Assembly (NCBI GenBank): GCA_037431425.1
Contig: GCA_037431425.1_4129.2
Origin: a phage
Length of the DNA: 64,000 nt
Reading direction: 5' to 3' (one strand)
Position numbers and translations under genes: made by a program. Numbering within the stretch: position 1 is the stretch's first letter; the number at the start of each line of letters is the position of its first letter. Under the pieces are notes generated by a model, which was given only the letters and a program-made list of their open reading frames with translations, made no database searches and was not told the DNA's origin. This document shows, in pieces, positions 1 to 64,000 of the stretch.

Positions 1-2
1 CG

Positions 3-32
3 AAAAGGGAGAACATATGTTCTCCCTTTTTT
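3..32. terminator. Intrinsic-terminator-like palindrome at the 3' end of the 763-aa fibre gene
   Basis: Perfect palindrome AAAAGGGAGAACAT/ATGTTCTCCCTTTT (3-30) with T-run on plus strand; minus-strand fibre gene stop codon at 34-36. Confidence 0.4.
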
Positions 33-33
33 A

Positions 34-2325
34 TTATCTAATTGTTACCAATGTTCTTCCGTCGAAACGTACATCAGGAGTTGAAGGTATACTAAACACC
101 ACGTTAGTGCCGTTAAACGTCACGCTATCGACCTCAACACGAGTATATACACCAGGGCTAATCTGTTCCTGTATCTCTGCTGTAACGATGTTTGAGGCTG
201 TTACTGTAAGGGTGTATGAATCACCACTTAATACCCATGATGAAATAGTAAATGCGTCTGTCCTAACTGAACCTGAACCAATAGGAACCCATTGCCCTTT
301 TACCTTTTGCATAGAGGTTCGTTCGGATGTAGAGTATGCAATCATACCATCGACACCCACTGAGTTATCAATGCTTGCTAGTACTGGCAACTGAATACCA
401 TATCTATTAAAACGTGTACGGATAGTTCCATTATCATAGATACTTACATCAGCATAATTACCCATAGAAAGTTTCAAATCCGCTCCATCCAATGTCATTG
501 AACTTTGATTTGTATTACTTTCTAGTGTGAGTACACCGTTAGCTAATAAATTGATATTTTTAAATTTATTACTATTTCCTTTAAAAGTTGTATTAGCATT
601 AAAAGTACTTGCACCGTTAACTACAATAGTATTTTCTGCTGTGTCGCCTAATATGGTATTACCATTCAAAGTGGTTTCACCATCTACTACAATATTGGAT
701 TCGAAAGTACTATTACCATTTACTACAAGATTGGATTTAAAAGTTCCATCACCATCTACGTCTACAGTAGAATGGAAAGTACTCTTACCATTAACCACAA
801 TAGTATTTTCTGCGGTATCACCCAATATGGTATTACTATGAACAGTCAAATTACCACTGGTGGTAACATTACTAGCTAGTGTATCACCATTCAATGTACT
901 TGTTCCATCTACTACAATATTGGATTTGAAAGTACTTTTACCATTAACCACAATAGTATTTTCTGGGGTTTCACCCAATGTTGTATTACCATGAACATTC
1001 AAATTACCACTAGCAGTAATATTACTAGCTAATGTATCACCAACCAATGTACTAGTACCATCTACTACAATATTACCATGAAAAGCACTTTCACCATTTT
1101 TGAATTCAACTTGTTCTTTATTCATTGAACTAAATGAAATGATATTACTACTTGCACTTATTCCAACATTAGTATTAGTTGGATTATCGAATCTCAGAAC
1201 TGGCGTTGACGCAGGTGATGATGTTGATTGATATAATGTCAATGTCGAATTGTTAATTCTAATACGTTCAGTTCCAGAAGTACTGAATCCAATAGCATCA
1301 TCAGCAGGATGAAAAATACCAGTATTCGTGTCTGACCATTTTTCAGGGTCATTACCTGGGTTGCTTACTGGGTCGTATGGGCTATTGTTAAATGCAATTG
1401 CTGGTGCGGTAGCACTACCATAGGTCACACCAAATCTACCACCTCCTACTGTACCATCGTCGTACATGGAATCACCAGTCCTACGTAAGCATTCAATTAC
1501 AACGTTGTCGATTGATGTTTGAACGGTTCCTGCATTCGTTCTAAATGGACGATTATTTGCAATCATGATAGTATTATCATATAATACTGAAGCTGCTGAA
1601 ATACTAGTTCTTGATTGACGAAGGCGAATGTTTTTATCTTCAGTGATAATGATCCAATCACCATCTGATAGTGCTGTTTGGTTCATTGGTACACCGGATG
1701 CAAACGGTTTAGTTAAATCTTCATCAGTTGCTAAGTTTACTAGCCCACTATGACCAGTACTGGGAATGGCGGTAGATACAATTCTCGCAAAAGCATATGT
1801 TACGAGTTTAGCACCAGAAATATTTGGATTAGAATCAACATAATATAAAATTTCTACCCAATCACCCTGACCAGTTGGGTTAGTTGGAGTGAATGTCACT
1901 GTACTTGTTGTTGGTTTATTAGCTTCAAAGTGTGCTTGTGCTGCATCTATAATACCACGTACAACATAATAATCACCACTAAGTGATGCTGTAGGTGCAG
2001 GTAGTGGACTTTGTGCCAAAGGTGGGTCTATATCATCAGGGATTGGATTATACGTACCAACAAATTGTAAACCACTAGTTACTGAATCTGGTAACTGTGA
2101 TGTAAGAAGTTTGCCGTTAGCATCTAAGTTTGCAAAACGTCTATATGCCATCGAGCCATCTTCAAAATCCAGAACACCCTCGAATGATTTCCATTCTTTA
2201 TTGTATCTAATCATCCCTGATCTTATTACGTCAGCGGTTTCTTTTGATGGTGCTTTTGGTAACTCTAAAAAAGATTTACTATCAATAATTACACCACCAT
2301 CACCTCTAATTCGATTTATACTCAT
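34..2325 (-). CDS. Tail fibre protein (763 aa) with internal ~50-aa tandem repeats
   Basis: Long ORF, Gly/Ser/Thr/Asn-rich; repeats of the form NIVVDGTSTL-GDTLASN-T-SGNL-VH-NT-LG-T-ENTIVVNGKSTF (3-4 copies); RBS GAGGAAA upstream of ATG at 2325. Confidence 0.6.
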   Translation of the reverse strand: MSINRIRGDGGVIIDSKSFLELPKAPSKETADVIRSGMIRYNKEWKSFEGVLDFEDGSMAYRRFANLDANGKLLTSQLPDSVTSGLQFVGTYNPIPDDIDPPLAQSPLPAPTASLSGDYYVVRGIIDAAQAHFEANKPTTSTVTFTPTNPTGQGDWVEILYYVDSNPNISGAKLVTYAFARIVSTAIPSTGHSGLVNLATDEDLTKPFASGVPMNQTALSDGDWIIITEDKNIRLRQSRTSISAASVLYDNTIMIANNRPFRTNAGTVQTSIDNVVIECLRRTGDSMYDDGTVGGGRFGVTYGSATAPAIAFNNSPYDPVSNPGNDPEKWSDTNTGIFHPADDAIGFSTSGTERIRINNSTLTLYQSTSSPASTPVLRFDNPTNTNVGISASSNIISFSSMNKEQVEFKNGESAFHGNIVVDGTSTLVGDTLASNITASGNLNVHGNTTLGETPENTIVVNGKSTFKSNIVVDGTSTLNGDTLASNVTTSGNLTVHSNTILGDTAENTIVVNGKSTFHSTVDVDGDGTFKSNLVVNGNSTFESNIVVDGETTLNGNTILGDTAENTIVVNGASTFNANTTFKGNSNKFKNINLLANGVLTLESNTNQSSMTLDGADLKLSMGNYADVSIYDNGTIRTRFNRYGIQLPVLASIDNSVGVDGMIAYSTSERTSMQKVKGQWVPIGSGSVRTDAFTISSWVLSGDSYTLTVTASNIVTAEIQEQISPGVYTRVEVDSVTFNGTNVVFSIPSTPDVRFDGRTLVTIR
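600..1100 (-). repeat. In-frame tandem repeats (~150-bp unit, 3-4 copies) inside the 763-aa fibre gene
   Basis: Motif CCATTAACCACAATAGTATTTTCTG recurs ~150 bp apart (near 795 and 945); matches the ~50-aa protein repeats; boundaries approximate. Confidence 0.5.
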
Positions 2326-2359
2326 TTAAATATTTCCTCAGAATAGATTATATATGATG

Positions 2360-2367
2360 TATTTATT
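2360..2367 (-). promoter_or_regulatory. T4-late-promoter-like box (AATAAATA) upstream of the 763-aa fibre gene
   Basis: Reverse complement of 2360-2367 is AATAAATA, 35 nt upstream of ATG at 2325; same box and spacing recur before other late genes here. Confidence 0.4.
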
Positions 2368-2370
2368 TTA

Positions 2371-2404
2371 GATAAAAGAAAAGGCCAAGTATAGACCTGG
2401 CCTT
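2371..2404 (-). terminator. Intrinsic terminator after the 259-aa gene
   Basis: Hairpin AAGGCCA (2381-2387) / TGGCCTT (2398-2404); on the minus-strand transcript it is followed by UUCUUUUAUC. Confidence 0.45.
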
Positions 2405-2410
2405 TAAAAA

Positions 2411-3190
2411 TTATTTATTACGTTCAGGTATCTGAATACCTTCATATACCCATTTAGCAGCTTGTTGTGCTTTATAAATTGCATCTGGGTCAGAATCATC
2501 AACTGCATCAATCGCTGCACATTGCTCTTCACATTCAGAAAATAGTTTTTCTACCATTGCTGATACTTCAGTATATAGTTGTGTCATTTCTTCTGCGGTA
2601 AGTTTTACAATAGCATCATCCAGTATGATAGTGACATTTTCAGCACCCGACACTACTTGTGTATAATAATTAAGTAGCATTTGACGACCTGCAAGATCGG
2701 TATTGTAGAGATGTTCTTTGAATTCATAACCTGAATTAACACGAAATGCTCTCTCAGATAATGTTCTTTCTTTTAAATCTGATTTTACATCAGCAATTGG
2801 TACATCAACAAAATTATAAGTTTTAAGTACTGTTAATGCTTTATATTCATCAGTTGCATCTTCCAAAAATTCCACCACTGGTTGCTTTTCATCTTTCAAA
2901 CGAACATATTCCAATTGTTGGCCTTTTGAATTCACATTGCCGACATTTTTATATTCTAACCACCAAAAACCTTCTTCTTTTCTCACTACATCATTCGGCT
3001 CTACTGGTGAACCATCAACACTGGAAATTCCGTACAGAGTTCTAATATCACTATAAAGATAACGATAAGTCTGAGTATCATCGGGAGTTGCACCTGGACG
3101 TTCTTTAAGACCTTTAACACCAATTGGATTAGTAATAATATTACCCAATTCATAATTTTCTTTTGAATCACCTTTCACATATGTGAACAT
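2411..3190 (-). CDS. Hypothetical protein (259 aa) between two fibre genes; possible fibre accessory/assembly protein
   Basis: ORF with RBS GAGGTAG upstream of ATG; function guessed from position only. Confidence 0.5.
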   Translation of the reverse strand: MFTYVKGDSKENYELGNIITNPIGVKGLKERPGATPDDTQTYRYLYSDIRTLYGISSVDGSPVEPNDVVRKEEGFWWLEYKNVGNVNSKGQQLEYVRLKDEKQPVVEFLEDATDEYKALTVLKTYNFVDVPIADVKSDLKERTLSERAFRVNSGYEFKEHLYNTDLAGRQMLLNYYTQVVSGAENVTIILDDAIVKLTAEEMTQLYTEVSAMVEKLFSECEEQCAAIDAVDDSDPDAIYKAQQAAKWVYEGIQIPERNK

Positions 3191-3213
3191 ATAACTACCT
3201 CATTTGTTATGAT

Positions 3214-3238
3214 GGTGTCACCAAGTATAGGTGACACC
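3214..3238. other. Perfect 9-bp inverted repeat GGTGTCACC-N7-GGTGACACC between fibre cistrons
   Basis: Seen directly; followed by TTTTATTATAATT on the plus strand (terminator-like for antisense transcription); in the minus-strand mRNA it is an intercistronic stem-loop 15 nt after the upstream stop. Confidence 0.4.
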
Positions 3239-3252
3239 TTTTATTATAATTA

Positions 3253-6200
3253 TTAAGCGGTACGTTGAGCAATAAACATATCTGCTACTGAACTTACACC
3301 ATCGTAAATTACCTGATAGATAGTTACAGAGTTTGCAGTTTTATTTAGAGTCCCATCAACAACAGCATATGTACCATCAGTAGTAAAGTTTCTATTACCA
3401 GTTGCATCTTGTTTAACATAAATGTATACTGATGATGCTTTTCCACCACCGATTAGACCAGTGATTGGTGCTAGAGTAGTATCTTGATCAAGAGTGATGA
3501 AGTATACGTTGCTAGTACCGTCAGGGGTCCAAGTACCATTCGGTGCAATAACAGAGGAAGTTACTTTACTTGGAATAACATCATACTTTTTGGTAGTTAC
3601 GGTTGTAGTGGCGAGTTCTGCGTTGGTTGTAGTTAACTTACCAGTAACAGTTACTTCTTTATCAAACACCGCATTTTCTTTGAAAGTTGGTGTTGAATTA
3701 ACAGTTAGTGTGTCAGTATTAGTATTACCTAAAACCACACTACCACTTGCTGTCATCAAACCAGAAACAGTTAGTGTACCACCAATAGTTGCATTACCAG
3801 TTACTGATGCACTAGCAAGTGTAGCTGCACCAGATGTAGTTATTGTTGTAACAGATGCTGCCTCTAGTGTGGTTGCACCAGTTGCGGTAAGTTTACCATC
3901 AACTACTAGATCACCAGTTACGGATGCACCACCGGACATTGTTACTGCCCCACCGAATGAACCAGTTGTAATTACTTCAAGTGTGTTACCTTTTAGTAAT
4001 TCAGTTGCTGTGATACTTGTACCAGCGGTAATGCTTGTACCCGCAGAAACAGTATTAGTTGCAGTTAAGGACTTCACAGCTACATCAGAGTTAGCTTGGT
4101 TAAGTTTAGCATTTAGAGTACCTGTTACTGTGAAGTCACCGTTGTTAACAACATTACCATTGATAGTTAGGTTGTTATTTTGTGAACCGACATCACCAAT
4201 TGTTGCTGATTTAGAAATTAACTCAGCACCAGCGGTAATGTTGCCAGCAGCACTGATATTGTTTGCTGCAACAACTGCATAAGGTTCAATTGTTTGACCA
4301 CTAACATCAATATCTGCGTTAATACCACCATCAACACGCAAAGAACCAGCAATATATGTATTAGGGAAAATCTGAACAGTTTCAGTGTGTTCACCGACCT
4401 GTGTACCAACAATAACATTAGATCCAGTTTTCACTGCACCAGAAGTTGTTAGAGAACCTACTGTTGCTTTGCCAGTAACACCTAGTGTACCGCCAACAGT
4501 TGCATTATTAGTTACTGCCAATGCTGTTCCTTCACCATTCAGTGTAATTGATGGAGCAGTTGCTTTACCAGTTACATCTAGTGTACCACCAACAGTTGCA
4601 TTACCATCTGAATGTATTGTTGTTGCAACAGAAAGACTGTTTGCAATTACATCCGCACCAGTCAAATCCAATGCACCTGGTGTTAATGTACCAGTAATGT
4701 TAACATTATTACCAAAGGTTGCTGCACCAGTTACATCTAGTGTAGTGCTAAATGTACCAGAAGTTGCAGAGATTGCACCAGATTCAAGTGAACCAACAGT
4801 GGTTTTTCCAGTTACACCCAGTGTACCACCAACTGTTCCATTTGTTGTAACTTCTAGTGTTCCAGTACTTAGATCTTTTGCTGTCACTTTACCAGATGCG
4901 TTAACAGTTGTTGTTGTAACACCACCACTTAGGGTGCTTGTCCCAGTAACACTGAGTGTTTTTGCTGCACTAACGCTGTTTACAGTAAGATCAGCACCTG
5001 ATAGGTCTAAACCACCTTCAGGAATAAAATTACCCTTAACTGTTAGTTGTTGAACAGTACTGTCACCAGTTACATCTAGTGTAGAAGCAGTCAAACCACC
5101 ATTCATACTTGCTGCACCAGTTACATCTAGTGTAGTTGTTACAGTTGCACTGTTTAGTGTGGAGCTACCGGAAATATTAGCACTAGGTGCAGTAATAGAT
5201 CCTTTTACAACTTGTACATCACCCGCAACAACATCAATACCACCAGCATTAACTGTTAGTTTTTCAGCAGTATTCAACGTACTTGAAATTGTTGTTGCAC
5301 CAGTTAAGGTTGTAGTTCCAGCTACACTTATGTTTCCAGAGATAGATGGATTACCTGTAATGTCACCAGTAGTGAGAACCAATTCAGTACCTACAGTAGT
5401 AGAACCAGTACTTTCTAGTGTTACACCAACGATGTTTGCAGAACTTAGGTTAATAGTACCATCAACAGTTAAGTTACCGTGAACTGTCGCATCACCAAGT
5501 GAATTTAATGTTTTCACTGAAACATCAGTTTTACTAAGGTCAATTACACCCGCAGTAAGTGTTCCAGATACTGCCAAATTACCAGTTATTGCTGTATTTT
5601 TAGTAATAGATACTGTTTCTGATGCTGACGTAATGGAGCCAGCAGTAAGTGCCCCACCAATGGTTGCATTGTTAGTTACGGTTAACGCTGTTTCTTCACC
5701 AGATAGTGTTAAAGAAATACCATTCATTTCACCAGTAATATTTGCCGATGCCGCAGAAATATCACCAGCAACTACCGCATTTGTTGCGTTTAGGGTTGTT
5801 GTGGTAATTTCAGTACTTTTCACTTTAGGTAGTGCGTTGATACCATCTTTACTATTAACTGTAATAATACCAGTACTTGTTAGAGATTTAACAGATACAT
5901 CAGCACCACTTAAATCAACTGTACCAGAAACAACTAGATCGCCACCAATATTAGCTCCTTCTGTTGTAGTGATTGATTTTGCATTAACTTCAGTGTTACT
6001 CAAATCAATTGCACCAGGTGATACAGTTCCAGAAACTGTGAGATTACCAGTAACTGTAGTATCATTAGAAATAGATACACCATCATCATTGCTAATTGTT
6101 GGGGTTTCAATTGTAACAGCTTTAACTTTACCAGAAGAAGTCATGTCAGCAACAGTAGATGCACCAGTAACATTCAAATTAGTAATATTTGCAGTTGTTG

Positions 6201-8796
6201 AACCAAGGGTTGCAATAGTTGCATCAGTACTTTCTAGTTTAGGAAGAACACTAGCAATAGAAGATTCGTTACTAACAATTGCACCAGTACTAGTTAAAGA
6301 TTTGACAGTAACATCAGCCGTAGTAAGATCTACTGTACCATTAACAGTTAGGTTACCACCAATAGTTGCACCAGCAGTAGTAGTAATGGATTTAGCATTA
6401 ACATCAGTTGTTGCTAGATCGATAGAACCTGGAATAACTGCACCAGTAACGGTTAGGTCACCAGTTACATTTGTATTATTGGAAATAGTGACACCACTTG
6501 CATTTGAAATGGTTGGGGTAACCAACGATGCAGTTGTAGTTTCACCAGTTACAGTTAAAGTTGACCCAACTAGAACAGATGAGCTTGAGTAAATTGTACC
6601 CAAATTAGCAGATCCGGTAACAGTTATATCATCAGCATTAACAGTAGTTGCCGTTATGGTAGTACTATTAAGTACTGGAAGTACGTTAGCATTAACAAGA
6701 TCATTACTTTTAACAATACCAGAAGTAGTTAATGATTTAACATTAAGGTTGGCTGCTGATAAATCAAAAGAGCCTTGAACTACTAAATCACCACCTATAG
6801 TTGCACCAGCAGTAGTAGTGATTGATTTAGCATTAATATCGGTAGTGCTCAAGTCTAGAGAACCAACAGTTAAGCTACCAGTAATATCAACATTTTCTGT
6901 AAAGTTAGTATTACCACTAATAGTTGGTGCAGTCAGAGTTGTTGCACTAATATTAGTACCGTTAATTGTTTGCCCACTTACAGTTCCACTCGCAGTGATA
7001 GTAGGAGCCGTTACTTCAGTAGATGCACTAATTGTTGGTGCAGATACAGAAGTTGTACCAGTAATAGTACCAGAACTTACTGAACCAGCGGATAATGCAC
7101 CAGAAAGAGTTGCAGTTGTACCAGCAATATCACCAGTAACAGTTAGTTTAGCACCCACGGTAGTGTTACCAGTACTTTCAAGTGTTGCACCTTTAATATT
7201 TGCTGCCGCGACAACAGAATTAGGTGTTAGATCTTGACCACTAACATCAACAGTTAGTCCAGTTACTGTTCCAGTAAATTCAACATCATTAAGAATTGCC
7301 TTACCACCAACTGTAAGGTATGGTGTACTTGGGTCTTGAGTATCGTTACCAGTGATAGTTAGATAATCTAGTTTGTTTAGGCCGTTACCAGTAATACCAT
7401 AAGAAGATAGTGATGCATTACCAAAGGTAGCAGTTTTAAGTACTTTCAATGTTGCTGGGGAAACCAACTCAGATTGAACTTCATTAGGTAAAATAACAGT
7501 TGGACGTTGATCTTGTGCGGTATATGCAAAACCTAGTTTCACAGCAGAATCTTGTGAATTTTGACCTAAACTAATAGCTTTAAAAGAAGCAGTACCGTTT
7601 AAACCAGTAATATTAGATCCTAGTGTAACACCACCAACTAAAGAAGACGCACCCTTTATATTTAAAGTGTTTGCATCAATATCATCAAGTTGGAAATCAC
7701 CACCAAATGTACCGGAAACATTAATATTATTAAAATTAGCAGTACCAGTACTTTCAATATCTGGAATGGTTGCTGTTCCAGTAACCTCAAAATCAGCAAC
7801 TTTAGTTTTACCTTTTGTCACTTCTAGAAGTGGGGTGTCAGGTGATTGTGTATCGTTACCAGAAACGGTTAGATAATCTAGTTTGTTTAGACCATTACCA
7901 GTAATACCATAAGAAGACAATGATGCATTACCAAAAGTAGCAGAAGTTAAAACTGTCAATTTAGCAGGTGACATTAATTCAGATTGAATTTCATTTTGTA
8001 GAATTACTGTTGGACGTTTATCAGGAGCACTGTAAGGGAAGCTCAATCTGGAGGTTTGTGATTCAGAGTCGGTTCCGATACGGATATCTTTAAATGTAGC
8101 AGTGCTATTAATACCAGTTACGTTAGCACCAAAAGTTACCGCACCTTTTTGATTAGATGCACCAGTAACATTCAATGTTTCAGCGTTTAAATCAGAAAGA
8201 TTAAACTCGCCACCTAGTGTACCACTAATATTCACATCTTGAAACTCAGCAGTGCCAGTACTACTGATGTCTTTAATTTTTGCAGAATTGGCAGTAATTT
8301 TATCAAATGCGGCAGTAGTTCCAGAATACGCAACTAAGTCACCTTTCATGCTCAAGTTACCTTTTGTACTTAAGTCCCCTTCCACGTTTAATGTACCGTT
8401 CATTGTTGCTGTCTCAGCAACTTCCAATTGTTTAACTTTAGTTGCTTGAAGTGTTGTTTTACCCTCAGATTGAGTGAGATCTGCACCCACCGTAACAGTA
8501 CCGTTAAATGTGGCGTTTGCATTAATTGTTGCTGTATCAGAATCACCATCTTCACTACCGATTGTAGTATTACCTTTAATATCAAGACCACCACTTAGTG
8601 TTGCTTTTCCAGCAACATCTAATGTGGATGTAATATTGGCAGTTTCGGTTTCAATGGCAGTAAAAGTTGCATTTGTGAAAGATATACTACCATTTACAGT
8701 TAGGTTATTCTTGAATACAGCATTCCCTTTGACTAAAAGATCCTTACCAACCGTACCGGAGCCAGTAATATCTAAGTCAGTTTTTATTGAGTACAT
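3253..8796 (-). CDS. Very large fibrous protein (1847 aa), probable long tail fibre/adhesin
   Basis: 5.5-kb ORF; Thr/Ser/Gly/Asn/Val-rich low-complexity sequence; two families of long in-frame repeats; RBS GGAGGG 5 nt upstream of ATG at 8796. Confidence 0.65.
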   Translation of the reverse strand: MYSIKTDLDITGSGTVGKDLLVKGNAVFKNNLTVNGSISFTNATFTAIETETANITSTLDVAGKATLSGGLDIKGNTTIGSEDGDSDTATINANATFNGTVTVGADLTQSEGKTTLQATKVKQLEVAETATMNGTLNVEGDLSTKGNLSMKGDLVAYSGTTAAFDKITANSAKIKDISSTGTAEFQDVNISGTLGGEFNLSDLNAETLNVTGASNQKGAVTFGANVTGINSTATFKDIRIGTDSESQTSRLSFPYSAPDKRPTVILQNEIQSELMSPAKLTVLTSATFGNASLSSYGITGNGLNKLDYLTVSGNDTQSPDTPLLEVTKGKTKVADFEVTGTATIPDIESTGTANFNNINVSGTFGGDFQLDDIDANTLNIKGASSLVGGVTLGSNITGLNGTASFKAISLGQNSQDSAVKLGFAYTAQDQRPTVILPNEVQSELVSPATLKVLKTATFGNASLSSYGITGNGLNKLDYLTITGNDTQDPSTPYLTVGGKAILNDVEFTGTVTGLTVDVSGQDLTPNSVVAAANIKGATLESTGNTTVGAKLTVTGDIAGTTATLSGALSAGSVSSGTITGTTSVSAPTISASTEVTAPTITASGTVSGQTINGTNISATTLTAPTISGNTNFTENVDITGSLTVGSLDLSTTDINAKSITTTAGATIGGDLVVQGSFDLSAANLNVKSLTTSGIVKSNDLVNANVLPVLNSTTITATTVNADDITVTGSANLGTIYSSSSVLVGSTLTVTGETTTASLVTPTISNASGVTISNNTNVTGDLTVTGAVIPGSIDLATTDVNAKSITTTAGATIGGNLTVNGTVDLTTADVTVKSLTSTGAIVSNESSIASVLPKLESTDATIATLGSTTANITNLNVTGASTVADMTSSGKVKAVTIETPTISNDDGVSISNDTTVTGNLTVSGTVSPGAIDLSNTEVNAKSITTTEGANIGGDLVVSGTVDLSGADVSVKSLTSTGIITVNSKDGINALPKVKSTEITTTTLNATNAVVAGDISAASANITGEMNGISLTLSGEETALTVTNNATIGGALTAGSITSASETVSITKNTAITGNLAVSGTLTAGVIDLSKTDVSVKTLNSLGDATVHGNLTVDGTINLSSANIVGVTLESTGSTTVGTELVLTTGDITGNPSISGNISVAGTTTLTGATTISSTLNTAEKLTVNAGGIDVVAGDVQVVKGSITAPSANISGSSTLNSATVTTTLDVTGAASMNGGLTASTLDVTGDSTVQQLTVKGNFIPEGGLDLSGADLTVNSVSAAKTLSVTGTSTLSGGVTTTTVNASGKVTAKDLSTGTLEVTTNGTVGGTLGVTGKTTVGSLESGAISATSGTFSTTLDVTGAATFGNNVNITGTLTPGALDLTGADVIANSLSVATTIHSDGNATVGGTLDVTGKATAPSITLNGEGTALAVTNNATVGGTLGVTGKATVGSLTTSGAVKTGSNVIVGTQVGEHTETVQIFPNTYIAGSLRVDGGINADIDVSGQTIEPYAVVAANNISAAGNITAGAELISKSATIGDVGSQNNNLTINGNVVNNGDFTVTGTLNAKLNQANSDVAVKSLTATNTVSAGTSITAGTSITATELLKGNTLEVITTGSFGGAVTMSGGASVTGDLVVDGKLTATGATTLEAASVTTITTSGAATLASASVTGNATIGGTLTVSGLMTASGSVVLGNTNTDTLTVNSTPTFKENAVFDKEVTVTGKLTTTNAELATTTVTTKKYDVIPSKVTSSVIAPNGTWTPDGTSNVYFITLDQDTTLAPITGLIGGGKASSVYIYVKQDATGNRNFTTDGTYAVVDGTLNKTANSVTIYQVIYDGVSSVADMFIAQRTA
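5570..6910 (-). repeat. ~420-bp in-frame tandem repeat, 3 full copies plus a partial, inside the 1847-aa fibre gene
   Basis: Protein repeats beginning G-ID/LDLS-T-VNAKSITTT-GA-IGG-L-V-G-VDL; DNA motif GATTGATTTAGCATTAA recurs near 5980, 6400 and 6830; boundaries approximate. Confidence 0.5.
7250..8280 (-). repeat. ~510-bp direct duplication (2 copies, ~170 aa each) inside the 1847-aa fibre gene
   Basis: DNA motif GTTAGATAATCTAGTTTGTTTAG at ~7358 and ~7868; protein segments ...RPTVIL-NE-QSEL-SPA-L-VL-(S/T)ATFGNASLSSYGITGNGLNKLDYLT... nearly identical. Confidence 0.55.
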
Positions 8797-8868
8797 TTAT
8801 ACCCTCCATTATAACCTTGTTAATATGTATATATTTAGTTTTATTCTCCTGTTAACTAATAATTTATC

Positions 8869-8903
8869 AAAATAAAAAACCAGACTTATCTTAATAAGTC
8901 TGG
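8869..8903 (-). terminator. Intrinsic terminator (bidirectional) between the 300-aa and 1847-aa fibre genes
   Basis: 10-bp stem CCAGACTTAT (8880-8889) / ATAAGTCTGG (8894-8903), 4-nt loop, A-run upstream and T-run downstream. Confidence 0.6.
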
Positions 8904-8912
8904 TTTCATTTT

Positions 8913-9815
8913 TTACTTACCAGAGATAACAATCTTCCCACTGAATGTAACATCAGAAGTAAAGGTTACGTCACCTGTGTTGCTAATTTGTGTATCCGTT
9001 ACAACTAATTCAAATGGAGATAACGAAACACTGCCAGGTGTTTTATTTGCATAAATCGAAACATACAAATTTTCTGGTGATTGTTTGTGTTCAGATGCTG
9101 GAATCGTGATGATGAATTTATCCTCATCTTTATTAGAAATCCAATCAGCTTGGTTTACCAATTTACTATAAGGTGCTGTCATTGATGTTGCTCCTATAAT
9201 GTTTACTATAACATTTTTATAATCCGTAATTTCCCCAATTACATCTATTGTAATATCACCCGTACCGCTTACTACCACAGAGGTTTGAAATATTGTATCC
9301 AATGTTACACCACCAGGATCGCCATGTAGTTGTATCATGATATCTGCACCACGGCCATGAACAGATGCTGGTAATGTGTATGTATAATGATCAGTAGTGT
9401 CTGGTACTAATGTAAATTCAGAAACGGGTACAGTTTCTGATGTTACATATGAACTATCAGTTTGTTGTGCATTTCCTTTAAATGATTTCCAAATACCAAG
9501 ATCTTTAATATAAATTTGAAGAACATTAGTTTCATCAACTAAAAAATACACATTGCCATCTAACCCAATAGATTCATCCGGGGCACTGGTCCCACTCAAA
9601 ATACCAGAACTTCCAGAGCCACTATGTGCGTTTAGATATCCTAACGTAACCAGATGTGTGTTAGAGGTCGGTTCACCTGCTGAAATTGGAAGAAGTTTTG
9701 TTCCTGAGTAGTTTTGTATTTGCACGACACTACCATTTGTGGTAATCTGTGCACCATTCTTCCCAAGAATGAAGGATTTCTTCATTGTTCCTTCTAAATT
9801 AGAAAAAACTGCCAT
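8913..9815 (-). CDS. Receptor-binding-protein-like protein (300 aa) sharing an N-terminal module with the adjacent tailspike
   Basis: N-terminus MAVFSNLEGTMKKSFILGKNGAQI... parallels MAVFSNFEGTMKPKMILGKNGASI... of the 714-aa protein; RBS GGAG upstream. Confidence 0.55.
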   Translation of the reverse strand: MAVFSNLEGTMKKSFILGKNGAQITTNGSVVQIQNYSGTKLLPISAGEPTSNTHLVTLGYLNAHSGSGSSGILSGTSAPDESIGLDGNVYFLVDETNVLQIYIKDLGIWKSFKGNAQQTDSSYVTSETVPVSEFTLVPDTTDHYTYTLPASVHGRGADIMIQLHGDPGGVTLDTIFQTSVVVSGTGDITIDVIGEITDYKNVIVNIIGATSMTAPYSKLVNQADWISNKDEDKFIITIPASEHKQSPENLYVSIYANKTPGSVSLSPFELVVTDTQISNTGDVTFTSDVTFSGKIVISGK

Positions 9816-9831
9816 TTTAATTTAATCTCCT

Positions 9832-11973
9832 TTATGGTAGGGTTATGTACGTTACTGGCTGTGCGGCTTTTAATAATGCACCAGAGGCAGTTGCTGTTAT
9901 GATGGGATCTGCAATATCAATTCTATATACATTATTAACAACATATACTGCACGAGTTATATACGTTTTCAAATCATCACCATTTTCACCAGCACCAGAT
10001 ATAATGATCTCAGTTCCAGCCGCTTTTGCATATTGATTATCGCCCCATGACACACCCAATGCTTCTATATACGTTTGTCCTACCATCGTTTGTCTGATTG
10101 TGTCATATTTTCCAAAAAATGATCCACCCACTGTTACAATATATTTTCCACCCGATTTTTTATGTATAATCGTTCCTTCTGGGAAGTATCTTCCACCAGG
10201 GAAAGTATCATATGGAATATAATATTGTTCAACTACAGGTATTAGTACTGGGCCACGATGACCAGTACCGTCAATAGCAGTTGTTACTTTAAAATTATTA
10301 GATGATTGGTCGATTCTATCTACATACATTTTAGAAAAACTATATTTTGAAACATTACAATCATCTTGAACAACACAGTTAGTCCAATTAGTATAAGTAT
10401 ATTTAGAGCGAGTATACATTCCCCCACCCTCACCTTCAGTGGAAAGGTGTTGTCCTATTACATCTAATTCTTTTGTTCTGATATCACTAAACTTAGATGA
10501 AGATGGTAGACCACGCCAAAGAATTTTAGAACAAGTGATATTACTTAATTCTGTACTATTCAGCCAATTATCAGAACCAGAAGTATAAACGAATACGGAA
10601 GACTCTGGTATATAGAGATTGGAAATTTTAAAGTTTCTAGGTGGTCCAGCAAATCGACCAGCAGTTACCCCCCAGTTAATAGATACCATACGGTTTGTGA
10701 TTGTAGGATCATTAAGTAAATGTCCGGTTAAACCATCAATTACAAACTCTTTTGAGCCATAAGTTATCACACCAGCAGTTGTTAATCCTGTACCAACAGA
10801 AATTAAAGATGATGGGTACACCTCATTGTCAAGTATTTTGAAATCCATCCCCAATTCGACATGGATGCATTGTCTAACATTATAAAGTCTATTATTCTTA
10901 ATAACAAAGTTTCTAACATATTGAGTATCAGGGGCATCCAAATCATAAGGACCAGAACCAGCTACACCGATACCAATACCCCAGTTTGAAAGCGGGATTG
11001 GTGCATCAGAGCCATCAACATTTTCAATTATATTACCTTCGATCACAAAACCATCAGGATAATGTGAGTTAATAACGTTCAATTCAATTGCATCCCCGTA
11101 GATATCATGAATGTGGTTATATGAATAACGACCGACTTTCATTTTCTCACCAGTACCCTGTTGGAGAACGCCATATTTGCATTTAGTCATTTCATTAAAG
11201 CAAAAATCAATTGTACCTGGTTGAGTCATACCTTGCATCAAAAACGCAGCAGTACTGGTAATGTTTATAAATTTATTAAAATAAAATTTACCATCCCCAC
11301 CAAAGAATTTCAGATAACATCCAGTAAGTGTGGTGAATTGAATTTGTGAATTAATAACGGATATCATAGTACCACCATTACCAGTAATAGTGCCACCAAA
11401 CCAAGTTACATCTTCCAAATATACTGCTTTTTTGATACGATAATTACCACCTGCTTGAATTTGTATTTTATTTTCTTTGGCATAAGTTGCACACAAATTT
11501 ACAGCTTCAGTGTCATCGGTTTCCCCATCTCCTTTCGCACCAAATTCTTCTGGTGTTATATAGAACTGTGCTTGTTGAACTGTGCCACCAGTAATAAGGC
11601 CAATGAAATCACCACCATTTTTACTTGATAGTACTTTTTTATTAATGTATAGTGATTTAATCCATGTGCCATTTGTTTTTACGAAAATATCAACAATACC
11701 ATCTTCATCAATTTGAAAATAAGTGTTATTGTTTTTTCCAATATCACCAGACGGTGGTTGAACGCCAAATAAGGCATTTGGATTATCTTCAAGGTATCTA
11801 ACATTAACTGCTGAATCTTGGTCTGATGGTGTTCCTATCTTTAGTGGTAGGAACTTTTCACCGAGATAATCTTTTATCGATACGGAATCATTGACGAAAT
11901 TTATCGAAGCACCATTTTTACCCAATATCATTTTTGGTTTCATGGTTCCTTCAAAATTAGAAAATACTGCCAT
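9832..11973 (-). CDS. Tailspike/depolymerase-like protein (714 aa), pectate-lyase-superfamily beta-helix
   Basis: Motif ITPEEFGAKGDGETDDTEAVN typical of pectate-lyase-3 tailspikes; start moved from track 12168 to ATG at 11973 (RBS AAGGGGGA, homology to neighbour begins there). Confidence 0.6.
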   Translation of the reverse strand: MAVFSNFEGTMKPKMILGKNGASINFVNDSVSIKDYLGEKFLPLKIGTPSDQDSAVNVRYLEDNPNALFGVQPPSGDIGKNNNTYFQIDEDGIVDIFVKTNGTWIKSLYINKKVLSSKNGGDFIGLITGGTVQQAQFYITPEEFGAKGDGETDDTEAVNLCATYAKENKIQIQAGGNYRIKKAVYLEDVTWFGGTITGNGGTMISVINSQIQFTTLTGCYLKFFGGDGKFYFNKFINITSTAAFLMQGMTQPGTIDFCFNEMTKCKYGVLQQGTGEKMKVGRYSYNHIHDIYGDAIELNVINSHYPDGFVIEGNIIENVDGSDAPIPLSNWGIGIGVAGSGPYDLDAPDTQYVRNFVIKNNRLYNVRQCIHVELGMDFKILDNEVYPSSLISVGTGLTTAGVITYGSKEFVIDGLTGHLLNDPTITNRMVSINWGVTAGRFAGPPRNFKISNLYIPESSVFVYTSGSDNWLNSTELSNITCSKILWRGLPSSSKFSDIRTKELDVIGQHLSTEGEGGGMYTRSKYTYTNWTNCVVQDDCNVSKYSFSKMYVDRIDQSSNNFKVTTAIDGTGHRGPVLIPVVEQYYIPYDTFPGGRYFPEGTIIHKKSGGKYIVTVGGSFFGKYDTIRQTMVGQTYIEALGVSWGDNQYAKAAGTEIIISGAGENGDDLKTYITRAVYVVNNVYRIDIADPIITATASGALLKAAQPVTYITLP

Positions 11974-11986
11974 TATGACATCCCCC

Positions 11987-13114
11987 TTAAATATTGTCTT
12001 GGATAGGTTGGGCCGGAGCTTGCCATGAAAGAGTACAAATAATTTCCATTTTACCATAAGGACTGTTATTAACTGAATCATTAAAAACACATGAAATGAT
12101 TTCATCAACATCAGATACTTCATGATTTGTTTCATTAACAATAAAACGCATCTGGCGATTAATATCAAAGTAGGTTATTGGTGCAATGACTGTACCACCA
12201 ATATTTTCGTTGGCTTCACCACCAAATCGAACAAACATATCAGTTACTGGTTGTGAATAAGGTTGTAAAACATTTACATCTATATTAGAAACTACATATC
12301 CAGCAGGACAAGTCCCAATAACTAATAGAGCATTAGTCCATGATCTATCAATAACGTTTCTAATTGTTACAGTATCTTTGCCTGGTGTACCCGGTTCACC
12401 TTGCTTACCTTGAATACCTTGTGGACCTTCTTTGCCACGGAATAAAATACCACTACTCCATTCTTTTGATGGTGGGGTGGTAGTTGTTACTTCATCCACA
12501 TAATAAAGCTTGCCATCAGTGTTGTTATAGAAACAATAATCAATTGGGAGGTTTTCAATACTTGGAAATTGATCACCACTATCGTCAATATGAAAACGAC
12601 CACGTGGACCTTGCTCACCACGGAAAGGGACACCATCACTCCATGTAGCTGTTACTTTTTGATAAAAATATAGTTTACCATCTTGTGTATTGTAAAATGT
12701 ATAGTTATCAAAAAGACCAGAACTTGGAAAAGTAGTTCCTGCACTATCGATATGAAAAGGCTTACCAGCTTCACCAGTATCACCTTTACCAAATTCAACA
12801 CTAGTCCAAGTACTGGTTTCTTCTTGTGCATCATTTGATTTAAAATACAGAGTACTTGTGTTATTTGCCAAACTAAGATAGCACCAGCCAAGCGGTTCAC
12901 CAACTTTAAATTTATCAGATGGAACTTCAAAACCAATCTCATTAGGATAAAAGTTTTTACCGTTCTGACCATTTTGTCCCACAACAAGACCGAGATCTTG
13001 AATTGTATTATCTGTATATGTTACAATTAAATGACCAGCATTATTAATAACTAGACTTTTGATGCCTGAGTTATTACATGAACCACTGGACCCATTGTTA
13101 AATGTAATTGTCAT
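11987..13114 (-). CDS. Collagen-like tail fibre protein (375 aa)
   Basis: Gly-X-Y runs (GEQGPRGRF; GKEGPQGIQGKQGEPGTPGKD); internal duplication FYNTQDGKLYFYQKV / FYNNTDGKLYYVDEV; RBS AAGGGA. Confidence 0.55.
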   Translation of the reverse strand: MTITFNNGSSGSCNNSGIKSLVINNAGHLIVTYTDNTIQDLGLVVGQNGQNGKNFYPNEIGFEVPSDKFKVGEPLGWCYLSLANNTSTLYFKSNDAQEETSTWTSVEFGKGDTGEAGKPFHIDSAGTTFPSSGLFDNYTFYNTQDGKLYFYQKVTATWSDGVPFRGEQGPRGRFHIDDSGDQFPSIENLPIDYCFYNNTDGKLYYVDEVTTTTPPSKEWSSGILFRGKEGPQGIQGKQGEPGTPGKDTVTIRNVIDRSWTNALLVIGTCPAGYVVSNIDVNVLQPYSQPVTDMFVRFGGEANENIGGTVIAPITYFDINRQMRFIVNETNHEVSDVDEIISCVFNDSVNNSPYGKMEIICTLSWQAPAQPIQDNI

Positions 13115-13150
13115 AATATTTCCCTTTTATGAGTGAATGTCATATACCAA

Positions 13151-13158
13151 TATTTATC
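13151..13158 (-). promoter_or_regulatory. Late-promoter-like box (GATAAATA) for the minus-strand fibre operon
   Basis: Reverse complement of 13151-13158 is GATAAATA, 37 nt upstream of ATG at 13114. Confidence 0.4.
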
Positions 13159-13184
13159 AGTACGAAATACATTTCGTCACCATT

Positions 13185-13192
13185 AATAAATA
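13185..13192 (+). promoter_or_regulatory. Late-promoter-like box (AATAAATA) for the plus-strand three-gene operon
   Basis: AATAAATA 32 nt upstream of ATG at 13224; divergent from the box at 13151-13158. Confidence 0.4.
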
Positions 13193-13223
13193 AATGAAAG
13201 TTCACTACTAAAAGGGCTTAACA

Positions 13224-13721
13224 ATGGCATTAAGATCAAAAAACTTTCTTTTTAAAAGAAAAACAAAAGATGGTTCATGGCAAGATTTTCCTGAATCTGA
13301 CAGTTGGTATCCAGCCCAATTGGATTATCAATGGAATGAACAAACATTACCACTACCAAGCGGTGGATATTATGGCAGCACTACAGGTTTGCATACCATT
13401 TCATTTACACTACGTAATTTCATTGGAAGAATTTATGTATTAGCAACATTAGCCAGCAATCCAACAGATGATGATTGGTTCCCAATTAAATTCACTGAAA
13501 GTTGTAAATATTATCTAGAATTTACGGATATGGTTATTTTAAATCCAAACGGTGGTGATTTGATTAGACAACAAGGAACTACCGGAACATTTGCAGAGAC
13601 ATTAACAGGTAACTTTACATATCTTAAAGTTGGTATTGACCGAGATTATATCAGTAAGTACCCGTCAGATGTACAAAAAAGTTTAGCAGGTAAACTAGAA
13701 CAAATTTTAATTAACTACTAA
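13224..13721 (+). CDS. Hypothetical protein (165 aa), probably late/virion-associated
   Basis: ORF with RBS AAAGGG; late box upstream; no recognisable motif. Confidence 0.5.
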   Translation: MALRSKNFLFKRKTKDGSWQDFPESDSWYPAQLDYQWNEQTLPLPSGGYYGSTTGLHTISFTLRNFIGRIYVLATLASNPTDDDWFPIKFTESCKYYLEFTDMVILNPNGGDLIRQQGTTGTFAETLTGNFTYLKVGIDRDYISKYPSDVQKSLAGKLEQILINY

Positions 13722-13730
13722 GGATTAGAA

Positions 13731-14339
13731 ATGAAATTAGAAGCAGAACAACCAAAACTATTTGTTAAAGGTCATGTCCTAATTACTGACGTTACTGATC
13801 CATCAAATCAAAAAATCGTTTTAGATAAATCTAACGCTATTCACCCAGAAAATATGAGTACTGCAATTGCTAATGCGTTAGCATACAATCAAGATAGTAC
13901 CAGTATTCCTATTGGTTCAATTAGCGAAATGCGTTTTGGTAATGGTGGTACTGTAGTGTTAAGTACTGGACGAGTCACGTACAAAAAACCACGTGTGACT
14001 TCCTTTGGTGGATTGTATTCACAAACATATTTAAAAAAAATCAACCCAAGAATTACTGCTGGTATTGATTCACAGTATAATAACATCACAACAGTTCATA
14101 TCCCAGGACAATCATATACTGATATTGTATGTATTTGTACGCTTGGTTTGGGTGAACCATCAGACCAAGGTGTAAGTTCAGGCACAAGTATGGATGGCAC
14201 ATATGTATTTGATGAATTAGGGTTATATACTGATGGTGATAGTGGTATTCCATTGACACATATCATTTTTCACCCAGTTGAGAAAAGTGCTAACCGTGTG
14301 TTACAAATTAAATACACAGTTCGTGTACAACTACAATAA
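13731..14339 (+). CDS. Hypothetical protein (202 aa), probably virion structural
   Basis: ORF with RBS AAGGA; tightly coupled to flanking genes. Confidence 0.5.
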   Translation: MKLEAEQPKLFVKGHVLITDVTDPSNQKIVLDKSNAIHPENMSTAIANALAYNQDSTSIPIGSISEMRFGNGGTVVLSTGRVTYKKPRVTSFGGLYSQTYLKKINPRITAGIDSQYNNITTVHIPGQSYTDIVCICTLGLGEPSDQGVSSGTSMDGTYVFDELGLYTDGDSGIPLTHIIFHPVEKSANRVLQIKYTVRVQLQ

Positions 14340-14351
14340 TGGGGTCAAATT

Positions 14352-15452
14352 ATGAGTGTAAGTTATACAATTTATAGAAGCAATGGTAGTGTTTATGCTA
14401 CCATTCCAAATAATGTCATATTGGGGCCAAACCAACCAGGAAGTAACCCAGTTCCGTTGAATTTTGTCGGAAGAAATAAAGTAAGTTATGGACAAGCATG
14501 GAATGAAAACTTTTTACATTTAGTTGAGAATTTCAGTTCAGCTTCAGCACCACGCGGTAATGTGAACGGTCAACTGTGGTACAGAAATGCTGGCAGTACT
14601 GGTGAATTATTGATATCATTGGTTGACAATGCTAGACAACCATCAGATGTTGTGAGTGAAGCTGAGTGGGCGTCTATTCCAATGATTTCTGTGTTTAATA
14701 CCGTACCAGATGGTGAAAATAGTGTTATGGGTCGTATGGTATTAACCAGTAATGGTGACTCACTTCGTGTATTAATGAAAAATAAAGAATGGCGTGAAAT
14801 TCAAACATCACGTCCTGAGAATAAAGAATATACATCATTATTGGATATTAACTATGATAATGGTAAAAAATATATTGAGTTTACACAAAATAATAGTACT
14901 AAACCACTAGCATATTTTAACTTAGGAGGAACGTCACAAGTCGATACTAACAACTGGACAACCGTAACTAACGGAACTGGTGTTTTTGAATTTGGTAGTA
15001 ACTATTTCTATGAATTAAAAATTATGATTAGAGAGGTAAGCGATTCAACAGGTGAAATTGTATCAGTTCCACATAATTCAAAAACATTTTTAATCAAAGG
15101 TCAATTTTATGTAGATAACCAAGGTACGTTTGTCCCTGGTTCTGTGGGTGCAAGTCAAATGCCAGACCCCCGCAGGATTACACATCTAGAAACCATTAAA
15201 GATGTTATTACCAGTAGTCGCCCGAACTGGGATGTGAACATGGTTATCAATGATGTAGATCCATCACTACCTAATCCAAACGGCACATCTAAAGCAGATT
15301 ATGAAAACTGGGTTATTAACTCATTGAACTCTAATAAAAACTTAGGATTTAGAGTTGATGGTAGTATTAGCAATCTTGCACCAGGTGAATCTGTGAAATT
15401 ACAAGCATCAGTGTTGTTAAACATTACAGGTATTCCAATTATTGGTGTATAA
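14352..15452 (+). CDS. Hypothetical protein (366 aa), possible baseplate or fibre-attachment protein
   Basis: ORF in late operon; Asn/Ser/Thr/Gly-rich; guess from context only. Confidence 0.5.
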   Translation: MSVSYTIYRSNGSVYATIPNNVILGPNQPGSNPVPLNFVGRNKVSYGQAWNENFLHLVENFSSASAPRGNVNGQLWYRNAGSTGELLISLVDNARQPSDVVSEAEWASIPMISVFNTVPDGENSVMGRMVLTSNGDSLRVLMKNKEWREIQTSRPENKEYTSLLDINYDNGKKYIEFTQNNSTKPLAYFNLGGTSQVDTNNWTTVTNGTGVFEFGSNYFYELKIMIREVSDSTGEIVSVPHNSKTFLIKGQFYVDNQGTFVPGSVGASQMPDPRRITHLETIKDVITSSRPNWDVNMVINDVDPSLPNPNGTSKADYENWVINSLNSNKNLGFRVDGSISNLAPGESVKLQASVLLNITGIPIIGV

Positions 15453-15480
15453 AAAAAAGGAGCCATGTGGCTCCTTTTTT
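15451..15480. terminator. Bidirectional intrinsic terminator between convergent operons
   Basis: A8 - GGAGCCATGTGGCTCC palindrome - T6, between stops at 15452 (+) and 15479 (-). Confidence 0.65.
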
Positions 15481-15943
15481 AATATCTATATGGTAAACTA
15501 TTGACAAACTGTGTACCTTCACGTATACTTTCCCATAATGAGTAAAAATCTTTCATCAAGTTTGTGTTAAGCAATGTGTTTTTTGCACCAGGGTGTAATG
15601 GTTTAGGCCACGAGCCGATTTTAACCCATGCATATCCAGAGCTTTCATGATTTAATGTTGGTATAAACTCATTCTCAACTACGATAACAAATGAATAATA
15701 TTTAAATTTACCATTTTTTGTACAAAATACATCAAATGGTATAATATCAATAATATTTGGTATTGAGTCACCTAACTCTTCTTTAATTTCTCTCATAAGA
15801 CCTTGTAATGGTGTTTCGTCGCGTTCAAGCTTTCCACCAACAAATGCCCAATTGTTCGAATAGGTACTTCTTTCAGAACGTAAATTTAACATCATATGTC
15901 CGGTACTTTTTGATAAAAATATAGCACCAACAGCTTCATTCAT
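15479..15943 (-). CDS. Nudix hydrolase (154 aa)
   Basis: Nudix box GGKLERDETPLQGLMREIKEELG (G-x5-E-x7-REuxEExGu); RBS AAGGAGG 8 nt upstream. Confidence 0.7.
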   Translation of the reverse strand: MNEAVGAIFLSKSTGHMMLNLRSERSTYSNNWAFVGGKLERDETPLQGLMREIKEELGDSIPNIIDIIPFDVFCTKNGKFKYYSFVIVVENEFIPTLNHESSGYAWVKIGSWPKPLHPGAKNTLLNTNLMKDFYSLWESIREGTQFVNSLPYRY

Positions 15944-15955
15944 AACAACACCTCC

Positions 15956-17299
15956 TTATTTGTCAGTGAAAGTTATTTTCCAATATCCTTGACGATAAAC
16001 TGGCATAATACTTTTATGCCATTTAAATTTACCATTGTATCTATAATAACCATTATCTTCGTTGTTATAAATGTAATTACGCACAGTTGATGGGTCAATT
16101 AATTCAGCACCGTCGTTGGTAATTTTAAACAAATAATTCGAAGGAATTTCAGTTTCTTTGTAAATGATGTTATGTATACTGTTATTTACATAATATTGTT
16201 CAGGTATTGCGTCAAAAAGAACTGAGCTTTTTTGGACAAATCCATGAATAGTATAATCAACTGTATAGTTGCTACTATCAAGCTGAACGATAATTTTATT
16301 TGCATCTTCATCTTCACCATATGAAGAAATATAGCCTTTGAGTGGGTTATCTTCTTCGATTGATTGTTGAAATTTAATACCAACTTTTTTATCATCAAAA
16401 TTGGGTTCCAAATATTTAAGATATTTTTCCCATGAGTAGATACCACCATTAGGGGAAACATCGGACAATGACTGACTAACTAAAGTTAATTGATATGTAT
16501 CTGGCAAATTATATAAAGAATTAGTTATCTCTTCAACTTTAATACATAAGTTTTTTGGTGTAAAGACATCGGTGATGATATCAGAATAGTCAGACATTTC
16601 AATGTCAAATTCATCACGTGCACCTTTAATATTAGTAGTGATTTGTTGAATCAATTTTGGTTTTTCAACAATAGCTGGTAAAGAAAACCATATTGTTGTT
16701 TCAAATGTCAATACCATAATGTCTAAATCTTGGTCAGTTCCTTGTGGAAACCCACGAGTAGAGAACTGACAATCAATCAACTCTACATCACTTAGTGATG
16801 TCCAATCCAACGGGTTTTCAGATAACTGAAGTTGAATACTCGGTGAAAATAAAGTTGAAATTTGCTCAAATAATTCCATCTTTGTTTGTATTTGAGTTAC
16901 CCAGATATTCAAATCAAATGTAAATGTCCAAGGAACTGGGTTATGTCTTACGATTTTATATTGTGAATCGAGTTCTTTTTTGTATTCATTAATGGCAGGT
17001 GATGTGTTTGTACCCATAACTAATGTTTCATTCGCATTAGAACGTATACTTTTACGATCCAGCTTTAGTTGATTAACACTGATTGTCATAATTGGTGCAG
17101 ATGGAAGAACATTTTCACTATTACCATTGATAATTGCAGCAGCCATTCTTGATATATCCGCATAACGACATGGAACCTTTTTATATTTTGGGTTCCCATC
17201 AGCATCAACACCATTTTGTACTTGAAATTCACCAAAAACTCTGATAAGATGTTTCAGTACTCTGCGAAATTGGCCGTCATAATAATAATCTATTTTCAT
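15956..17299 (-). CDS. T4 gp15-like tail completion / sheath stabiliser protein (447 aa)
   Basis: N-terminus IDYYYDGQFRRVLKHLIRVFGEF...KYKKVPCRYADI...VLPSAPIMTISVNQL parallels T4 gp15 FGYFYNSSFRRYATLMGDLFSN...KFIRVPITYAS...ILPRINLHLVDF (from memory); 4-nt overlap with upstream gene. Confidence 0.5.
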   Translation of the reverse strand: MKIDYYYDGQFRRVLKHLIRVFGEFQVQNGVDADGNPKYKKVPCRYADISRMAAAIINGNSENVLPSAPIMTISVNQLKLDRKSIRSNANETLVMGTNTSPAINEYKKELDSQYKIVRHNPVPWTFTFDLNIWVTQIQTKMELFEQISTLFSPSIQLQLSENPLDWTSLSDVELIDCQFSTRGFPQGTDQDLDIMVLTFETTIWFSLPAIVEKPKLIQQITTNIKGARDEFDIEMSDYSDIITDVFTPKNLCIKVEEITNSLYNLPDTYQLTLVSQSLSDVSPNGGIYSWEKYLKYLEPNFDDKKVGIKFQQSIEEDNPLKGYISSYGEDEDANKIIVQLDSSNYTVDYTIHGFVQKSSVLFDAIPEQYYVNNSIHNIIYKETEIPSNYLFKITNDGAELIDPSTVRNYIYNNEDNGYYRYNGKFKWHKSIMPVYRQGYWKITFTDK

Positions 17300-18789
17300 T
17301 CTGTGTCCTTATGTATACGATAAGCTGTATTTGGTTTAACTGCGTCATGTAATGGAACTTTATTATCACTATTTACGAACTTAGTAAGTGCTAAATCTGC
17401 ACCTTCCCACGGTTTTCTACCACCGTAATCAAAAATAACCCATGAATTCTTAGTTGCATTGAATTCCCACAGTGTAACTGGTGTATAATCAGTACGGTAA
17501 AAGTAATCACCATCAACTGCATCAGTAGGGAACATGTTTCCTTCTGGAACTGTACCTCTTGCTGGTGGGATTTTAGGGCGATAATCCTGTTGTGCATCAA
17601 TATTTCCATATACACAACTTGATGTGAATGGGTCATTGACGTAAGTTACTTTTGGTTCGCCCCATTTACCATCATTGTACTGAAAAATGTGTGGTTCTTT
17701 ATAAAAAATACAAAAATCTTCAATATCTTTTGGTGGATTTTCACTGGTCGTGTATTCAACATCACAATTTAACCATTTTTTAACACTTTTATCGTACTGG
17801 TATAGTGTATACCCAGTTACATCTACATCATTCTCTTTAAAGAAGAAATCACCATCCATAGGTTTCTTAGGAAAAACGGTTCCACGCTTGACTTCCAGTG
17901 AAATCCATGTATCATTATCGTATTCTTTAAGTATTGGGTATGTTTTTTTCAAAAAATACATACCACTTGCAGGTTCTTCGGGGAAATCATATCCATTAAG
18001 CATATACTTTGACAAATCAACAGTATCACGACGGTCATCATACAAATGCTCGTTGGTATAATGAATATAAGGCACTTCATCATCAGCTTGCATAATGATA
18101 CGATTCATAATATCCATTTCATTACTATAGTTACTGTTATCAGATGTACCATCATCAGTGTTACCATTACCATTATTTGGATCATTTGGGTTATCAGGGT
18201 AATTGTTGTTTCCTAGTAAGTCGGAGTACTCAGGAGAGTCAGTCAATGGCTTTACTCGAAGTTTATAAATGTGATGTTGCCAAGTAACAGAGTAACCTTC
18301 TGCTGTACGAAACGCATCTTGGACCACATAGAAGCGATTCAGACCAGAATCTTTACCAAGAACATCATAATCACGTAAATTTGGTAGTTCAATTACATCA
18401 CCAGGCATGATTTTTCTACCCAATCGTTGCATCATGGTATTGTAGTGGATTGTAATGTCCATCGTATTGAAATTAAAGAACAAACCTGGAATTTTCAAGT
18501 CAGGTGTTGCTTCTTGAACTTGATAGACACAACTTAGTGTGATTGCTTCAAGATTATAGTTTCTATTTGGGGTGTCTCCAAAAATTAAATCACCAATACT
18601 TGACACAACCGATCCAGAAGATGTATAATCACCGCCATATGATAAGTCTTTGTTATCTGCAACTTGTTTTGGGCCGACATAAGCGTAAAGCCACATGTCA
18701 ACACCACCAATGTTGTATTGTTCAGCAATGGCAGAGTCAATGAACTTGTAATCATTGGTTCTACCTTTTTTCCACATTCTATATGTCAT
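17296..18789 (-). CDS. Hypothetical protein (497 aa), possibly a neck protein by position
   Basis: Start moved from track TTG at 18801 to ATG at 18789 (RBS GGAG 6 nt upstream); sits upstream of the gp15-like gene as gp13/14 do in T4. Confidence 0.5.
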   Translation of the reverse strand: MTYRMWKKGRTNDYKFIDSAIAEQYNIGGVDMWLYAYVGPKQVADNKDLSYGGDYTSSGSVVSSIGDLIFGDTPNRNYNLEAITLSCVYQVQEATPDLKIPGLFFNFNTMDITIHYNTMMQRLGRKIMPGDVIELPNLRDYDVLGKDSGLNRFYVVQDAFRTAEGYSVTWQHHIYKLRVKPLTDSPEYSDLLGNNNYPDNPNDPNNGNGNTDDGTSDNSNYSNEMDIMNRIIMQADDEVPYIHYTNEHLYDDRRDTVDLSKYMLNGYDFPEEPASGMYFLKKTYPILKEYDNDTWISLEVKRGTVFPKKPMDGDFFFKENDVDVTGYTLYQYDKSVKKWLNCDVEYTTSENPPKDIEDFCIFYKEPHIFQYNDGKWGEPKVTYVNDPFTSSCVYGNIDAQQDYRPKIPPARGTVPEGNMFPTDAVDGDYFYRTDYTPVTLWEFNATKNSWVIFDYGGRKPWEGADLALTKFVNSDNKVPLHDAVKPNTAYRIHKDTE

Positions 18790-18831
18790 ATTTGTCTCCA
18801 AAATAATTCGGGTATATCTTTATTTACCATG

Positions 18832-18859
18832 TAGACAAACCATAAGAATGTGATATAAT
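18832..18859 (+). promoter_or_regulatory. Sigma70-like (early-type) promoter for the ClpA-like gene
   Basis: TAGACA (18832-18837) - 16 nt - TGaTATAAT (18851-18859), ~40 nt upstream of ATG at 18898. Confidence 0.5.
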
Positions 18860-18897
18860 GTTTGTTAATTAGAGTGACGTGAATCACAGGAGAATAC

Positions 18898-21186
18898 ATG
18901 AATCTTACTCAATTGTTCAAAAAAAGCGACGAACTAGCAACATCCCTAGGTCATACTTTCTTGACTATTGACCATGTGAGTGCTACAGTACTGACTATTG
19001 ATAGTATCAAGGGCGTGTTCGAAGAAATGAACATCGATGCTGACAAGTTGCATAGTCGCCTGATGAACTATCTTAAAAATACAACGGTTCCAAGTGCACC
19101 AAAAAGCACACTCGATGAAGATGCCAACCGCACTTCACTTCTGGTGAACCGTGTTGTACATGAGCTTTCGAAAAAATCAGTCATTGAACAACTAAAAAGT
19201 GATGATTTTTCGATTGATGCATATTTTGTTCTATTTGAATGTTTATCATTCCCAAACACTGCACTTGAAGCTGCTTTGAAAGAAGAAGGTGTTAGCTGTA
19301 CCGAAGCTGCTCGTGCACTACAGAAACACGTTGAGGCACTGGAAAAGGGTATCAACCTTCAAAGTATCAATGACGAACCTACTGGAGATAAAAAAGTGGC
19401 TCAACCACAGCAATCATCTAAACAAAAAGGTTTAGCAGACTATACAACAAACCTAACGGCCCTTGCAAAAGAAGGCAAACTAGACCCAATGATTGGTCGC
19501 CAAAAAGAGCTATCTACATTGATTGAGACTCTTGCTCGCAAAACCAAAAAGAATGCCATCCTGACTGGTGAAGCTGGTGTTGGTAAAACACAAATCATCG
19601 ACGGTCTTGCACAAGCAATTGCTGATGGTAATGTACCAGAGCACTTAAAAGATGTTGAAATTCTTTCCCTAAATGTTGGTGCGTTGACTGCTGGGACTAA
19701 GTATCGTGGCGAATTTGAGGAACGTATCGATAATTTACTAAAAGAACTAAAGAAACGTGAAAACACAATTGTTTTCATTGATGAAATCCATATTATGGTC
19801 GGGGCAGGTTCTGCAAGCAACGGTTCAATGGACATGAGCAATATGCTTAAACCAGCACTATCACGTGGTGAGATTCGTGTAATTGGTGCAACAACATACG
19901 AAGAATATCGTAAAAACATCGAGAAAGATAGTGCATTGACTCGTCGTTTTATGAAAATTGATGTTGTTGAACCGTCAATCGATGAAACTCGTGAAATTGT
20001 GAACGGTCTTAAATCAACTTATGAAAAATTCCATAACGTTGAGTTTACAAAAGATGCAATGGATGCAGTAATTTCTCTCAGTGAGAAGTTCTTGAAAAAT
20101 AAACACTTCCCAGATAAAGCAATTGACCTAATGGATGCTGCTGCTGCGAAAGTGCGTTCACGTGATAATAATAGTAAGCTAATTACAGAGAATTTGATTC
20201 AAGAAGTTGTTGCTGGTATTGCTAACTTGGATATCAACGTGGTTGCATGTACAGAAAGTGAACGTATGCGTAATCTACCAGATGCACTACGTTCACGTGT
20301 TTACGGACAAGAAGAAGCGATTCAAAAATTGGTTGATAATGTAATGGTTGCTCGTGCTGGTCTACGTGATAAGTCGAGTGTTCAAGGTGCTTTTATGTTT
20401 GTTGGTCCGTCAGGTACTGGCAAAACAGAAATTACAAAAGCATTAGCTGAAGCAACGGGTTCAGAGCTTGTTCGTTTTGATATGTCTGAGTTTTCGCAAG
20501 AACATACTGTTTCAAAACTAATTGGTTCCCCTCCAGGTTATGTTGGTCACGATTCTGGTAATGGTTTGCTATTGGATAAGATTGAGCAGTTTCCTAATGC
20601 CATTCTACTACTCGATGAAATCGAGAAAGCAGATCGTAAAGTACTACTAACCTTCCTACAGGTTCTGGACGAAGGACGTTTGACTGGATCACAAGGTAAA
20701 ACTGTTTACTTCAATAACGTAACTGTTATTATGACAACCAACCTTGGTGCGGCTGATTCAACAAAGCGTAGTATTGGGATGAGTGGTAGTGAAAGTGCAC
20801 AAGACAAGGCAATTAAAGCATTCTTACCACCAGAATTCATTAACCGTATTGACAGTATTGTTACGTTTAATGAACTAAGTAGTGAAGCTATTGACAGTAT
20901 CATTGATAAATTCATGGGAAGTTTGAATGAACAAGTTAAACATCGCAACGTAAAAGTTTCACTAACGAAAGCTGCACGTGGATGGCTTGCAAAAAATGGT
21001 GTTCAGGTAGGTATGGGTGCACGACCAATGAAACGTACAATTGAACAAAACATTCGCGTACCACTAGCGAAGGAAATGTTGTGTGGTTCACTGGTAAATG
21101 GTGGTAACATTACATTTGATGTTATCAATGACAAACTTGGTATTAAACCAAAACGTACTAAAGCAGTTGAAAAAACACTAGCTTAA
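18898..21186 (+). CDS. clpA: ClpA-type AAA+ ATPase / unfoldase (762 aa)
   Basis: Clp N-domain; D1 GEAGVGKTQI, FIDEIH, ALSRGEIRVIGATT, PDKAIDL; no ClpB middle domain; D2 FMFVGPSGTGKTEITKALAE, LLLDEIEKA, MGARPM; loop KRSIGM aligns with E. coli ClpA ClpP-docking IGL. Confidence 0.85.
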   Translation: MNLTQLFKKSDELATSLGHTFLTIDHVSATVLTIDSIKGVFEEMNIDADKLHSRLMNYLKNTTVPSAPKSTLDEDANRTSLLVNRVVHELSKKSVIEQLKSDDFSIDAYFVLFECLSFPNTALEAALKEEGVSCTEAARALQKHVEALEKGINLQSINDEPTGDKKVAQPQQSSKQKGLADYTTNLTALAKEGKLDPMIGRQKELSTLIETLARKTKKNAILTGEAGVGKTQIIDGLAQAIADGNVPEHLKDVEILSLNVGALTAGTKYRGEFEERIDNLLKELKKRENTIVFIDEIHIMVGAGSASNGSMDMSNMLKPALSRGEIRVIGATTYEEYRKNIEKDSALTRRFMKIDVVEPSIDETREIVNGLKSTYEKFHNVEFTKDAMDAVISLSEKFLKNKHFPDKAIDLMDAAAAKVRSRDNNSKLITENLIQEVVAGIANLDINVVACTESERMRNLPDALRSRVYGQEEAIQKLVDNVMVARAGLRDKSSVQGAFMFVGPSGTGKTEITKALAEATGSELVRFDMSEFSQEHTVSKLIGSPPGYVGHDSGNGLLLDKIEQFPNAILLLDEIEKADRKVLLTFLQVLDEGRLTGSQGKTVYFNNVTVIMTTNLGAADSTKRSIGMSGSESAQDKAIKAFLPPEFINRIDSIVTFNELSSEAIDSIIDKFMGSLNEQVKHRNVKVSLTKAARGWLAKNGVQVGMGARPMKRTIEQNIRVPLAKEMLCGSLVNGGNITFDVINDKLGIKPKRTKAVEKTLA

Positions 21187-21191
21187 AAAAC

Positions 21192-21220
21192 AAAAGGAGA
21201 GCATTTTGCTCTCCTTTTTA
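21192..21220. terminator. Bidirectional intrinsic terminator between clpA-like gene and the giant ORF
   Basis: 9-bp stem AAGGAGAGC (21194-21202) / GCTCTCCTT (21208-21216), loop ATTTT, A-run upstream, T-run downstream. Confidence 0.65.
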
Positions 21221-24200
21221 TTACTTAACTATTAATATTTTTTGAATATCATTACCACGAACTCGTAGACTGTTAGTATACACAGAAAGGTCTATTGTAT
21301 AACTATTTTGAGTATAACGTTTAAACTTATCATAACCGCCCAAATTAATTCCGTTGAAAGAATATGTAGTATCATGTTTGAAATCGTGTTCTGCACTGTA
21401 CATTACTCCACGGAGTAAGTTGTTTGTATTTCTAACTTCAACTTTTTCATATCCAATCGATATAATGTCACTCTTGTTAGCAGCGGAGCCTGATAACACA
21501 TTATTTCTAACATTATAATGGCTTACGGAAAGAGGTTGTGCTACATAAGTTGTGTTTTCTTCACTAATGGTTGTTATGTTAGTGATGGTAGCGTCAGCCA
21601 CATCAATATACATACTATCAACCATTGGATATTCATACACCCACACACCTTCATTATTTTTTGTCGGTTTGATATCTTTCGCATCATATTCAATCACGTT
21701 AATTTCTAAACAATCCGGCATTTTAGTTCTTACTAATTCACTAAGAACACCTTCCCCTGTAATTGGTAGATTATAACCGTTGTCTATAGTAATACCATCA
21801 TCATTAAATATTTCATTTGATACAACCCAAACATCAACATCATCAGGTGTTACTCCGTCATTATACTTACCACCATTTAAAGTAGTATCATAAAAAACGT
21901 CATAATTAATCACATCAATGGTGTAATTTCTGTTTTGCTCATATAATTTAATATCACCCTTGGTAAATTCTGGGTCAGCAAATGTTCTAACACGAACAAT
22001 GTTCAATGCAAGATGTTGTACTGGCTGATTCAGTTGTCCAAGTGTGATGTTATCATATCGAAGAACATTACCAGAACTATCAACCAACTCAATTGTTTCT
22101 TTTCCTGTAGTTCTTACAGTGAATAGAATAGGAGTTGTATTATGTTTGATATTAGACACACGTAATATGGTTTCCCATGTACGATTTTGATATCGAATAA
22201 AATCTTCACCATCCGGCGTGAAAATCATCACCTTATCACCATCAGATAAGTCACTGTCAACGATTTCAGCCTCAGTTAAGCTATTAATAGAACGTACACG
22301 ATAGAAATATTTTTCTTCAAACGGTGATGCCGTTTTATTAATATCATGTTCAATCTTAGCATATGAAGGAATACTAACAATTGCTTCTGTATGTTTATAT
22401 GGGTTGATAATTGCCATACCCTCGGTTTTATATCTGCTATTATTACGCAATTGCACTAGTGATTCAGTATCAAATCCATAACCATCAACAGTGAATCTAA
22501 TATGCCCAACTGCACGACTAGCTGGATTTATTTCAGATATATCGATAATATAAGGATCAACTTCGTCATCTTTAACTTCCCATTTGATAGCTGAAGTTTG
22601 TGATTCTAATGCAAGGTTGTCAAATGCATTCATATCATTGAAGAACTTAGCTTCAGCAATACTATCAATTATATATTGATAATCCGAATACATAGGGTTA
22701 TTTTGATCTTGTGGTAAATCATCTAGATTTATTTCAGCAAGTTTAATCATTTCACCATTAGTAATGAAATAATCTTCCATGAAATCATCAATACTTTTAT
22801 CATCTGGTATACTTTGGTATTCACCATTGATATTTAAGTAGACATGTTTTCTTGGCATCATAGTAATAGCATAGATATCAATAGGTGTTTTTGAAAGAAT
22901 TTCTTCTGCTTTTTCATACATATCAGTAGAGTCTTTATCAAACAACCCTCTCATGGCTGCCAGTACATGGACCGCATCGGAATAGAAACGTGTATCACCA
23001 CCAATTTCATCATAACGATAAACATATACACCGTATTCAACTTCAAGTTTCACTTTAATATCATGTTCAGATGCATCTGGATATTTTTCTGTAATAAAAG
23101 AAATATATTTTTCATATAATTCTTTACTTATTTCAAAATATCCATAGTTATAATCATTACTTGAAGAAAAACCTAATGGTAGTCTAGTACTTGGGTTATC
23201 ATTATAAACCAAACCACTAAATCCACAGCCAACCTCATCATGAATCTTATCATCACTGATATCTTTATAAAGTTTCAAACGGTTTGCTAATGTATTGTAC
23301 TGAACATAGTGTCGAAGGTCAGTAAACATTTCATTATGCGTTGATTCGTTATAAATGCGTTCAAGTGTAGCAGTAAATTCATCAGTTGCTTCTAAATCAT
23401 CAGCATGTTCTTTATACCACTGGTTTACACCATTTGCAGTTCCTAGTGTTACATCTAATTCTGGATAGTACGTTTGTAATAGATACGCATTAACCAAGTC
23501 AAATGATTGTTCATTATACACAGGGTAAGAATATATATAACGTTGTAATTCATAGGTATTAACAGAATCTTTTTCATTTGATTGATACTTATTATTAACA
23601 CTAATCAACTCATTAATGTTTGCCAAATCTTTATTCGGTTTACATTGAATATTATCATAATGCATAATAATATCAATTTCTTGAAATCTTCTATTTGGTG
23701 CAATAAAATCACTAGGCAGAGAACCTACTTTCTCCCATTTTTTAGTGGTTTCATTATATTGAGCGTACTCATAATCCCAAATATCCTTTTCAGTTTTAAC
23801 CCACGAACCATCAACAAAAATATACCCATTAGGATCTAAATCATTACAAAGACCTTTGATTAAGTCATCATCAGACGTTTTTTGTTCTATCTGTGAACGG
23901 ATTTTTGTACGATATGGTTTCACCTCTTCAAAGTACTCAACAATTTGGTTAATCAAATTATCATTTGAATAGTTTTGTACCAAAGATTGTTCCAAACCAA
24001 CAATATAGATATAGGATGTTTTAAATACCCAATCAACAACACCCTGTTCTACGTGTACATATTTGACCATATCAAAAACAATTTCACTTTGGTGTAAATC
24101 GAAAGAATTTTTTAGCAAAGCAAGTGCTTTTCTAATATTAATTTCACGATTACTAAGTGAACCGTCCTCATTATGAACATTATAATCTACATAAAACAAA

Positions 24201-27200
24201 TCGTTAAGCTCAATAGTACTACGTTGTCGCCCAATAGCTTTCCAATAAATTGAATCACGTGATTGAGATTTGATATATAAAGTCCAAATGTTTTCACTAT
24301 CTGTGACTCTAATTATATCACCAACTTGATAGTTTTTAGCATTTGCTTCTTCTAAACTTATCTCTTGGATGTAAGCAGTTTTGCTATCATACCCAACATC
24401 ATACCAATCTGCATAAGACCAGTATTGAGTCATATCTAATGATGTTCCGAGTGATTCAACATAATCCGATTGCTTAATCATTTTATGTTGTCCTTCACCT
24501 TTATTTTCTAAAGTTATAGTAACAACACTACCTGCATTAGCTGGACTATTCATTAACTGAATATATCCGTTTTCATCGAAGTGAATAAAATAAACAGCAC
24601 TAGTTGATAATGGAGTCGGTAGATAACCGCTAGAACTTAAAATAACAGCGTCATTTTCTTTAAATTTATCCTTTTCAACTGCAATTACAAGTTCATTATT
24701 ATAAGTTAATACACGGAACGAAACCTCATTAGGGTTAACTTCTGTAGTTTTAACATTAAACACATCTTCCATAACAACACTATTAGTAGTTATGTTTTGT
24801 GATCTATAATAATTATTTGCACTTTCTACAAAGTTTCTACGTGCCTCTATTATATTCTGGAACCAAGTTTTATTAGAGCCTAAACCAGTGCCAACTTCTG
24901 GATATAATAAATCTACAACCTTACCTGACTTCGTAGTTTCTTGACCAATTAGAGAGTTCCACATAGAGTCCCAAATTAGTGGGTTAAAATTGTAACTTTC
25001 ACCCTCTTTACAAAGTTGATATTGATCATGTTTAACAACTTCTGTATTGTCCATATAGTAAGAAATAGTCAAAACACTAGTATCATCATTAACTTCAAAC
25101 TGCATATTACTAAGAATAAAAGAGTTTTCATTAATTGGTGCGAACCAAGGAATGTTCAACTGTGATGGATCTTTAATAATACGTGCAATGTCAGTACATG
25201 ATTTTGTTCTGGTATGAATAGGTGGTACATAAATTGTATCACGTACCCAGAAATAGTATTTTGTTACATAACTGTCAGTGGAGCTATCATATTCCAAAAA
25301 TGTACTATAATTATCTTCAAGTGCTGTTCCACTTGGAAGATACATATTATTATTTTTGTTTTTCTTAGCAACATCTTTACAGTACTTATCCCAGTTATAT
25401 GGTTCTACTGGTGAACAAACCCATTCCAACACATCAATAGTACTATGTGGCAACAAACGACCCCAGTTGTAACGTTTATATTCATTGGTTGCGTCAATAT
25501 CAACATTTCCATCTGCATCATAAATGGCACGAGTATAATCCAAATAAAAAGCGGTGCTAGTGTTCCACCATACTTGACCAACTTTTTCAGCACCCCACGC
25601 CTGAACCAATTCGCCATTACTATTATATTGAGCAGGGTCGATTGGTGAAGTATATGTTACGTTTTGCATTGCTGCACCAGGAATAACACCATTAATTGGG
25701 TCATAAACATTTAGATATAATGCAGTAATGTTTGTACGTTCATCATATGTAGTTGGACGTTCAAACAAAGTACTTTGTGGTGCTTTAAAACTATATTTTT
25801 TATCAATATATGCTTGACGCTCTTCAGTACTCACAAAACGCGAAACATAACGATACAAACGAGGGCGTGTATCTGGGTCAGTAAATTCGATATTAATTGA
25901 AGTATCAAATGGAACCACCATAACTTTGGAATCATCCCCAGCAGTATAATATTGACTTTCTACTGTTAAAGTATCTGGCATAAAGTTAGTTTCGTCCACA
26001 AAATAATAGTAATCACCATCTTCAAGAGGGATATCATCAGATAGAGTTACTTTACAGAATTTCTCAGCGTAAACATCTGTGGTTTCGATTGGTGTAATAG
26101 AAACCATTTTAACATTAGTGTCAATTAATTCAAAAATGTTCCATAACCCATTTCCATCTTTGAACATCCATACTGATTCAGGATTTTCACCTTTACCATT
26201 GATATACAACATACGGTCATTGAATGCAGTACTGAAATCTTTCGTAGTATAAGATACTTCATCTAATGTAACTGGACCAATATCAGGCAGTTGGATGTGT
26301 TCACTTCTACCACTACGCATTGGGAAAGAGAATTTACCATTTGGACGAGTAATCCATTGTGGGTCTTTTCCTTGTTCACCAAAGAATACAATATTGTTTC
26401 CATTGCCATTTGATGTTGCATTTTCATCAAAAGACATCATTTGTGGCTGCTGCTTAAATTGGTCATTAATCAATTTAAATTGAAGGTTTTTCTTTCCATC
26501 GATGTTACCATATGTACCAACTTTAAACGCCCATTCTTGTAATGCTTTATATTCATCAGTATCATAGGATTTAGAAACACGAAGAACACGTTCTAAAACT
26601 TGGTTTGTACCTTTGTCATGAATAAATCCTTTATAGAAATCAACACGACTTACATCACTACTAATCATACGTTGTAGATAATCACGAGATTGATAACCAA
26701 TCAAATGGCTAGACAATTCTTGTAATTGTACATCGCTAACGGGATGTTCATTGTCATAGTAATGTTGAAAATCTGTTACTAGAGTTTCAAATGATGGTAT
26801 TGTACCAGATTCCAAAATAATAAAACCAGGTGCTTGTAATCTACCAGTCCATGAACCAGTAATGTACCCATACATTTTAATTAGTTCCTGGATAGAACCA
26901 TAAGTTGGTTGATAGATATAATCACCAAAAATAGTCTTATCATCAAATATAACAGCATGTTCATATGAACACAAACTTAAACGGATTAATGCAATACGCT
27001 TATTAGAATCGGTTGTTCTAACAGTGAATATATTACCAATACGTGAAGTTTCGATTTCATATTGACGAATACCTTGGTTATTATCATCAAGCAATGACCA
27101 CACACCACCATTATTTTGTGTAATAGACTGTACTGAACCAAAATCCGAACCAAACTTAGCATTTGCAGCACTTGGTGTACAAGAGATAAATTCGCCAGTT

Positions 27201-30200
27201 ACCAGAGGACTCTGACTCCATATCACAAAATCTTTAGCAATAGTGTGCCAATCTTGCTGAATACCATCTTGATTAACATCTTCGAAAATCCAGCCATGTT
27301 CTTTAAGATACTCACCATATCCACAAATAAAAGTGTATACTTCTTGATAACTATTGAAAATAGTCCCATATTCAATAGAAGCCTCAGACTTCCATTCATT
27401 ATAATGAACAATATTACGGTTTTCCAATTTAAGAGTTACTTTTCTTCCATTTTTTACTGGAAGTTTATATTTAAATTTCGCACCAACCAAATCATATCCA
27501 TCAATTTGATATGCACTACCATTCCATGTAATTTTGATGGCACTCATCTGTTCATCGCGAATGTTATTCGAACGCACCAGACCAATCGTTTGGTTTTCTT
27601 GTGAAATAAGACCAAATGATTTAGCGTTGAATGTTAATTGATCTGCTTTAGTAAAGCCACCAATTTTATGTCCCACATTTACGTAAGACGAACGTACAAC
27701 ATCTCCATATTTTGTAGTAATATTTTTATTTTGATACATCAAATAATCACTAACAAACATTTGATATCCAATTGTTCTTGTGTTATCTTCACCATGAACA
27801 GTTGTGTTTTTATCAAAATTCACACGATTGCGGGTATCCCCGTACAGAAATTGTTCACCAGTGGTGATAATTTCTTTCAAATTGTCATTACGGGTATCCC
27901 AATAATAGTTGGCAAATTGTGCAGGTTTAGCTTTATACAAAAGTAACATTTGGTCATATGCAAACAATGTGGTGTTCATATACGTAAATTCCATATCACC
28001 CATGTCGCCATACGCCCAAGGTTCTGCTCGGTGAACTAAAGATCCAGACACTAATCCTAAAACTTCAGGAGCAATATACTCAACCACACAAATATCTACA
28101 CCGGATGATGTTTTATTTCCAGTTTTAGTAATTTTAAATGGTTGTACACCAAATCTTTTATATTTGTCATACTGACCACGGCGGTCGCCATATAAAATTG
28201 TCCCAGTACTACTATCGCCGATTGTATCATTTACATCCCAAAGTCCACTAGGAACCAAATCACCTTGTTCATCAGTTACAAGTGCCTCATATACATAAAC
28301 TACATCACCATCACGTTCACCAACTTGGACAGCGGTTGGTTCATACTCTTGGTTCCACCAAGTAGGACGTTGTGTAAACCCAAACATTTCCCATGGATGT
28401 GTAGCAGGGCGATATGTACCATATTGATCAGTATAGATTGCACGCCATGAACCACGAGCAGGAATTTCAGTACTTTTACCATCAACAACATAATAGGTTC
28501 CAGTATAGTTCCATGTTCTCCAGTTATTAGGATCATAATCATGTGTGCTATTACTAATACCATTAGATGCAGTGAAGTTAATATAACCACGTAATAGAAG
28601 TGTTTGTTTTTCTTCTGCACTATATTCAGTTTTTGTAAAATATGGCGTAGGGAAAAGATCATCACTATTCAATACAGGGACATAATCAACATCTTTGAAT
28701 TTATTGTCAATACTATTGAAAATTCTATTTTCAAGTTCATATACAACATCATCCATTTTATCAACACCATTGATAACACGGTATGCTTTAGAAATAATAC
28801 CAGTATGGCTGATATTATAATAGCTAGGTTTACTACCAGCAGTTAGGAATGTTGCTTTCTCAGGAACGTATGCTTGTAGAATACCTAAAAACTGTGGAGT
28901 TGGTGGTATAAATGCACGAATAAGACCAGATGTACTACCCACATTGTCATAATAGAATGGGAATGAACTATCACGACCCATATTAATAGTTGCCAAAATA
29001 GAATCAACGATGTTAGCTGCACTATTTTGTAAAAAGTTAGTTGGGTTTTCATTGTACATTCTAAGCATTTGTGTATTAAATTTATTAATGAATCTGAAAT
29101 ATTCAGATTGCATAAACATAGTTGCTTCAAATAAATCAATATCTTCATTTGCAGTATGAGCCATCAATGGGAGCATAGAAGCTTCATTTTGAATAATTTT
29201 AGTTCCTACTCCATTATTCACTAATCCCTTAGCTAAACGTTCTTCATAATCGTTGAAGTCATCAGCATAACCACTAGTGATATTCTGTTGAATAATATCC
29301 TGAAAATGAAGAGTATAGTCTCCTTGATTAATATATATAATATTGGAGTTATATGGGTTATTTTGTAAGTTAATTGGAACTTCATATGCACCTAATTCTT
29401 TATCAGGTGTTACAGTACTGCTATAAGTTCTAATTTGAATAACAGAATCATCATCCAATTCAACACTGTTATCGATTGTGATACTTTGCACTTGACCTTT
29501 TAATACATTCTTGGTATATTTGGAGATATTAACACCATCAACAACAACTTCAATAATATCAGAGTCATTGTCTAAAACTTTTTGTGCCAATTCAAAAGTA
29601 TGGTCATATTTTAAAACCTGAATACCATCACCACTAATTTGATGCCAGTCCAAATATGTTTCACGTTCAGCTTTATAGTACTGATATGTTTTATCAACTT
29701 CGATGACATATGCATACATACCCTCGACTGGTTCTTTAAACAGTTCCATATCATAAACAGAACTAAAGACTCGATACATATCAGTACGTTTGACTTGAGG
29801 TGTCTGTTTTACAAATTGTTTAGAGAATTCTTTTGAACGCACCCAATCAGTTTGAAGATTCATTTTATTATTTTCATCAATGATGTTATAATAATACAAA
29901 CCACCGATTTCAACTTCAACACCAAGATGGTCATATGTATAACGTTGTGATTGTAAAAAGTTTTCATAAGTGTAATAGTTATAATCACCAAGTTCAATGT
30001 TATACCCATATACACTATCAGCCGCGTAGTTATAGTTTATTTTAAATCCAAATAATGGTGAACCTTTAAATGTACTGGATGGGTACGTGGTGCTGTTATC
30101 TAGTTTGATTCCATTACGATCATAAAGTTGGAATTGAGGAAAGACGTTAACACTTGGCTTCGCCTGTGCACGAACCCATAATGTTCCATTCCAATACATA

Positions 30201-31204
30201 GAATTATTGCCGTACTCATTTCCTTTTGTGACCAAAACTACGTCACCATTTTGTGGTTCACCACTTGGACGGGACTCAGTTTCTTCATTTGGATCTAGTG
30301 CTAAGCCATAAACGCGTGTACCATCTTGCATTTTTTTAACATACACTTTATAAATTCTATTGTTTTCACCATCATTACCAATACTGGTGAATAGAATACG
30401 CATACCATCTTGTGGAATAATACCATCAATGCGAATACCGCTATTGACATCTTTTTGAATAATATCTTCAGGTTTGATACTATCAGAAAAAAGTTCAACT
30501 GTTCCACGGAATTTTGTACCGTAGTTAATTAGCTCGATATTTTTATTATATTCGATAATTGGTGCACGAGCACGAATAAAACGAGAATCTTGCATTAGCT
30601 CTTCAGTCAAGATAGAACCGTCTTCTAGTGTTTCACCTAAAGTATACCAAAAGTTTTGCAAAGACCATGTATTACCATTAAGTGCTCCACGTTCCATTAC
30701 AATGTAATCAGGTGTAATGATATTATAAGAGTTTTTGGTATCCCAAAGATACGAACTAAAATTGTTCATTTTATTTGGGTTAATTGCAGGAGTCCATGCA
30801 TAAAACTTACCGTTAAATAAACGACTTTCATTATCGGTTAGTGCTCCGTAATGACTCATGTATCCAACAAGATCATCATAAAATTGAATTGAACGAATTG
30901 TTGAATCATCATTTTTAGAGACATAAGCAGTGGACAACTGATATAGTTGACGTGCAACAGAACTTTCATGCAAGAAGATATTACCAGCGGCAGCCGGAGA
31001 ACCCATGTCACCAATATAACCGTCAACCAATTCGTTTTCAGCCGGATTAAACCATTGTTGAATAACATCATCACTGACTTTTTGAATATCTTCTAAGCCT
31101 TGCATCCACTCAGGCAATCTTTTGATAAAAAGCTTTTTCTGTACTGCTTCAGCCATCTGTGTAGGTTGAAACTTAAAATTATTAGTCATTTTTCTGGACT
31201 CCAT
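21221..31204 (-). CDS. Giant virion protein (3327 aa), possibly an expanded gp7-like baseplate wedge protein
   Basis: Uninterrupted 10-kb ORF; downstream of the gp25-like and gp6-like genes, the slot gp7/gpI occupies in other contractile-tail baseplate clusters; GGAG sits before the sixth codon (ATG at 31189), so the true start may be there. Confidence 0.6.
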   Translation of the reverse strand: MESRKMTNNFKFQPTQMAEAVQKKLFIKRLPEWMQGLEDIQKVSDDVIQQWFNPAENELVDGYIGDMGSPAAAGNIFLHESSVARQLYQLSTAYVSKNDDSTIRSIQFYDDLVGYMSHYGALTDNESRLFNGKFYAWTPAINPNKMNNFSSYLWDTKNSYNIITPDYIVMERGALNGNTWSLQNFWYTLGETLEDGSILTEELMQDSRFIRARAPIIEYNKNIELINYGTKFRGTVELFSDSIKPEDIIQKDVNSGIRIDGIIPQDGMRILFTSIGNDGENNRIYKVYVKKMQDGTRVYGLALDPNEETESRPSGEPQNGDVVLVTKGNEYGNNSMYWNGTLWVRAQAKPSVNVFPQFQLYDRNGIKLDNSTTYPSSTFKGSPLFGFKINYNYAADSVYGYNIELGDYNYYTYENFLQSQRYTYDHLGVEVEIGGLYYYNIIDENNKMNLQTDWVRSKEFSKQFVKQTPQVKRTDMYRVFSSVYDMELFKEPVEGMYAYVIEVDKTYQYYKAERETYLDWHQISGDGIQVLKYDHTFELAQKVLDNDSDIIEVVVDGVNISKYTKNVLKGQVQSITIDNSVELDDDSVIQIRTYSSTVTPDKELGAYEVPINLQNNPYNSNIIYINQGDYTLHFQDIIQQNITSGYADDFNDYEERLAKGLVNNGVGTKIIQNEASMLPLMAHTANEDIDLFEATMFMQSEYFRFINKFNTQMLRMYNENPTNFLQNSAANIVDSILATINMGRDSSFPFYYDNVGSTSGLIRAFIPPTPQFLGILQAYVPEKATFLTAGSKPSYYNISHTGIISKAYRVINGVDKMDDVVYELENRIFNSIDNKFKDVDYVPVLNSDDLFPTPYFTKTEYSAEEKQTLLLRGYINFTASNGISNSTHDYDPNNWRTWNYTGTYYVVDGKSTEIPARGSWRAIYTDQYGTYRPATHPWEMFGFTQRPTWWNQEYEPTAVQVGERDGDVVYVYEALVTDEQGDLVPSGLWDVNDTIGDSSTGTILYGDRRGQYDKYKRFGVQPFKITKTGNKTSSGVDICVVEYIAPEVLGLVSGSLVHRAEPWAYGDMGDMEFTYMNTTLFAYDQMLLLYKAKPAQFANYYWDTRNDNLKEIITTGEQFLYGDTRNRVNFDKNTTVHGEDNTRTIGYQMFVSDYLMYQNKNITTKYGDVVRSSYVNVGHKIGGFTKADQLTFNAKSFGLISQENQTIGLVRSNNIRDEQMSAIKITWNGSAYQIDGYDLVGAKFKYKLPVKNGRKVTLKLENRNIVHYNEWKSEASIEYGTIFNSYQEVYTFICGYGEYLKEHGWIFEDVNQDGIQQDWHTIAKDFVIWSQSPLVTGEFISCTPSAANAKFGSDFGSVQSITQNNGGVWSLLDDNNQGIRQYEIETSRIGNIFTVRTTDSNKRIALIRLSLCSYEHAVIFDDKTIFGDYIYQPTYGSIQELIKMYGYITGSWTGRLQAPGFIILESGTIPSFETLVTDFQHYYDNEHPVSDVQLQELSSHLIGYQSRDYLQRMISSDVSRVDFYKGFIHDKGTNQVLERVLRVSKSYDTDEYKALQEWAFKVGTYGNIDGKKNLQFKLINDQFKQQPQMMSFDENATSNGNGNNIVFFGEQGKDPQWITRPNGKFSFPMRSGRSEHIQLPDIGPVTLDEVSYTTKDFSTAFNDRMLYINGKGENPESVWMFKDGNGLWNIFELIDTNVKMVSITPIETTDVYAEKFCKVTLSDDIPLEDGDYYYFVDETNFMPDTLTVESQYYTAGDDSKVMVVPFDTSINIEFTDPDTRPRLYRYVSRFVSTEERQAYIDKKYSFKAPQSTLFERPTTYDERTNITALYLNVYDPINGVIPGAAMQNVTYTSPIDPAQYNSNGELVQAWGAEKVGQVWWNTSTAFYLDYTRAIYDADGNVDIDATNEYKRYNWGRLLPHSTIDVLEWVCSPVEPYNWDKYCKDVAKKNKNNNMYLPSGTALEDNYSTFLEYDSSTDSYVTKYYFWVRDTIYVPPIHTRTKSCTDIARIIKDPSQLNIPWFAPINENSFILSNMQFEVNDDTSVLTISYYMDNTEVVKHDQYQLCKEGESYNFNPLIWDSMWNSLIGQETTKSGKVVDLLYPEVGTGLGSNKTWFQNIIEARRNFVESANNYYRSQNITTNSVVMEDVFNVKTTEVNPNEVSFRVLTYNNELVIAVEKDKFKENDAVILSSSGYLPTPLSTSAVYFIHFDENGYIQLMNSPANAGSVVTITLENKGEGQHKMIKQSDYVESLGTSLDMTQYWSYADWYDVGYDSKTAYIQEISLEEANAKNYQVGDIIRVTDSENIWTLYIKSQSRDSIYWKAIGRQRSTIELNDLFYVDYNVHNEDGSLSNREINIRKALALLKNSFDLHQSEIVFDMVKYVHVEQGVVDWVFKTSYIYIVGLEQSLVQNYSNDNLINQIVEYFEEVKPYRTKIRSQIEQKTSDDDLIKGLCNDLDPNGYIFVDGSWVKTEKDIWDYEYAQYNETTKKWEKVGSLPSDFIAPNRRFQEIDIIMHYDNIQCKPNKDLANINELISVNNKYQSNEKDSVNTYELQRYIYSYPVYNEQSFDLVNAYLLQTYYPELDVTLGTANGVNQWYKEHADDLEATDEFTATLERIYNESTHNEMFTDLRHYVQYNTLANRLKLYKDISDDKIHDEVGCGFSGLVYNDNPSTRLPLGFSSSNDYNYGYFEISKELYEKYISFITEKYPDASEHDIKVKLEVEYGVYVYRYDEIGGDTRFYSDAVHVLAAMRGLFDKDSTDMYEKAEEILSKTPIDIYAITMMPRKHVYLNINGEYQSIPDDKSIDDFMEDYFITNGEMIKLAEINLDDLPQDQNNPMYSDYQYIIDSIAEAKFFNDMNAFDNLALESQTSAIKWEVKDDEVDPYIIDISEINPASRAVGHIRFTVDGYGFDTESLVQLRNNSRYKTEGMAIINPYKHTEAIVSIPSYAKIEHDINKTASPFEEKYFYRVRSINSLTEAEIVDSDLSDGDKVMIFTPDGEDFIRYQNRTWETILRVSNIKHNTTPILFTVRTTGKETIELVDSSGNVLRYDNITLGQLNQPVQHLALNIVRVRTFADPEFTKGDIKLYEQNRNYTIDVINYDVFYDTTLNGGKYNDGVTPDDVDVWVVSNEIFNDDGITIDNGYNLPITGEGVLSELVRTKMPDCLEINVIEYDAKDIKPTKNNEGVWVYEYPMVDSMYIDVADATITNITTISEENTTYVAQPLSVSHYNVRNNVLSGSAANKSDIISIGYEKVEVRNTNNLLRGVMYSAEHDFKHDTTYSFNGINLGGYDKFKRYTQNSYTIDLSVYTNSLRVRGNDIQKILIVK

Positions 31205-31227
31205 ATAATTCGTTCATTCATTTGATT

Positions 31228-31235
31228 TATTTATT
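31228..31235 (-). promoter_or_regulatory. Late-promoter-like box (AATAAATA) for the giant ORF
   Basis: Reverse complement of 31228-31235 is AATAAATA, 39 nt upstream of ATG at 31189. Confidence 0.4.
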
Positions 31236-31239
31236 AGAT

Positions 31240-31263
31240 AAAAAAGGCGTTCCGAAGAACGCC
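31240..31263 (-). terminator. Intrinsic terminator between the gp6-like gene and the giant ORF
   Basis: Stem GGCGTTC (31246-31252) / GAACGCC (31257-31263), loop CGAA; on the minus transcript it is followed by U6. Confidence 0.55.
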
Positions 31264-31270
31264 GATATTA

Positions 31271-34200
31271 TTAAGAACCGATATTAATATTACTTTTAGC
31301 TAATGAGTTAACTATTTGAACATTTTCAACCGATGCAGTACTCAAGAATATTTGGTCCGAGCGTGAAGGTATTTCAAACAAAGAACCAAATTTGGAATTC
31401 GGATTTTGTGCAACTATAACAATTGTACTAATATGTCTTCCTAGTTGGGAATGTATATAAGTACATAAATCGGTATAATAGAAACTTTCACCAAAATCCC
31501 AGTTATCAACATTAAAATATTCATTCGTTAATGCTATCACATTTTGACGAATTTCATCATCACTCATCGTGCTATTTGGTAGCTTAACAACTTTAAAATC
31601 AGCTTTATAATCTTCCGCAGCACTGTTCCCAAATAATGGTAGATACTCTGCACTATGCCAGATAATACTATCACTGATGACTATTTTTTGTTCGACATCT
31701 TTGAACATATTTTTCAATTCAACTGATGTTGGAGGCTTCGGCATACTTCCAACTGCATTATTTTTTAACCACACATCAACTTCAGTTTTGTATGAGTTTG
31801 TTAGTACATACATATCAATTAGGTTTGTTCTACTAGGATCAATACGGTTATCATCAGGTGCATAATGTTTCCAATGGAAATCTATACTGGTACGAGCATT
31901 CGTCTTAACCGTATATTGCGATGTAACATCTTTATAACCATAATAATCCAACTTCTGATTCTCATCAGCATTAGTACCCATGTTATTAATTGAACGATAA
32001 AACGCAAGTTCAGGACTAATAGTTCCGGTATCATCGGAATATGTCAAATTACTGATTAATTGCCCCAAACGATCATTGTTATTACCAACAGTTTGTTCAA
32101 TAAAATAATATTTACCATCATATTTAAAACACACTAAGAATCCAGAGCCTTTACTATACAATCCACTCAATGTGTTAGAACGAATTGCATTATTTCGTAC
32201 AAATTCGGTTCTTTTATATGTATTAGGTTCAGCTAATGCTTGTTCCATCGTATAAGACCATGACGTATCCAGTAGTGAGAATGTATCATTTGGTAATGAC
32301 AGTACTGAAATTGTAAAATCATTATTTTCCTTGAATATCAATATACCACCGTATTTTAATGCATCAGAACCTGACCATTCTGGAACAATATCTTTAAATT
32401 GATTCGGTTCCAACGGTATACCATTACTATCTACTTTTCTAGAGGTGACAATAATACGAGAACCATCCAGATATCCATTTTCTTGCTGTATTGTGTCATA
32501 AATTTGAAAATCTATATTACTTGTTAGACCTGAGTTACTTGTGCTTGTTGTGTTGGATGATAAAATTTCAATTTTATCACTTTGAACTGTACCAGAACTA
32601 ATATCAGTTATTTTTTTGGATGAAACGAAATAGAATTTGACTTTATTACCACCAACAAATATATATTCAATACCATTTGCATCAAATTCCCAGGTTTCTG
32701 CTGTATATTTAACGTTTATTACAACTAAAACTTCGTGACCATTGTAAACAATAGTATCATCATTTGTACTAATTTCTACTGGAACCCATGAAGTTGTTTC
32801 TTTATCATGAACAATAACAAAATCAGTTTTTTTATCAAGCATTGCAGAAATAGACTGAACCTCAACCGAATCAAATCTTGTTCTATATGGTAATATATAA
32901 TCAATTGCTTGCATTTTACTAGAAACTGGCGTACTTAATACATAAAACCCATTATCTAAAACACTAATAACACTTGCCCATATAGTTGTTGTAGAGTTGG
33001 AGAACTTAATTAAAGTGCCAACCTGATACGAATTATATACTGTCCCAGATGATCCCATGATTCTTCCATATGTATTGGTAGTATAATTCGAATTATAAAC
33101 AGGTGTCCATGATTGTTGAAGTTCAATTCCAATAGTATTTGGTGGATATGCTTGATAACGTTGTATCACAGCATTTTCACCAATTAGTGGTTGAATATTG
33201 TCAATTACGATACTGGCATTTGTTTTTGTAGTTGGTAGTAATAAAGATTTATTAAATTTAGTATTTTCTTTATATAATGCACCATCATCACTAAAAACAT
33301 CAGTATTTTGATATTTTCCAGTAGGGTCATTAATATCAATGAATCGAGACTGTCCACTATAAATTCTATTAATAGCTTTTGACTTAAGTACAGTGTTACC
33401 TAAACTGAGTGGAGCAATATTATAATCTTCACCATTAACAAAACGGTTTTGTGTGTAATACATTTGTGGTGCTCGTGCTTTAATTTGCTCAATAGTCTCA
33501 GCACTTTGTGCACGATCTGATTCGTATTGTAATGAAAAGCGTACATCTAGTGTGCTTGATTCATAACTGGATTGTGTTTTAGTACGATACGTATATTTTA
33601 CACTTTTATTTTGAATTTCTGACGTTTTGATGTTATATGTTTTACCATTACTAACACGATACCACACACGGAATGTACCACGCGGAACAACACCACTTCT
33701 GGAATCTGGATATTTAATTGTTATTTGATCTTTATCACGAGTTGTAACTGCAAAAATTGTTTTAAGCTGGCGATTGACCGTGTTGTATGCAATACTTTCC
33801 ATGGATGGAACTTTTGTCCATTTGGTACGAACAATACCATCTTCATTGATTTCTTGTACCCAAACATCAGTTTCATTTATGTTATCAACGTTTACCTCTT
33901 GTATTCTATTTTCTTCACGAATATTATATTGGTAATCTTGATATGTCAATGTTCCTTGGATAAAATACACAAAAAAACCAGTATTTGGTGAACTGAATCC
34001 ATTACCATCATTTTGGTACACAATATATTTTTGCTCTTGTGGTTCTGGATGTCTCTCTTCAACACCAACAGATGTAATGTCAGGGTTAACCACTTCAAAT
34101 GTCATTGATTCACCATTAACAGTTGCAACAAATGGTATACTTGGAGCACTCATAGGAATAGTATTCATTCGATAAAGCTGACGTGACACCCCATTGACAT

Positions 34201-34732
34201 CAATACGTTTAACTGGATTACCGAACTGATTAGTACTAACAAATGAACTATTCATAACAAGAATAAAGTTTTCATACCAATTCGCATCCATTGGGTCGTT
34301 CCAACGAATAATTTTATCTTTTAATGATTCATTAAAACTATTACGAACATCTTGGTTTGTTTTAATTTCTGTTAATTTTGCTACTGCACGACCTGGATAT
34401 GAGCGACGTGGTGTATACGAAATCATTTTGGCTAATTTTAGAACCGATGCACGGCGTGTAGCAGTATCTAAGAAGTTTTCACGCGTGTTCAAATCCATAC
34501 GAAATGCCAAGTTCTGACCCAGCATTGAAATGGTATCAAGAATAAAAATAAACTGATCGTTTTCAATCCAGTCATTAAATGAATCAGGATACGTTTGACG
34601 CAAATAATCAATCATACTCTGGCGAATAGTATCAAAGTCAAATGCCGTGAGATTGATTTTATAAAAACTTTCATATACTTGTGTCCAATCTTCACCACTA
34701 TATAAATTTGATTGCCTTTTTTGTTGTGACAT
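31271..34732 (-). CDS. Baseplate wedge protein, T4 gp6-like (1153 aa)
   Basis: N-terminal segment NDQFIFILDTISMLGQNLAFRMDLNTRENFLDTATRRASVLKLAKMISYTPRRSYPGRAVAKLTEI parallels T4 gp6 YDFEGSRLNVLCDLLAYNTLYIQQFGNAAVYESFMRTANLRSSVVQAAQDNGYLPTSKSAAQTEI (from memory); RBS AAGGA. Confidence 0.55.
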   Translation of the reverse strand: MSQQKRQSNLYSGEDWTQVYESFYKINLTAFDFDTIRQSMIDYLRQTYPDSFNDWIENDQFIFILDTISMLGQNLAFRMDLNTRENFLDTATRRASVLKLAKMISYTPRRSYPGRAVAKLTEIKTNQDVRNSFNESLKDKIIRWNDPMDANWYENFILVMNSSFVSTNQFGNPVKRIDVNGVSRQLYRMNTIPMSAPSIPFVATVNGESMTFEVVNPDITSVGVEERHPEPQEQKYIVYQNDGNGFSSPNTGFFVYFIQGTLTYQDYQYNIREENRIQEVNVDNINETDVWVQEINEDGIVRTKWTKVPSMESIAYNTVNRQLKTIFAVTTRDKDQITIKYPDSRSGVVPRGTFRVWYRVSNGKTYNIKTSEIQNKSVKYTYRTKTQSSYESSTLDVRFSLQYESDRAQSAETIEQIKARAPQMYYTQNRFVNGEDYNIAPLSLGNTVLKSKAINRIYSGQSRFIDINDPTGKYQNTDVFSDDGALYKENTKFNKSLLLPTTKTNASIVIDNIQPLIGENAVIQRYQAYPPNTIGIELQQSWTPVYNSNYTTNTYGRIMGSSGTVYNSYQVGTLIKFSNSTTTIWASVISVLDNGFYVLSTPVSSKMQAIDYILPYRTRFDSVEVQSISAMLDKKTDFVIVHDKETTSWVPVEISTNDDTIVYNGHEVLVVINVKYTAETWEFDANGIEYIFVGGNKVKFYFVSSKKITDISSGTVQSDKIEILSSNTTSTSNSGLTSNIDFQIYDTIQQENGYLDGSRIIVTSRKVDSNGIPLEPNQFKDIVPEWSGSDALKYGGILIFKENNDFTISVLSLPNDTFSLLDTSWSYTMEQALAEPNTYKRTEFVRNNAIRSNTLSGLYSKGSGFLVCFKYDGKYYFIEQTVGNNNDRLGQLISNLTYSDDTGTISPELAFYRSINNMGTNADENQKLDYYGYKDVTSQYTVKTNARTSIDFHWKHYAPDDNRIDPSRTNLIDMYVLTNSYKTEVDVWLKNNAVGSMPKPPTSVELKNMFKDVEQKIVISDSIIWHSAEYLPLFGNSAAEDYKADFKVVKLPNSTMSDDEIRQNVIALTNEYFNVDNWDFGESFYYTDLCTYIHSQLGRHISTIVIVAQNPNSKFGSLFEIPSRSDQIFLSTASVENVQIVNSLAKSNINIGS

Positions 34733-34834
34733 AATTTATTCCTTTAAATCAGTAAAGTACTAGTTCAGTACTGGGAATTATATAGAAATATTTATTCAAA
34801 AAGAAAAGCACCCCGAAGAGTGCTTTTTTAATAT

Positions 34835-35230
34835 CTACAAAGACGATACTGAATATGTTGCCATTCTATTATTACTTCTTGCATCAAATACAATAGAAAG
34901 TTCCTCTACAGTATTCAATACTACATAATGCAATACTATGTTCATTTGATATCCATATTCTATCCTTGAAATTTGTATTTTTTTAAGATTCAAACGTGGA
35001 TCTAAAGAAATAATCCTTCTGGCATCTGCTTCCAAAAGGTTCATAGTATTATAACCTTCCAATTCAAACAACAAATCCCATGCAATAAAACCATAGTCTG
35101 CATCAAATGCCCTTTCGCCTTTTTTTGTATTGAAATGGTTCATTAAATCCTGACGAACCAGTTCAGTATCGTACAATGTTTCCGTTCTACCCACAACTGG
35201 TGTGGAGAAACCTTTAAAAACAACTGCCAT
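34835..35230 (-). CDS. 25: Baseplate wedge protein, T4 gp25-like (131 aa)
   Basis: FDADYGFIAWDLLFE...LLEADARRIISLDPRLNLKKIQI parallels T4 gp25 FDPEFGCDLSDQLFE...TADTVERNIESAVRNYEPRIDKLAV; RBS AAGGA. Confidence 0.6.
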   Translation of the reverse strand: MAVVFKGFSTPVVGRTETLYDTELVRQDLMNHFNTKKGERAFDADYGFIAWDLLFELEGYNTMNLLEADARRIISLDPRLNLKKIQISRIEYGYQMNIVLHYVVLNTVEELSIVFDARSNNRMATYSVSSL

Positions 35231-35243
35231 TGTCTATTTCCTT

Positions 35244-35732
35244 TTATACGGATTCGACGATTCGTGCCATCTTTTCCGCTCTAGAAGTGGTTTGTTTATA
35301 CCAGGTACTATCACGCAATTCTTTACCAGCAGTTTTATAATCAGCATTACCCAATGCGGTCATTGCTTTTTTAAATTTCAAAACTTTGGCTTTGCCCATT
35401 TGGAACACCATCATCCACAAAACACGCTGTACTTGTACTGGTGCAGTCATGCCAAATTGCTCATAAATTGATTTTGCGTCATTGTACGCGGCCTGAGCAT
35501 CTTTAATAAGAAGTTGTTCAGCTTGTTCTTCAGTTAAGCCATTTTTGAAGTTTTCACCAGGAAGAACTAAATGACCATAACCAATAGTATCAAGTCCCAA
35601 GCTATCTTTATATACCCAAAACTTATCATTTTTAAAATAACCAAGTTTTTTCTGATAAGCAATAGTTCCTTCAAATTCTTTGATTTCATTAAAAAATTGC
35701 TCATCTGTATTTTTAATTTCCCATTTACTCAT
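35244..35732 (-). CDS. T4-lysozyme-type (GH24) lysozyme, stand-alone (162 aa)
   Basis: Catalytic-region motifs EFEGTIAY ... YKDSLGLDTIGYGHLV match T4 lysozyme E11/D20/T26 context; ~55% identical by eye to the C-terminal domain of the adjacent spike gene. Confidence 0.8.
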   Translation of the reverse strand: MSKWEIKNTDEQFFNEIKEFEGTIAYQKKLGYFKNDKFWVYKDSLGLDTIGYGHLVLPGENFKNGLTEEQAEQLLIKDAQAAYNDAKSIYEQFGMTAPVQVQRVLWMMVFQMGKAKVLKFKKAMTALGNADYKTAGKELRDSTWYKQTTSRAEKMARIVESV

Positions 35733-35768
35733 AAAGACATCCTTATATTATTTATAGTACTAAAATAT

Positions 35769-38432
35769 TTATTGACATGCCTCTAAACGACGAGCCATTA
35801 ATTCAGCACGGCGTGTTGTTTGACGATACCAAGCCGAATTTCGTATTTGAGCAGCAGCTTGTTTATAGTTTCCTTTGGCTAATTCAGACAACATGGTCTT
35901 AAATTTAAGGACACCCCCTTTACCCATCTGGAATACCATTTGACATAGAACTTGTTGTGCCATGTAAGGAGTTTTCATGTTATATGATGCATAAATTGCC
36001 TTAGCATCATAAATTGCTTTACTACTGTCTCTAACAAGCATATCATTGGCTTCTTGTTCAGTTATACCTGACGAAAAGTTCTCACCGCTAACAATTAAGT
36101 GACCGTATCCAATAGTAGGGAATCCACGACTATCTAAGTAACGCCAGAATTTACCATTACGGTAATATCCTTTTGCTTGTTGATATTGTATTGTACCCTC
36201 ATATTCTTTTAATTCCGAAATAAACTGAGCATCACCTGGGACGATTTTCCAATCTATTGCTGTTTTATCTACGTTACCAACATTATATGTAGGTTGTTCA
36301 ACTGGCGTTGATGATACACTTCTACGTTGTGTTCTTCTTTTGCGTGGTACATGTCGTGAACCACGCTGAGAATAACCAGTCCCAATTGTTTTAATTTTAG
36401 TAGTTACTACTAATTCATCACTATCTACTGACGGTTGCACAACTGCTTGCGGTGACGATTGATTAGTTGCTTTTCCAGCAATCAAGGTTTTATTAGCTGC
36501 ATCTGCTCCAATTCCAGTTTGTGATGCATAGAACAATCCCGGATCAACTGAACCACTAAACCCAAGTACATTTGCAGACGTTACACGTATTTCAAATTGA
36601 ATAACACCTTTAGCTTTACCTATAACTTGTCCTTTTTGAACAACATCTTTATTCAATAAATCAGTTTGAATATTATAAAATATAGATTTATATCCAGATT
36701 TGTGTTGTATTAAAATACCACCATTGGTGATTGAAACAACACCACCATCTGGTGCAACAACATCACCTTTGCATTGTATTTCCCATCCAGAACGATCTGC
36801 TTTTCCACCGTTTTGTGTTGGAATACCTTTCCCCCAGTAACCATATTGACGAATTGTCCCACTACATGGCATATACATATGTAAACCTTCATATGTGATA
36901 CTATATCCAGTCATCCCAGCATCAGATACCATCAAATCTTGTGTTTGTACTTGTTCTGTTTCAGGGGTATAGTTAATAAACTGTATAGCTTCAGTTTCTT
37001 GAGCTTCTGGAATTTCTGGTGTAACATCATTAGCAGGTTGTGGCTGTACTGGTGATTCACTTGAAATCTTCCCACCGCCTTGTCTCGGTGGTTCAACAGT
37101 ACTACCATGTTTTTCTGCATTAACCCAAGCAGAAATGTCATGAATGTGTTCATTTAGACCCGTAGATGGTGTTTTAAAGTTAGGAGCAGTAAATTCAGCA
37201 GTTCCGCTGTTTCCTCCACTGTTAACAGTCAATGTTTGACCACCACCACTAATTATTGCTGATGATGAACCAATTAAATTTGCGGAAGTAGAAGCAGATA
37301 TAGATGCATTTGAACCTGCGGTAATATCAGTACTACTACCACTTTGCATACGCAATGATGCAGCAGTAACTAATCGGAGATCTGCACCAGAATTAACAAC
37401 AACCTGACCACCAACTTTTGCATCAAGTGCACCAATTAAATCCAACTTAGTATTTGCACCAACACGTGCATTGAAATCTTGACCAGATTCAATATTATAT
37501 GAACGACCAGCAATCATATTAATATCCTGACCAGCACGAATATTGATATTCTTATCACAATGCATATCAATATCACCTTCACCTGTAAATTTTATGCGTG
37601 CTGTTCCGTCACGGTTAATTAACAGAACGTCGCCTGTTGCTTCTGACAGTAATAGCTGTGCACCACTGCGAGTTTTTATAACAACTCCTTCATTTTTACG
37701 GGAACCAACACGTGTATCGTTTACTGGGTTATTAAATTGTGTATCCTGATAACCATCTGGATCTTGATCCCATGTAGGTGCGGTTAATTCCTCTTCAGTA
37801 TATCCATCATCGATAATAAAACTATTTCCACGTGGTGACGACATGCCATATACAGTACTGGTTGTCTGGCGGGTGCTACTGCGATTAGCAAGACCTGCTT
37901 CTTCATCATATAAAAGGTTTTGTTTTTTCAAACCAGCAATGATTGGAACGTTTGCATACTTATCTTGCATGTCCGTTGTGATTGTGTTACGATCATAATC
38001 AGTAACAGGGATAGGCATATCCGTTCCGCTATAACTACTAACTTCAGTTGCCATGCCTGGAACCATAGTATTCATGCGATGGTCATATACACAGCCAATC
38101 CAATATGCCTGAAATGTACGTGCCTGTGCGAAAATCACAATAACAGTGCACCCAACATCAGGCGGTACAGCCCAGAATCCATAGCCTTTGGGATATTGAC
38201 CATATGCATCGGCACTTGGAATACCTGGTGTTTTGCCAGCAAATGGTGACATATATGATGCTTCAATCCATGATTCTTTGGAATTTTTATCACTTTGTGA
38301 ACCTTGTATCCAAACTTTCAATTTTCCTGATTTAGTTGGATCTCTATTATCCATAACCGTTGCTAACTGTGGGTAAGATGGGTCAAAACGACCCAACTGT
38401 TGTTGTGCATACTTTTTACTTGTATCTGCCAT
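35769..38432 (-). CDS. Baseplate central spike, gp5-like (887 aa): OB-fold N-domain, beta-helix, M23-like domain and C-terminal lysozyme domain
   Basis: N-terminal VMDNRDPTKSGKLKVWIQGSQSD...GFWAVPPDVGCTVIVIF (gp5/VgrG-type); repetitive beta-helix segment; LytM-fold block ILIQHKSGYKSIFYNIQ...KGQVIGKAKGVIQFEIR; C-terminal EYEGTIQY...LDSRGFPTIGYGHLI lysozyme. Confidence 0.7.
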   Translation of the reverse strand: MADTSKKYAQQQLGRFDPSYPQLATVMDNRDPTKSGKLKVWIQGSQSDKNSKESWIEASYMSPFAGKTPGIPSADAYGQYPKGYGFWAVPPDVGCTVIVIFAQARTFQAYWIGCVYDHRMNTMVPGMATEVSSYSGTDMPIPVTDYDRNTITTDMQDKYANVPIIAGLKKQNLLYDEEAGLANRSSTRQTTSTVYGMSSPRGNSFIIDDGYTEEELTAPTWDQDPDGYQDTQFNNPVNDTRVGSRKNEGVVIKTRSGAQLLLSEATGDVLLINRDGTARIKFTGEGDIDMHCDKNINIRAGQDINMIAGRSYNIESGQDFNARVGANTKLDLIGALDAKVGGQVVVNSGADLRLVTAASLRMQSGSSTDITAGSNASISASTSANLIGSSSAIISGGGQTLTVNSGGNSGTAEFTAPNFKTPSTGLNEHIHDISAWVNAEKHGSTVEPPRQGGGKISSESPVQPQPANDVTPEIPEAQETEAIQFINYTPETEQVQTQDLMVSDAGMTGYSITYEGLHMYMPCSGTIRQYGYWGKGIPTQNGGKADRSGWEIQCKGDVVAPDGGVVSITNGGILIQHKSGYKSIFYNIQTDLLNKDVVQKGQVIGKAKGVIQFEIRVTSANVLGFSGSVDPGLFYASQTGIGADAANKTLIAGKATNQSSPQAVVQPSVDSDELVVTTKIKTIGTGYSQRGSRHVPRKRRTQRRSVSSTPVEQPTYNVGNVDKTAIDWKIVPGDAQFISELKEYEGTIQYQQAKGYYRNGKFWRYLDSRGFPTIGYGHLIVSGENFSSGITEQEANDMLVRDSSKAIYDAKAIYASYNMKTPYMAQQVLCQMVFQMGKGGVLKFKTMLSELAKGNYKQAAAQIRNSAWYRQTTRRAELMARRLEACQ

Positions 38433-38442
38433 ATTTTATTCC

Positions 38443-40692
38443 TTAATCAACTATACTATCTTGACGTTTAAGTGCACGGATTACAATTGCAGCTTGAATT
38501 TGTTGTGTGAAAGAACCACCTGCTCCAAAGTCATGCACAATTTTATTAACACGATAAATGGTTTGATTAAACGTGGTTGGTGTATTAATATCCAATACAC
38601 CCGTGTTATCATTAATTGATACTACAGGTTGTAATTTAAGTAAAAGGTATGCTTCAGATGTTATATAGTTTGCTACATGATAATCATCTGGATTAATTTC
38701 CATATCTTCCCCATTAATTACTTGCTCTAGATATTGTAAGTACGAATAATCACTCCATCCAAGCCAATATGGGTCACCAACAACTCGCATATCAAGTTTA
38801 CACAAAAAAGGTCTATTGTAATAGTTGTCACGTATTTTACGTCTATCCATTTCATATGTACTACTGTTATCATTTAATGAAGCAGACAGTGTGGTTTCGT
38901 TGTTAGTTGCTTCAGTTGGCATAGTGAATATTTGACCATATCGATGACCAACGCCGTCAGTACCTTCATCAGTTTCTTCATATGTGGAGACATAATCTTC
39001 AATATATTGTGGTAATACATTTACTTGATAATTATTATAACGATCCTGCTCTTCTGCATTTCCAACCTGCATTTGGTTTTTAGCTAATGTGTCAATATCA
39101 TTTAATAAATCTTGCTGATCTTTGGTTAGCATACCACCCATATCACGTGTAACACGCAAATCGCTTGTTTTCGCCCATGCATCTGGTATACTATTATATT
39201 GTACACCTTGTATATTCAATTCTTGTGAGTTATGTGTACCTGAATGGTTTGCTACGTCTTGTATTGGACCAGGGTTGCGAGTAGTAGCTACAAAAAATTG
39301 CTGGTCAAATTTCAAATCCAAATCAAGTATCTCACTATTAAGTCCACTAAACTGATAATTATAAGTTTTCATGTTTATTTTAGGTTTTTGATCAATAGGA
39401 TCTACGTATTTTTCTGCGTTCTCAAAAAAGTACTCAAATGTGAAATTTTCTGGTTTCAAGTCAGATTCATGTACAATGTCACCTATTTTAAATTTAACTA
39501 TGTAAAAAATTACTTTATAAACAGATGTATTACGATAATTATCAAAACCTATATATTGTTTTATTGGTATAATATTAACAAATTGTCTTACACTAGTACT
39601 CTCATCCGCTTGTACAGTACAAGTGTCGATAACATCATCAATAATTCTTGATATTGGTGTGCTTGGGTTCCATGAAAAGTTTTTAGAACCTTGTGTTCCA
39701 CTTTTAGTCGTTCCTGCTTCTGCCATTTGTTTTGAATCATAGTTGATAAAAAGATCTTGTAAATCAGGAGCTACTTTAAATTCAAAAAATTTACCATCGG
39801 ATAATTCACCAAATTTATATCTTAGATAGCCATATTGTTGATCTGCCATTTGATTTAATTTATCTTCTAAATCAAAACAGAAATCACCAAAGTTTTCAGC
39901 CGTACAGTTAAATGGTTCTTTTAATGTCCATTCCATGTTGTCAACTAATGCTGCTCTATTATGAACTAAACTCATAGTATATAGCATAGTACTACCACTT
40001 TGTGATGCACTTGCTGTAATACTATTAATTTTTACAGACCATCTTCTCGTGGTTTCTGGTATAATCTCAGGTATTCCATTCTTATTAAAACCAACAAACT
40101 TTAACTCTAAGATTAAAGGTAAGTCCATGAATTTATGAAATCTAAGTTTGTTACTTAAAGATACTAATTCGTCATATAGACTCATACTGTTATTCTCAGA
40201 CATATTAAGAACTGCGGTATTAAAACAATAATTCGTTGTCATTCCTGGTGTGGATGGTCCTGCTTGTGTCATTTGAACACTTGTTATATTATATTTTCCA
40301 CTAACGCCACTTTCTGATATAACATAGCGTTGTACCTCTGCATCAGGGTAAAGCCAAAAGTTTTTGAAATCATCTTTATCTAAAGCAAACAGACAAAAAT
40401 GCCAAGTTGGGTTGTCATATTTTAATAACTTATTCTCATATGGTATTACAAACTGACTTAAATCCAAATCTTCATAAACTTGGTCCATTCCGGCACTTTG
40501 TGATGGTAATGATTCAACATTACTAACGTTTGCTTTATAATTATTTTTCGTGATAGTTTTTACATCATTTTGTAATGTATTGGTGGTGGCTTTCAAATTA
40601 TCAAGTGAATTATTTGCAGTTGTTTTTGTCTTACCAGTGATATTTGATATATCATTTTGAAAATTATCAACTGTACTTCGTAAATCTGCCAT
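38443..40692 (-). CDS. Hypothetical baseplate protein (749 aa), possibly gp27-like hub by position
   Basis: ORF with RBS GGAG; sits between the LysM-like gene and the spike gene; no motif recognised. Confidence 0.5.
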   Translation of the reverse strand: MADLRSTVDNFQNDISNITGKTKTTANNSLDNLKATTNTLQNDVKTITKNNYKANVSNVESLPSQSAGMDQVYEDLDLSQFVIPYENKLLKYDNPTWHFCLFALDKDDFKNFWLYPDAEVQRYVISESGVSGKYNITSVQMTQAGPSTPGMTTNYCFNTAVLNMSENNSMSLYDELVSLSNKLRFHKFMDLPLILELKFVGFNKNGIPEIIPETTRRWSVKINSITASASQSGSTMLYTMSLVHNRAALVDNMEWTLKEPFNCTAENFGDFCFDLEDKLNQMADQQYGYLRYKFGELSDGKFFEFKVAPDLQDLFINYDSKQMAEAGTTKSGTQGSKNFSWNPSTPISRIIDDVIDTCTVQADESTSVRQFVNIIPIKQYIGFDNYRNTSVYKVIFYIVKFKIGDIVHESDLKPENFTFEYFFENAEKYVDPIDQKPKINMKTYNYQFSGLNSEILDLDLKFDQQFFVATTRNPGPIQDVANHSGTHNSQELNIQGVQYNSIPDAWAKTSDLRVTRDMGGMLTKDQQDLLNDIDTLAKNQMQVGNAEEQDRYNNYQVNVLPQYIEDYVSTYEETDEGTDGVGHRYGQIFTMPTEATNNETTLSASLNDNSSTYEMDRRKIRDNYYNRPFLCKLDMRVVGDPYWLGWSDYSYLQYLEQVINGEDMEINPDDYHVANYITSEAYLLLKLQPVVSINDNTGVLDINTPTTFNQTIYRVNKIVHDFGAGGSFTQQIQAAIVIRALKRQDSIVD

Positions 40693-40704
40693 GTGTTACT
40701 CCAT

Positions 40705-41019
40705 TTAGCCTATATTTCGAGTACCATTAAGATAGTTTTGTACTCTTTGATTTGCTGGTATTCTAATTGTTACCCCACTTTTAAAATTATATATTGGGTC
40801 TTCTCCTAATATGTCTGGATTTAATAACGCAAAGATATAATATAATCGTTCATTTCCGTACATTTCGTATGCCAAACGCCATGGTTGGTATTCATATTTC
40901 AATGGTATCTCATAAAAATCATCAGTATCTGCCGGAATGATGTCACGTGGTAAATTATACCCAAGATACCATGTTTGTTTCACCTTAGCATAAGGTGAGT
41001 ATTGACTATAGTTGGACAT
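40705..41019 (-). CDS. LysM-like small baseplate protein (104 aa), gp53/gpX-like
   Basis: WRLAYEMYGNERLYYIFALLNPDILGEDPIYNFKSGVTIRIP resembles LysM and T4 gp53 (ANAIYGNPQLYWVLLMCNDNYDPYY); RBS GGAGGA; 1-nt stop/start overlap with upstream gene. Confidence 0.5.
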   Translation of the reverse strand: MSNYSQYSPYAKVKQTWYLGYNLPRDIIPADTDDFYEIPLKYEYQPWRLAYEMYGNERLYYIFALLNPDILGEDPIYNFKSGVTIRIPANQRVQNYLNGTRNIG

Positions 41020-41750
41020 TAAATAAATCCTCCGTTGCGTAATAGTTCACCTCGCTTAAAAGCATTTAGGTTGAATGTTTTAGTCATATAATCGGAAGTA
41101 GGTTGTTCTTCAAGCTGTATCATAACCGATATTTTTTGTGGAACCCAAACCTCATCTTGTGGGTTCATATACCCAGTACTTCTAAGTTGTTCAAAGAATT
41201 TCCTACTATCCATATCGGATAAGTTAAATGTACTGTCACTACTATTCAAAGGAACTTGAATATAAGAAACATCATTTGGATATGTAAAATTATAAGATTT
41301 TAAAATAACAGGAATATCATTATATGTATATCGCCCATACCCACTTAAAAGTAAGATTGGTGGTGGAGCACCTGCAATTGCAAGTTCTGGGTTATTCGCT
41401 GAAGCAGCTTGTCTACCAAAATCCATCAATGAAACTGAACGTATAAAATGGATACATGCTAATGTGTACATAGCTTCTGCTGCTGTGTTAGCATAAAACT
41501 CACCCTGAATGGTGAAAACAGTATTAGAAGTGTTCTTATAGTTGTTATAGTTACTGTTGGTATGTATCGGTGACTGTGTTTCATACTGAATTGACCTTTG
41601 TTCAGTAATTATTGGTGTTACAGTCCATACCAACCCATTAGTTGGACGCAGAAACGAAAGTAGTGTGGGTTCAGAACTATCTCCGAAATCTCCATATACA
41701 TAGTTAGCACCTGCGGCTTTAGGTCGTAATCGAATTCTACGATCAATCAT
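41019..41750 (-). CDS. Hypothetical baseplate/tail protein (243 aa)
   Basis: Start moved from track 41777 to ATG at 41750 (GGAG 8 nt upstream); a late box then sits 34 nt upstream. Confidence 0.5.
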   Translation of the reverse strand: MIDRRIRLRPKAAGANYVYGDFGDSSEPTLLSFLRPTNGLVWTVTPIITEQRSIQYETQSPIHTNSNYNNYKNTSNTVFTIQGEFYANTAAEAMYTLACIHFIRSVSLMDFGRQAASANNPELAIAGAPPPILLLSGYGRYTYNDIPVILKSYNFTYPNDVSYIQVPLNSSDSTFNLSDMDSRKFFEQLRSTGYMNPQDEVWVPQKISVMIQLEEQPTSDYMTKTFNLNAFKRGELLRNGGFI

Positions 41751-41783
41751 TTTTGATTCTCCATAATAAGGGAACATTTGATG

Positions 41784-41791
41784 TATTTATG
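41784..41791 (-). promoter_or_regulatory. Late-promoter-like box (CATAAATA) for the minus-strand baseplate operon
   Basis: Reverse complement of 41784-41791 is CATAAATA, 34 nt upstream of ATG at 41750. Confidence 0.4.
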
Positions 41792-41794
41792 GGT

Positions 41795-41822
41795 GGGACA
41801 AACTGGTTCTTAGTGCTATAAT
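41795..41822 (+). promoter_or_regulatory. Sigma70-like promoter with extended -10 for the gp55-gp47-gp46 operon
   Basis: GGGACA (41795-41800) - 16 nt - TGcTATAAT (41814-41822); weak -35, strong extended -10. Confidence 0.45.
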
Positions 41823-41831
41823 AACATTGAT

Positions 41832-41848
41832 GGTACAAGGATTGTACC
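41832..41848. promoter_or_regulatory. Palindrome GGTACAA-GGA-TTGTACC just downstream of the gp55 promoter
   Basis: 7-bp perfect inverted repeat at the predicted transcription start / 5' UTR; candidate operator or RNA hairpin. Confidence 0.35.
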
Positions 41849-41879
41849 TATTGGATTAGAACATGGAGAGTGTAACACA

Positions 41880-42719
41880 ATGACAAGTAGACCAAAGCGT
41901 AAAAAGTATCTCAACAATGCAGATTTACTTCGTGAAATACAAAAAAGTAAGATTTCATACTGCTGGTTATTAGATAAATCATATAGTATGTATGATTATA
42001 TTGTCTTTCATGAATCTGAAATCACGGCTGAGTTACTTGAAAAAGCTAAAGCAGCACGAATTAAAAGACTCAACAATGAAATGCTTGAAAGTATTCGTGC
42101 AAAGGAAAACATGAGTGCAAAAAAAGCAAAGGAATATGCAGAAGAGAATAATTTAGTTATTACTGACGTTCCAATTGATGAAGTTGTTATTCGTGTTATT
42201 ACTGATGAACACATTCCACCAGATACTAGAGTTAACTTTGAACCATTCAAGCATTATATTGTGGATAATGAAGGTATCCTTTATGAAGTTTGTCGTTCTC
42301 ACTGGAAAGGTGACCTAGAAACTGGTGAATTCTGCACTATTCACGGTAAAATTACTAATGAATTGGGTAAAATGTTCATTAAACTTGCAGAGGAAATCTC
42401 ACATAAATCTAATTATAGAAACTATACTTACTTAGATGAAATGATGGGCGATGCAAGAATTCAATTAGTTAAAAATGCACTACTCTTTAAAGAGAGTATT
42501 CTTTATAAAAAAGATAAACCAGCCGTACAATTAAATCCTTTCTCTTACTATACATCGTTTGTAAACAATAGCTTTCGTTCTATTTTGAATAGTGAGAAAA
42601 ATGTTCGAAATATACGTGATGATTTACTCGAAATGCATGGTTTTACACCATCACACACACGTCAAATTGAAATTGAATTGAACATGATTGAAAGGAAAAA
42701 TGAAGATGGCTCTATTTGA
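41880..42719 (+). CDS. 55: Late-transcription sigma factor, T4 gp55-like (279 aa, with a ~100-aa insertion)
   Basis: N-terminal KKYLNNADLLREIQ parallels T4 gp55 KYNYVNNKELLQAII; C-terminal NPFSYYTSFVNNSFRSILNSEKNVRNIRDD parallels [28 protein letters not shown]; T4 gene order 55-47-46 preserved. Confidence 0.7.
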   Translation: MTSRPKRKKYLNNADLLREIQKSKISYCWLLDKSYSMYDYIVFHESEITAELLEKAKAARIKRLNNEMLESIRAKENMSAKKAKEYAEENNLVITDVPIDEVVIRVITDEHIPPDTRVNFEPFKHYIVDNEGILYEVCRSHWKGDLETGEFCTIHGKITNELGKMFIKLAEEISHKSNYRNYTYLDEMMGDARIQLVKNALLFKESILYKKDKPAVQLNPFSYYTSFVNNSFRSILNSEKNVRNIRDDLLEMHGFTPSHTRQIEIELNMIERKNEDGSI

Positions 42720-43737
42720 TAAAGCAATTACATTCACTGATATTCACTTGGGATTAAAGAATAACAGTAAACAACACAATGAAGATTGTTTAAACTTCAT
42801 TAAATTTATGATAGATGAGGCAAAAAAGAATAATATCAAAGTTTGTGTTTTTATGGGAGATTATTTTCATAATAGAAGTAATATCAACATTCAAACACTA
42901 AACTATGGTTTACAGATTCTTCAACTACTGAATGACAATTTTGAAAAAGTATATTTTCTTGTTGGGAATCATGATATGTACCATAAGAACAAACGTGATA
43001 TCACAAGTATCAATATGGCTCAAGTATATGAAAATATCGAGTTCATCAATGAAATCACAACATTTGACGATTGTACATTCATTCCATTTATGATTGAAGA
43101 TGAATATAAACTATTACCTCAACTAAAAAGTAAGTATGTTTTCGGTCACTTAGAATTACCAGGGTACTTACTTAATAAGATGGTAGAAATGCCAGACCAT
43201 GGGAAAGAAACCGATGGTTCTTTTAGTGGGTGTGAATATGTTTTTAGTGGGCATTTTCATAAAAGGCAAGCAAAAACAACATCTAAAGGAACTCGTGTTG
43301 TTTATACTGGTAATTGCTTCCCACATAATTTTTCCGATACGTGGGATGATGCAAGAGGTGTAATGATTCTCGAACACGATAAAGAACCAATTTTTAAATC
43401 GTGGGATAGTGCACCAAAATATCGAACATTCACACTTTCCGAATTATTGACTGACCCCAGTTATTATCTTCAAGATAATACAATTTCTAAAGTTCAAATT
43501 GATATATCAATAACAACGGATGAGATTAGTTTTATTCGTGATACTTTTACTAAACTATACAACATTAGAGAGTTTAATGTTGTAACAAGTAAACAAAATG
43601 TATCAGAATTAATTGAAGATGGTGTCAATTTTGAAAGTACTGAATCAGTTGATGAGATTGTTTTACAACAAATCATGGAAATTGATTCACCAATGTTTGA
43701 TAAAAATCTTCTAATCCAAATTTACAGATCATTATAA
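42706..43737 (+). CDS. 47: Recombination endonuclease subunit, T4 gp47 / Mre11 (SbcD)-like
   Basis: Phosphoesterase motifs TDIHLG, GDYFH, GNHDMYHKN, GHLELPGY, FSGHFH; start moved from track TTG at 42688 to ATG at 42706 (RBS AAAGGA). Confidence 0.8.
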   Translation: MALFDKAITFTDIHLGLKNNSKQHNEDCLNFIKFMIDEAKKNNIKVCVFMGDYFHNRSNINIQTLNYGLQILQLLNDNFEKVYFLVGNHDMYHKNKRDITSINMAQVYENIEFINEITTFDDCTFIPFMIEDEYKLLPQLKSKYVFGHLELPGYLLNKMVEMPDHGKETDGSFSGCEYVFSGHFHKRQAKTTSKGTRVVYTGNCFPHNFSDTWDDARGVMILEHDKEPIFKSWDSAPKYRTFTLSELLTDPSYYLQDNTISKVQIDISITTDEISFIRDTFTKLYNIREFNVVTSKQNVSELIEDGVNFESTESVDEIVLQQIMEIDSPMFDKNLLIQIYRSL

Positions 43738-43745
43738 GGGACTAT

Positions 43746-45893
43746 ATGCTAAACATTACACGTATATCTATGCGAAACTTCTTTTCATTCGGTAATGCAC
43801 CACAAATTATTGAATTGAATAGTTCTGACATTTCATTAGTACTGGGTCAAAATAATGATGCAGTTATTGAAGGCGGTGACAGTTCTGGACGACGAAATGG
43901 TGTAGGAAAAAGTGCAATTATTCAAGGATTAGTTTTTGGATTATTTGGAAAAAGTATTGGGAATGATATTAAAATCCCCAACTTAGTTAATAAAACTAAT
44001 GGGAAAAATTGCGAAGTTGTGGTGGAGTTTGAAAAAGACGGTGTGCAATATATTGTTGAGCGTGGGAGAAGTCCCACGTATTTCAATCTTGTTACTTTAG
44101 GTAAAGATGACAAAATTGAAGATGAATCAAGGGGTGAAAAGAAAGACACTCAAGAAGATTTGAATGAAATTCTTGGAATATCCCAATTATTATTTGAACA
44201 TATTGTAGTACTGAATGCAAACGTTGAACCTTTCTTGGCGTTATCCACACAAAAACAACGTGATATGATAGAAGAACTTCTAGGTATAACACAGTTAACA
44301 GAAAAAGCCGAAATATTAAAGGAGATGTACAAGGATACTAAACGCTTAGCAGAGCAAGAAAAGTTTAAAAATGAAACAGTTGCTGCAAGTAACGAACGTA
44401 TTCAAAAAAGTATTGAGGTTCTTCAAGAACAGGCAAACCAATTTGAGATCGATAAAAGTAATAGAGTAGCGAAGTTAAATGAAGAGTTGAATATTTATAA
44501 AACTTTCGACTTCAATGAACTCTATAAAGCTGCTGAAGAGAAAGAGAAAGCTCTTATTCATAACACAAAGCGTAATGAAATAGAACGCCGTGTACAAGAT
44601 TTAGCTTTAAAATTTGATGCATATGACCGTGAGATTGAATCATCCAAACGTGCACTAAAACTAAGCATTGATAAACTAAAAACTATTGATATTAGTGCTG
44701 AGTTGGAAAATCATAATGAACTAGAGATATGGAAACAGTTAGAAGACATTCTTAAAGAGAATAATAACCAAAAACGTTTCAAAGAGCAAAAGCTAAACTC
44801 ACTAAAAGTTGCATTAAAAGGGTATGAATGTTCAATTAATGCTGAAATTGACAAATTATCAACCGTTGAAAATAGTAAATGTCCACTTTGTATGTCAGAA
44901 TTGGAACATAATGAACATACTTCTTCAATTAAAGATAAAATTCAAAGTACTATTGACGATCTTCAAGCCAAAATTGACAGTTCTTCTTCTGAAATTGAGA
45001 TTTTACTTAAAGAAATTGAGAGTATTGAGATTTTTGATATGCCACCTAAGCCTGTGACATATTATAATACACTTTCAGAAGCACAAATGCATGAACATAA
45101 GCTTCAAGAATTGATCAAAAAGAGTGAAGAAGAGCCAATAAACATCTATGCAAATGAACTTATGTCATCATATGATGAACTTAACTCATATGAACTAATG
45201 GAAGTTCCAGATACATTAAACAAATATGAAGTTAAAGAGTTGGAAATGACCGTAAATTCATTATCACAGCAATTAGATCGTGAATTGAAGACTACTAACA
45301 CATTTATTAGTCAAATTAATACCCTGAAGACTGATTCTTTAGTACCAATCGATTATAGTGACTATAATAATCTTGATAAAATGTCAAATCACCAAGATTT
45401 CTTGGTTAAATTACTTTTAAACAAGGATTCTTATGTCCGTAAACGTATTATTGAGCAAAATATCTCATATTTGAATACACGACTTCAGTACTATATCGAT
45501 ATGTGCGGTTCTGAGCATAATGTTGTGTTTTTGAATGATTTGAGTGTTGAAATTGAGAAGAGTGGGCAGTACTTTGACTATAAACAGCTTAGTCGTGGTG
45601 AGCGTACAAGGGTAAACATCGCATTATCTTGTGCTTTCCGTGATACATACGAGTCATTATATCAAAGTATCAATCTAATAGCACTAGATGAAGCTTGTGA
45701 TGTTGGTCTTGATTCAAGTGGTGTTGTTAAAGTGTGGTCAATCTTCAATGACATGGCTGCTATCAGAAATAAAAATGTATATATCATCTCACATAGAGAA
45801 GAACTAGTTTCTAAGACTGAACATATACTTAAAGTAACCAAAGAAGATGGTTTTAGTACTATAAGTTACTGTACAATTGATGATATCTATTAA
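43746..45893 (+). CDS. 46: Recombination ATPase, T4 gp46 / Rad50 (SbcC)-like (715 aa)
   Basis: Walker A GRRNGVGKS near N-terminus, long coiled-coil middle with CPLC zinc hook, C-terminal signature LSRGERTRVNIALSCAF and Walker B IALDEA. Confidence 0.8.
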   Translation: MLNITRISMRNFFSFGNAPQIIELNSSDISLVLGQNNDAVIEGGDSSGRRNGVGKSAIIQGLVFGLFGKSIGNDIKIPNLVNKTNGKNCEVVVEFEKDGVQYIVERGRSPTYFNLVTLGKDDKIEDESRGEKKDTQEDLNEILGISQLLFEHIVVLNANVEPFLALSTQKQRDMIEELLGITQLTEKAEILKEMYKDTKRLAEQEKFKNETVAASNERIQKSIEVLQEQANQFEIDKSNRVAKLNEELNIYKTFDFNELYKAAEEKEKALIHNTKRNEIERRVQDLALKFDAYDREIESSKRALKLSIDKLKTIDISAELENHNELEIWKQLEDILKENNNQKRFKEQKLNSLKVALKGYECSINAEIDKLSTVENSKCPLCMSELEHNEHTSSIKDKIQSTIDDLQAKIDSSSSEIEILLKEIESIEIFDMPPKPVTYYNTLSEAQMHEHKLQELIKKSEEEPINIYANELMSSYDELNSYELMEVPDTLNKYEVKELEMTVNSLSQQLDRELKTTNTFISQINTLKTDSLVPIDYSDYNNLDKMSNHQDFLVKLLLNKDSYVRKRIIEQNISYLNTRLQYYIDMCGSEHNVVFLNDLSVEIEKSGQYFDYKQLSRGERTRVNIALSCAFRDTYESLYQSINLIALDEACDVGLDSSGVVKVWSIFNDMAAIRNKNVYIISHREELVSKTEHILKVTKEDGFSTISYCTIDDIY

Positions 45894-45900
45894 TAACAGA

Positions 45901-45927
45901 AAAGGGGGCTTATGCTCCCTTTTTTAT
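45901..45927. terminator. Intrinsic terminator after gp46-like gene
   Basis: Stem AGGGGGC / GCTCCCT (one G-U pair), loop TTAT, followed by T6. Confidence 0.55.
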
Positions 45928-46002
45928 TATCATTATATCTATTGTTTCCATACATCCTACATCGAACTAGATTTTGTAAGATATAGGATTGGTAATGTGT
46001 TT

Positions 46003-46497
46003 TTATTTTGTATCTCTTTTTACATCAACCATGTTTAATTTACCGTCCTTAATTAGCTTTCTAGCTTGTTTTACACGAGCAGTAGTGTTGCTACCAGGGA
46101 CGACACCTAACCCTTCCAGAATTGCGTTTTGCTGCGTTGCTGGAAGCCTTTTAAACTTATTCACATCTACTGTTAGTGCTGTGTGATGTATCACTTGCTC
46201 TTCTAGTGGGATGTTGTTGTTCTTTTCAAGATAATCTGCCAGATTTCTTAGTACTTCATGTAAAGGCATATCAGTTAAATGCTTTCCATATCGGTTCCAT
46301 GCGTTGGAAACTTTACCTTCAAATGCGTTTATTTCATTCTGTAGAACTTCACGACAGTGTTGGTTACCATAATGGTAGTGATCCAGTACTGGTTTAGTTA
46401 TTGGTTCCTTAATTATAGGATCAATTCCTTTTTGCTTCTTTAGTAATTCATTACGATAGTTTGCAGCTTCTTTACTATCTTTTAATCTTTTCTTCAT
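46003..46497 (-). CDS. Endonuclease VII (T4 gp49)-like protein (164 aa), lacking the zinc-binding cysteines
   Basis: PVLDHYHYGNQHC...NAFEGKV...HEVLRNLADYLEKN parallels T4 endo VII HLDHDHELNG...CNAAEGQ...GVDYLEWLENLLTYLK; sits after the 55/47/46 block as gene 49 does in T4; only one Cys present. Confidence 0.45.
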   Translation of the reverse strand: MKKRLKDSKEAANYRNELLKKQKGIDPIIKEPITKPVLDHYHYGNQHCREVLQNEINAFEGKVSNAWNRYGKHLTDMPLHEVLRNLADYLEKNNNIPLEEQVIHHTALTVDVNKFKRLPATQQNAILEGLGVVPGSNTTARVKQARKLIKDGKLNMVDVKRDTK

Positions 46498-46527
46498 AAA
46501 TCCCCACCAAACTAATTTTTATAAAAA

Positions 46528-46535
46528 TATTTATG
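46528..46535 (-). promoter_or_regulatory. Late-promoter-like box (CATAAATA) for the endo VII-like gene
   Basis: Reverse complement of 46528-46535 is CATAAATA, 31 nt upstream of ATG at 46497. Confidence 0.35.
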
Positions 46536-46588
46536 AGTTACATTAGAGAACAATAATTATGTGTTTTTTGATAAATAAATTTAAATTA

Positions 46589-46618
46589 TTTGAGACAACT
46601 TTGAAGTTTGTGCTATAA
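46589..46618 (+). promoter_or_regulatory. Strong sigma70-like promoter firing into an ORF-free interval
   Basis: TTGAGA (46589-46594) - 18 nt - TGcTATAAT (46610-46618); no ORF of 60 aa or more downstream until the terminator at 47069-47093. Confidence 0.5.
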
Positions 46619-46624
46619 TGTTTG

Positions 46625-47093
46625 ATGTAGTAATGACAATCCTGTTGAATGCAGAAATGCATATAAATTAGAACCTGATCCTATCGAAAATGTAGATGGC
46701 AGATGAGCAGTTCAACAGTGCGATGAGCAGAAGAAACCCGTCAGAAGTGGGCATAGTTTGAACCCCTCACGGCAATGCGGCTCAATAAAGAACTCCGATA
46801 AGCATACAGAGAGTTCCTAGATAGACATATAAGGAATCACACCTTACCAGATTTGCTAAGGGAGTTTATTAATTGATTTTAATAAACAGCCTGAAGTTTG
46901 ATTGTATAGACTTTCAGGTGAGTGCTGGGATGAAAAGACCAGTGACCGTTGCATATGACCGTGATAGGGAGAAACAGAGCAACCCGCTTCCGTTTGTGAT
47001 TGATCATTTTACAATATAGATCCGTCCAAAATTCACGATACAATAAATGCTGAAACCATCAGCGTCAAGAAGAGACTTAATTGTCTCTTTTTT
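46625..47093 (+). ncRNA. Candidate ~470-nt non-coding transcript (promoter-to-terminator unit without a credible ORF)
   Basis: Bounded by the promoter at 46589-46618 and the terminator at 47069-47093; relatively GC-rich, several short stem-loops; only ORFs of 35 codons or fewer with poor RBS. Confidence 0.3.
47069..47093 (+). terminator. Intrinsic terminator ending the candidate ncRNA
   Basis: Stem AAGAGAC (47069-47075) / GTCTCTT (47082-47088), loop TTAATT, then T6. Confidence 0.6.
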
Positions 47094-47309
47094 ATTACTT
47101 TCATTCCCCTGCGGGGGGATGAAAATGTCCTCAACAAATCCCGTCAAGTTTTAAATCTTTAAAAGTTCTTTCTAAATTAATTTAATGAAATGAATATGAG
47201 TTACGTAGTAACGAATATTCTTCAGGTAACGAATGAAATGAGTTAGCTGAATCCAATATATTAAAATTAATCTTTCATAATTCAATTCAAATAATTCTGT
47301 AGTTTAAAA

Positions 47310-47339
47310 AAACAAAAAAAACCAGCAACAATGTGCTGG
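47310..47339 (-). terminator. Intrinsic terminator after the 69-aa gene
   Basis: Stem ACCAGCA / TGCTGGT (47320-47339); on the minus transcript it is followed by U8. Confidence 0.55.
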
Positions 47340-47351
47340 TAATTATGTGAT

Positions 47352-47561
47352 TTAGTGCTTCTCGTTTTGTTTTTTAATTTTCTTATTAAAAGACTTAACT
47401 AATAAGTCTCTATCTATTAAAGGCATATTAAGAAGTGTTCCATAGTCAATATTATCCATATAAACAGAACACTCCATTAGTGCTTGTTTGATTTCTGACT
47501 TATTCAGTTCTATCTCCCTTATGACTTCTTGTATTTCTTCAGGAGTTGACTGGAGAAGCAT
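47352..47561 (-). CDS. Small hypothetical protein (69 aa)
   Basis: ORF translationally coupled to upstream gene (1-nt stop/start overlap at 47561); followed by a terminator. Confidence 0.45.
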   Translation of the reverse strand: MLLQSTPEEIQEVIREIELNKSEIKQALMECSVYMDNIDYGTLLNMPLIDRDLLVKSFNKKIKKQNEKH

Positions 47562-48397
47562 TACTCGAAAAAATGACTAGGATCATATTTTAGTCCATCA
47601 ATTTCCCATTGATGATTACAGTTACTACATTCAACTTCCATAGTATGGGAGACACCAATCTCAAGTACTTCATCCATTTTTTCACGAATTAGTTTAAGAA
47701 CTCCCTTCGATTGTTGACCGAGCCATTCATTAATAAATTCCTTTTCAACTACTTCATCACCGTCTGGTGTTATAATTTTTGCAATAACTCCACCAATCAT
47801 ATCAAAATTAAGTTGAGCCATACTTTCAAAAACTTCTGAAAATATTTTTACTTTTTCATCCTTGTCAATATCAGCAGTTTCAAGAAACTTGGTTTTTTGT
47901 TGTTCGTTGAACATGCGTTCTGCAAAAGATGAATATTCTTTCCATGTAAGTGGTTTAAATTCCAAACGTAGACCGTTATCCAAATCAACAGAAGGAATTT
48001 CACTAAATGATTTCGCAGTTTCAAGTAGATATGATAGATTACGCTCAAAGCGTCCCTCTTTTTCACATTCAGGACATACTACGTTAATGTCATATGTTTC
48101 TTCTTTCGAAGCAACTTTAATTGCAATAAGAAGCATTTCAACATCATTTACATATAGTTCATCTGCATCAATTACATTCGGAACACAGTTCTCAATCACA
48201 CGTGATACTGCATCACCATTTAGTAGCATATCTGGTGTATTCAGTGTCATTTCATCACGTGCACTACGTGCACAAACTCCGCACTTGACACCTTTTGGTC
48301 CTAGTACTCCATCTTTATAAGGAATAACACCGTTTGTAACCAACTTAGTACTGATCTCTTCAATTTTAGTGTACTTAGCAAGTGGATTCATAGCCAT
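47561..48397 (-). CDS. Hypothetical late protein with three CxxC motifs (278 aa)
   Basis: Start moved from track 48502 to ATG at 48397 (RBS GGAG; late box 36 nt upstream); CGVC, CPEC, CSNC motifs suggest Zn-ribbon(s). Confidence 0.55.
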   Translation of the reverse strand: MAMNPLAKYTKIEEISTKLVTNGVIPYKDGVLGPKGVKCGVCARSARDEMTLNTPDMLLNGDAVSRVIENCVPNVIDADELYVNDVEMLLIAIKVASKEETYDINVVCPECEKEGRFERNLSYLLETAKSFSEIPSVDLDNGLRLEFKPLTWKEYSSFAERMFNEQQKTKFLETADIDKDEKVKIFSEVFESMAQLNFDMIGGVIAKIITPDGDEVVEKEFINEWLGQQSKGVLKLIREKMDEVLEIGVSHTMEVECSNCNHQWEIDGLKYDPSHFFE

Positions 48398-48432
48398 TTT
48401 GTTAAATCTCCATGTAATAAATGTGTTTATAG

Positions 48433-48440
48433 TATTTATA
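48433..48440 (-). promoter_or_regulatory. T4-type late promoter box (TATAAATA) for the 278-aa gene
   Basis: Reverse complement of 48433-48440 is exactly TATAAATA, 36 nt upstream of ATG at 48397. Confidence 0.45.
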
Positions 48441-48480
48441 ATACTAAAATCAAACAATTTTTTTATATTATATATAGTTT

Positions 48481-48488
48481 CATAAATA
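48481..48488 (+). promoter_or_regulatory. Late-promoter-like box (CATAAATA) for the 733-aa gene / portal operon
   Basis: CATAAATA 33 nt upstream of ATG at 48521. Confidence 0.4.
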
Positions 48489-48520
48489 TTTCTATAATAC
48501 ATCTATTAAAAGGGAATGTT

Positions 48521-50722
48521 ATGGCTGGAAATACAAGTGATTACCTACTACAACAGTTGGTTAATCAAACTAAAGATAACAATGATAGCTTGAGTGCTAT
48601 ACGTGAGTTATTGGCTGAAAATATAAAAAATGACAGAAAGAAATCCGGTTCTAAAAGTAGAAAACATAACGAAAGAACTTCATCTGGTTCTGGGAATCGT
48701 GGTTCTAAAGCTAATAATGTAGATGGTGGTAAAGAATTTGGTAAAATATTCAAATCATTATCATCTGAAGTATCAAATGTTGGAAAAACAATGATGAGTA
48801 CATCTGCTAACGTCAGCAACGTTGTCAATTCACTGGGAATGAGTGCATCTTCATTTGCTGGTTCATTGGCAATGATTCCTGGGCCAGTTGGTGCAGCCGC
48901 AACTGCTTTTAAAATGGTCGCTGACGTTGGTATGGCAGTATATAATGTATTAAATGCACAACTTGAAGTTTATAATAGAATAAACAGTGCTGGTGTTGCC
49001 CTATCTGAAGGATATGGTTCCATATTAAAAGGTGCAGGTGCATCAATGATGAGTGTTGATGCATTTGGTGAAGCATTACAAACACATAGTTCTGTTGTTG
49101 CACAATTGGATGGAGCATATGGTGATGGTGTATCCACATTTGGTAAATTATTGGGTACTGTACAACAGGCACAAAATCAATTGGGTTTATATGGAGTTTC
49201 ACAAAAAACACTAACTGATTTAACTGCACGTAATATTAAATTCCAAAAGCAATTTGGTGGAAGAGAAATGTTACGTAGTATGGATCAAGCAAAAAGTACT
49301 GAACAGTTTATCATGAGCATGACTAAGTTCAGTAAAAGTATGGGTGAGTCGGTTGATGCACTATTAAATAAAACACAAAACTTAGATAAATCATTAGATA
49401 CACGTTCAATGCAAATAGCATTACAGAACTATTCTGGGCTATCAGGTAAAGCAGCAGTCGAAACGTCAAAAGCATTTAACGAAGCTGCTGCGAGTATGGG
49501 TGATGCTGGTGCAGATTTCCTACGTTTAATTTCACATCGTTTAACCATTGGTGGTGTACCAGATGATTTATTGACTCCAGTACTTAATCAATTTGCTGAC
49601 TTAGGTGAGAACTTGGTACGTAGTGGTGTTACTGATTCGCAAGAAATTCGCCGCCAGCAGATAGAATTTGTTAAAAAGAACAAAGAATTAATAAAGCAAG
49701 ATTTATTACATCAGATTAATTTAGGAAACACTACTGCTGCAATCTTCAACCAACAACTACTCGATATGGAAGCTGCGATAAACGATCCTAAGAGTCAACC
49801 AGCAGATAAATTAACACAATTCACTGATAGATTCAACAGATGGATTAGTAAAGAGTTTACTGGACCATTTAATAAAATGTATGCAGATACACAAAATTCT
49901 ATTGCGGATTACCTTACTGATATTGCTGATAGTACTGATGGTGCATGGGAATTCATCGGAAAGTTAGCACTTGATGGTTTTGGTTTGGTTCCTATTGCGA
50001 AAGATGCCGTTGTGTATTTGGATAGGATCGGTGGTGAGTTTGAGCAGTGGTTAGAAGGGTTAGGTACTGAAATTTTTGGTAGTGGATATAATAAAGTTTC
50101 AGAAGCATTCAATAGTTTTATGAATAACTTAATGGATTTACCTGGAAAACTATGGGATTCTGTAAAAGGTTGGTTTGGTGGTTCGAAAGATAAACCAAAA
50201 GTTGATAATAATTCAGTCACCGATGGAGTAGAAAAAGTTAATAGCTACTTCGAAGATAAAATGAATTCATTTGGGGATTATATTTCCAATTCATTTGACC
50301 ATTTTTTGAAATGGAATTCAAGTAGGAACTTTAAACAACCTAAACCACTTGATGGTTCAGTTGCAGAAAAACTTATTGGTACTGGTATTGATAGTAAACC
50401 CACAACAACTACTAGAATCGAAAAATCTGAACACGTTGCTCCGTATGTTACCATTACACCAAAAACTTTTGATAAGTCAGCATGGGGACCGAATGAACCG
50501 CCAGTTCAAGCTCAACCGGACGATAATGAGGCTATGAAAGCGATGATAAATAATGGTAGTAGTATGGCAAATATTAATAATAATGCCACAATATCAGAAG
50601 ATATGAAAGAGTTACTTAAAAAACTTGCTGATGTTAACGAGCAATCACTATCTGCTGTACAACAGACAAATAACTATCTAAGAACTATCTCTGAAAACAC
50701 TCAAGGTGAGAGAAACAGTTAA
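48521..50722 (+). CDS. Alpha-helical virion protein (733 aa), tape-measure-like or internal/ejection protein
   Basis: Ala/Ser/Gly/Gln-rich, predicted largely helical, basic N-terminus; no ATPase or nuclease motifs, so not a terminase; immediately upstream of portal. Confidence 0.5.
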   Translation: MAGNTSDYLLQQLVNQTKDNNDSLSAIRELLAENIKNDRKKSGSKSRKHNERTSSGSGNRGSKANNVDGGKEFGKIFKSLSSEVSNVGKTMMSTSANVSNVVNSLGMSASSFAGSLAMIPGPVGAAATAFKMVADVGMAVYNVLNAQLEVYNRINSAGVALSEGYGSILKGAGASMMSVDAFGEALQTHSSVVAQLDGAYGDGVSTFGKLLGTVQQAQNQLGLYGVSQKTLTDLTARNIKFQKQFGGREMLRSMDQAKSTEQFIMSMTKFSKSMGESVDALLNKTQNLDKSLDTRSMQIALQNYSGLSGKAAVETSKAFNEAAASMGDAGADFLRLISHRLTIGGVPDDLLTPVLNQFADLGENLVRSGVTDSQEIRRQQIEFVKKNKELIKQDLLHQINLGNTTAAIFNQQLLDMEAAINDPKSQPADKLTQFTDRFNRWISKEFTGPFNKMYADTQNSIADYLTDIADSTDGAWEFIGKLALDGFGLVPIAKDAVVYLDRIGGEFEQWLEGLGTEIFGSGYNKVSEAFNSFMNNLMDLPGKLWDSVKGWFGGSKDKPKVDNNSVTDGVEKVNSYFEDKMNSFGDYISNSFDHFLKWNSSRNFKQPKPLDGSVAEKLIGTGIDSKPTTTTRIEKSEHVAPYVTITPKTFDKSAWGPNEPPVQAQPDDNEAMKAMINNGSSMANINNNATISEDMKELLKKLADVNEQSLSAVQQTNNYLRTISENTQGERNS

Positions 50723-50733
50723 GGACGAAAATA

Positions 50734-52473
50734 ATGAGTTGGAAACGACATATGACAATGGGAAGGTCTAAATTATCGACCATCCCAAATCAGTCCAGTA
50801 ATAGCAATAAATCAACGGGAACTAAAACAAATTTCGCTTCCTATCTACCAGTTGTATATAATGGATTGGCAAATCGCACTGAACGTTATAGTCAGTACGA
50901 GCAAATGGACCAAGACCCTGAAATTAGAACTGCATTAAATATCATTGCTGACTTCTGTACACAAAGTACTGAAGACTATGGTTTGCCATATAAAATTAAA
51001 TACAAAGATGATATTGGTGATACAGAAGTAACTACAATTGAAGACCGTTTGGATGCTTGGACTGAACAAAATGATTTTAAAACACGAATGTATGAAATTG
51101 TACGTGGTCTTCTTAAATATGGCGACCAGTTTTTTATTCGTGACCCAGAAACATTTGATTGGTATTGGGTGAGTCCAAAAAACGTTGAACAAGTGTTTGT
51201 TAACGAAGCTACTGGAAAAACACCAGTAATTTATTACATACGAGATGTGTCATTGAACCTGAAAGATAAGGTTTTTAGTAACCTACAAGTAGGATTTGAT
51301 AAAACAGCTTATCCTGGTGCGATCCCTACAACAATGGGTGGGGGTGGTTCAGTAGCTGCGGGTGGTGCGTCTGGATTTACCAGCCAAGGAAATACTGCTG
51401 ACCCATTCAGTACTAATGGACAATTGGACGTTATTCCTGTTGGTGCAGAACACGTAATTCATCTAACACTAAATACAGGACAAGATGGGGTATGGCCTTT
51501 TGGAACAAGTATACTTGAGGACGTATTTAAAGTCTATAAGCAAAAAGAACTTCTGGAAGATAGTATTATAATTTATCGCGTACAACGTGCACCGGAACGT
51601 CGTGTGTTTAAAATTGATGTTGGTGATATGCAAGCACACCAAGCAATGGCTTATGTGGAAAGATTTAAAAATGAAATCCACCAGCGTAGAATACCTTCGA
51701 ACAAAGGTGGAAGCACTTCATTGATGGATGCTGCATATAATCCATTAAGCATTTTAGAAGATTACTTTTTTCCACAAACTTCCGAAGGTCGTGGTTCTGA
51801 TGTCCAAACACTACCTGGTGGTGATAACTTGGGACAAATTGATGACTTACGTTATTTTAATAATAAATTGATTCGTGGTCTTCAAATACCAGCTTCATAT
51901 CTACCACAAGGTCCAGATGATGGCGGTGTTTCGCTATTTGGTGATGGTGCTACACAAGCTATGGCAAGTGAATTGCGATTCAATAATCAATGTATGCGTT
52001 ATCAGCGTTTGGTTGCAAAACACTTTGATGCTGAGTTTAAAAGATTTATGGTTAAAAATGGTTATAATATTAGTACTTCATCTTTTGAGGTTATAATGAA
52101 TCCACCTATTAACTTGGCTTCTTATCGTAAAGCAGAGTTGGATGCTAAATTGATTAACACCTATCTTCCTCTTAATGATTTGCCTTATATGGCTAAACAA
52201 ACAATTCTTGAAAAAATGGGATTTTCTAAATCTGATATTGTCAAGAATGAACAATTGTGGTTACAAGAAAATCCACAAGATGGTTCTCAACCTACTGGTG
52301 ATGAAGAAGAATCAGCAGGTTTGCAGTCTGTTGGTATTGACGCACCAAATGACCCTGGAATGGATCTTGGTATTGATAGCGATGGTAATTTGGAAAGTGC
52401 TGATGCAGAATATCAAGAACAACAAAGTGGAAGTGACGGTTTCGACCCGAATAATTTAGGCAATTCTTTTTAA
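50734..52473 (+). CDS. 20: Portal vertex protein, T4 gp20-like (579 aa)
   Basis: SIIIYRVQRAPERRVFKIDVGDMQAH...TLPGGDNLGQIDDLRYFNNKLIRGLQIP parallels T4 gp20 [27 protein letters not shown]...[28 protein letters not shown]. Confidence 0.85.
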   Translation: MSWKRHMTMGRSKLSTIPNQSSNSNKSTGTKTNFASYLPVVYNGLANRTERYSQYEQMDQDPEIRTALNIIADFCTQSTEDYGLPYKIKYKDDIGDTEVTTIEDRLDAWTEQNDFKTRMYEIVRGLLKYGDQFFIRDPETFDWYWVSPKNVEQVFVNEATGKTPVIYYIRDVSLNLKDKVFSNLQVGFDKTAYPGAIPTTMGGGGSVAAGGASGFTSQGNTADPFSTNGQLDVIPVGAEHVIHLTLNTGQDGVWPFGTSILEDVFKVYKQKELLEDSIIIYRVQRAPERRVFKIDVGDMQAHQAMAYVERFKNEIHQRRIPSNKGGSTSLMDAAYNPLSILEDYFFPQTSEGRGSDVQTLPGGDNLGQIDDLRYFNNKLIRGLQIPASYLPQGPDDGGVSLFGDGATQAMASELRFNNQCMRYQRLVAKHFDAEFKRFMVKNGYNISTSSFEVIMNPPINLASYRKAELDAKLINTYLPLNDLPYMAKQTILEKMGFSKSDIVKNEQLWLQENPQDGSQPTGDEEESAGLQSVGIDAPNDPGMDLGIDSDGNLESADAEYQEQQSGSDGFDPNNLGNSF

Positions 52474-52546
52474 ACATAAATAATATTGTATAAAAGTGAG
52501 GGTGAAATTAAACCCTCATTTATAATGCATATTTCAAGGAGATTGA

Positions 52547-52774
52547 ATGTTAAAGGACATCTTTGAATCTAGCAGTGATTCAATGTACGACCCTGAAGAT
52601 GATCAGAACGTATATAAAATTACTGATTCCAGAAAACCGAAACTGACATTACAAGTACTAAACAATTTAAGAAAGTATCGTGAATTTAAAGCACATGAAG
52701 AACAACGCCGCAAAAATGTGGTTGCAGTTGTTTATGCCGCTGCACCATCTGGTGACGGTTCTGGACTAATGTAA
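52547..52774 (+). CDS. Small prohead-core-like protein (75 aa), in the position of T4 gp67
   Basis: Small acidic/basic ORF between portal and protease genes with RBS AAGGAG; assignment by synteny only. Confidence 0.4.
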   Translation: MLKDIFESSSDSMYDPEDDQNVYKITDSRKPKLTLQVLNNLRKYREFKAHEEQRRKNVVAVVYAAAPSGDGSGLM

Positions 52775-52864
52775 GTTAAAAAATCGCACTTTTTGAAGCT
52801 TTTAAAAAAGGCGATTTTATTCAGTACTAAATAATATCATACTTTATACGAATATAATATATCT

Positions 52865-53713
52865 ATGGAGGATATAATGGCGAATTTAAAACTACTACAA
52901 GAAGCAATTGCGGCGTTTGCAAATGGCGAGCAAGATATTGCTGATAAAAAAATGCGTAAGTATTTTGTTGAACAAGCACAAGAAATTAACAAAAAGCTAG
53001 AAGAAAGCATGGAAGACGAAGAAAGCATTGAAGATGAAGACGTCGAAGATGAAGAAAAGCTTGATGAAGATTTTGACGTACAACCAGATGCAGGTCTTAA
53101 TGCAGAAATCCAATACACCCTTGGTGAAGAAGATGAAAGTGCAGAAGACGAAGTTGAGATTTCTGCTGATGCAGATGCCGATGGTGAAGATGATGTTGAT
53201 GTTGATGTAAAAGCAGATGCTGAAGTTCCTTCTGAAGATCAATGGGAATCAATTCAAGATGCTTTCCGTGGTCTACAGCAAATGTTTGATGAAATTGGTG
53301 ATGGTGAAGTTGACCTAGACTCCGATGAAGAAGTCGAAGATAGTGAAGAAGAAGTTGGTGTTGATGGTGATGATGAATTCGCTGATATTGAATTTGGTGA
53401 TGAAAAAATCGGTGAATCATTCAAACTAGAAAAAGTTGCACCAGTTGATAAGAAAGAAAAAGCAGGAACTCATACTAAATCACCAGTTGCACCAGAAGCT
53501 AAATCACCAGTAGATGGTGTAGAACCAGTTAAATTCGCTAAGAAAACTGATCAAGCACCACTAGTTGATCTTGATGATAAATCTGTTCTACCAAAAGATA
53601 ATCTAGATCTTGGTAAAAACGCTCGTGGTGAAATGAAAGATGTCAAAGAACCAAAAACTACTGCATCTAAGTCCAAATCACCACTAAGCAAAGCACAACC
53701 TAAACTAAAATAA
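52865..53713 (+). CDS. Extremely acidic protein (282 aa), prohead core / internal protein candidate (gp68 position)
   Basis: Asp/Glu-rich N-terminal two thirds, Lys/Pro-rich C-terminus; GGAGGA lies between first ATG (52865) and second ATG (52877), so the start may be 52877. Confidence 0.5.
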   Translation: MEDIMANLKLLQEAIAAFANGEQDIADKKMRKYFVEQAQEINKKLEESMEDEESIEDEDVEDEEKLDEDFDVQPDAGLNAEIQYTLGEEDESAEDEVEISADADADGEDDVDVDVKADAEVPSEDQWESIQDAFRGLQQMFDEIGDGEVDLDSDEEVEDSEEEVGVDGDDEFADIEFGDEKIGESFKLEKVAPVDKKEKAGTHTKSPVAPEAKSPVDGVEPVKFAKKTDQAPLVDLDDKSVLPKDNLDLGKNARGEMKDVKEPKTTASKSKSPLSKAQPKLK

Positions 53714-53733
53714 ATATCTGAAAGGAGATCATT

Positions 53734-54357
53734 ATGAGTAGTATGATTCGTGAATGGTCTTCATTCAATGATTCTAAAGTTGTTTTGGAACATCGTGATA
53801 ATGGATTTGGTGGGCGTGATTGCTATCTTCGTGGCATTGCTATTCAAGCTGACCAACGAAATTTGAACGAGAGAATTTACCCTTTATCTGAAATTACAAG
53901 GGCAGTAAATAACATGAACCAGCGTTTAGCTAAAGGTGAAAGCATTCTTGTTGAATGTGACCATCCAGAAACATTAACTATTAATCTGGACCGAGTAGCA
54001 GCAATGATTACTAAGGTTTGGATGGAAGGTGCTAATGGTATGGCAGAAATCAAATTACTTGATACTGCACATGGTCAAAATATCCGTAAAATGCTAGAGG
54101 CTGGTGTGAAACTTGGTGTAAGTTCTCGCGGTTCCGGTAACGTTGATTATAATGGAATAGTTTCTGATTTTGAAATTATCACTATTGATATTGTTGCTCA
54201 ACCTAGTGCTCCAGAAGCATACCCAACAGCGGTATTTGAATCTCTGATGAGTAAGTACGGATCACCTTGTAAAAGTTCTAAAAAAATCACTGAATCTAAA
54301 AAGGTAAATAACTTAGATTCTGAAATATACGATTTTTTCAAGAAATTAAAAGGTTAA
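53734..54357 (+). CDS. 21: Prohead protease, T4 gp21-like (207 aa)
   Basis: NLNERIYP, VECDHP, GVSSRGSG, IDIVAQPSAPEAYP parallel T4 gp21 NRNKRLYP, GELNHP, GVSSRGLG, VDAVWGPSAPDAWV; RBS AAAGGAG. Confidence 0.8.
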   Translation: MSSMIREWSSFNDSKVVLEHRDNGFGGRDCYLRGIAIQADQRNLNERIYPLSEITRAVNNMNQRLAKGESILVECDHPETLTINLDRVAAMITKVWMEGANGMAEIKLLDTAHGQNIRKMLEAGVKLGVSSRGSGNVDYNGIVSDFEIITIDIVAQPSAPEAYPTAVFESLMSKYGSPCKSSKKITESKKVNNLDSEIYDFFKKLKG

Positions 54358-54368
54358 CATTTTAAAAA

Positions 54369-54376
54369 TATAAATA
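54369..54376 (+). promoter_or_regulatory. T4-type late promoter box (TATAAATA) upstream of scaffold gene
   Basis: Exact TATAAATA 47 nt upstream of ATG at 54424; overlaps a 10-bp inverted repeat AATATCTGTA/TACAGATATT (54373-54400). Confidence 0.45.
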
Positions 54377-54423
54377 TCTGTATATTGAAGTACAGATATT
54401 TCAGTACTTAAAGGAGAGAACGA

Positions 54424-55539
54424 ATGTCTAAATTAGAAAAGCTTCTAAAAGAATCATCTCTTTCTGATGAGGCAAAACAGCTAATTCAGGAAGCATGGAA
54501 TGAAGAAAAGAATACACTAGCCGCAGAGATGCGTGAAGAAATGAAAGGTCGTTACCAGCAAGATTTGGCTGAACTAACTGAAGGTTTGAATACTATGGTT
54601 ACTCAAGTCATTGCTGAAGAAATGGGTGCTGTATATGAAGAGAAAAAACGTCTTGTAGAAGATCGTGTAACTCTACGTAAAACACTAAGTAATTTCTCTG
54701 CGTTTTCAAACTCTGTATTGGCAGAAGAAGTTAAACAAATGCGTAAAGAACGTAAGCATCTTCATGAATGTATGGGTAAATTTGTTAATTTTTCTAACGG
54801 TATCCTAGCAGAAGAGCTAAAAGAATTCCACAATGAAAAACGTCAACTAGTTGAAACACGTGTAAAACTACTTGCTGAAGGTTCACGTCAAATTGCTGAA
54901 GCTCGTAATAACTTCATCAAACGTACATCTGAAAGTGCTGCTAAATATATTGCAGAGACAACTCAGAAGAATCTATATGCGTTAAAACAAGATCTAGTGG
55001 AAGCGAAACAAAATATGTTTGGTCGTAAAATCTTTGAAGCATTTGCTCAAGAATTTAATGTCAAACAATTCAATGAAAATTCATTGCTACGTTCACTAAC
55101 TGAAACAATTAAATCTAAAGAAGATGAAATTGATCAAGTTAAGCAAGAACTACATGAAACTGTTAATGCGGTCAAAGCTGCTAAAACTAAACTACGTATT
55201 ATGGAAGATGCACAAGCCCGTAATGCGATTATGTCTGAACTAGTAAAACCACTAACAGCACAGCAAAAACAAATTATGGAATCCCTTCTAGCAACTTCAC
55301 CTACTGAAAAGCTTAAAGAAGATTTCAATAAGTACCATAAGTCAGTTCTTAACGGTACTAAAGTAAATGAATCTGCTACCACTCGTCAAGCAGTTCAGTC
55401 TTCCGCTAAGAAAACTCTTGCAGAAGGTAAAGTAATCACTGGCAACCGTCAGGCTATTGTTGAAAGCGAAGAAATGACCGCTGACGATATGGCATTCCTA
55501 AAAGAACTTGATGTTCTTTCTGGTATCAATAAAAAATAA
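54424..55539 (+). CDS. 22: Prohead scaffold protein, T4 gp22-like (371 aa)
   Basis: Glu/Lys-rich, predicted all-helical; located between protease and major capsid genes as in T4. Confidence 0.65.
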   Translation: MSKLEKLLKESSLSDEAKQLIQEAWNEEKNTLAAEMREEMKGRYQQDLAELTEGLNTMVTQVIAEEMGAVYEEKKRLVEDRVTLRKTLSNFSAFSNSVLAEEVKQMRKERKHLHECMGKFVNFSNGILAEELKEFHNEKRQLVETRVKLLAEGSRQIAEARNNFIKRTSESAAKYIAETTQKNLYALKQDLVEAKQNMFGRKIFEAFAQEFNVKQFNENSLLRSLTETIKSKEDEIDQVKQELHETVNAVKAAKTKLRIMEDAQARNAIMSELVKPLTAQQKQIMESLLATSPTEKLKEDFNKYHKSVLNGTKVNESATTRQAVQSSAKKTLAEGKVITGNRQAIVESEEMTADDMAFLKELDVLSGINKK

Positions 55540-55577
55540 ATATTTTAAAGCATTTTAATAATCAAATTTTTCAGTTC

Positions 55578-55585
55578 TATAAATA
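55578..55585 (+). promoter_or_regulatory. T4-type late promoter box (TATAAATA) upstream of major capsid gene
   Basis: Exact TATAAATA 45 nt upstream of ATG at 55631. Confidence 0.5.
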
Positions 55586-55630
55586 ATAACATACTGAAAA
55601 ACGAATATAACATCTTTAAGGAGATATATA

Positions 55631-56806
55631 ATGTCACAACTACTAAATGAATCCAAATGGGTAGCAGTAAAAGAGAAACTAGTTGAAGGTCTACAGGGTA
55701 CTCGTAAGTCTGTAATGGAAACTGTTCTTGATAACCATCGTAAAGTTATGCTAACTGAATCTGCAACTTCTGGTGCAACTACTGCTGGTAACATCGCTAC
55801 TCTAAACAAAGTGATTCTACCAATTATGCGTCGTGTAATGCCAACTGTTATTGCTAACGAAATTATCGGTGTTCAACCAATGACTGGTCCAGTTGGTCAG
55901 ATTCACACCCTACGTGTGCAATATGCTGATAATGCACCTGGTGTTATTGCTGGTGAAGAAATGCTTTCTCCATACAAAATTGCAAAATCCTACTCTGGTG
56001 AACTAAATTCTGATAATAGCAACCCACAAGCTGCACCTACTAGTCAACTAGAAGGTACTATGGGTCGTCGCGTAAATATCCGTATCCTACGTGAAACTGT
56101 TGAAGCGAAATCACGCCGTCTATCTGCACGTTGGACTGTTGAATCTGCACAAGATGCACAATCTCAACATGGTGTTGATGTTGAAGCTGAACTAATGGCA
56201 GCAATTGCACAAGAAGTTACTGTAGAAATCGACCAAGAACTACTAAGCCGTCTACGTGCACTACCAGGTGCTGCTGCTGTAACTTATGACCAATCTAAAG
56301 TTACTGGTGTTGCAACTTTCGTAGGTGATGAACACGCTGCTCTAGCTACCCTAATCAACCGTCAAGCAAACGAAGTTGCTCGTCGTACCAAGCGTGGTGC
56401 AGCAAACTGGGCTGTTGTTTCCCCAACTGCTCTAACCATTCTACAGTCTGCAACTACTTCTAGCTTTGCACGTACCACTGAAGGTACTTTTGAAGCACCA
56501 ACTAACGTTAAGTTTGTAGGTACTCTAAACAGCACCATGCGTATCTTTGTTGATACCTATGCAAGTGATTCTGAAGATATCCTAATTGGTTATAAAGGTA
56601 ATGCTGAAACTGATGCTGGTGTATTCTATTGCCCATACATCCCACTAATGGCATCCGGTACTGTTATGGACCCTAACACTGGTGAATTGGTTACAACTTT
56701 CCTAACTCGTTATGGTTACGTACAATTGACCGACAGCACTTCCTCTCTTGGTAACGCTGCTGACTACTATAGCAAAATCGCTATCAAAAACGTTACTTTC
56801 ATGTAA
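55631..56806 (+). CDS. 23: Major capsid protein, T4 gp23-like (391 aa)
   Basis: GVQPM motif; TVEAKSRRLSARWTVESAQDAQSQHGVDVEAEL parallels T4 gp23 VIEAKSRQLKAAYSIELAQDLRAVHGMDADAEL; N-terminal VMLTE/SA resembles the gp21 cleavage site; RBS AAGGAG. Confidence 0.9.
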   Translation: MSQLLNESKWVAVKEKLVEGLQGTRKSVMETVLDNHRKVMLTESATSGATTAGNIATLNKVILPIMRRVMPTVIANEIIGVQPMTGPVGQIHTLRVQYADNAPGVIAGEEMLSPYKIAKSYSGELNSDNSNPQAAPTSQLEGTMGRRVNIRILRETVEAKSRRLSARWTVESAQDAQSQHGVDVEAELMAAIAQEVTVEIDQELLSRLRALPGAAAVTYDQSKVTGVATFVGDEHAALATLINRQANEVARRTKRGAANWAVVSPTALTILQSATTSSFARTTEGTFEAPTNVKFVGTLNSTMRIFVDTYASDSEDILIGYKGNAETDAGVFYCPYIPLMASGTVMDPNTGELVTTFLTRYGYVQLTDSTSSLGNAADYYSKIAIKNVTFM

Positions 56807-56848
56807 TTATAATCGATTTAAAAAAATAATCAAGAAATTAAAAACAAA

Positions 56849-56878
56849 AAGGGACTCTGATGAGTCCCTTTTCTTTTA
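56849..56878 (+). terminator. Intrinsic terminator after the major capsid gene
   Basis: Stem AAGGGACTC / GAGTCCCTT, loop TGAT, followed by TTTTCTTTTATC. Confidence 0.65.
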
Positions 56879-56886
56879 TCTAAATA

Positions 56887-56916
56887 TTGACAAACAGTAC
56901 TGAAACATGTTATGCT
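56887..56916 (+). promoter_or_regulatory. Sigma70-like promoter for the endonuclease-like gene
   Basis: Consensus TTGACA (56887-56892) - 18 nt - TGtTATGCT (56908-56916). Confidence 0.4.
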
Positions 56917-56948
56917 TATGTAAATATAGTAACTATAGAGGAATTTAA

Positions 56949-58547
56949 ATGCTTGGTGAAATCAAACAGTTTTTGAAGACGAAAAAGTTAAGAGGTGTAA
57001 AATCTGCACTTCAAGCAAAACCATTATATGTTGATTACTTAAAAGAAATTTATGGTGATATCGAACTGAATGTTATCATTTACATGGTATTGAATGATAT
57101 TAAAGAAATTCCAAAAGCAAAATGTGGTAACGATGTAAAGTTTGTTAATTTAATTGAGGGATTCAGTGACAGATGTAATCTACCGTTTCAGGGAAAAAAT
57201 AAATGTAAAGTTTGTTCTGTAATGATTTCTGAAAAAAGAAAAAGTACATACAAGAATAAAACTGGGTATGATAATCCCGGACAGAATCCAGACGTTCGTG
57301 ACAAGATGTCAAGAACTAATATTAATCGTTACGGAACTACTGTTCCCCAGCAGACCGATGTTGTCAAAAAACGTTCAATTGAGACAAATATTCTTAAGTA
57401 CGGAGTTGAACATCCCTCAATGTTGGAAGAAAACAAAGAGAAACGCCAAAAAACTGTTTTTGAAAAGTATGGTGTAGATAATGTACTTAAAACTACACAT
57501 AAACGCCTTGAAGAACGTTATATGAATTTCAAGAAAAAATATGAATATTCTGGAAAATATACATTACTTAGTTCAATTGAAGAGTATGATTCTTCTGTTA
57601 ATGGTGTTAAAAGTATTCTTTTATGGAAATGTAATACTTGCAACAATACTTTCAATAAAGTTGCACCGTGTTTAAGATGTCCTAAATGTGAACCATACTC
57701 TTCCAGTACTGAAGAAGTTGAATTATATGAATATATTTCATCAATCTATGACGGTGTAATTATCCAGAATAGTAGGAATATTATCACAGGTAATGAGATT
57801 GATATTTTCATTCCAGAACTGAAACTTGGTATTGAGTTCAATGGTGAGTACTGGCACAGAGACGAAGTGCGTGGTAATAATTATCATCAGAGCAAATATA
57901 TTCGTATGAAGGAAAATGGCAACAAACTTATTACTATATATAGTAATGAATGGCGTAATAAAACTGACATCGTTAAGCGTAGATTAAAAAGCATTTTAAA
58001 TACTGATAATAGAGTGTACGCTCGTAAGTGTACTATCGGTTTAGTTCAGAATGATGTATGTGATGAGTTTTTGAATACATATCATATACAGGGTAAGTGT
58101 AGTTCTTCGATTCGCGTAGGTCTGTATTTGGAAACAGAACTTGTTGCAGTAATGACATTCGGTAAACCAAGATTTAACAAAGAATATGAATATGAACTAC
58201 TCCGTTATTGTTCCAAAGATACAGTGGTTGGTGGTGCTTCAAAACTGTTAAAATATTTCGAAATTACACATGTTCCAAAATCTTTGATATCTTATGCTGA
58301 TATGAACTGGAGTTCTGGTAATCTATATGAAGCAATTGGGTTTCAATTTGTTGAAATGACGAAACCTGGATATTTCTATTATGATAAAAAAACAGAAACC
58401 ACATATTCCAGATACCAATGTCAAAAGCAAAAATTAATATCAAAGTTTGGATTTCCTAATACAATGACAGAGAATGAAATGACACGATCACTTGGTTATT
58501 ACAAAATATATGATTGTGGTAATTTAGTATATAAAAAAGAATACTAA
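56949..58547 (+). CDS. Putative free-standing homing-endonuclease-like protein (532 aa): triple 23-aa repeat, zinc ribbon, Vsr/DUF559-type nuclease core
   Basis: Repeats NPDVRDKMSRTNINRYG / QTDVVKKRSIETNILKYG / EENKEKRQKTVFEKYG; CNTCN...CLRCPKC; EIDIFIPELKLGIEFNGEYWH resembles the PD-(D/E)xK core of Vsr-like endonucleases; inserted between capsid and fibre genes. Confidence 0.4.
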   Translation: MLGEIKQFLKTKKLRGVKSALQAKPLYVDYLKEIYGDIELNVIIYMVLNDIKEIPKAKCGNDVKFVNLIEGFSDRCNLPFQGKNKCKVCSVMISEKRKSTYKNKTGYDNPGQNPDVRDKMSRTNINRYGTTVPQQTDVVKKRSIETNILKYGVEHPSMLEENKEKRQKTVFEKYGVDNVLKTTHKRLEERYMNFKKKYEYSGKYTLLSSIEEYDSSVNGVKSILLWKCNTCNNTFNKVAPCLRCPKCEPYSSSTEEVELYEYISSIYDGVIIQNSRNIITGNEIDIFIPELKLGIEFNGEYWHRDEVRGNNYHQSKYIRMKENGNKLITIYSNEWRNKTDIVKRRLKSILNTDNRVYARKCTIGLVQNDVCDEFLNTYHIQGKCSSSIRVGLYLETELVAVMTFGKPRFNKEYEYELLRYCSKDTVVGGASKLLKYFEITHVPKSLISYADMNWSSGNLYEAIGFQFVEMTKPGYFYYDKKTETTYSRYQCQKQKLISKFGFPNTMTENEMTRSLGYYKIYDCGNLVYKKEY

Positions 58548-58566
58548 AATACATTATTGAAACAAG

Positions 58567-58926
58567 GTGGTTTCGGTGTTAACTGTATATATTTTTAAGA
58601 AAGAAGAGTACTTAAAGAGTCAGTACTCTAAAATTGAGATTAACGTTCCCTATGGAACATTGGTTGGTTATGACGAATCTAGCGAAACCTTGTTTTATAA
58701 TGATGATAAACTTGACTATAGCATTGATTCATTTATTGAAGATATACTTGATTGTAATACAGAAGATATGTTGTATGAAGAATACTTAGATGCGTACAGA
58801 GAACGTATGTCAAAGTTACATGCTGACGCTCCAGTACTAAACATTACACAAAAATCTTCTGAATTTGAACCACATAATCCGTTTCAACGTTTAATTGATA
58901 TTGGTTTAAAATTCACTATTAATTGA
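58567..58926 (+). CDS. Hypothetical protein (~117-119 aa)
   Basis: Track start is GTG at 58567; an in-frame GTG at 58576 has a better RBS (AAGGTGG); no motif recognised. Confidence 0.4.
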   Translation: MVSVLTVYIFKKEEYLKSQYSKIEINVPYGTLVGYDESSETLFYNDDKLDYSIDSFIEDILDCNTEDMLYEEYLDAYRERMSKLHADAPVLNITQKSSEFEPHNPFQRLIDIGLKFTIN

Positions 58927-58965
58927 TAGATAAATATCTCCATATTAATGATGGAGATTGAATCT

Positions 58966-59274
58966 ATGTCACAAATATGTTATGTTATCATAAATTCTGC
59001 GTGGCCTGATTATGTTAAGATTGGGTTCACATCAAAATCCGAAATGACTGAGCGTTTGAGAACATATCAGACAGCTACACCTTTCAGAGATTTTGAGGTA
59101 TACCATGAGGTGTATTTTGATGATGCACGTTTGGCTGAAAAAGAAATTCATAAAAGACTAAAGCAAATGAATGCAATTAGACAACCGAACACTGAGTGGT
59201 TTAAAATGTCTAAAAAGATCGCCGCAAACATTATTGACTCCATAAGGGATGATATGGATAATGATATGTTATAG
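58966..59274 (+). CDS. T5orf172-domain (GIY-YIG superfamily-like) small protein (~102 aa)
   Basis: ICYVIINSAWPDYVKIGFTS...RL..YQT...EWF pattern typical of the T5orf172 domain; start taken at third ATG (58966), 9 nt after GGAG; track start 58948. Confidence 0.45.
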   Translation: MSQICYVIINSAWPDYVKIGFTSKSEMTERLRTYQTATPFRDFEVYHEVYFDDARLAEKEIHKRLKQMNAIRQPNTEWFKMSKKIAANIIDSIRDDMDNDML

Positions 59275-59275
59275 G

Positions 59276-59283
59276 AATAAATA
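59276..59283 (+). promoter_or_regulatory. Late-promoter-like box (AATAAATA) upstream of the collar-domain fibre gene
   Basis: AATAAATA 31 nt upstream of ATG at 59315. Confidence 0.4.
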
Positions 59284-59314
59284 TAGTATATATTAATCAT
59301 AAAGGGATTTATAC

Positions 59315-60928
59315 ATGAGCATAAGTTTTAATAACCCACTGGATACAATGACCAGTACTGGTGCTAATGGTTCTTTGGAACTAATAGTGCTTGGTGGTAC
59401 ACCAACTAACCCAAGACCTATTCGTTTTAATTCATCATCAGTTATTATGCCAGTAAAAACATTACCGACTGGTGAACAAGGTGCAATGGTTTTTGATAGA
59501 AACGAATTAGTGTTAAAGTATCATAATGGTACTAGTTGGATTGCAATATACGACAATGATACTATTTTAGAACCAATTAGGGTTTCGTTGGATGAAGTAA
59601 ACAGAAAATTAAACTTAAAGGTTGAAAGTGTAACATACAGTAGTAGTTCTGTTCCAAGTGCAAGTATCAGTGGAACAAACTTAAACATCGTATTCCCTAC
59701 TGTTTCTAGTGGTGGTGGTTCAGGGCCAACTGGCCTTTATACTTCACTTAAACCTGGTGTTATCACACAGTACGCATTGACTTCTGGTCAAAACGTTGCT
59801 AGTATACGTGAACAAATGTCTGGACAAACCAATGGTCAAAATGGACGAAATGGTTCGCAAGCTGCTCCATGGAAAACATCAGATGGATGGTGCTTTGCTG
59901 ATGGTATGTGGTGGCAATGGGAAGGTGAAAATGGCACAGTTACTAAACAAGTACCAAATCTTAACAGAAACGCGTATTTAAAAGGGATATCCACATCAGG
60001 GGTAACCAAAACGGATAGTGTTATTGGGAGCAGTGGTAACATTAGCGGAACTGTTTTGAGTGTAGCACAATTGCCTTCACATTCATTTAGTTTTAGCGGA
60101 AGAACTGATGCTGCTGGTCGCCACAGCCATAGTCAAGCACTAAAAGGTATGGACCGAAGTGGTCTAAATGCGTTAACATCAAGTAATGATAACGGTATAC
60201 CAACAGTAATTAGTAACATTAATGAAGCACCAGACCATGTTCACTCATTTAGTGGAAACACAAACACACTTGGTGGGAATCAGCCACATTATCATGGTAT
60301 CAGTAATGTTGATGTTGAGCACTTTAACGTGGCATATTTATATAACATTGCAGAATCAAACGTAGCACTGAGTGAAAAAGTAGCAAATACGCGTTATGTA
60401 CTGAAATCAGGTGATACAATGACTGGTTCTTTAACTATTGCCAACAGTGCATCTATTAAGTCTAATGATACATCATTAGTTCTATATTTCCGTAACGCAA
60501 GCGGCGGTGAACGTGCGGCTGTTTACCATAATTCATCAAACAACACGTTGCGATTACGTTCCGGTGGTGCTGAAGTAGCAGTAAACTCTTCAGGTAACTT
60601 GTCTGCTCCTTCATTAACTGTTTCTAATAATTCAGCTACTGTTGGTGGTAAAAATATTGTTCGCACTATCAATGGTACAGCGGCTGATGGTAATGGTAAT
60701 GTTTCATTGCAAATTAATTCGAATAACGTACAAAGTATTCGTTTGAGTGCAAGAATTGAAACAAGTAAAATTCCAGATTCTTCATGGACATACGCACCTG
60801 AAGGTGCACTCATGGATGGTGTATGGATTTCAGTGAACGGTAGTTCAGGAACTCATTTGGAACGTATTAGCTATCGTTATATTCAAATGCAGGTAAATGG
60901 CAATTGGGAAACGGTACGACAACAATAA
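59315..60928 (+). CDS. Tail fibre protein with tail-collar / gp12-like receptor-binding region (537 aa)
   Basis: WCFADGMWWQWEG and histidine clusters (LPSHSFSFSG, HSHS, HVHSF, PHYHG) resemble the collar domain and the T4 gp12 C-terminal region; followed by a chaperone-like gene. Confidence 0.55.
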   Translation: MSISFNNPLDTMTSTGANGSLELIVLGGTPTNPRPIRFNSSSVIMPVKTLPTGEQGAMVFDRNELVLKYHNGTSWIAIYDNDTILEPIRVSLDEVNRKLNLKVESVTYSSSSVPSASISGTNLNIVFPTVSSGGGSGPTGLYTSLKPGVITQYALTSGQNVASIREQMSGQTNGQNGRNGSQAAPWKTSDGWCFADGMWWQWEGENGTVTKQVPNLNRNAYLKGISTSGVTKTDSVIGSSGNISGTVLSVAQLPSHSFSFSGRTDAAGRHSHSQALKGMDRSGLNALTSSNDNGIPTVISNINEAPDHVHSFSGNTNTLGGNQPHYHGISNVDVEHFNVAYLYNIAESNVALSEKVANTRYVLKSGDTMTGSLTIANSASIKSNDTSLVLYFRNASGGERAAVYHNSSNNTLRLRSGGAEVAVNSSGNLSAPSLTVSNNSATVGGKNIVRTINGTAADGNGNVSLQINSNNVQSIRLSARIETSKIPDSSWTYAPEGALMDGVWISVNGSSGTHLERISYRYIQMQVNGNWETVRQQ

Positions 60929-60940
60929 GGAAATGTGCAA

Positions 60941-61450
60941 ATGCAACTAACTAATTTTAAGATGTACGATAAAGAAGATGGAAATCCAAATTCTTTGTAT
61001 ATGATGTCCGATGAAGGCATGGATTGGTATGAATCTCGTGGTCTGTTTGACATTAACAAAGCCAAATTTATGTATGATGCCAATGGATTGATAGTTTCTG
61101 CATCATATGACATTTATGATCTAGTACCTTTGGGGTTTAGTGTTTCTGAAATTGAGTACGATGGTGACGTTAACAAACTTTATGGTATGATTTATGATGG
61201 TAAAACTATCAAGGAGTATGTAGAAACCAAAGAAGAAAAGATTGAACGTCTTAAGATTGAATTGGAAAAATTAAAATACTCTGCAATTCAACAGCTTGGG
61301 CATTTGAAAACAGCTATGGATCTTGAGTTAGCATCAGATGAAGAAGCTGTATTGTTTGCAAAATTAAAAGAGTATGTAACACAATTGTCGTCAATTAAAC
61401 CAGTAGATATGGTCAAAAAAACATTTTCATTTCCAGTCAAACCTGAATAA
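60941..61450 (+). CDS. Tail fibre assembly chaperone-like protein (~169 aa)
   Basis: C-terminal KEEKIERLKIELEKLKYSAIQQLGHLKTAMDLELASDEEAVLFAKLKEYVTQL resembles Tfa/gp38-type chaperones; follows a fibre gene; track start GTG at 60935, ATG at 60941 has RBS AAGGAA. Confidence 0.5.
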   Translation: MQLTNFKMYDKEDGNPNSLYMMSDEGMDWYESRGLFDINKAKFMYDANGLIVSASYDIYDLVPLGFSVSEIEYDGDVNKLYGMIYDGKTIKEYVETKEEKIERLKIELEKLKYSAIQQLGHLKTAMDLELASDEEAVLFAKLKEYVTQLSSIKPVDMVKKTFSFPVKPE

Positions 61451-61486
61451 AAATTGAGACAGCACTGAAATGTATGATACAATTTA

Positions 61487-61522
61487 GTCATCTCACCAGC
61501 GGTGGTGAGGTGACATTTTTTT
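61487..61522 (+). terminator. Intrinsic terminator after the chaperone-like gene
   Basis: 11-bp stem GTCATCTCACC / GGTGAGGTGAC (one G-U pair), loop AGCGGT, then A + T7. Confidence 0.6.
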
Positions 61523-61547
61523 CAAAACAAACATGGAGAAATACAAA

Positions 61548-61850
61548 ATGGCTAAATCCAAAAAAGAAGTTAAAGTTGAAATTCGTGATCTAAACGATGA
61601 ACAGCGTAAACGTCTCGGTGATGCACTTAACAACATCGTAGTCCAACTAACTTTTATCGATGATACTAAAGCATCTTTATCTGATTTTGTTTCTAGTGTT
61701 TCAGACGAACTTGGTATTGATGCATCCGATATCAAACAAGCGGCACAACGTATGTACAAAGGTGATTACTTTGACAAACAAAGTAAACTAGATAATATTG
61801 AAACTATTCTAAGTGTTACCAACAATCTTCCACAAGCAGACGATTACTAA
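61548..61850 (+). CDS. Hypothetical small acidic protein (~100 aa)
   Basis: ORF; GGAG lies inside the track's first codons, so start moved to ATG at 61548; followed by a terminator. Confidence 0.45.
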   Translation: MAKSKKEVKVEIRDLNDEQRKRLGDALNNIVVQLTFIDDTKASLSDFVSSVSDELGIDASDIKQAAQRMYKGDYFDKQSKLDNIETILSVTNNLPQADDY

Positions 61851-61874
61851 TTTGTAATAAAAATATATTAAATT

Positions 61875-61902
61875 GCCTCCATGGACGGAGGCATTATTTT
61901 TA
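61875..61902 (+). terminator. Intrinsic terminator upstream of the DNA polymerase gene
   Basis: Stem GCCTCC / GGAGGC, loop ATGGAC, followed by ATTATTTTTA. Confidence 0.55.
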
Positions 61903-61930
61903 ACTTAATAAACGTAAGGGAATACTAACG

Positions 61931-64000
61931 ATGTATATCGATGCTTATATGGAACGTAAACGTACTGGTGATATTCTTCATGTTGTTGAACGTAAAAATG
62001 GTAAACGTATTCTACGTGAATTAGATCCAGTATATGAATATTACGTTGAATCTCCCCAAGGTACACACAAAACTGTGTATGGTACAATGGCTAAACATTT
62101 TGAGTTTCAAACACAAGCTCAAATGAATAAAAGTGTAGAGCAGCACAAAAGTGAAGGTCTACGTATTTTTGAAAGTGATTGTAACATTACATTTAAAACA
62201 CTAGCAAAAGAATATATGGGGAAAGGCTCACCGGACTTGAATATTGTTTTCTTCGATATCGAGACTGATTTCCATAAGAAATTTGGCTATGCCCCGCCAT
62301 CAGACCCATTCAACCGTGTAACAGCCATTTCCCTATATCAATCATGGACCGGAAAAGATTATGTACTTACTTTACCACCTGATGATATGGAAATTTATGA
62401 AGCACAGGACATTGTTCGTAAACTAAATGAAGAAACAAACGATCCTAACAGTACTGTAATTCTATATACAGACGAAAAGGAAATGTTTATGGAATTCTTT
62501 AGTTTAATTGATGATTCTGATATTATTTCAGGATGGAATAGTGAATTCTTTGATATTCCATATATGATCAATAGAACTAAAAAAATCTTCAATGAAGCAA
62601 CAACTGCACGTTGGTGTTTGTGGAATAAAAAACCAACTTCGCGTGAAGCCGATAACTTTGGAAAAATAGTTCAAACTTATGATCTGATTGGTCGTGTTCA
62701 TCTTGACTACTTGGCATTGTATAAAAAACATGCTGGTCAGGTTGAACAATCTTATAAACTGGATTATATTGCAGAAAAAGTAACTAAAGAAAATAAAGTA
62801 TCATATGAAGGTTCACTAGATAAACTTTACAGAGAAGATTATATTACTTTCTTACGATATTCCAAACAAGATAGCATTCTACTTAAAAAGATTGATGCAA
62901 AGTGTGACTACATCAACCTGCACAATCGCCTGGCACATAAAGAATGCGTTCTTATTAGTACAACAATGGGTTCTGTTGCACTTATTGACACAGCTATTAT
63001 TAACTTAGCACATGCACGTGGTGAAGTTGTTTTTAACAAAGCACCCAAAGATGATGTTGAGTTTGATCCTGAAATGGAATATTATGGTGAAGATGGAATT
63101 GATGGAGAAGAGAAAATCAGTGCAAAAGCAGCAGGGGCATGGGTACAAGATCCAGTACTAGGACTTGTGAGTGACCTTGGGTGTACTGACTTTAACTCAC
63201 TTTATCCTACTGTCCTACGTACTTTAGGTATGAGTACTGAATGTATTCTTGGACAACTACGACAAGATTACACAGATGCGTATCTTGCAGCTAAAATCCA
63301 GGAACAGAAGAGCAAATCTAAATCAAAATCATTTGAACCTGATTGGACTGCTGCATGGCATGGTTTGTTTGCCGCAGTAGAGTTTACAATGGTCCATGAA
63401 AAGTCAGAAGAAACATTGATTGTGGACTTAGAAGATGGTAGTTCCTTCAAAGCAACTGGTAAGGAACTATATGATATTATTTTTGCAGAAGATAGCACGA
63501 TTGTTCTTAGTGCAAACGGAACATTGTTTGATAAATCTAAATCAGGTGTAATTCCAGATATTCTTACACAATGGTATTCTGAACGTAAAGCCCAGCAAAA
63601 AATGGTTATTGATTACAAACATATGTGTACGGATGGCTGGGAGTTTAATGGTCATGAAAAAGTTGAACCATTGCTATCCAACTATACACATGGAACTATG
63701 TTTAGAACCAATATCCATGATAACGATCCAGTATACTTACTTCGTAAAGAAATTGGTAAAGGACAATGGGATGAAGTTGCTAAGTTGATTGTTGAAAACG
63801 GCTTAATCCTAAAAGAAGGTCGCATTTTTTGTCCAAACGAAGAAAAAGAGTACTTTAAACAGCGTAGTGCTTTCTGGAAACAGAACCAACAGATTCGTAA
63901 AATTCTTCTAAACAGTCTATATGGTGCACTATTGAACAAAGGTTCTCGTTTCTTTGATAAACGTTTAGGTCAATCTGTTACATTAACTGGTCGTTCAATG
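61931..64000 (+). CDS. 43: Family-B DNA polymerase, T4 gp43-like (5' partial; first 690 codons, continues beyond window)
   Basis: Open frame from ATG 61931 to the window end (not in the ORF track because no stop is reached); exonuclease motifs FFDIETD, SGWNSEFFDIPYM, YSKQDSILL; polymerase motif A DFNSLYPTV and motif B KILLNSLYGAL; RBS AAGGGA. Confidence 0.9.
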   Translation, partial: MYIDAYMERKRTGDILHVVERKNGKRILRELDPVYEYYVESPQGTHKTVYGTMAKHFEFQTQAQMNKSVEQHKSEGLRIFESDCNITFKTLAKEYMGKGSPDLNIVFFDIETDFHKKFGYAPPSDPFNRVTAISLYQSWTGKDYVLTLPPDDMEIYEAQDIVRKLNEETNDPNSTVILYTDEKEMFMEFFSLIDDSDIISGWNSEFFDIPYMINRTKKIFNEATTARWCLWNKKPTSREADNFGKIVQTYDLIGRVHLDYLALYKKHAGQVEQSYKLDYIAEKVTKENKVSYEGSLDKLYREDYITFLRYSKQDSILLKKIDAKCDYINLHNRLAHKECVLISTTMGSVALIDTAIINLAHARGEVVFNKAPKDDVEFDPEMEYYGEDGIDGEEKISAKAAGAWVQDPVLGLVSDLGCTDFNSLYPTVLRTLGMSTECILGQLRQDYTDAYLAAKIQEQKSKSKSKSFEPDWTAAWHGLFAAVEFTMVHEKSEETLIVDLEDGSSFKATGKELYDIIFAEDSTIVLSANGTLFDKSKSGVIPDILTQWYSERKAQQKMVIDYKHMCTDGWEFNGHEKVEPLLSNYTHGTMFRTNIHDNDPVYLLRKEIGKGQWDEVAKLIVENGLILKEGRIFCPNEEKEYFKQRSAFWKQNQQIRKILLNSLYGALLNKGSRFFDKRLGQSVTLTGRSM

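Follow-up and report, generated by a model that had tools for sequence, protein, structure and literature searches.

Does the order of the baseplate genes in this phage mark an unusual, deep-branching lineage of T4-related viruses, or is T4 itself the exception? The question is raised by eight open reading frames on the minus strand, which extend from 41750 to 21221 of the analysed window (the whole 64-kb stretch of phage DNA). The series begins with a 243-aa product, a small gp53/LysM-like protein (104 aa) and a 749-aa product; the gp5-like spike (887 aa) and a lysozyme (162 aa) come next, then gp25, the gp6-like protein (1153 aa) and finally a giant protein of 3327 aa. This order, given in the original prediction, was present as described. 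We consider that the region, in an Asteriusvirus jumbo myophage, encodes the inner baseplate and the parts for cell puncturing, with a colinear layout that is common outside T4's branch and a split in T4 that is derived (probability of about 85%).

Phage identity and transcription of the cluster

The phage is a jumbo E. coli phage of the genus Asteriusvirus, sequenced before, and the region is its baseplate-core gene cluster. Over 10.5 kb, the DNA is 99.6% identical to that of Escherichia phage ph0011 and about 88% identical to that of 121Q/PBECO4. The 121Q/RaK2-like jumbo-phage group was described earlier, and its distant relationship to T4 has been published (PMC5259590). The clusters of ph0011, 121Q, PBECO4 and phAPEC6 (Asteriusvirus), CBB, GAP32 and RaK2 have an identical gene set and order, except that the 121Q record shows an HNH endonuclease gene separating the gp6-like gene from the gp25-like one. 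The gp5-, gp6-, gp25- and gp53-like assignments have already been published or annotated for the Asteriusvirus/CBB/GAP32/RaK2 group. The hub and tube-initiator assignments proposed below are new relative to public records, where the 749-aa and 243-aa products are called 'structural protein' or 'hypothetical protein'. Virion proteomes of phAPEC6 and CBB obtained with mass spectrometry include orthologues of the cluster proteins, among them those of the 243-aa and giant proteins; the tables of virion proteins for both phages list neither gp25 nor the free lysozyme.

The cluster is probably expressed late. The ATAAATA motif, published for CBB and GAP32, occurs at 23 sites in the window, and 16 of these precede a gene start by 12–57 nt on the coding strand (binomial P about 1.5e-22). 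Late-promoter-like copies on the minus strand precede the 243-aa gene (41784..41790, 34 nt upstream) and the free lysozyme gene (TATAAATA at 35749..35755, an ATAAATA motif 17 nt upstream), and ATAAATA motifs on the same strand are found upstream of the gp6-like gene (34789..34795) and the giant ORF (31228..31234). Intrinsic-terminator-like hairpins, also on the minus strand, follow the gp25 gene (34804..34827, a 10-bp stem and a T-run) and the gp6-like gene (31246..31263). Motifs and terminators together delimit at least four late transcription units. The cluster is adjoined by a divergent gene for a gp55-like late sigma factor (41880..42719, plus strand; phrog_12791 E 5e-154, phrog_234 E 3e-17), which is consistent with late expression.

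The gp55-, gp47-, gp46- and gp49-like genes stand between the cluster and the gene for a gp26-like hub/assembly protein (47561..48395, minus strand; PF12322 T4_baseplate E 6.7e-25; phrog_150), the start of which, 48395, was set according to the ph0011 annotation and an ATAAATA motif at 48433. A 733-aa protein (48521..50722, plus strand), present in the virions of CBB and phAPEC6, is tentatively proposed as the tape measure (gp29 analogue) on a weak match to phrog_167 (E 2.9e-7). Separately, a structured RNA of roughly 470 nt was noted at 46.6–47.1 kb; it is conserved and multi-copy, with strong covariation and no Rfam family.

Gene order across phages

The gp25 gene is located between the spike and gp6 genes as in Mu and P2, a likeness noticed in the original prediction: Mu gp43–gp48 have the same order and P2 has V-W-J-I. 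The two-block arrangement ascribed to T4 was likewise confirmed, with genes 53, 5, 5.4, 6, 7 and 8 at 77.4–87.2 kb and genes 25, 26/51, 27, 28, 29, 48 and 54 at 115.4–122.7 kb. PA5oct and XacN1 possess orthologous clusters in unchanged order, and in Atu_ph07 only gp25, gp6 and the giant gene stay together. KVP40 and Aeromonas phage AsFcp_4 (Angelvirus), both Straboviridae, feature the order gp48, gp53, hub, gp5, 5.1, PAAR, gp25, gp6, gp7, gp8, and gp25-gp6-gp7 adjacency is found in cyanophage S-CAM1, pelagiphage HTVC008M and Vibrio phage VmeM-32 (Emmerichvirinae). T4 and an Acinetobacter Lazarusvirus were the only surveyed genomes with the split layout, and T4 is therefore a misleading reference: the exception is T4, and nothing is unusual about the gene order here. 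A colinear arrangement is what T4 relatives outside T4's branch and Mu-like tails commonly have, and the T4 split is derived, the polarity being judged by outgroups, with about a dozen genomes compared, rather than from a rooted phylogeny.

The original prediction held the colinear order to be unusual in T4-core phages and kept from an ancestral Mu/P2-type operon by a deep-branching lineage alone. Colinearity with Mu gp43–gp48, unlike T4, and the distant relationship of the phage group to T4 agree with such a history, but we find it improbable. Synteny comparison places the order in KVP40 and AsFcp_4 too, inside Straboviridae, so it is not distinctive of this phage. Because these two phages, the cyanophages, the pelagiphage and the Emmerichvirinae phage have all or part of the order, with gp25-gp6-gp7 kept together in the last three, it is not lineage-specific and is no sign of an especially deep branch. 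What stands of the proposal is the ancestral type of the order, which can reasonably be extended to T4-like phages in general.

Equally little weight is given to the suggestion that the colinear order was reassembled independently in several lineages, selection favouring the co-transcription of interacting baseplate proteins, and that the T4-type split could be older within T4-like phages. T4-like genomes are highly rearranged, the presence of at least four late transcription units makes strict operon linkage unneeded, and Atu_ph07 has retained only three genes together. However, the eight-gene order, even gp53 between the initiator and the hub, recurs in lineages as distant from one another as Mu, KVP40 and XacN1, and arriving independently at an identical order is less parsimonious than the common colinear layout with a derived split in T4.

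Products of the cluster genes

The 243-aa protein (41019..41750, minus strand) is assigned, on its predicted structure, as the tail-tube initiator, or baseplate tube cap, of the gp48/gp54/Afp7 class. The ORF is open to 41777 (41019–41777, 252 aa); the ATG at 41750 is the start used in homologues and in the ph0011 annotation. A Foldseek search of the PDB with the AF2 model (pLDDT 86.5) pointed to the baseplate-initiators of cyanophage A-1(L) (E 6.5e-7), to Pvc7, Afp7, Alg7, Mu and pyocin, and to T4 chains of gp48/gp54 length; the matches at E up to 0.001 are tail-tube-fold proteins, tube initiators first. Orthologues are encoded at the corresponding place in PA5oct and XacN1, and the gene stands in the gp48 position of KVP40 and AsFcp_4. 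The link to the gp48/gp54 families, for which a search had been suggested, was thus found at the fold level. The neighbouring 104-aa protein (40705..41019, minus strand) is a short form of the gp53-like LysM-type baseplate protein. It matches PF11246 Phage_gp53 above the Pfam cutoff (E 8.7e-5), phrog_7145 (E 4.6e-45), also matched by T4 gp53, and KVP40 gp53 (phmmer E 2.7e-8), and its LysM-like core aligns with P2 gpX.

The 749-aa protein (38443..40692, minus strand) is modelled as an enlarged gp27-type baseplate hub. The AF2 model is of moderate confidence (pLDDT 66.6), and every one of the 25 PDB matches in Foldseek at E up to 0.001 is a tail-tip protein of the hub or VgrG type; T4 gp27 (E 1.7e-6), Mu gp44, phi812 and T6SS VgrG are among them. 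The TM-scores are low, 0.2–0.3 by query length and 0.4–0.5 by target length. BFVD matches to the model included a 423-aa protein of Vibrio phage VH7D (KVP40 group), named 'baseplate hub protein' (E 4e-10), as well as one resembling P2 gpD. The gene lies where KVP40, AsFcp_4 and Mu encode their hub. The suggested relation to the gp27 family therefore holds for the fold; no sequence or profile link to gp27 or KVP40.0334 was found. That the 243-aa and 749-aa products are other virion proteins, matched through artefacts of beta-barrel-rich models, is most improbable: PHROGs assigns them to 'head and packaging', they have no Pfam or PDB sequence match and the pLDDT of the larger model is moderate, but zero head proteins occur among the PDB matches at E up to 0.001, and the gene positions equal those of gp48 and the hub gene.

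The 887-aa central spike (35769..38432, minus strand) comprises, according to Pfam, a Phage_base_V OB fold (PF04717, residues 23–116), a DUF2345 beta-helix (PF10106, 280–326), a weak M23-like region (PF01551, below its cutoff and with His ligands missing) and a C-terminal T4-type Phage_lysozyme domain (PF00959, 765–882) with the Glu/Asp/Thr residues kept. The PA5oct orthologue stops after the beta-helix. The spike itself bears a lysozyme domain besides the separate T4-type lysozyme of 162 aa (35244..35732, minus strand; PF00959 Phage_lysozyme), which refines the original prediction; the free enzyme is a paralogue of the spike C-terminus, with 52% identity to residues 728–886.

The 131-aa gp25/gpW-like wedge protein, or sheath initiator (34835..35230, minus strand), matches PF04965 GPW_gp25 (E 5.6e-9) and, in phmmer, gp25 of T4, KVP40 and S-CAM1 and P2 gpW. 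The gp6/gpJ-like wedge protein (31271..34732, minus strand) matches the gp6-type wedge family phrog_219 (E 3e-21, residues 26–125) and S-CAM1 gp6 (phmmer E 1.1e-10), and contains large lineage-specific additions. Its size had been given correctly as 1153 aa versus 660 aa in T4, and orthologues in PA5oct, Atu_ph07 and XacN1 have 971–1319 aa. The proposed domain expansions are real, the proteins being larger than those of T4, and are common to these same three phages. The 3327-aa giant virion protein (21221..31204, minus strand; phrog_10938) is encoded in the gp7 position, and orthologous giants come after gp6 in PA5oct, XacN1 and Atu_ph07. BLASTP, phmmer, hhalign, Pfam and a motif HMM found no gp7 homology; around residue 1531, an 'FY...KGT' motif is similar to that of gp7/gpI, a likeness without statistical support. 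Neither a PAAR tip protein nor a second initiator (gp54 analogue) was found within the 64-kb window. The assignment of all eight cluster genes as baseplate genes is supported.

Proposed assembly and comparison with known systems

The present analysis supplies the family and fold identities, the order of the genes and the finding that PA5oct and XacN1 conserve it, and virion incorporation comes from published proteomes; the structures of T4, Mu and contractile injection systems suggest how the parts would act together. Hub and spike trimers would form a central needle, and an initiator hexamer on the hub would template the tube. Six wedges, consisting of the gp53-like protein, gp25, two gp6 copies and the giant protein, would be arranged round the hub. 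Host binding would lead to baseplate opening and then to sheath contraction; the spike would be driven across the outer membrane, and its lysozyme would cut peptidoglycan.

The T4 baseplate proteins gp5, gp27, gp48, gp54, gp53, gp25, gp6 and gp7 have structural roles equal to those of the cluster here, and likeness by sequence is seen for the gp5 OB fold and lysozyme, gp25, gp53, the gp6 N-terminus and gp26. The two T4 blocks are about 32 kb apart, and the cluster proteins here are 1.5–3 times larger. In T4 gp5, the lysozyme (chain residues about 190–326 of 575) separates the OB fold from the beta-helix, whereas the spike here carries it at the C-terminus.

KVP40 (Schizotequatrovirus) and AsFcp_4 are alike in the order of initiator, gp53, hub, spike, gp25, gp6 and gp7-position genes, with gp53, gp25 and gp26 as detectable homologues. 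Their late cluster runs gp48-gp53-hub-gp5-5.1-5.4-gp25-gp6-gp7-gp8. KVP40 has a PAAR gene between gp5 and gp25, and gp8–gp12 afterwards, whereas here a lysozyme gene replaces 5.1/PAAR and a single giant ORF is present. In size, the KVP40 proteins resemble those of T4: the hub has 423 aa, gp5 (which lacks a lysozyme) 421 aa, gp6 652 aa and gp7 1165 aa.

Mu Mup43–Mup48 are colinear with the cluster (initiator, hub, spike, gp25-like, gp6-like, gp7-like), and Mu is matched at the fold level by the 243-aa model (a baseplate chain) and the 749-aa model (gp44); the Mu tape-measure gene immediately precedes the cluster, and Mu proteins are 3–10 times smaller. P2 has the V-W-J-I operon and encodes the hub (D), U and X in separate operons. 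The 243-aa protein has some of its best fold matches in contractile injection systems, namely Afp7, Pvc7 and Alg7. The AFP (Afp7–Afp12) and PVC (Pvc7–Pvc12) clusters have the order initiator, spike, gp25, gp6, gp7, with hub and spike fused as a VgrG-like protein and the LysM domain within the initiator. Unlike that arrangement, hub, spike, initiator and LysM-type protein are encoded here by separate genes.

Phage identity and the baseplate-core cluster

The phage belongs to the genus Asteriusvirus. A region of 10,507 bp of the window is 99.6% identical to Escherichia phage ph0011 (GenBank OP557969) of this genus, and the same 10.5-kb region demonstrates 87.8–89% identity to phages 121Q (87.8%), PBECO4, phAPEC6 and around 30 further jumbo coliphages about 350 kb in size, with high nucleotide identity accompanied by colinearity with the genus members. 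PHROG and Pfam matches were found in the window for all late and replication core genes of T4 that were sought, namely gp20 (portal), gp21 (protease), gp23 (major head protein), gp15, gp25, gp6, gp53, gp5, gp26, gp55 (late sigma factor), gp46/47 and gp49 (endonuclease VII). The distant relation of the ‘Rak2-like’ group to T4 has already been published (PMC5259590). The window also contains a gene for a 532-aa homing/HNH endonuclease just after the major head gene (56949–58547, plus strand), a Clp-type ATPase gene flanked by the giant ORF and the gp15-like gene (18898–21186, plus strand) and a gene for a 778-aa tail protein with a colanic-acid-degradation-type domain (9832–12168, minus strand).

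The baseplate-core genes occupy positions 41750 to 21221 of the minus strand and encode proteins of 243, 104, 749, 887, 162, 131, 1153 and 3327 aa; all eight ORFs are present where the original prediction, made from the sequence alone, had described them. The open frame of the first gene spans 252 codons, and its 96 homologues, as well as the ph0011 annotation, begin at the second ATG, which gives the predicted 243 aa. According to published mass spectrometry, the virions of phAPEC6 and of the related phage CBB contain orthologues of the 243-, 104-, 749-, 887-, 1153- and 3327-aa proteins. The free 162-aa lysozyme, which is not listed in the published tables of virion proteins, may be either an endolysin or an enzyme bound loosely to the tail.

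Proteins of the baseplate core

Homologues of the 243- and 749-aa proteins were collected and aligned, and structures were then predicted. Neither protein has a Pfam match or a PDB match by phmmer or profile, and hhalign produced no match to T4 gp27, gp48 or gp54. The predicted model of the 243-aa protein is confident (pLDDT 86.5), and its best PDB fold matches obtained with Foldseek are tail-tube initiators: the ‘baseplate-initiators’ of cyanophage A-1(L) (E 6.5e-7) and Afp7, Pvc7 and Alg7 (E about 1e-5). Streptomyces CIS, phage Milano, diffocin, Mu and R2 pyocin are further fold matches, and two T4 chains, with lengths fitting gp48 and gp54, match more weakly (E 3e-3 to 6e-3). At the fold level, the protein features the tail-tube fold of gp48/gp54, gpU and Afp7.

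The model of the 749-aa protein is of moderate confidence (pLDDT 66.6). All 25 of its PDB matches with E up to 0.001 (range 1e-7 to 4e-4, Foldseek) are hub or VgrG-type tail-tip proteins, including the phi812 hub, T6SS VgrG, CIS spikes, T4 gp27 (E 1.7e-6), Mu gp44, a Neisseria gpD-like protein and proteins of 80alpha and T5; Hcp and tube proteins match more weakly. Among predicted viral structures (BFVD), the matches comprise a 423-aa protein of Vibrio phage VH7D named ‘baseplate hub protein’, proteins of cyanophage and Campylobacter phage origin and one named ‘late control protein D’. The resemblance to the gp27/gpD-type hub, a trimer with two tube-like barrels, is at the fold level only. Because of these fold matches of predicted structures, the 243-aa protein is assigned as the tube initiator and the 749-aa protein as an enlarged gp27-type hub, by fold similarity only. 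The expectation that both proteins belong to baseplate families is thus borne out by fold, while sequence profiles gave no bridge to gp27, gp48 or gp54.

A profile search of 1.84 billion representative proteins (50%-identity library) returned 2141 cluster representatives related to the hub with E up to 1e-3, mostly 600–1000 aa in length. The hub profile of 137 sequences built after this search reached XacN1, and no match to KVP40.0334, T4 gp27, Mu gp44 or P2 gpD was obtained with it. The names of some predicted viral relatives of the hub mention lysozyme or M15 peptidase domains.

Other proteins of the cluster are linked to T4 families by sequence. The 104-aa protein belongs to the gp53 family (PF11246, above its cutoff; phrog_7145), T4 gp53 matches the same small PHROG, and the protein can be aligned to P2 gpX across the LysM-like core. 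The 131-aa protein is a gp25/gpW-like sheath initiator (GPW_gp25, PF04965, 36.1 bits against a cutoff of 27.2; P2 gpW by phmmer, E 4e-4). The 1153-aa protein has no Pfam match and is a gp6/gpJ-like wedge protein according to phrog_219 (E 3e-21) and S-CAM1 gp6 (E 1.1e-10); it is alignable to T4 gp6 over the N-terminal ~100 aa only. The counterparts in the window are also detected by phmmer with gp53, gp25 and gp26 of KVP40 and gp6 of S-CAM1. When all ORFs of 40 aa or more in the six frames of the window were searched with a profile of T4 gp5.4, KVP40 PAAR and S-CAM1 PAAR, no PAAR tip protein was found (best E 0.41); its gene may be located elsewhere in the ~348-kb genome.

The 887-aa protein (35769–38432, minus strand) is a gp5/gpV-type spike. 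It combines a Phage_base_V OB fold at residues 23–116 (PF04717, 29.5 bits, cutoff 23.8), a beta-helix at about 260–450 that gives the DUF2345 match (PF10106, 31.3 bits, cutoff 30.7) and a C-terminal Phage_lysozyme domain at 765–882. The architecture of T4 gp5, in which the lysozyme lies between the OB fold and the beta-helix (about 190–326 of 575 residues), is not found here; the lysozyme follows the beta-helix instead. The 162-aa Phage_lysozyme protein (35244–35732, minus strand) is a 52%-identical duplicate of this C-terminal domain, and both copies retain the Glu/Asp/Thr residues. An M23-like stretch of the spike (36600–36800, minus strand, residues about 545–650) scores below the Pfam cutoff and is devoid of zinc-binding histidines. 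Since the PA5oct spike orthologue ends about 45 residues past the beta-helix, the linker, the M23-like region and the lysozyme look like an addition absent from PA5oct. The HIH triplet at residue 429, after the beta-helix, was considered as an HxH iron-binding apex motif and rejected, being absent from the PA5oct and XacN1 orthologues.

XacN1 encodes an M23 peptidase with the HxH motif HLH in a gene of its own between the spike and gp25 genes (L008, 13110–13949), and the XacN1 spike would end, as we read the sequence, in a transglycosylase-like segment. The spike–gp25 junction is occupied by a lysozyme gene in the window phage, by an M23 peptidase gene in XacN1 and by 5.1/PAAR in KVP40, and this slot seems to swap cell-wall hydrolase modules.

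The domain expansions proposed for this lineage were confirmed and are common to its jumbo relatives. The hub is 749 aa long compared to 391 aa in T4 and 423 aa in KVP40, the spike 887 aa compared to 575 and 421 aa, gp6 1153 aa compared to 660 and 652 aa, and the protein in the gp7 position 3327 aa compared to 1032 and 1165 aa, respectively. The latter, giant ORF adjoins the gp6-like gene in the window phage as well as in the jumbo phages PA5oct (3857 aa), XacN1 (3313 aa) and Atu_ph07 (more than 4100 aa), and these four giants are homologous over the first ~2450 residues. In KVP40, AsFcp_4, S-CAM1 and HTVC008M, the next gene after gp6 encodes gp7 or a gp7-like giant. Neither BLASTP against T4 gp7 and the S-CAM1 giant nor phmmer against gp7 gave a significant match, no link to gp7 was provided by hhalign with the N-terminal and central segments of the giant or by Pfam on the conserved segment of the four giants, and a motif HMM built on six gp7/gpI sequences failed to rank the giants. 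With no homology to gp7 found, the gp7 role of the giant is putative and assigned by position; wedge proteins of the gp7/gpI/TssG type build the core bundle together with two copies of gp6. A homologue search with its N-terminal 355 aa returned only three close matches.

Near residue 1531, in the segment that is best conserved among the giants, lies the motif ‘FY(x)5KGT’. The sequence ‘DFYKGFIHDKGTNQVLERVL’ (about 26570–26650, minus strand; residues about 1519–1544), conserved in the giants of PA5oct, Atu_ph07 and XacN1, resembles, without HMM support, the ‘FYxxKGT’ / ‘HKGT’ of gp7 of T4, KVP40 and cyanophages and of P2 gpI. It is conceivable, if rather unlikely, that the giant is a true gp7 homologue with added domains, forming together with the enlarged hub family an ‘expanded’ baseplate of jumbo T4-core phages. 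Its conserved core at about residues 1270–1600 (‘FY...KGT’) would then be flanked by added domains of roughly 1300 and 1700 aa, and a single polypeptide would stand in for a large part of the peripheral T4 baseplate (the roles of gp8–gp11); with the hub family of more than 2000 clusters (50% identity, metagenomes), this would constitute a distinct ‘expanded’ architecture.

Late expression and a structured RNA candidate

The 7-mer ATAAATA is depleted window-wide (23 found against 36.7 expected), and 16 of the 23 copies precede a gene start on the coding strand by 12–57 nt (P about 1.5e-22). Examples on the minus strand are found at 41784, 35749, 34789 and 31228, before the 243-aa, lysozyme, gp6-like and giant genes, and on the plus strand at 48482, 53710, 54370, 55579, 58930 and 59277. 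The pattern agrees with a late promoter of the T4 type that is read with the gp55-like sigma factor, and ATAAATA had been put forward earlier as the late promoter in CBB and GAP32. The complete octamer of T4 late promoters, TATAAATA, was also considered and rejected, as it is not enriched (6 found against 10.3 expected); positional enrichment is confined to the 7-mer. A separate TATAAATA motif precedes the free lysozyme gene by 17 nt. Terminator-like hairpins follow the gp25 and gp6-like genes, and these, taken with the ATAAATA sites, indicate that the cluster comprises several late units and not one operon.

An ORF-free gap of 850 bp (46498–47351) contains a candidate non-coding RNA of about 470 nt (46590–47150, plus strand), with a sigma-70-type promoter with an extended −10 (TTGAGA-18-TG-TATAAT, 46590–46619), a terminator (47071–47093) and a conserved GC hairpin (47106–47118). 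The MFE z-score of the sequence between promoter and terminator is −4.6, and the element has no Rfam match. Copies with 63–73% nucleotide identity are present in CBB, GAP32, Serratia BF, Yersinia fHe-Yen9-04, XbC2 and metagenomic jumbo phages; the element is conserved in Mimasvirus and Eneladusvirus, with four to five places per genome matched by BLAST, and in CBB, Serratia BF and EJP2 the syntenic copy is flanked by the endonuclease VII and gp26-like genes. For 66 pairs in 13 helices, pairing across 18 copies amounts to 97.8%, compared to 40–47% in slid controls, 35 pairs demonstrate double compensatory changes, and none of 500 shuffles reaches the observed scores. Searched with the covariance model, the window yields one copy. 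Homology to ncRNA001/002 of PA5oct was rejected, as the model finds no copy in those loci. No publication on the element was found, and it looks like an undescribed family of phage ncRNA.

The window differs from ph0011 by 1 nt in a T-run at about 47007 and by 4 nt in an A-run at about 47310. The former difference interrupts an ORF inside the RNA element that ph0011 lists as a 96-aa ‘hypothetical protein’ and that is probably not a gene. The neighboring gp26-like ORF (minus strand) has its longest start at 48502, and the ph0011 annotation and the ATAAATA at 48433 favour 48395 (279 aa). Directly downstream of it, a 69-aa ORF (47352–47561, minus strand) resembles, by alignment only and without statistics, the C-terminal motif of T4 gp51 and, also by alignment only, the 55-aa ‘hub assembly catalyst’ KVP40.0327 in the same position.

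Gene order in comparison with other phages

The order of the cluster had been taken as the mark of a special, deep-branching lineage, in contrast to the two separated blocks of T4 and in agreement with the Mu and P2 clusters. The orders quoted for T4, Mu and P2 were correct, and the initiator, hub, spike, gp25-, gp6- and gp7-like genes indeed follow one another on one strand as in Mup43–Mup48, with the difference that no tape-measure gene is adjacent in the window cluster. The same colinear order is nevertheless not special, being found in KVP40, AsFcp_4, PA5oct and XacN1. Of the earlier interpretation, the baseplate genes, their colinearity and the expansions stand, and the distinctiveness of the order does not. 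Between the gp25 and gp6 genes, the intergenic region (34733–34834) matches 121Q and JP4 in two separate pieces, and gene 584 of 121Q, annotated between the gp6-like (583) and gp25-like (585) genes, encodes an HNH endonuclease; this suggests a homing-endonuclease insertion that the window phage lacks.

The cluster has already been sequenced and largely annotated. New at the annotation level are the assignments of hub and initiator and the slot for hydrolases; their consequences for biology in general are small, and a specialist would not be surprised. Two proteins listed publicly only as structural or hypothetical in 121Q/RaK2-like phages receive functional names (tube initiator and gp27-type hub). 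The results are useful for jumbo-phage annotation and for modelling a future cryo-EM map of the baseplate, the published map having a resolution of about 25 Å.

The whole order is present in PA5oct and XacN1. KVP40 carries gp48, gp53, a 423-aa tail protein, gp5, 5.1, PAAR, two reverse genes, gp25, gp6, gp7 and gp8, and Aeromonas phage AsFcp_4, like KVP40 a member of Straboviridae, has the same run uninterrupted. S-CAM1, HTVC008M, VmeM-32 and Atu_ph07 keep gp25–gp6(–gp7) together. Among about a dozen genomes compared, the split layout was seen in T4 and an Acinetobacter Lazarusvirus. With colinear Mu as an outgroup, the simplest reading of these genomes is that the colinear order is old and that the T4 branch rearranged it. 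The order of the window phage is the rule and not an exception: the colinear arrangement initiator–gp53–hub–spike–gp25–gp6–gp7 is widespread among T4 relatives, and T4 itself is a poor reference for baseplate gene order.

Follow-up and report, generated by a model that had tools for sequence, protein, structure and literature searches.

A jumbo coliphage central spike carrying a degenerate LytM domain in cis with a predicted active lysozyme

The central spike of the Rak2-like jumbo coliphage analysed here (Asteriusvirus) probably carries one cell-wall enzyme rather than two: a predicted active lysozyme at its C-terminus, in cis with a LytM domain that appears catalytically dead. On the same reading, the free lysozyme encoded beside the spike would be an accessory enzyme outside the virion, and the endolysin a third paralog. 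Virion-associated peptidoglycan hydrolases are central to the passage of contractile tails across the cell wall and are mined as antibacterials; while annotations suggest a two-enzyme spike weapon in widespread jumbo phages, the data point to one enzyme and a conserved pseudoenzyme. The pseudoenzyme status of the M23 block therefore changes the choice of fragments worth expressing. The role of a dead LytM domain on a phage tip is a testable question; characterised dead LytM domains regulate hydrolases.

The window, meaning the whole analysed stretch of 64,000 nucleotides, is 99.6% identical to phage ph0011. Both reading frames, the spike and the free lysozyme, were recovered on the minus strand at the positions given by an earlier sequence-only reading (Table 1). 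The gene order around the spike is 53, a 749-aa virion protein, spike, lysozyme, 25 and 6, and the gp53-, gp25- and gp6-like neighbours identify a baseplate module (Pfam, PHROG) with the T4-like synteny 53-5-25-6. Spike orthologs have been detected by mass spectrometry in phAPEC6, CBB and GAP32 virions, the supplementary tables giving presence or absence of proteins rather than peptide positions.

Table 1. Features of the spike locus, with positions in the window and residue numbers of the spike.
Feature	Position	Strand	Remarks
gp25-like baseplate wedge gene, directly downstream	34835..35230	-	Pfam GPW_gp25 36.1 bits; PHROG 43
Free GH24 lysozyme gene, 162 aa	35244..35732	-	orthologs LysUE1, 121Q gp586, CBB_239, RaK2 gp073
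TATAAATA (T4 late-promoter consensus), tentative	35749..35756	-	within the 36 nt that separate the spike and free lysozyme genes; an AAGGA ribosome-binding site follows
Central spike gene, 887 aa	35769..38432	-	orthologs 121Q gp587, CBB_240, RaK2 gp078, phAPEC6 gp241
C-terminal GH24 (T4-type) lysozyme, aa 727-887	35772..36254	-	catalytic E745, D767, T773 (predicted)
Linker 2, aa 641-726	36255..36512	-	conserved ELVV...SIGSGYSQRGS..VPR motif and variable basic run
Degenerate LytM (M23-fold) domain, aa 506-640	36513..36917	-	zinc and catalytic residues lacking
Linker 1, aa 447-505	36918..37094	-	P/Q/E/S-rich, poorly conserved (0.55; omega 0.23)
HxH motif H429-I-H431, end of beta-helix	37140..37148	-	putative metal (Fe) histidine cage
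Triple-stranded beta-helix region, aa 251-420	37173..37682	-	DUF2345 and spike profile matches
Conserved insert of ~130 aa, aa 119-250	37683..38078	-	between OB fold and beta-helix; conservation 0.77
gp5/VgrG-type OB fold, aa 19-118	38079..38378	-	Pfam Phage_base_V and VgrG profile alignment
gp53-like baseplate wedge gene, upstream	40705..41019	-	Pfam Phage_gp53 22.7 bits; PHROG 7145

The spike is arranged as an OB fold, a 130-aa insert, a beta-helix, an HxH motif, linker 1, the LytM-fold domain, linker 2 and a GH24 lysozyme. The proposal that its N-terminal half is of gp5/VgrG type, with OB fold and beta-helix, is borne out by two Pfam families above cut-off: Phage_base_V on aa 23-116 (29.5 bits; cut-off 23.8) and DUF2345, the VgrG-type beta-helix, on aa 280-326 (31.3 bits; cut-off 30.7). 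Moreover, aa 19-116 align with the OB domain of the T6SS VgrG, and the N-terminal profile matches only VgrG, gp5 and PVC8 spikes (best 2.4e-06). The fold of this half was assigned from these profile matches because the AF2 model of aa 1-462 (pLDDT 59.8, pTM 0.37) was too poor for a fold search, its pLDDT ranging from 76 to 90 in the beta-helix region and from 26 to 50 in the insert. The insert, the best conserved segment of the spike, matches no Pfam family, and the profile alignments show no counterpart of it in VgrG.

At the end of the helix, H429 and H431 are invariant in the 79 orthologs, and H442 is kept in 73. P2 gpV and tail fibres offer precedents for an HxH cage (10.1101/2023.02.25.529910). 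The spike resembles P2 gpV and phi92 gp138 in running from an OB fold through a beta-helix to a strictly conserved HxH; in those proteins, however, the Fe-loaded HxH lies no more than about 15 residues from the C-terminus and forms a sharp tip, whereas here the motif is internal. Since 456 residues follow it, it is as much like the internal clamps of tail fibres as like an apex. The spike would be trimeric and its clamp may bind Fe.

The stretch ILIQHKSGYKSIFYNIQ...KGQVIGKAKGVIQFEIR, singled out earlier as LytM-like, corresponds to spike aa 573-616. Peptidase_M23 (PF01551) matches aa 551-608 of the full protein at 18.1 bits and the isolated block at 23.6 bits, both below the 28.7-bit cut-off, while 26 of 28 orthologs match at E <= 0.1 (best 6.9e-11). 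A profile of the block retrieves only M23/LytM entries from the PDB, including LasA (9e-07), SpoIIQ (2e-06) and DipM (1e-04). Its AF2 model reaches a pLDDT of 89.5, and the top 50 Foldseek matches in the PDB are all M23/LytM at probability 1.00, led by DipM and EnvC, to either of which identity is ~20%. Together, profile searches and predicted structure confirm an M23/LytM beta-sheet fold. In an exhaustive search of 1.84e9 representatives the block occurred only in spike-sized orthologs, always in cis with a lysozyme. A homology search with aa 421-725 alone returned no match, as opposed to 121 with the full-length query, a difference attributed to a word-index artefact of the low-complexity linkers rather than to a lack of relatives.

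M23 catalysis requires an H(x)nD motif, an HxH motif and a further His, that is, four His and one Asp. H577, at a structural position, is the sole conserved His of the domain; no conserved His lies upstream of it in the 79 orthologs, and no H(x)nD zinc motif was found. Position 547 is R in 63/79 and position 551 is I in 43/79, the window carrying R547/E551, and an alternative register that places G549/Q553 at H(x)nD again yields no motif. An HxH motif with a catalytic His ~30 residues upstream is likewise missing from the block: the catalytic-His position is N587 in the window and G, D or N among orthologs, and the HxH loop is deleted, leaving Q612 (E, Q or T among orthologs). The window's own block holds two His in total. 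By contrast, the scaffold residues W550, H577, E614, R616 and the FE(I/V)R motif are kept. The methods, MAFFT --add included, place the first and last M23 motifs in different registers, and an hhalign comparison of the block profile with a single canonical M23 sequence aligned 47 columns at 29% probability; none of the registers gives the His/Asp set. Because the registers disagree, the argument used here is the register-free one, a single conserved His; the loss of the catalytic residues is verified throughout the 79 orthologs.

Purifying selection nevertheless acts on the LytM domain as strongly as on the lysozyme: omega is 0.034 against 0.037, with 0.23 in linker 1, and conservation is 0.67 against 0.65. 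Since the catalytic residues are gone and purifying selection persists, the block is best read as a degenerate LytM domain like those of EnvC and DipM, not as a second enzyme. The sequence-only reading had thus been right to see a LytM fold with substituted catalytic residues; of the two functions it offered, a binding-only module fits, while dual bond specificity is not supported, given one conserved His in place of four His and an Asp. P0099, a distant spike relative, carries a canonical M23 domain at the matching position (HWGID, YRHI, GPHLHLE; 62.8 bits), and an active cargo domain of that kind was probably the ancestor of the degenerate one.

Where the AF2 block model begins, in linker 1, pLDDT is under 50, and G691 in linker 2 is invariant. 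Beyond linker 2, Phage_lysozyme (PF00959) matches aa 765-882 at 44.8 bits, above cut-off, placing the lysozyme C-terminally as had been proposed, unlike the internal lysozyme of T4 gp5; its PDB matches include T4 gp5 and T4 lysozyme. E745 and D767 are each present in 78/79 orthologs and T773 in 54/79, aligned with T4 E11/D20/T26, and with this conserved triad the GH24 domain is predicted to be an active lysozyme.

In the proposed mechanism, the N-terminal half would form a VgrG/gp5-type OB fold and a trimeric beta-helix ending in the HxH histidine clamp, with flexible linkers tethering the enzymatic cargo beyond the C-terminal end of the helix, an arrangement like that of 'evolved' T6SS VgrGs; the cargo's position in the virion is likewise a prediction, and proteolytic processing is conceivable. 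By analogy with T4 gp5, tail contraction would drive the spike through the outer membrane, and three tethered lysozymes would then cleave glycan strands locally, allowing the tube to pass. The dead LytM domain would leave peptide cross-links uncut and, itself non-catalytic, serve as the lysozyme's partner in cis, its degenerate groove perhaps docking or regulating the lysozyme, the candidate partner, or holding peptidoglycan stem peptides. Degenerate LytM domains generally work through protein-protein contacts with hydrolases (PMC9662197). The free lysozyme would most likely be a soluble, late-expressed accessory muralytic enzyme and apparently not a virion component.

Several other readings of the LytM domain were weighed against this cis partnership. 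It is very improbable that the domain still acts as a peptidase through non-canonical residues, the spike cutting both glycan and peptide bonds: the M23 fold and the scaffold residues are kept, dual-enzyme tail proteins such as phi29 gp13 (lysozyme and M23) are known, and P0099 shows canonical M23 at the matching place, but only one structural His is conserved, the window's block contains just two His, a deletion removes the HxH loop, and DipM and EnvC, the best structural matches, are themselves inactive. EnvC and DipM bring to mind mimicry of EnvC/NlpD, in which the domain would bind and activate, in the periplasm, autolysins such as the host amidases AmiA/B/C, host enzymes stripping peptide stems while the phage lysozyme cleaves glycans. 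Degenerate LytM factors do activate amidases through the degenerate groove, Gram-negative hosts use such regulation, and purifying selection on the domain is strong; however, identity to EnvC/DipM is only ~20%, three copies at a single site, active only for seconds, would recruit septal amidases poorly, and a role in cis is simpler because the domain always occurs with a lysozyme in cis. Host-amidase mimicry is accordingly improbable, and the wider proposal of a viral EnvC/NlpD/DipM mimic, activating host amidases or lytic transglycosylases where the tail penetrates, or else the phage's own tethered lysozyme, is unlikely even with both variants taken jointly; the own-lysozyme variant is likened to the activation of SdpA/B by DipM. 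If this is true, no earlier regulator of cell-wall hydrolases is known to be carried on a virion. A purely architectural domain, packing cargo on the beta-helix or hub as the virion assembles, or plugging the lysozyme site, with no role after ejection, is rather unlikely. The plug has a precedent in T4 gp5, whose linker blocks the active site of its lysozyme within the virion; the LytM folds of SpoIIQ and Csd2 serve as protein-protein interfaces only, the conserved linker 2 motif could be a docking strand, and the ~60 residues of linker 1 would suffice for it to double back along the helix. This explanation overlaps with the cis partnership, and conservation as high as that of an enzyme domain suggests a specific ligand over simple packing.

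The free lysozyme matches Phage_lysozyme at 37.4 bits, above cut-off, has the Glu/Asp/Thr triad, and contains no hydrophobic or TM segment or signal (maximum hydropathy 0.79). A 95% identical ortholog, LysUE1, has been purified and is lytic with EDTA (PMC12805682). An adjacent holin or spanin and an export signal, which mark canonical endolysins, are both lacking; baseplate genes flank the gene, and no holin or spanin was seen within the window. Earlier doubts about a lysis role, raised from the lack of holin or spanin genes nearby, are upheld. In the 121Q genome, candidate lysis genes are found some 60-70 kb off, outside the window. One, gp532, is a third GH24 paralog, in which a TM segment and a LysM domain accompany the lysozyme; another, gp511, carries the annotation of an Rz-like spanin. 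The gp532-type paralog is probably the main endolysin. The same flanks invite another view, of the free lysozyme as a structural part of the baseplate, or a factor in its assembly, instead of a soluble enzyme of lysis: gaps of 36 nt and 13 nt set it inside the baseplate operon, its place between the spike and gp25-like genes is conserved across genera, and it occupies the slot taken in T4 by genes 5.1-5.4. Yet it is absent from the virion proteomes of CBB, GAP32, RaK2 and phAPEC6, an absence of little weight given that the RaK2 survey missed the spike itself and that the protein would be small and low-copy. In addition, a Vibrio relative lacks it while its spike is otherwise complete, four genes part it from the spike in RaK2, it may have its own late-promoter-like motif, and the purified ortholog is soluble and active; a baseplate role is rather unlikely. 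The motif, TATAAATA, is only tentatively a late promoter of the free lysozyme: it is conserved upstream of the gene in Asteriusvirus and RaK2 only, and is not enriched across the window (6 seen against 10.3 expected). Recruitment of the free lysozyme by the degenerate LytM domain was also considered and is disfavoured because the Vibrio phage has the domain but no free copy.

The spike shares with T4 a gp5-type protein with OB fold, GH24 lysozyme and beta-helix, a paralogous free lysozyme e, and the baseplate gene order 53-5-...-25/6. T4 gp5, however, runs OB-lysozyme-helix with a PAAR cap, gp5.4, and no M23 fold, whereas the spike runs OB-insert-helix-HxH-dLytM-lysozyme; no PAAR protein was found among the ten neighbouring ORFs of 90 aa or more. 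'Evolved' T6SS VgrGs bear C-terminal effectors, such as the peptidoglycan-degrading domain of V. cholerae VgrG-3. Their OB fold and beta-helix align with those of the spike, and enzymatic cargo follows the helix in both, but the spike is a phage virion protein that lacks a fused gp27-like N-terminal module, and its helix ends in an HxH clamp followed by a dead LytM domain. Like the T6SS, phages attach exchangeable cargo behind the helix of the spike, the cargo among spike relatives being lysozyme, M23 plus trypsin, or GH19. EnvC, NlpD, DipM and SpoIIQ likewise keep under selection an M23 fold devoid of zinc-binding and catalytic residues, and the known degenerate LytM factors bind and regulate cell-wall hydrolases; these are cellular division or sporulation proteins, whereas the domain here is fused to a phage spike and lysozyme. 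M23 domains also occur on tail and ejection proteins, sometimes with lysozyme (phi29 gp13, Tal2009, tape-measure and hub proteins), but those domains are enzymes retaining H(x)nD and HxH, neither of which the spike block keeps.

The architecture, including the M23 match and the adjacent lysozyme, is already published for RaK2 and CBB, whose spikes (RaK2 gp078, CBB_240), with GAP32 gp234, are orthologs (58-71% identity) in which the domains follow one another in the same way. The 2013 RaK2 paper noted a 'very unusual domain composition' of gp078 and a 66% similarity between ORF073 and ORF078 (PMC3622015), and the 2017 CBB paper described a gp5 N-terminal OB domain, a central M23 match (E = 6.5e-4), a C-terminal lysozyme and the adjacent CBB_239 (PMC5259590). 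In these papers the M23 block was a possible peptidase or had no database match, and neither reports catalytic-residue loss, an invariant HxH or a paralog phylogeny (PMC3622015, PMC5259590). The pseudoenzyme status of the M23 domain appears to be new, and the internal HxH and the paralog phylogeny are further additions; with the architecture and the activity of the free lysozyme already in print, the impact is limited.

Spike aa 728-886 and the free lysozyme align without gaps over 159 aa at 52% identity (E = 3e-58), close to the ~55% estimated by eye. Their paralogy, set out beforehand as a refutable claim, holds, the pair being ~51% identical to each other as against ~31% to T4 e. Phylogenetically, spike-type and free lysozymes are monophyletic (87/100 bootstraps) and fall into two sister clades, below which branches the Vibrio phage spike, whose genome has no free copy. 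On this tree the two types arose by one old duplication. The earlier suggestion of duplication or domain shuffling thus stands for an old duplication and falls, given the separate clades, for recent shuffling. Recent duplication or gene conversion between the lysozymes was rejected, the copies forming separate clades that track phage phylogeny. Within single phages, identity between the two types is somewhat higher in GAP32, CBB and Yen9-04, at 57-62%.

The window is DNA of an E. coli jumbo myovirus of the Rak2-like type, genus Asteriusvirus. The 3.2-kb region under study matches Escherichia phage ph0011 at 99.6% identity and over 30 further genomes, each of roughly 350 kb, at 82–89%, with 121Q and PBECO4 at ~87%. 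Both ORFs proposed by the sequence-only reading, the central spike and a free GH24 lysozyme, are present on the minus strand (Table), within a baseplate operon of T4-like order (gp53-like, 749-aa virion protein, spike, small lysozyme, gp25-like, gp6-like). The spike is a real, somewhat unusual variant of the central spike with wall-degrading cargo, largely documented before. Specifically, the RaK2 paper (2013) placed gp078 among the largest baseplate lysozymes, with a "very unusual domain composition", and reported three similar lysozymes in the genome (PMC3622015), while the CBB paper (2017) described a gp5 N-terminal domain, a central M23 match across Rak2-like phages, a C-terminal lysozyme and an adjoining T4-type lysozyme, and stated that confirmation as structural proteins existed for the spike and the gp25-like protein only (PMC5259590). 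The literature searched contained no high-resolution baseplate structure for the Rak2-like clade and no paper describing a degenerate LytM domain on a phage spike. New here are the conserved-pseudoenzyme status of the M23 domain, an invariant internal HxH motif, modular cargo in the spike family, active M23 included, and the phylogeny of the spike-borne (S), free (F) and third (E) lysozyme paralogs.

Features of the spike–lysozyme region, of the rest of the window and of related phage loci (L004, RaK2; L011 and L012, 121Q)
Feature	Location	Strand	Remarks
Central spike, 887 aa	35769..38432	-	
Free lysozyme, 162 aa	35244..35732	-	
Insertion of ~130 residues at the OB-fold/beta-helix junction, aa 119-250	37683..38078	-	absent from VgrG in profile alignments
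Linker 2 motif ELVV..T....SIGSGYSQRGS..VPR, aa ~671-697	36342..36422	-	conserved; G691 invariant
Spike aa 773, equivalent of T4 Thr26	36114..36116	-	
T4 late-promoter consensus TATAAATA, exact	35749..35756	-	within the 36-nt gap that separates spike and free lysozyme genes
Further copies of TATAAATA	54369..54376, 55578..55585	+	two other ORFs start 45-50 nt downstream
Single 3327-aa ORF, orthologous to a virion structural protein of 382 kDa	21221..31204	-	baseplate wedge genes lie just upstream
T5orf172-domain protein (GIY-YIG-related homing-endonuclease-like family)	58948..59274	+	near right end of window
Lambda gpK-type tail-fibre assembly protein	60935..61450	+	near right end of window
121Q gp532, 308 aa, third GH24 paralog	L012 9192..10118		outside window; N-terminal hydrophobic segment, LysM-like region, GH24 domain
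121Q gp511, annotated Rz-like spanin	L012 339..713		outside window; ~9 kb beyond gp532
121Q HNH/group-I-intron-associated gene	L011 34101..34865		missing in window (34733..34834)
RaK2, four small genes	L004 6375..7868		between spike and free lysozyme

The N-terminal half of the spike comprises a gp5/VgrG OB fold (aa 23–116) and VgrG-type beta-helix repeats (DUF2345) beginning at aa 280, both scoring above the curated Pfam cut-offs. A profile of the first 460 residues from 17 orthologs, searched against the PDB, matches central-spike proteins only (T6SS VgrG, gp5/VgrG OB-fold proteins, T4-type gp5 and PVC8; best E 2.4e-06) and places the OB fold at aa 19–116 and the helix at aa 252–400. The insertion between them is the best-conserved segment of the spike (column conservation 0.77); no family match, PDB match or relative was detected for it, and as a modelled monomer it folds poorly, with low AF2 confidence. 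In T4 gp5 the lysozyme occupies the slot that this insertion fills here. Directly C-terminal of the helix lies an HxH motif whose H429 and H431 are invariant in 79/79 aligned orthologs (37–91% identity). Three copies of such a motif build the iron-binding histidine cage found at the tip of P2 gpV and related spikes, and in tail-fibre trimers the motif clamps the chains in register (10.1101/2023.02.25.529910). Unlike the tip motif of P2 gpV, the HxH here is internal; because 456 residues follow it, it cannot form the end of the protein as the P2 apex does.

Beyond the helix, the spike continues through a poorly conserved linker 1 (aa 447–505), the M23-like domain (506–640), linker 2 (641–726) and the lysozyme (727–887), with Pfam assigning GH24 to aa 765–882 and, below threshold, M23 to aa 551–608. 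The cargo thus sits C-terminal to the helix, an arrangement shared with "evolved" VgrGs, whereas T4 gp5 carries it between OB fold and helix. Next to the conserved motif of linker 2, on its C-terminal side, is a variable stretch of strongly basic character (RKRRTQRR in the window copy), and the two could serve as a processing site or docking strand.

The M23-like domain is related to M23 peptidases, as the sequence-only reading had supposed. A profile of 28 diverse orthologs matches structures that are nearly all M23/LytM (LasA, 9e-07; SpoIIQ, 2e-06; zoocin A; DipM, 1e-04; Csd2; ShyA; EnvC), and 26 of the 28 individually match Pfam M23 (best 6.9e-11). Additionally, the AlphaFold model of aa 495–650 (pLDDT 89.5, pTM 0.81) has M23/LytM proteins as all of its best 50 PDB matches (probability 1.00), headed by DipM and EnvC, both without catalytic activity. 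At single-sequence sensitivity, no canonical M23 emerged when 1.84 billion representatives were scanned exhaustively by HMMER with the domain alone; the scan matched nine proteins, namely seven spike-sized orthologs, the 84-aa fragment P0002 and P0008, the last rejected as a spurious repeat protein.

The defining residues of M23 peptidases are the H(x)nD motif, the HxH motif and a further catalytic His ~30 residues before the latter (PMC9662197), and this set is missing across the 79 orthologs. Candidates for the first motif are R547, which is R in 63 orthologs and H in five, and position 551, which is I in 43 and D in two; position 587 is G, D or N and never H; in the HxH region the loop for the first His is deleted and the next position, 612, is E, Q, T or others. 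The registers of the first and last motifs vary between alignment methods, which is immaterial because the whole domain holds a single conserved His, H577, a structural position that inactive LytM factors also conserve; the window copy has two His residues altogether. The domain is almost certainly not an enzyme. Measured against phage SHEFM2K, its dN/dS of 0.034 equals that of the lysozyme domain (0.037) and is far lower than that of linker 1 (0.23), and its column conservation within the clade (0.67) is no lower than that of the lysozyme (0.65). These values show no decay, and the domain is thus a pseudoenzyme of the degenerate LytM type that has been conserved.

Distant spikes sharing the OB-fold and helix core carry different cargo. 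The metagenomic relative P0099 has a canonical M23 domain at the equivalent relative position (HWGID, YRHI, GPHLHLE; Pfam 62.8 bits), followed by a trypsin-like protease, and across P0099, P0115, P0094 and P0125 the cargo is canonical M23 plus trypsin-like protease, GH19 chitinase-like, or lysozyme alone. Differing cargo on a common core suggests a phage family of modular "evolved spikes" that exchange C-terminal enzyme modules; an active M23 is the probable ancestor of the Rak2-clade domain.

By analogy with T4 gp5, tail contraction would push the spike through the outer membrane, where three tethered lysozymes would open glycan strands. Characterised dead LytM domains act through their degenerate groove by binding partner proteins, usually cell-wall hydrolases (PMC9662197), and in the exhaustive scan the degenerate domain always occurs in cis with a lysozyme. 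On these grounds the favoured reading is that it would act as a docking or regulatory partner of the spike lysozyme, or hold peptidoglycan stem peptides. Ranked below this are a purely architectural role, mimicry of EnvC/NlpD that would activate host amidases, and residual peptidase activity. Of the two options that the sequence-only reading drew from two wall-degrading folds on one spike, a binding-only M23 module is supported, whereas dual bond specificity is not, given the missing catalytic set. Its observation of the spike stands and its interpretation holds in part. That the domain is a virion-delivered regulator of hydrolases is improbable.

The free lysozyme aligns to spike aa 728–886 without gaps at 52% identity, close to the ~55% first estimated by eye, compared with ~31% to T4 e. 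Both copies keep the T4 catalytic triad (E745, D767 and T773 in the spike, the first two each present in 78/79 orthologs), and relative to T4 lysozyme both have a 13-residue insertion between Glu and Asp and two deletions. A tree covering ten phages of six lineages resolves the spike-borne and the free copies as sister clades, each roughly tracking phage phylogeny (bootstrap: S+F, 87/100; S, 78; F, 48); branching below the split is the spike domain from Vibrio phage 2.275.O, a phage lacking the free copy at this locus (L002). This topology indicates a single old duplication, both copies having been retained since, and upholds the paralogy claimed earlier. A third GH24 paralog is present in every genome; the 121Q version, gp532, is encoded ~60 kb away from the spike and has a GH24 domain 32–37% identical to the S and F copies, and the CBB paper predicts it to be the endolysin (PMC5259590). 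As a separate observation, aa 773 is Asp in 18/79 spike orthologs, e.g. Munch and Hallingskeid, a substitution that might alter catalysis in those lineages.

No hydrophobic segment was found in the free lysozyme. Its 95%-identical ortholog LysUE1, when purified, lyses EDTA-permeabilised E. coli (PMC12805682), and the protein was undetected in the virion proteomes of CBB, GAP32, RaK2 and phAPEC6, in three of which the spike was detected. The favoured reading is thus that it acts as an accessory muralytic enzyme, soluble and expressed late; a structural role at low copy number is less likely. The TATAAATA element upstream of this gene is conserved only within Asteriusvirus and RaK2, and the motif is not enriched across the window (6 found vs 10.3 expected).

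The locus also varies among relatives. In 121Q an intron-associated gene separates the gp25-like from the gp6-like gene, and in RaK2 small genes intervene between spike and free lysozyme; further genes of the window are listed in the Table.

Follow-up and report, generated by a model that had tools for sequence, protein, structure and literature searches.

The window, a stretch of 64,000 nucleotides of phage DNA, has a 121Q/Rak2-like jumbo phage as its source, judging by its nucleotide matches. Its segment 41000-43800 is closest to Escherichia phage ph0011 (99.5% identity) and matches 121Q and PBECO4, of the genus Asteriusvirus, at 91-92% identity. The same locus was found at 66-70% identity in Rak2-like jumbo phages of Klebsiella, Cronobacter, Serratia, Pectobacterium, Erwinia, Yersinia and Salmonella. 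At this locus two divergent genes are separated by a 129-bp spacer, the features of which are collected in Table 1. On the minus strand, the ATG at 41750 with the Shine-Dalgarno sequence in front of it was taken as the start of the first gene of the late operon, in agreement with the annotation of relatives, and TTCTCC, the plus-strand reading of this Shine-Dalgarno sequence, was unchanged in 10 relatives. The ATG of the longest open reading frame, at 41777, would coincide with the predicted late transcription start and was rejected as the start of the gene.

On the plus strand lies the gene for a gp55-like late sigma factor, and after it come SbcD-like and SbcC-like genes, which correspond to gp47 and gp46 of T4. 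The identification of the sigma factor came from PHROGs and agrees with the RefSeq annotation of relatives; a Pfam search of this protein and its neighbour gave zero matches. At its N terminus the late sigma is extended by about 120 aa that are conserved and basic (RPKRKKYLNN...) and have no counterpart in T4 gp55. A protein of the sigma-70 family is encoded by the phage as well. A tRNA scan and an Rfam scan of the window were both empty.

Table 1. Genes and control features around the spacer, in positions of the window
Feature	Position	Strand	Basis or remark
gp53-like baseplate gene, next after the first gene of the late operon	40705-41019	-	Pfam Phage_gp53
Virion structural gene, first of the late (baseplate-region) operon	41019..41750	-	ORF list; PHROG 12050, E 1e-150
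Shine-Dalgarno GGAGA of the minus-strand gene	41758..41762	-	7 nt before ATG 41750-41748
Late box CATAAATA (cATAAATA; core ATAAATA 41784-41790)	41784..41791	-	34 nt upstream of ATG
-35-like element GGGACAAA, phage-specific class rGGACAA (hexamer GGGACA 41795-41800)	41795..41802	+	sequence, genome class
Extended -10 TGcTATAAT (TGc 41814-41816, TATAAT 41817-41822)	41814..41822	+	sequence; conserved in relatives
Predicted late-sigma mRNA start	41829..41830	+	inferred, 7 nt after -10 hexamer
RNA stem-loop GGUAC-AAGGAUU-GUACC (DNA GGTACAA-GGA-TTGTACC)	41832..41848	+	covariation, folding
CsrA-type core ACAAGGAUUGU of the stem-loop	41835-41845	+	GGA 41839-41841
Second ACAUGGA over the Shine-Dalgarno GGAGAG, candidate low-affinity CsrA site	41861..41870	+	26 nt from loop GGA
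Shine-Dalgarno GGAG of the late-sigma gene	41865-41868	+	ATG at 41880
gp55-like late sigma factor gene, 279 aa	41880..42719	+	PHROG 12791, E 5e-154; PHROG 234 (late sigma), 3e-17

The spacer was compared among 17 GenBank, 16 close IMG/VR and 13 close metagenome relatives, which together supplied 16 distinct versions of the hairpin described below and one extra variant from the metagenomes. Alignment of ten relatives revealed six conserved blocks with freely varying sequence between them: the minus-strand gene start with its Shine-Dalgarno sequence, TATTTAT, the -35-like element, GTGnTATAAT, ACAnGGATnGT and ACATGGAG. All of the promoter and hairpin blocks were conserved across phage genera. Taken singly, the elements of the spacer are not statistically special, and their significance comes from their context, namely intergenic placement and conservation across genera.

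The earlier note on this DNA had placed a late-type box for the baseplate operon on the minus strand, 3 bp from a plus-strand promoter, and both the box and the spacing were found as described, with the box facing the virion and baseplate genes. TATTTAT, the plus-strand reading of the box, was unchanged in every relative, including those whose sigma is about 40% identical. The window has 23 copies of the motif ATAAATA. Intergenic DNA, which makes up 7% of the window, contains 14 of them, and the majority of the 23 precede a start codon on the same strand by 12-90 nt. As with T4 late promoters, the box is A/T-rich and of the -10 type (TATAAATA in T4, nATAAATA here), has no -35 element and is enriched before virion genes, and the phage encodes a sigma of the gp55 family (PHROG 12791, PHROG 234). 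Unlike in T4, the first position of the box is variable, with C, A, T and G all seen. ATAAATA has been described as a late motif at 35 sites in phage CBB, and also in GAP32 (Buttimer et al. 2017, PMC5259590). We propose that the phage's own gp55-like sigma reads this box to transcribe the virion and baseplate operon, from a start predicted near 41777.

On the plus strand, TATAAT was unchanged in all relatives, persisting in uncultured relatives with a sigma about 40% identical, and the TG of the extended -10 was present in all except the RaK2 clade. The conservation of this promoter and the identity of the gene behind it agree with the assignment, made earlier, of an extended -10 promoter driving the gp55 gene. 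The recurrence of the extended -10 at the promoter of a noncoding RNA was likewise confirmed, as an exact GTGCTATAAT at 46610-46619. The arrangement GGGACA-N16-TGcTATAAT was correct in its elements and required a correction in its spacer, as the 16 nt between GGGACA and TATAAT include the TGc. The description of the promoter as sigma70-like held for the extended -10, and GGGACA is probably not a weak TTGACA. GGGACA agrees with TTGACA at four of six positions with 16-bp spacing; a better fit is a class of the phage's own, rGGACAA-N12-TGnTATAAT, which has at least 12 members in the ph0011 genome. Its members precede genes for primase, exonuclease, ATP-dependent protease and late sigma, among others, and differ from the phage's canonical early promoters, which have TTGAC(T/A). 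In the window, TGnTATAAT is intergenic only three times (18851, 41814 and 46611), each time with rGACAA 16 nt upstream. A generic sigma-70 scan had no discriminating power (54 sites against 52 expected).

This class corresponds to the "divergent RpoD-like" promoters of CBB and GAP32, in which a classic -10 is paired with a non-canonical -35; these precede DNA-synthesis or DNA-metabolism genes and the gp55-like gene (PMC5259590). One of them, Porf_244 upstream of the gp55-like gene CBB_244, is the orthologue of the late-sigma promoter studied here. The -35 consensus differs, being rGGACAA here and TGAAACG in CBB, and the CBB, GAP32 and BF phages have TGGAACG at the -35-like position of the locus, matching the published TGAAACG class. 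Both promoter types of this spacer were already known at the family level from CBB, and the promoter part of the finding is ordinary. Relative to the predicted sigma start, the late box occupies about -45 to -39, and the starts predicted for the two promoters lie about 52 bp apart; a polymerase sitting on the late promoter could thus hinder use of the sigma promoter. Under the proposed arrangement, the phage-class promoter GGGACAA-N-TGcTATAAT would drive the late-sigma gene on the plus strand.

The perfect palindrome GGTACAA-GGA-TTGTACC, which had been noted near the predicted +1 and 5' UTR, was found at the predicted start of the sigma transcript. Comparison of its versions revealed covariation. 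Among the 16 distinct sequences, from at least 5 clades, none of the five core pairs of the corresponding hairpin was broken and three showed compensatory changes, with one core pair occurring as AU, GC, UA, CG and UG. The arms read GGUAC/GUACC in the window, GGUAU/GUAUC in UE-S1, GGUAC/GUGCC in JNE01, GGCAC/GUGCC in A4, UAAAAC/GUUUUA in GAP32, CBB and BF, UAGAAC/GUUCUA in Hallingskeid, and GGGAC/GUCUC or GUCCU in the Kae01 group; a metagenome relative supplied a further compensatory variant. In an anchored, gap-free alignment 91% of cells were paired, compared with 31-53% when the partners were slid by 1-3 columns, and the observed covariation score was reached by 0 of 500 shuffles. RNAalifold independently gave the same helix. 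The window version had a minimum free energy of -7.3 kcal/mol (z -2.8), and the hairpins in general folded better than shuffled controls (z -1.9 to -3.2). In the minimum-energy fold of the Asteriusvirus version, two extra A-U pairs close and leave a GGA triloop.

Two further properties bear on the level at which the element acts. G.U pairs were found in 7 cells of the core pairs and 11 cells of the outer pair; since a G.U pair is an A.C mismatch on the minus strand, these fit only a plus-strand RNA. Between the varying arms, the columns A9 C10 A11. G13 G14 A15 U16. G18 U19 were invariant, giving ACAnGGAUnGU, which was kept in 15-16 of the 16 distinct relatives, its AC and GU forming the closing pairs. 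The covarying arms, the plus-strand G.U pairs and the invariant, asymmetric loop together indicate an RNA stem-loop. Thus, on comparative evidence, the palindrome is a conserved, covariation-supported RNA hairpin in the 5' UTR of the late-sigma mRNA. Rfam 15 covariance models gave no match at gathering score in the window, and their sole hit within 41780-41900 was noise (E 4.9). A covariance model of the hairpin detected no second significant copy in the genome (next best E 0.06). The description of the CBB promoters, in the accessible text of that report, makes no mention of the hairpin (PMC5259590).

These findings run against the earlier suggestion that the palindrome is a DNA operator for an early phage protein. 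A dimeric repressor, of phage or host, acting on the duplex at +1 could shut the sigma promoter, and the element does present a perfect 7-3-7 inverted repeat over predicted +3 to +19; only one other perfect palindrome of this size in the window is intergenic. However, dimeric binders need conserved symmetric half-sites and here these vary (GGTAC, GGCAC, GGTAT, TAAAAC, TAGAAC, GGGAC), leaving the operator unsupported. The DNA symmetry is broken by the very changes that give G.U in the RNA (UE-S1, JNE01, Kae01), and the conserved part is the non-palindromic centre. The proposed whole-genome search returned the full palindrome once in 346 kb and the half-site GGTACAA 75 times, never paired; the half-site is thus repeated and the palindrome is not. 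Uniqueness together with lack of conservation had been named as counting against an operator: the element is indeed single-copy and the sequence of its arms varies, yet its structure is conserved across genera. By these comparisons the DNA-operator reading is largely refuted, and we regard it as very improbable.

Several other explanations of the palindrome were rejected. Perfect 7-bp/3-nt palindromes are more frequent in the window than expected (15 against 7.4 +/- 2.6), two of the 15 being intergenic, and a palindrome of this kind could arise by chance and have no function; the compensatory changes across genera and the invariant loop refute this, and we give it practically no credence. A regulon of palindromes or of a repeated half-site was rejected, the palindrome being unique in 346 kb and the 75 copies of GGTACAA unpaired. 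An intrinsic terminator or attenuator was also rejected, as the stem is not followed by a run of U in any of the clades and the element is absent from the terminator scan. An upstream mini-ORF (ATG 41830, 9 codons) cannot explain the conservation, because its ATG is missing in the GAP32, CBB and BF clades and its peptide is unconserved. Sequestration of the Shine-Dalgarno sequence by the hairpin was rejected as well: loop and Shine-Dalgarno sequence are both purine-rich and do not pair, and the latter is open in most predicted folds.

The invariant part of the hairpin resembles the binding site of the translational regulator CsrA. The SELEX consensus of Escherichia coli CsrA is RUACARGGAUGU, in which ACA and GGA are 100% conserved and AC pairs with GU, and the GGA lay within a hairpin loop in 51 of 55 SELEX ligands. 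By NMR, RsmE makes contact with the A and the GGA within an ANGGAN loop. In the phage hairpins, the two loop columns that vary coincide with the N positions of ANGGAN, U16 being an extra conserved base, and the phage element carries ACAnGGAUnGU in a hairpin with AC/GU closing pairs, as expected of a CsrA leader. The leader of glgC in E. coli K-12, which includes ...cctGCACACGGATTGTGTGtgttccagagatgataaaaaAGGAGttagtcATG, contains the high-affinity CsrA hairpin GCACACGGAUUGUGUG. Fourteen nucleotides of it (GCACACGGAUUGUG) are identical to the hairpin of phage A4, GGCACACGGAUUGUGCC, and ACAAGGAUUGU of the window hairpin, GGUACAAGGAUUGUACC, differs from the ACAnGGAUUGU of glgC at the N position only. 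In both systems a short hairpin presents this motif, and glgC likewise has the additional U relative to the SELEX consensus and a 7-nt loop. The glgC hairpin also folds similarly to the Asteriusvirus version, with extra closing of the loop. A covariance model built from the phage hairpins only found the glgC hairpin as its single match in the 501-nt glgX-glgC segment, at 12.5 bits, a score that is weak in the full search space of 347 kb. Counting against a CsrA site, the loop has 7 nt where 6 is optimal, and RsmE can bind less tightly when a loop has additional nucleotides. Scored without gaps, the hairpin site reached 10/12 of the consensus, a value that 46 other GGA sites in this AT-rich genome equal. 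Collectively, these comparisons indicate that the loop matches the CsrA consensus and the glgC site.

The position of the hairpin would also suit a purely protective element. If the transcript is taken to start 7 nt after TATAAT, its first nucleotide is also the first of the 7-bp stem in the GAP32, CBB, BF, Kae01 and Hallingskeid clades, and in Asteriusvirus the stem starts at +4. The RaK2/K64-1 clade has an unrelated hairpin at the same place, UCCAU-AUU-AUGGA, in which the GGA is base-paired, a replacement that counts against recognition by CsrA, and distant relatives with a sigma about 40% identical keep both promoters and have a short leader without the hairpin. A 5'-terminal stem that blocks RppH- and RNase E-dependent decay without any trans-acting factor, the CsrA-like loop being incidental, would fit a stem at +1 or +4, the replacement of the hairpin by one of different sequence in RaK2, and the covariation of the stem. 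Such a stabiliser needs no particular loop, yet in this hairpin it is the stem bases that vary, and the A, the GGA, the U and the closing AC/GU stay fixed. It does not account for the 14 nt identical to the glgC CsrA hairpin, and it leaves the conserved ACA before the Shine-Dalgarno sequence unexplained. We therefore consider stabilisation unlikely as the sole role of the element.

Recognition by CsrA draws further on a second site in the same leader. A second ACAUGGAG, at 41861-41868, overlaps the Shine-Dalgarno sequence; this block, ACATGGAG, is conserved in most relatives. The GGA-to-GGA spacing was 22-27 nt in every clade, compared with 31 nt in glgC and a range of 10-63 nt over which a CsrA dimer can bridge two sites. 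The leader thereby has a second GGA over the Shine-Dalgarno sequence within bridging distance, as in known CsrA leaders. In the window, 2 of 26 ACANGGA motifs lie less than 60 nt upstream of a same-strand start, both of them in the late-sigma leader, which is the only leader with two such motifs in the 346-kb genome. The second site is partly generic, because AUGGAG is frequent as a Shine-Dalgarno context in the same phage. ACA motifs upstream of Shine-Dalgarno sequences have in addition been reported to act as translation enhancers.

Candidate sites were also detected in two leaders elsewhere in the genome, outside the window. The leader of a gene for a PhoH-like PIN-ATPase contains the 6-bp hairpin GAGUAC-AAGGAU-GUACUC, 26 nt upstream of the gene. 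Of 6345 GGA sites, only the one in this hairpin matches the consensus at 12/12, and an 11/12 site lies at the Shine-Dalgarno sequence 19 nt away. At the same place the Kae01-like clade has GGGGC-AAGGAAA-GCCCC, and CBB, GAP32 and RaK2 have no such hairpin. The exonuclease leader contains AGUACACGGAUGUACA, an 11/12 match with the AUG within the loop. Judging from these matches, the phage may have a small CsrA regulon, with sites that are only partly conserved.

If CsrA binds this leader, the protein would have to be supplied by the host. A search of the assembled ph0011 genome for a csrA homologue returned tblastn noise only (best E 0.82). Among 88 CsrA-encoding phage records detected by tblastn with E. 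coli CsrA, none was a Rak2-like phage of Escherichia, Klebsiella, Cronobacter, Serratia or Pectobacterium; one was an Erwinia record. For a phage without csrA, the ligand would thus be host CsrA or RsmA. The named hosts of the phage family are all Enterobacterales, which carry csrA or rsmA, and CsrA/RsmA is nearly identical across these hosts. An ORF-free 470-nt transcript at 46626-47095 was considered as a CsrB-like sponge and rejected, with 4 GGA against 3.9 expected and no Rfam match.

A hairpin operator near the Shine-Dalgarno sequence is a classic device of T4-type phages, in which gp43, gp32 and RegA act on their own mRNAs. The hairpin could accordingly be the translational operator of a phage RNA-binding protein, for example the late sigma acting autogenously. 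The genome has one copy of the element, on the mRNA of a regulator, and that regulator has the conserved basic extension which T4 gp55 lacks. However, the N-terminal motif is invariant in RaK2, where the hairpin is a different one, and is present in the distant relatives that lack a hairpin, so that protein and RNA do not co-occur. Autogenous control also leaves unexplained why the loop matches the CsrA consensus and the glgC site, and why CsrA-consensus sites occur in the PhoH-like and exonuclease leaders. A phage protein thus seems to us an improbable ligand.

The combination of a hairpin with a site at the Shine-Dalgarno sequence is the two-site design of glgC, and leads us to propose that host CsrA binds the late-sigma leader. 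We consider it probable, with considerable reservation, that the 5'-end hairpin of the late-sigma mRNA recruits host CsrA to control translation or stability. The stem-loop would form within the first 4 nt of the sigma mRNA and act after transcription, its loop displaying ACAnGGAUn closed by AC/GU; 22-27 nt further on, the second ACAUGGAG covers the Shine-Dalgarno sequence. This leader would be bound by host CsrA, or by RsmA in Pectobacterium and Erwinia, which would set the level of late-sigma translation. In glgC, a CsrA dimer anchored by the hairpin reaches across to the Shine-Dalgarno sequence and keeps the ribosome out. Repression would be the likelier direction here too, although sequence does not decide it, and the benefit to a lytic phage of CsrA repressing its late sigma is not obvious. 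The 5'-terminal stem, with or without CsrA, could also shield the mRNA from 5'-end-dependent decay. Since such a stem protects, and since CsrA bound near the 5' end stabilises the flhDC mRNA, stabilisation and translational control are compatible. The earlier idea that the element times late-sigma synthesis may therefore hold at the level of RNA, most likely through host CsrA.

A broader model can be put forward more tentatively. It is conceivable, if rather doubtful, that Rak2-like enterobacterial jumbo phages have wired host CsrA into their early-to-late switch. By mimicking the glgC leader, the late-sigma mRNA would make sigma synthesis depend on the pool of free CsrA. When host transcription stops and the short-lived decoy RNAs CsrB and CsrC decay, this pool would shift sharply, and the leader would serve as a timer or as a sensor of host physiology. 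It could in this way replace the coupling to replication provided in T4 by gp33 and gp45, homologues of which are not reported for CBB in the accessible text of its description (PMC5259590). A shared phage CsrA regulon would have late sigma, the PhoH-like PIN-ATPase, the exonuclease and nrdD as candidate members.

If CsrA binds, the master late-gene regulator of a virulent phage would be under a global post-transcriptional regulator of its host, an arrangement for which our literature search found no precedent in a virulent phage. The timing or yield of late expression would then be tied to the carbon and growth state of the host. This link would matter because jumbo phages of this kind are under development as therapeutics against E. 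coli, Klebsiella and Salmonella. Even with a ligand other than CsrA, the element is a clean, covariation-supported regulatory RNA on the mRNA of a viral sigma factor.

Among known systems, stabilisers of the ompA type have a stem-loop without a loop-sequence requirement. The phage element resembles them in placing its stem 0-3 nt from the 5' end, and differs in that its loop is invariant. Its position at the 5' end also recalls flhDC, the 5' end of which is protected by CsrA. In the leader of the ColE7 lysis gene cel, repression of translation by CsrA has been verified experimentally (PMC2896534); cel is a lysis gene carried on a plasmid, whereas the present target is a transcription factor gene of a phage. 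The element also closely resembles glgC, where the hairpin is likewise followed, some tens of nucleotides further on, by a second GGA at the Shine-Dalgarno sequence (the distance is 31 nt there and 22-27 nt in the phages). Unlike glgC, where the hairpin lies inside a longer leader with four CsrA sites, the phage element stands at the very 5' end of the transcript, and its target encodes a viral sigma factor where glgC encodes a metabolic enzyme; the phage site is known from its sequence. We therefore describe the element as a candidate CsrA-type leader, notable for its place on a viral late-sigma mRNA.

Across the 346-kb genome of phage ph0011, the sole 12/12 match to the SELEX consensus of CsrA, the host regulator proposed to bind the sigma leader, was found in the leader of a gene encoding a PhoH-like PIN-ATPase. 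This site lies within a 6-bp hairpin (GAGUAC-AAGGAU-GUACUC), and an 11/12 match to the same consensus is located at the Shine-Dalgarno sequence, 19 nt downstream. Leaders of the PhoH-like gene in the Kae01-like clade carry a hairpin with a GGA loop at the equivalent place, with a different stem. A second gene, encoding an exonuclease, has its start codon inside a CsrA-like hairpin, AGUACACGGAUGUACA, with a TGcTATAAT promoter directly 5' of it.

Within the sigma leader itself, a mini-ORF would begin where the transcript is predicted to start and span the hairpin. The corresponding AUG of phage A4 shares the reading frame of the sigma ORF. Comparison of leaders revealed that this AUG is absent from the GAP32, CBB and BF clades, and the mini-ORF is therefore probably not functional. 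Beyond the gp55-like sigma factor, the annotation of ph0011 (stretches L053, L055, L056 and L057) includes several proteins acting on transcription and translation of the host type.

Features of the window and of the ph0011 genome (L054, L056 and L058 are stretches with ph0011 coordinates)
Feature	Position	Detail
PhoH-like PIN-ATPase leader site	ph0011 94031-94070 (L054:42087-42126), outside window	12/12 to CsrA SELEX consensus
Exonuclease gene, CsrA-like hairpin AGUACACGGAUGUACA	ph0011 ~246,500-246,524 (L056:~28600-28625), outside window	11/12 to consensus
Mini-ORF, 9 codons	window 41830-41859	AUG GUA CAA GGA UUG UAC CUA UUG GAU UAG
Sigma-70-family sigma factor	ph0011 313766-314731	annotation
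DksA-type zinc-finger protein (ph0011)		annotation
Ribosome hibernation factor, S30EA (ph0011)		annotation
IF-3 homologue (ph0011)		annotation
Peptidyl-tRNA hydrolases (ph0011)		annotation
Canonical early promoters	ph0011 ~322,880-335,900 (L058), outside window	-35 embedded in G+C-rich inverted repeat GGTTGACTTCGGTCAGCC
Palindrome CAGTACTG, examples	window 26227, 32300, 34764, 56895, 57704	
Strong promoter TTGAGACAA...GTGCTATAAT	within window 46590-47100	matches 11/12 consensus positions
Terminator-like hairpin	window 47067-47092	closes ORF-free stretch

The canonical early promoters consist of the inverted repeat GGTTGACTTCGGTCAGCC, a T run and then TGtTATAAT, an arrangement present in at least four copies. 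Since the -35 element lies inside a repeat followed by a T run, a terminator-like hairpin also serves as the -35 element of the promoter that follows it.

A large excess of CAGTACTG, a palindrome that can be lengthened to the 12-bp and likewise palindromic TTCAGTACTGAA, was seen in both the whole window and the whole ph0011 genome. Genome-wide, CAGTACTG occurs 164 times (4 expected) and AGTACT 740 times (88 expected); in the window, CAGTACTGAA with at most one mismatch has 39 matches (5.1 expected). By contrast, the KpnI site GGTACC is absent (0 copies versus ~30 expected). Copies of the over-represented palindrome are found in both intergenic and coding DNA, and several adjoin late-type promoters. 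This palindrome could be a site for binding, nicking or modification.

Late-promoter-like octamers were depleted over the whole window (TATAAATA, 6 versus 10.3 expected; CATAAATA, 4 versus 8.3), yet ATAAATA was concentrated in intergenic DNA. Collectively, these data suggest that genes avoid late-promoter-like sequences internally.

Downstream of the TTGAGACAA...GTGCTATAAT promoter, ~470 nt without an ORF extend to a terminator-like hairpin, marking this stretch as a candidate non-coding RNA. No Rfam match to the stretch was found. A CsrB-like sponge, a decoy RNA for CsrA, was ruled out because GGA is not enriched there (4 versus 3.9 expected). A cATAAATA late box adjoins the promoter of the candidate RNA and serves the divergent gene 46003-46497. 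The layout equals that of the sigma-gene region, with a late box beside a divergent promoter.

Follow-up and report, generated by a model that had tools for sequence, protein, structure and literature searches.

The window, that is the whole stretch of 64,000 nucleotides analysed here, encodes a late sigma factor of the T4 gp55 type in which an autonomous domain is inserted between the first two helices of the sigma core. Taken as a whole, the product is probably best explained as a gp55-type specificity factor for late promoters that consists of sigma region 2 only and carries the insert as an accessory. Both the gene and its family had already been annotated: several GenBank records name the product as a late sigma factor, and the orthologue CBB_244 of CBB was tied to gp55, with ATAAATA motifs and the missing gp33 and gp45 also noted (PMC5259590). 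What is newly added is the anatomy of the late sigma. No description of the anatomy, autonomy and conservation of the insert, of the missing clamp tail or of the non-conservation of the cysteines was found in the literature searched.

The source of the window is an Asteriusvirus (RaK2-like) jumbo coliphage. Its DNA from 38000 to 46000 was 99.5% identical to that of Escherichia phage ph0011 (OP557969, genus Asteriusvirus, 348 kb) and about 90% identical to that of phAPEC6, SHEFM2K, slurp01 and other RaK2-like jumbo coliphages. At the protein level, the late sigma has the very sequence of its ph0011 counterpart (100% identity) and shares 90-97% identity with other Asteriusvirus proteins. Genes for baseplate and virion proteins are found upstream of the late sigma gene on the opposite strand, and SbcD/gp47-like and SbcC/gp46-like genes are its 3' neighbours, a partial likeness to the T4 arrangement. 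The SbcD/gp47-like gene begins, in a different frame, within the last codons of the sigma gene (window 42688-42719): the shared stretch measures 32 nt with the TTG start chosen in this analysis and 14 nt according to the SHEFM2K annotation, which suggests translational coupling. The features of the locus are listed in Table 1. In the sigma70-type promoter-like site the -10 TATAAT is preceded by TG, and a site of this kind would fit early or middle expression of the late sigma gene; the motif scan found no ATAAATA in the region upstream of the gene itself.

Table 1. Features of the late sigma gene, its product and the adjoining promoter region (positions in the window)
Feature	Position	Strand	Basis
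CDS of gp55-type late sigma factor, 279 aa + stop	41880..42719	+	
Ribosome-binding site GGAG, 5' of the late sigma ATG	41865..41868	+	Read from sequence
Sigma70-type promoter-like site: GGGACA, 16 nt, TGcTATAAT	41795..41822	+	Consensus scan match only
ATAAATA, predicted late promoter facing the divergent structural-gene operon	41784..41790	-	Motif census
Residues 1-25, basic N-terminus and helix H1 (13-25)	41880..41954	+	N-terminal motif HMM, hhalign, PDB gp55 piece 2-25
Residues 26-158, inserted autonomous alpha/beta domain	41955..42353	+	
Residues 50-89, variable Lys/Arg-rich helical hairpin within the insert	42027..42146	+	DSSP of both models, short homologues
Residues 159-279, sigma region-2-like H2-H4 and H4-H5 helix-loop-helix	42354..42716	+	hhalign, DSSP, residue equivalences, tail comparison

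Homology to T4 gp55 and position of the extra segment

The relationship to gp55 was established by profile comparisons. The late sigma was matched end to end by phrog_12791, 'sigma factor for late transcription' (E 5e-154), and was also matched by phrog_234 of the T4 type (E 3e-17) and by a profile of short gp55 proteins (E 1.6e-16). When the long family was aligned with the short gp55 family by hhalign, a probability of 98% was obtained (E 1.9e-13), and the long-family profile matched gp55 in the PDB (7d7c_F, E 2.4e-7). Searches with the whole protein gave only noise in Pfam and, by phmmer, no match among PDB sequences. In the AF2 model (pLDDT 89.3, pTM 0.79), helices were assigned by DSSP to residues 13-25, 160-174, 185-198, 220-252 and 257-276, from which a sigma region-2-like helical fold is predicted, including the long H4 and the H4-H5 helix-loop-helix. 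The RpoS fragment 5h6x_B (partial region 1.2 and region 2) superposed on the model over 91 of its 96 residues.

The residues with which T4 gp55 reads its promoter could be traced in this fold. The H1 segment carries the gp55 motif Y10-x-N12-N13-x-D-L16-L17-x-x-I20...K24, in which Y10 (82%, with Phe in a further 11%), N13 (84%), K24 (99%) and also I20 were conserved among 102 diverse representatives of the family. In T4 the pockets for the -12, -9 and -8 adenines involve N13, L54, R57, F86, H95, Y97 and T99, of which N13 lines the pocket of the -9 adenine (PMC7892883). Their equivalents in the window sigma are N13, I173 (Tyr in most relatives), K176, F203, F221, Y223 and T225, T4 F86, Y97 and T99 thus corresponding to F203 (conserved in 95% of the representatives), Y223 (73%, with Phe in 22%) and T225 (89%), and T4 H95 to F221, which is not His. 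The acidic H3 patch of T4, comprising E70, D74 and E77, binds the beta-prime clamp helices (PMC7892883); E70 corresponds to E187, which is Glu or Asp in 95% of the representatives, D74 to D191, which varies across the family, and E77 to I194. Judged from these alignments, there is strong support that the pocket residues for a -10-like element are retained, and part of the acidic patch for the beta-prime clamp helices appears to be kept as well.

The original prediction had held that the protein resembles T4 gp55 at its N-terminus and in its C-terminal region and that its extra length, roughly residues 25-150, is internal, and on both points it proved right. Alignment with the gp55 family delimited the insertion inside the protein instead of as a terminal extension, at about residues 26-158 by structure and 23-141 by sequence register; by hhalign, residues 1-24 correspond to T4 1-24 and residues 142-273 to T4 23-152. 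The match to the gp55 structure 7d7c_F was likewise split, gp55 2-25 pairing with positions 2-25 of the profile and gp55 23-116 with positions 149-243. Relative to T4 gp55, the length balance is roughly +118 aa for the insert, +10 aa for a loop at 206-216 and -32 aa for the C-terminal linker and clamp motif.

The competing account is that the extra length is an N-terminal extension, either a fused upstream domain or the result of a mis-called start, and that the true gp55 N-terminus lies near residue 120. Such an account would explain why several local alignments begin at 124-125 (phrog_234, tblastn to cyanophage gp55, and the second hmmsearch piece), and the segment KHYIVDNEGILYEV..W142K is faintly similar to NYVNNKELLQAIIDW23K. 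It is nevertheless very improbable. An HMM built solely from the gp55 N-terminal motif PKxNYVNNKELLxAIxxWK scored 8.3 bits at residues 6-20 of the window sigma against -2.2 bits at 124-131. The main hhalign alignment paired residues 120-273 with T4 4-152, but its column confidence was near zero over 120-141, before W142, whereas the second alignment, of residues 1-24 with T4 1-24 (E 2e-5), was of high confidence. Residues 123-139 form a beta hairpin and not a helix by DSSP in both models, and Y10, N13 and K24, which are invariant in short gp55 proteins, hold identical residue numbers in the long family. Finally, no start codon stands between the preceding in-frame stop and the ATG at 41880, which leaves no room for a longer reading frame at the 5' end. 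An internal duplication of the N-terminal motif at 124-142 was also considered and was rejected on the same HMM score of -2.2 bits and the beta-hairpin structure of the segment.

Two further observations concern sigma factors in this group of phages. The ph0011 genome encodes a second sigma at 313766-314731, an RpoD-like protein of 321 aa in an early region of small ORFs, so it holds two sigma factors of unlike types. Five metagenomic homologues of 445-980 aa (P0249, P0254, P0271, P0328 and P0361) consist of the same sigma with one to three intein-like elements, at highly conserved region-2 positions that correspond to Y182|T183 and N230|S231 of the window sigma (near 42425 and 42569 in the window). 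At the junctions the sequences are ...NYRNY|C...N|SY.EDM and ...KN|C...N|CFT..., and one of the elements has a LAGLIDADG_3 domain (E 6.7e-6). Inteins within a sigma factor seem unusual.

The inserted domain and its cysteines

The insert was modelled on its own from an insert-only alignment with high confidence (pLDDT 92.6, pTM 0.83) and is therefore regarded as an autonomous domain. The predicted beta core comprises strands at about 28-30, 40-42, 104-107, 123-128 and 134-142, and the hairpin consists of helices 50-76 and 80-89. In homologues of 230-242 aa (P0382, P0319) the hairpin is missing or shortened and the beta core is kept. The extra segment had been described as charged and helical. 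The insert is net acidic (-8), with only the hairpin rich in Lys and Arg, and helix is restricted to residues 50-89, the remainder being beta strand.

No Pfam family was matched by the insert, and in the PDB neither a fold match, to a known sigma non-conserved region or otherwise, nor any sequence at E up to 10 was found. When 1.84 billion cluster representatives (clusters at 50% identity) were searched with a profile of the insert alone, 433 proteins were retrieved at E up to 1e-3, 299 of them at E up to 1e-10. In all 433 clusters the insert had the same position in a gp55-like protein, about residues 20-170. The beta core of the insert is the conservation peak of the whole protein. S140 was identical in 102 of 102 representatives, and R105, H111, P113, F120, F123, H125, V137, H141, W142 and G149 were conserved at 92-99%, with R105, H111, P113, F120, H141 and G149 each reaching at least 96%.

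Three cysteines had been pointed out in the extra segment, with the suggestion that the insertion could add redox or metal regulation to late transcription. The translation contains exactly these three, C28 (SYCW), C138 (EVCRSHW) and C152 (EFCTIHG), but across the 102 representatives only C28 is conserved (Cys in 89, Ser in 10). Position 138 is mostly Gly, Val or Leu, and at position 152 Ser (45 representatives) outnumbers Cys (32). Since C138 and C152 are not conserved, the three-cysteine idea fails, and the insert is probably not a cysteine-based redox switch. The proposal can be recast as a metal-binding or redox-sensing module for late transcription built on C28, H111, H125 and H141, which are conserved in 87%, 97%, 92% and 96% of the representatives, respectively. 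Even so recast, metal or redox control by the insert is quite improbable: two of the three cysteines first proposed lack conservation, no zinc-finger or metal-binding Pfam family was matched, and C28 is replaced by Ser and H125 by Gln independently of each other while the other positions are kept, which is unlike an all-or-none site and argues against an obligate set of four ligands.

Predicted late promoters, the sliding clamp and gp33

The octamer of T4 late promoters, TATAAATA, was not enriched in the window, where 6 copies were found and 10 expected. The heptamer ATAAATA, in contrast to other 7-mers of the same composition, showed a strong upstream bias: all 23 copies in the window precede an ORF start by no more than 100 nt, and 18 of the 23 are in sense orientation. 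It is the commonest upstream 7-mer, occurring before 15 of 44 genes, and is otherwise avoided in this sequence of 35% GC. Besides the copy in Table 1, examples are found at 13186, 48482, 53710, 55579 and 59277 on the plus strand and at 35772, 34795, 31234 and 2366 on the minus strand. In the RaK2-like phages CBB and GAP32, too, structural genes were reported to be preceded by this motif (PMC5259590). We infer that ATAAATA, placed directly before structural-gene operons, is the likely target of the window sigma, a late promoter with no -35 element.

Several details of these sites were recorded. The copies at 31234, 34795 and 2366 on the minus strand directly follow terminator-like GC hairpins with T runs, an arrangement of terminator-promoter junctions between late operons, and the one at 31234 precedes a single ORF of 3327 aa (21221-31204, minus strand) in the structural region. 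In the virion ORF at 41019-41777 (minus strand) the first ATG lies only 13 nt past ATAAATA and has no ribosome-binding site; the ATG at codon 10, with a GGAG, fits better and gives the 243-aa product annotated as M2K_0525 in SHEFM2K.

The C-terminal tether by which T4 gp55 is joined to the sliding clamp is absent from the window sigma. In T4 gp55 the sliding-clamp-binding motif begins at residue 175. The window sigma stops 6 residues past the equivalent of T4 residue 152, so it has neither the linker of about 21 residues nor the clamp-binding motif, and its 18-residue tail QIEIELNMIERKNEDGSI contains no motif of the L-D-F-L-Y type. The homologues of the enterobacterial branch (P0001-P0092) are all short-tailed as well, without a clamp-type motif. 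In distant long-form homologues (P0093-P0113, for example that of Vibrio phage 2.275.O), tails of the types PLFDFGD, GMFDWGG, DLFPFDD and LVDFDDW were observed, and these forms, [LIM]FD[FW]G, LFPFDD or LVDFDDW, are similar to sliding-clamp-binding motifs. The distribution suggests that clamp coupling was lost within the long-form sigma family.

The partners of gp55 in T4, gp33 and the gp45 clamp, were sought in nearly the whole genome of ph0011, to which the window region is 99.5% identical. Profile HMMs detected neither: the best E value of the gp33 HMM against the genome was 0.18, PF16805 (gp33) was not found among 204 ORFs of 78-135 aa, and clamp families were not found among 61 unannotated ORFs of 185-275 aa. 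By phmmer, T4 gp45 and gp62 gave no match over the window and 90 kb of SHEFM2K. Two weak matches, to PF25742 'Phage Gene 33' (E 0.0067 among 110 ORFs) and to RpbA (E 0.03 among 61 ORFs), were insignificant after multiple testing. A gp44-like clamp loader is encoded, with E 3.9e-22 for the SHEFM2K orthologue M2K_0430 and an annotation at 270653-271606 in ph0011; no clamp was found beside it, the downstream gene being a 5' nucleotidase. The missing gp33 and gp45 agree with the CBB and RaK2 papers (PMC5259590, PMC3622015). Iyer et al. 2021 (PMC7824862), in contrast, gave a PCNA-type clamp and a gp33 orthologue as typical in group 2 jumbo phages; given this conflict, and as these proteins evolve fast, gp33 and gp45 may have escaped the search. 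In T4 the clamp-binding motif of gp55 is dispensable for activation when gp33 retains its own.

Possible role of the insert and comparison with known systems

The insert sits between H1 (13-25) and H2 (160-174), as would an insertion of the non-conserved-region type. The order of the helices and the superposition of RpoS 5h6x_B would make H1 the counterpart of sigma region 1.2 and H2 that of region 2.1. Topologically, the insert would thus be placed like the non-conserved region of sigma70, between regions 1.2 and 2.1. In bacterial holoenzymes the non-conserved region rests on the beta-prime clamp, beside the upstream bubble edge. The insert of the window sigma may likewise lie there, against the outer side of the clamp. 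As an accessory module it could offer additional points of contact for RNA polymerase, for DNA or for a partner protein of the phage, and thereby help to keep the holoenzyme or the open complex stable where promoters have no -35 element. The phage lineage in question is without the T4 clamp tether, and neither gp33 nor gp45 can be detected in it.

Direct contact of the insert with RNA polymerase or DNA is possible, though the odds are against it. The net charge of -8, with a basic hairpin only, counts against DNA binding, and nothing conserved was found 5' of ATAAATA that could be an element for the insert to read, which counts against sequence-specific upstream recognition. Slightly more doubtful is the fuller proposal that the insert is a built-in activator, which would hold the beta-prime clamp, the DNA upstream or the non-template strand more firmly and so permit late transcription without gp33, a sliding clamp or sigma region 4. 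It is somewhat less likely again that the insert is a docking platform for a regulator, whether a coactivator not yet recognised, an anti-sigma factor or a sliding clamp that is divergent or supplied by the host. Docking of this kind would link late transcription to replication along another path than in T4. A different coactivator or clamp interaction had also been suggested originally for the insertion. Precedent for docking exists in bacteria, where sigma non-conserved regions bind RbpA or GrgA. The strongly conserved beta core, including the surface-type residues R105, H111, H125, S140 and H141, would suit a partner; the C-terminal clamp motif is gone here while distant long-form relatives retain tails of the [LIM]FD[FW]G type; and the gene for a clamp loader implies that the phage presumably uses a clamp of some kind. 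Against docking, the ph0011 searches detected neither clamp nor gp33, and relatives with a clamp-motif-like tail also carry the insert, so the insert is not a simple substitute for the tail.

Since the gene was already annotated, the advance is anatomical and generates hypotheses. Textbooks illustrate activation by a sliding clamp with T4 late transcription, and the 433 gp55-like clusters with the insert offer a natural comparison, which bears on how a region-2-only sigma initiates efficiently and on whether T4-related phages need coupling to replication. The host is E. coli, whose RNA polymerase is used, so these questions are readily testable. If the insert does prove to be a built-in activator, a single polypeptide would solve the three-protein problem of T4, on a fold absent from solved structures.

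Compared with T4 gp55 (PDB 7D7C/7D7D), the window sigma has a domain of about 120-130 aa between H1 and H2 where T4 has none, and about 10 aa of extra loop (206-216), whereas the 21-residue linker and the sliding-clamp-binding motif belong to T4 and are missing here. Phe replaces T4 H95 and Ile replaces T4 E77, the first T of the T4 late promoter octamer is not conserved at the ATAAATA sites of the window, and gp33 and gp45, present in T4, are undetectable in the ph0011 genome. From phrog_12791 and the RaK2-like proteins annotated as 'sigma factor for late transcription' (CBB_244, SHEFM2K M2K_0523) there is no sequence-level difference; they are the same family. With the sigma non-conserved region the insert shares a general plan, each being lineage-specific, independently folded, acidic and set between the first helix and the helix equivalent to region 2.1.
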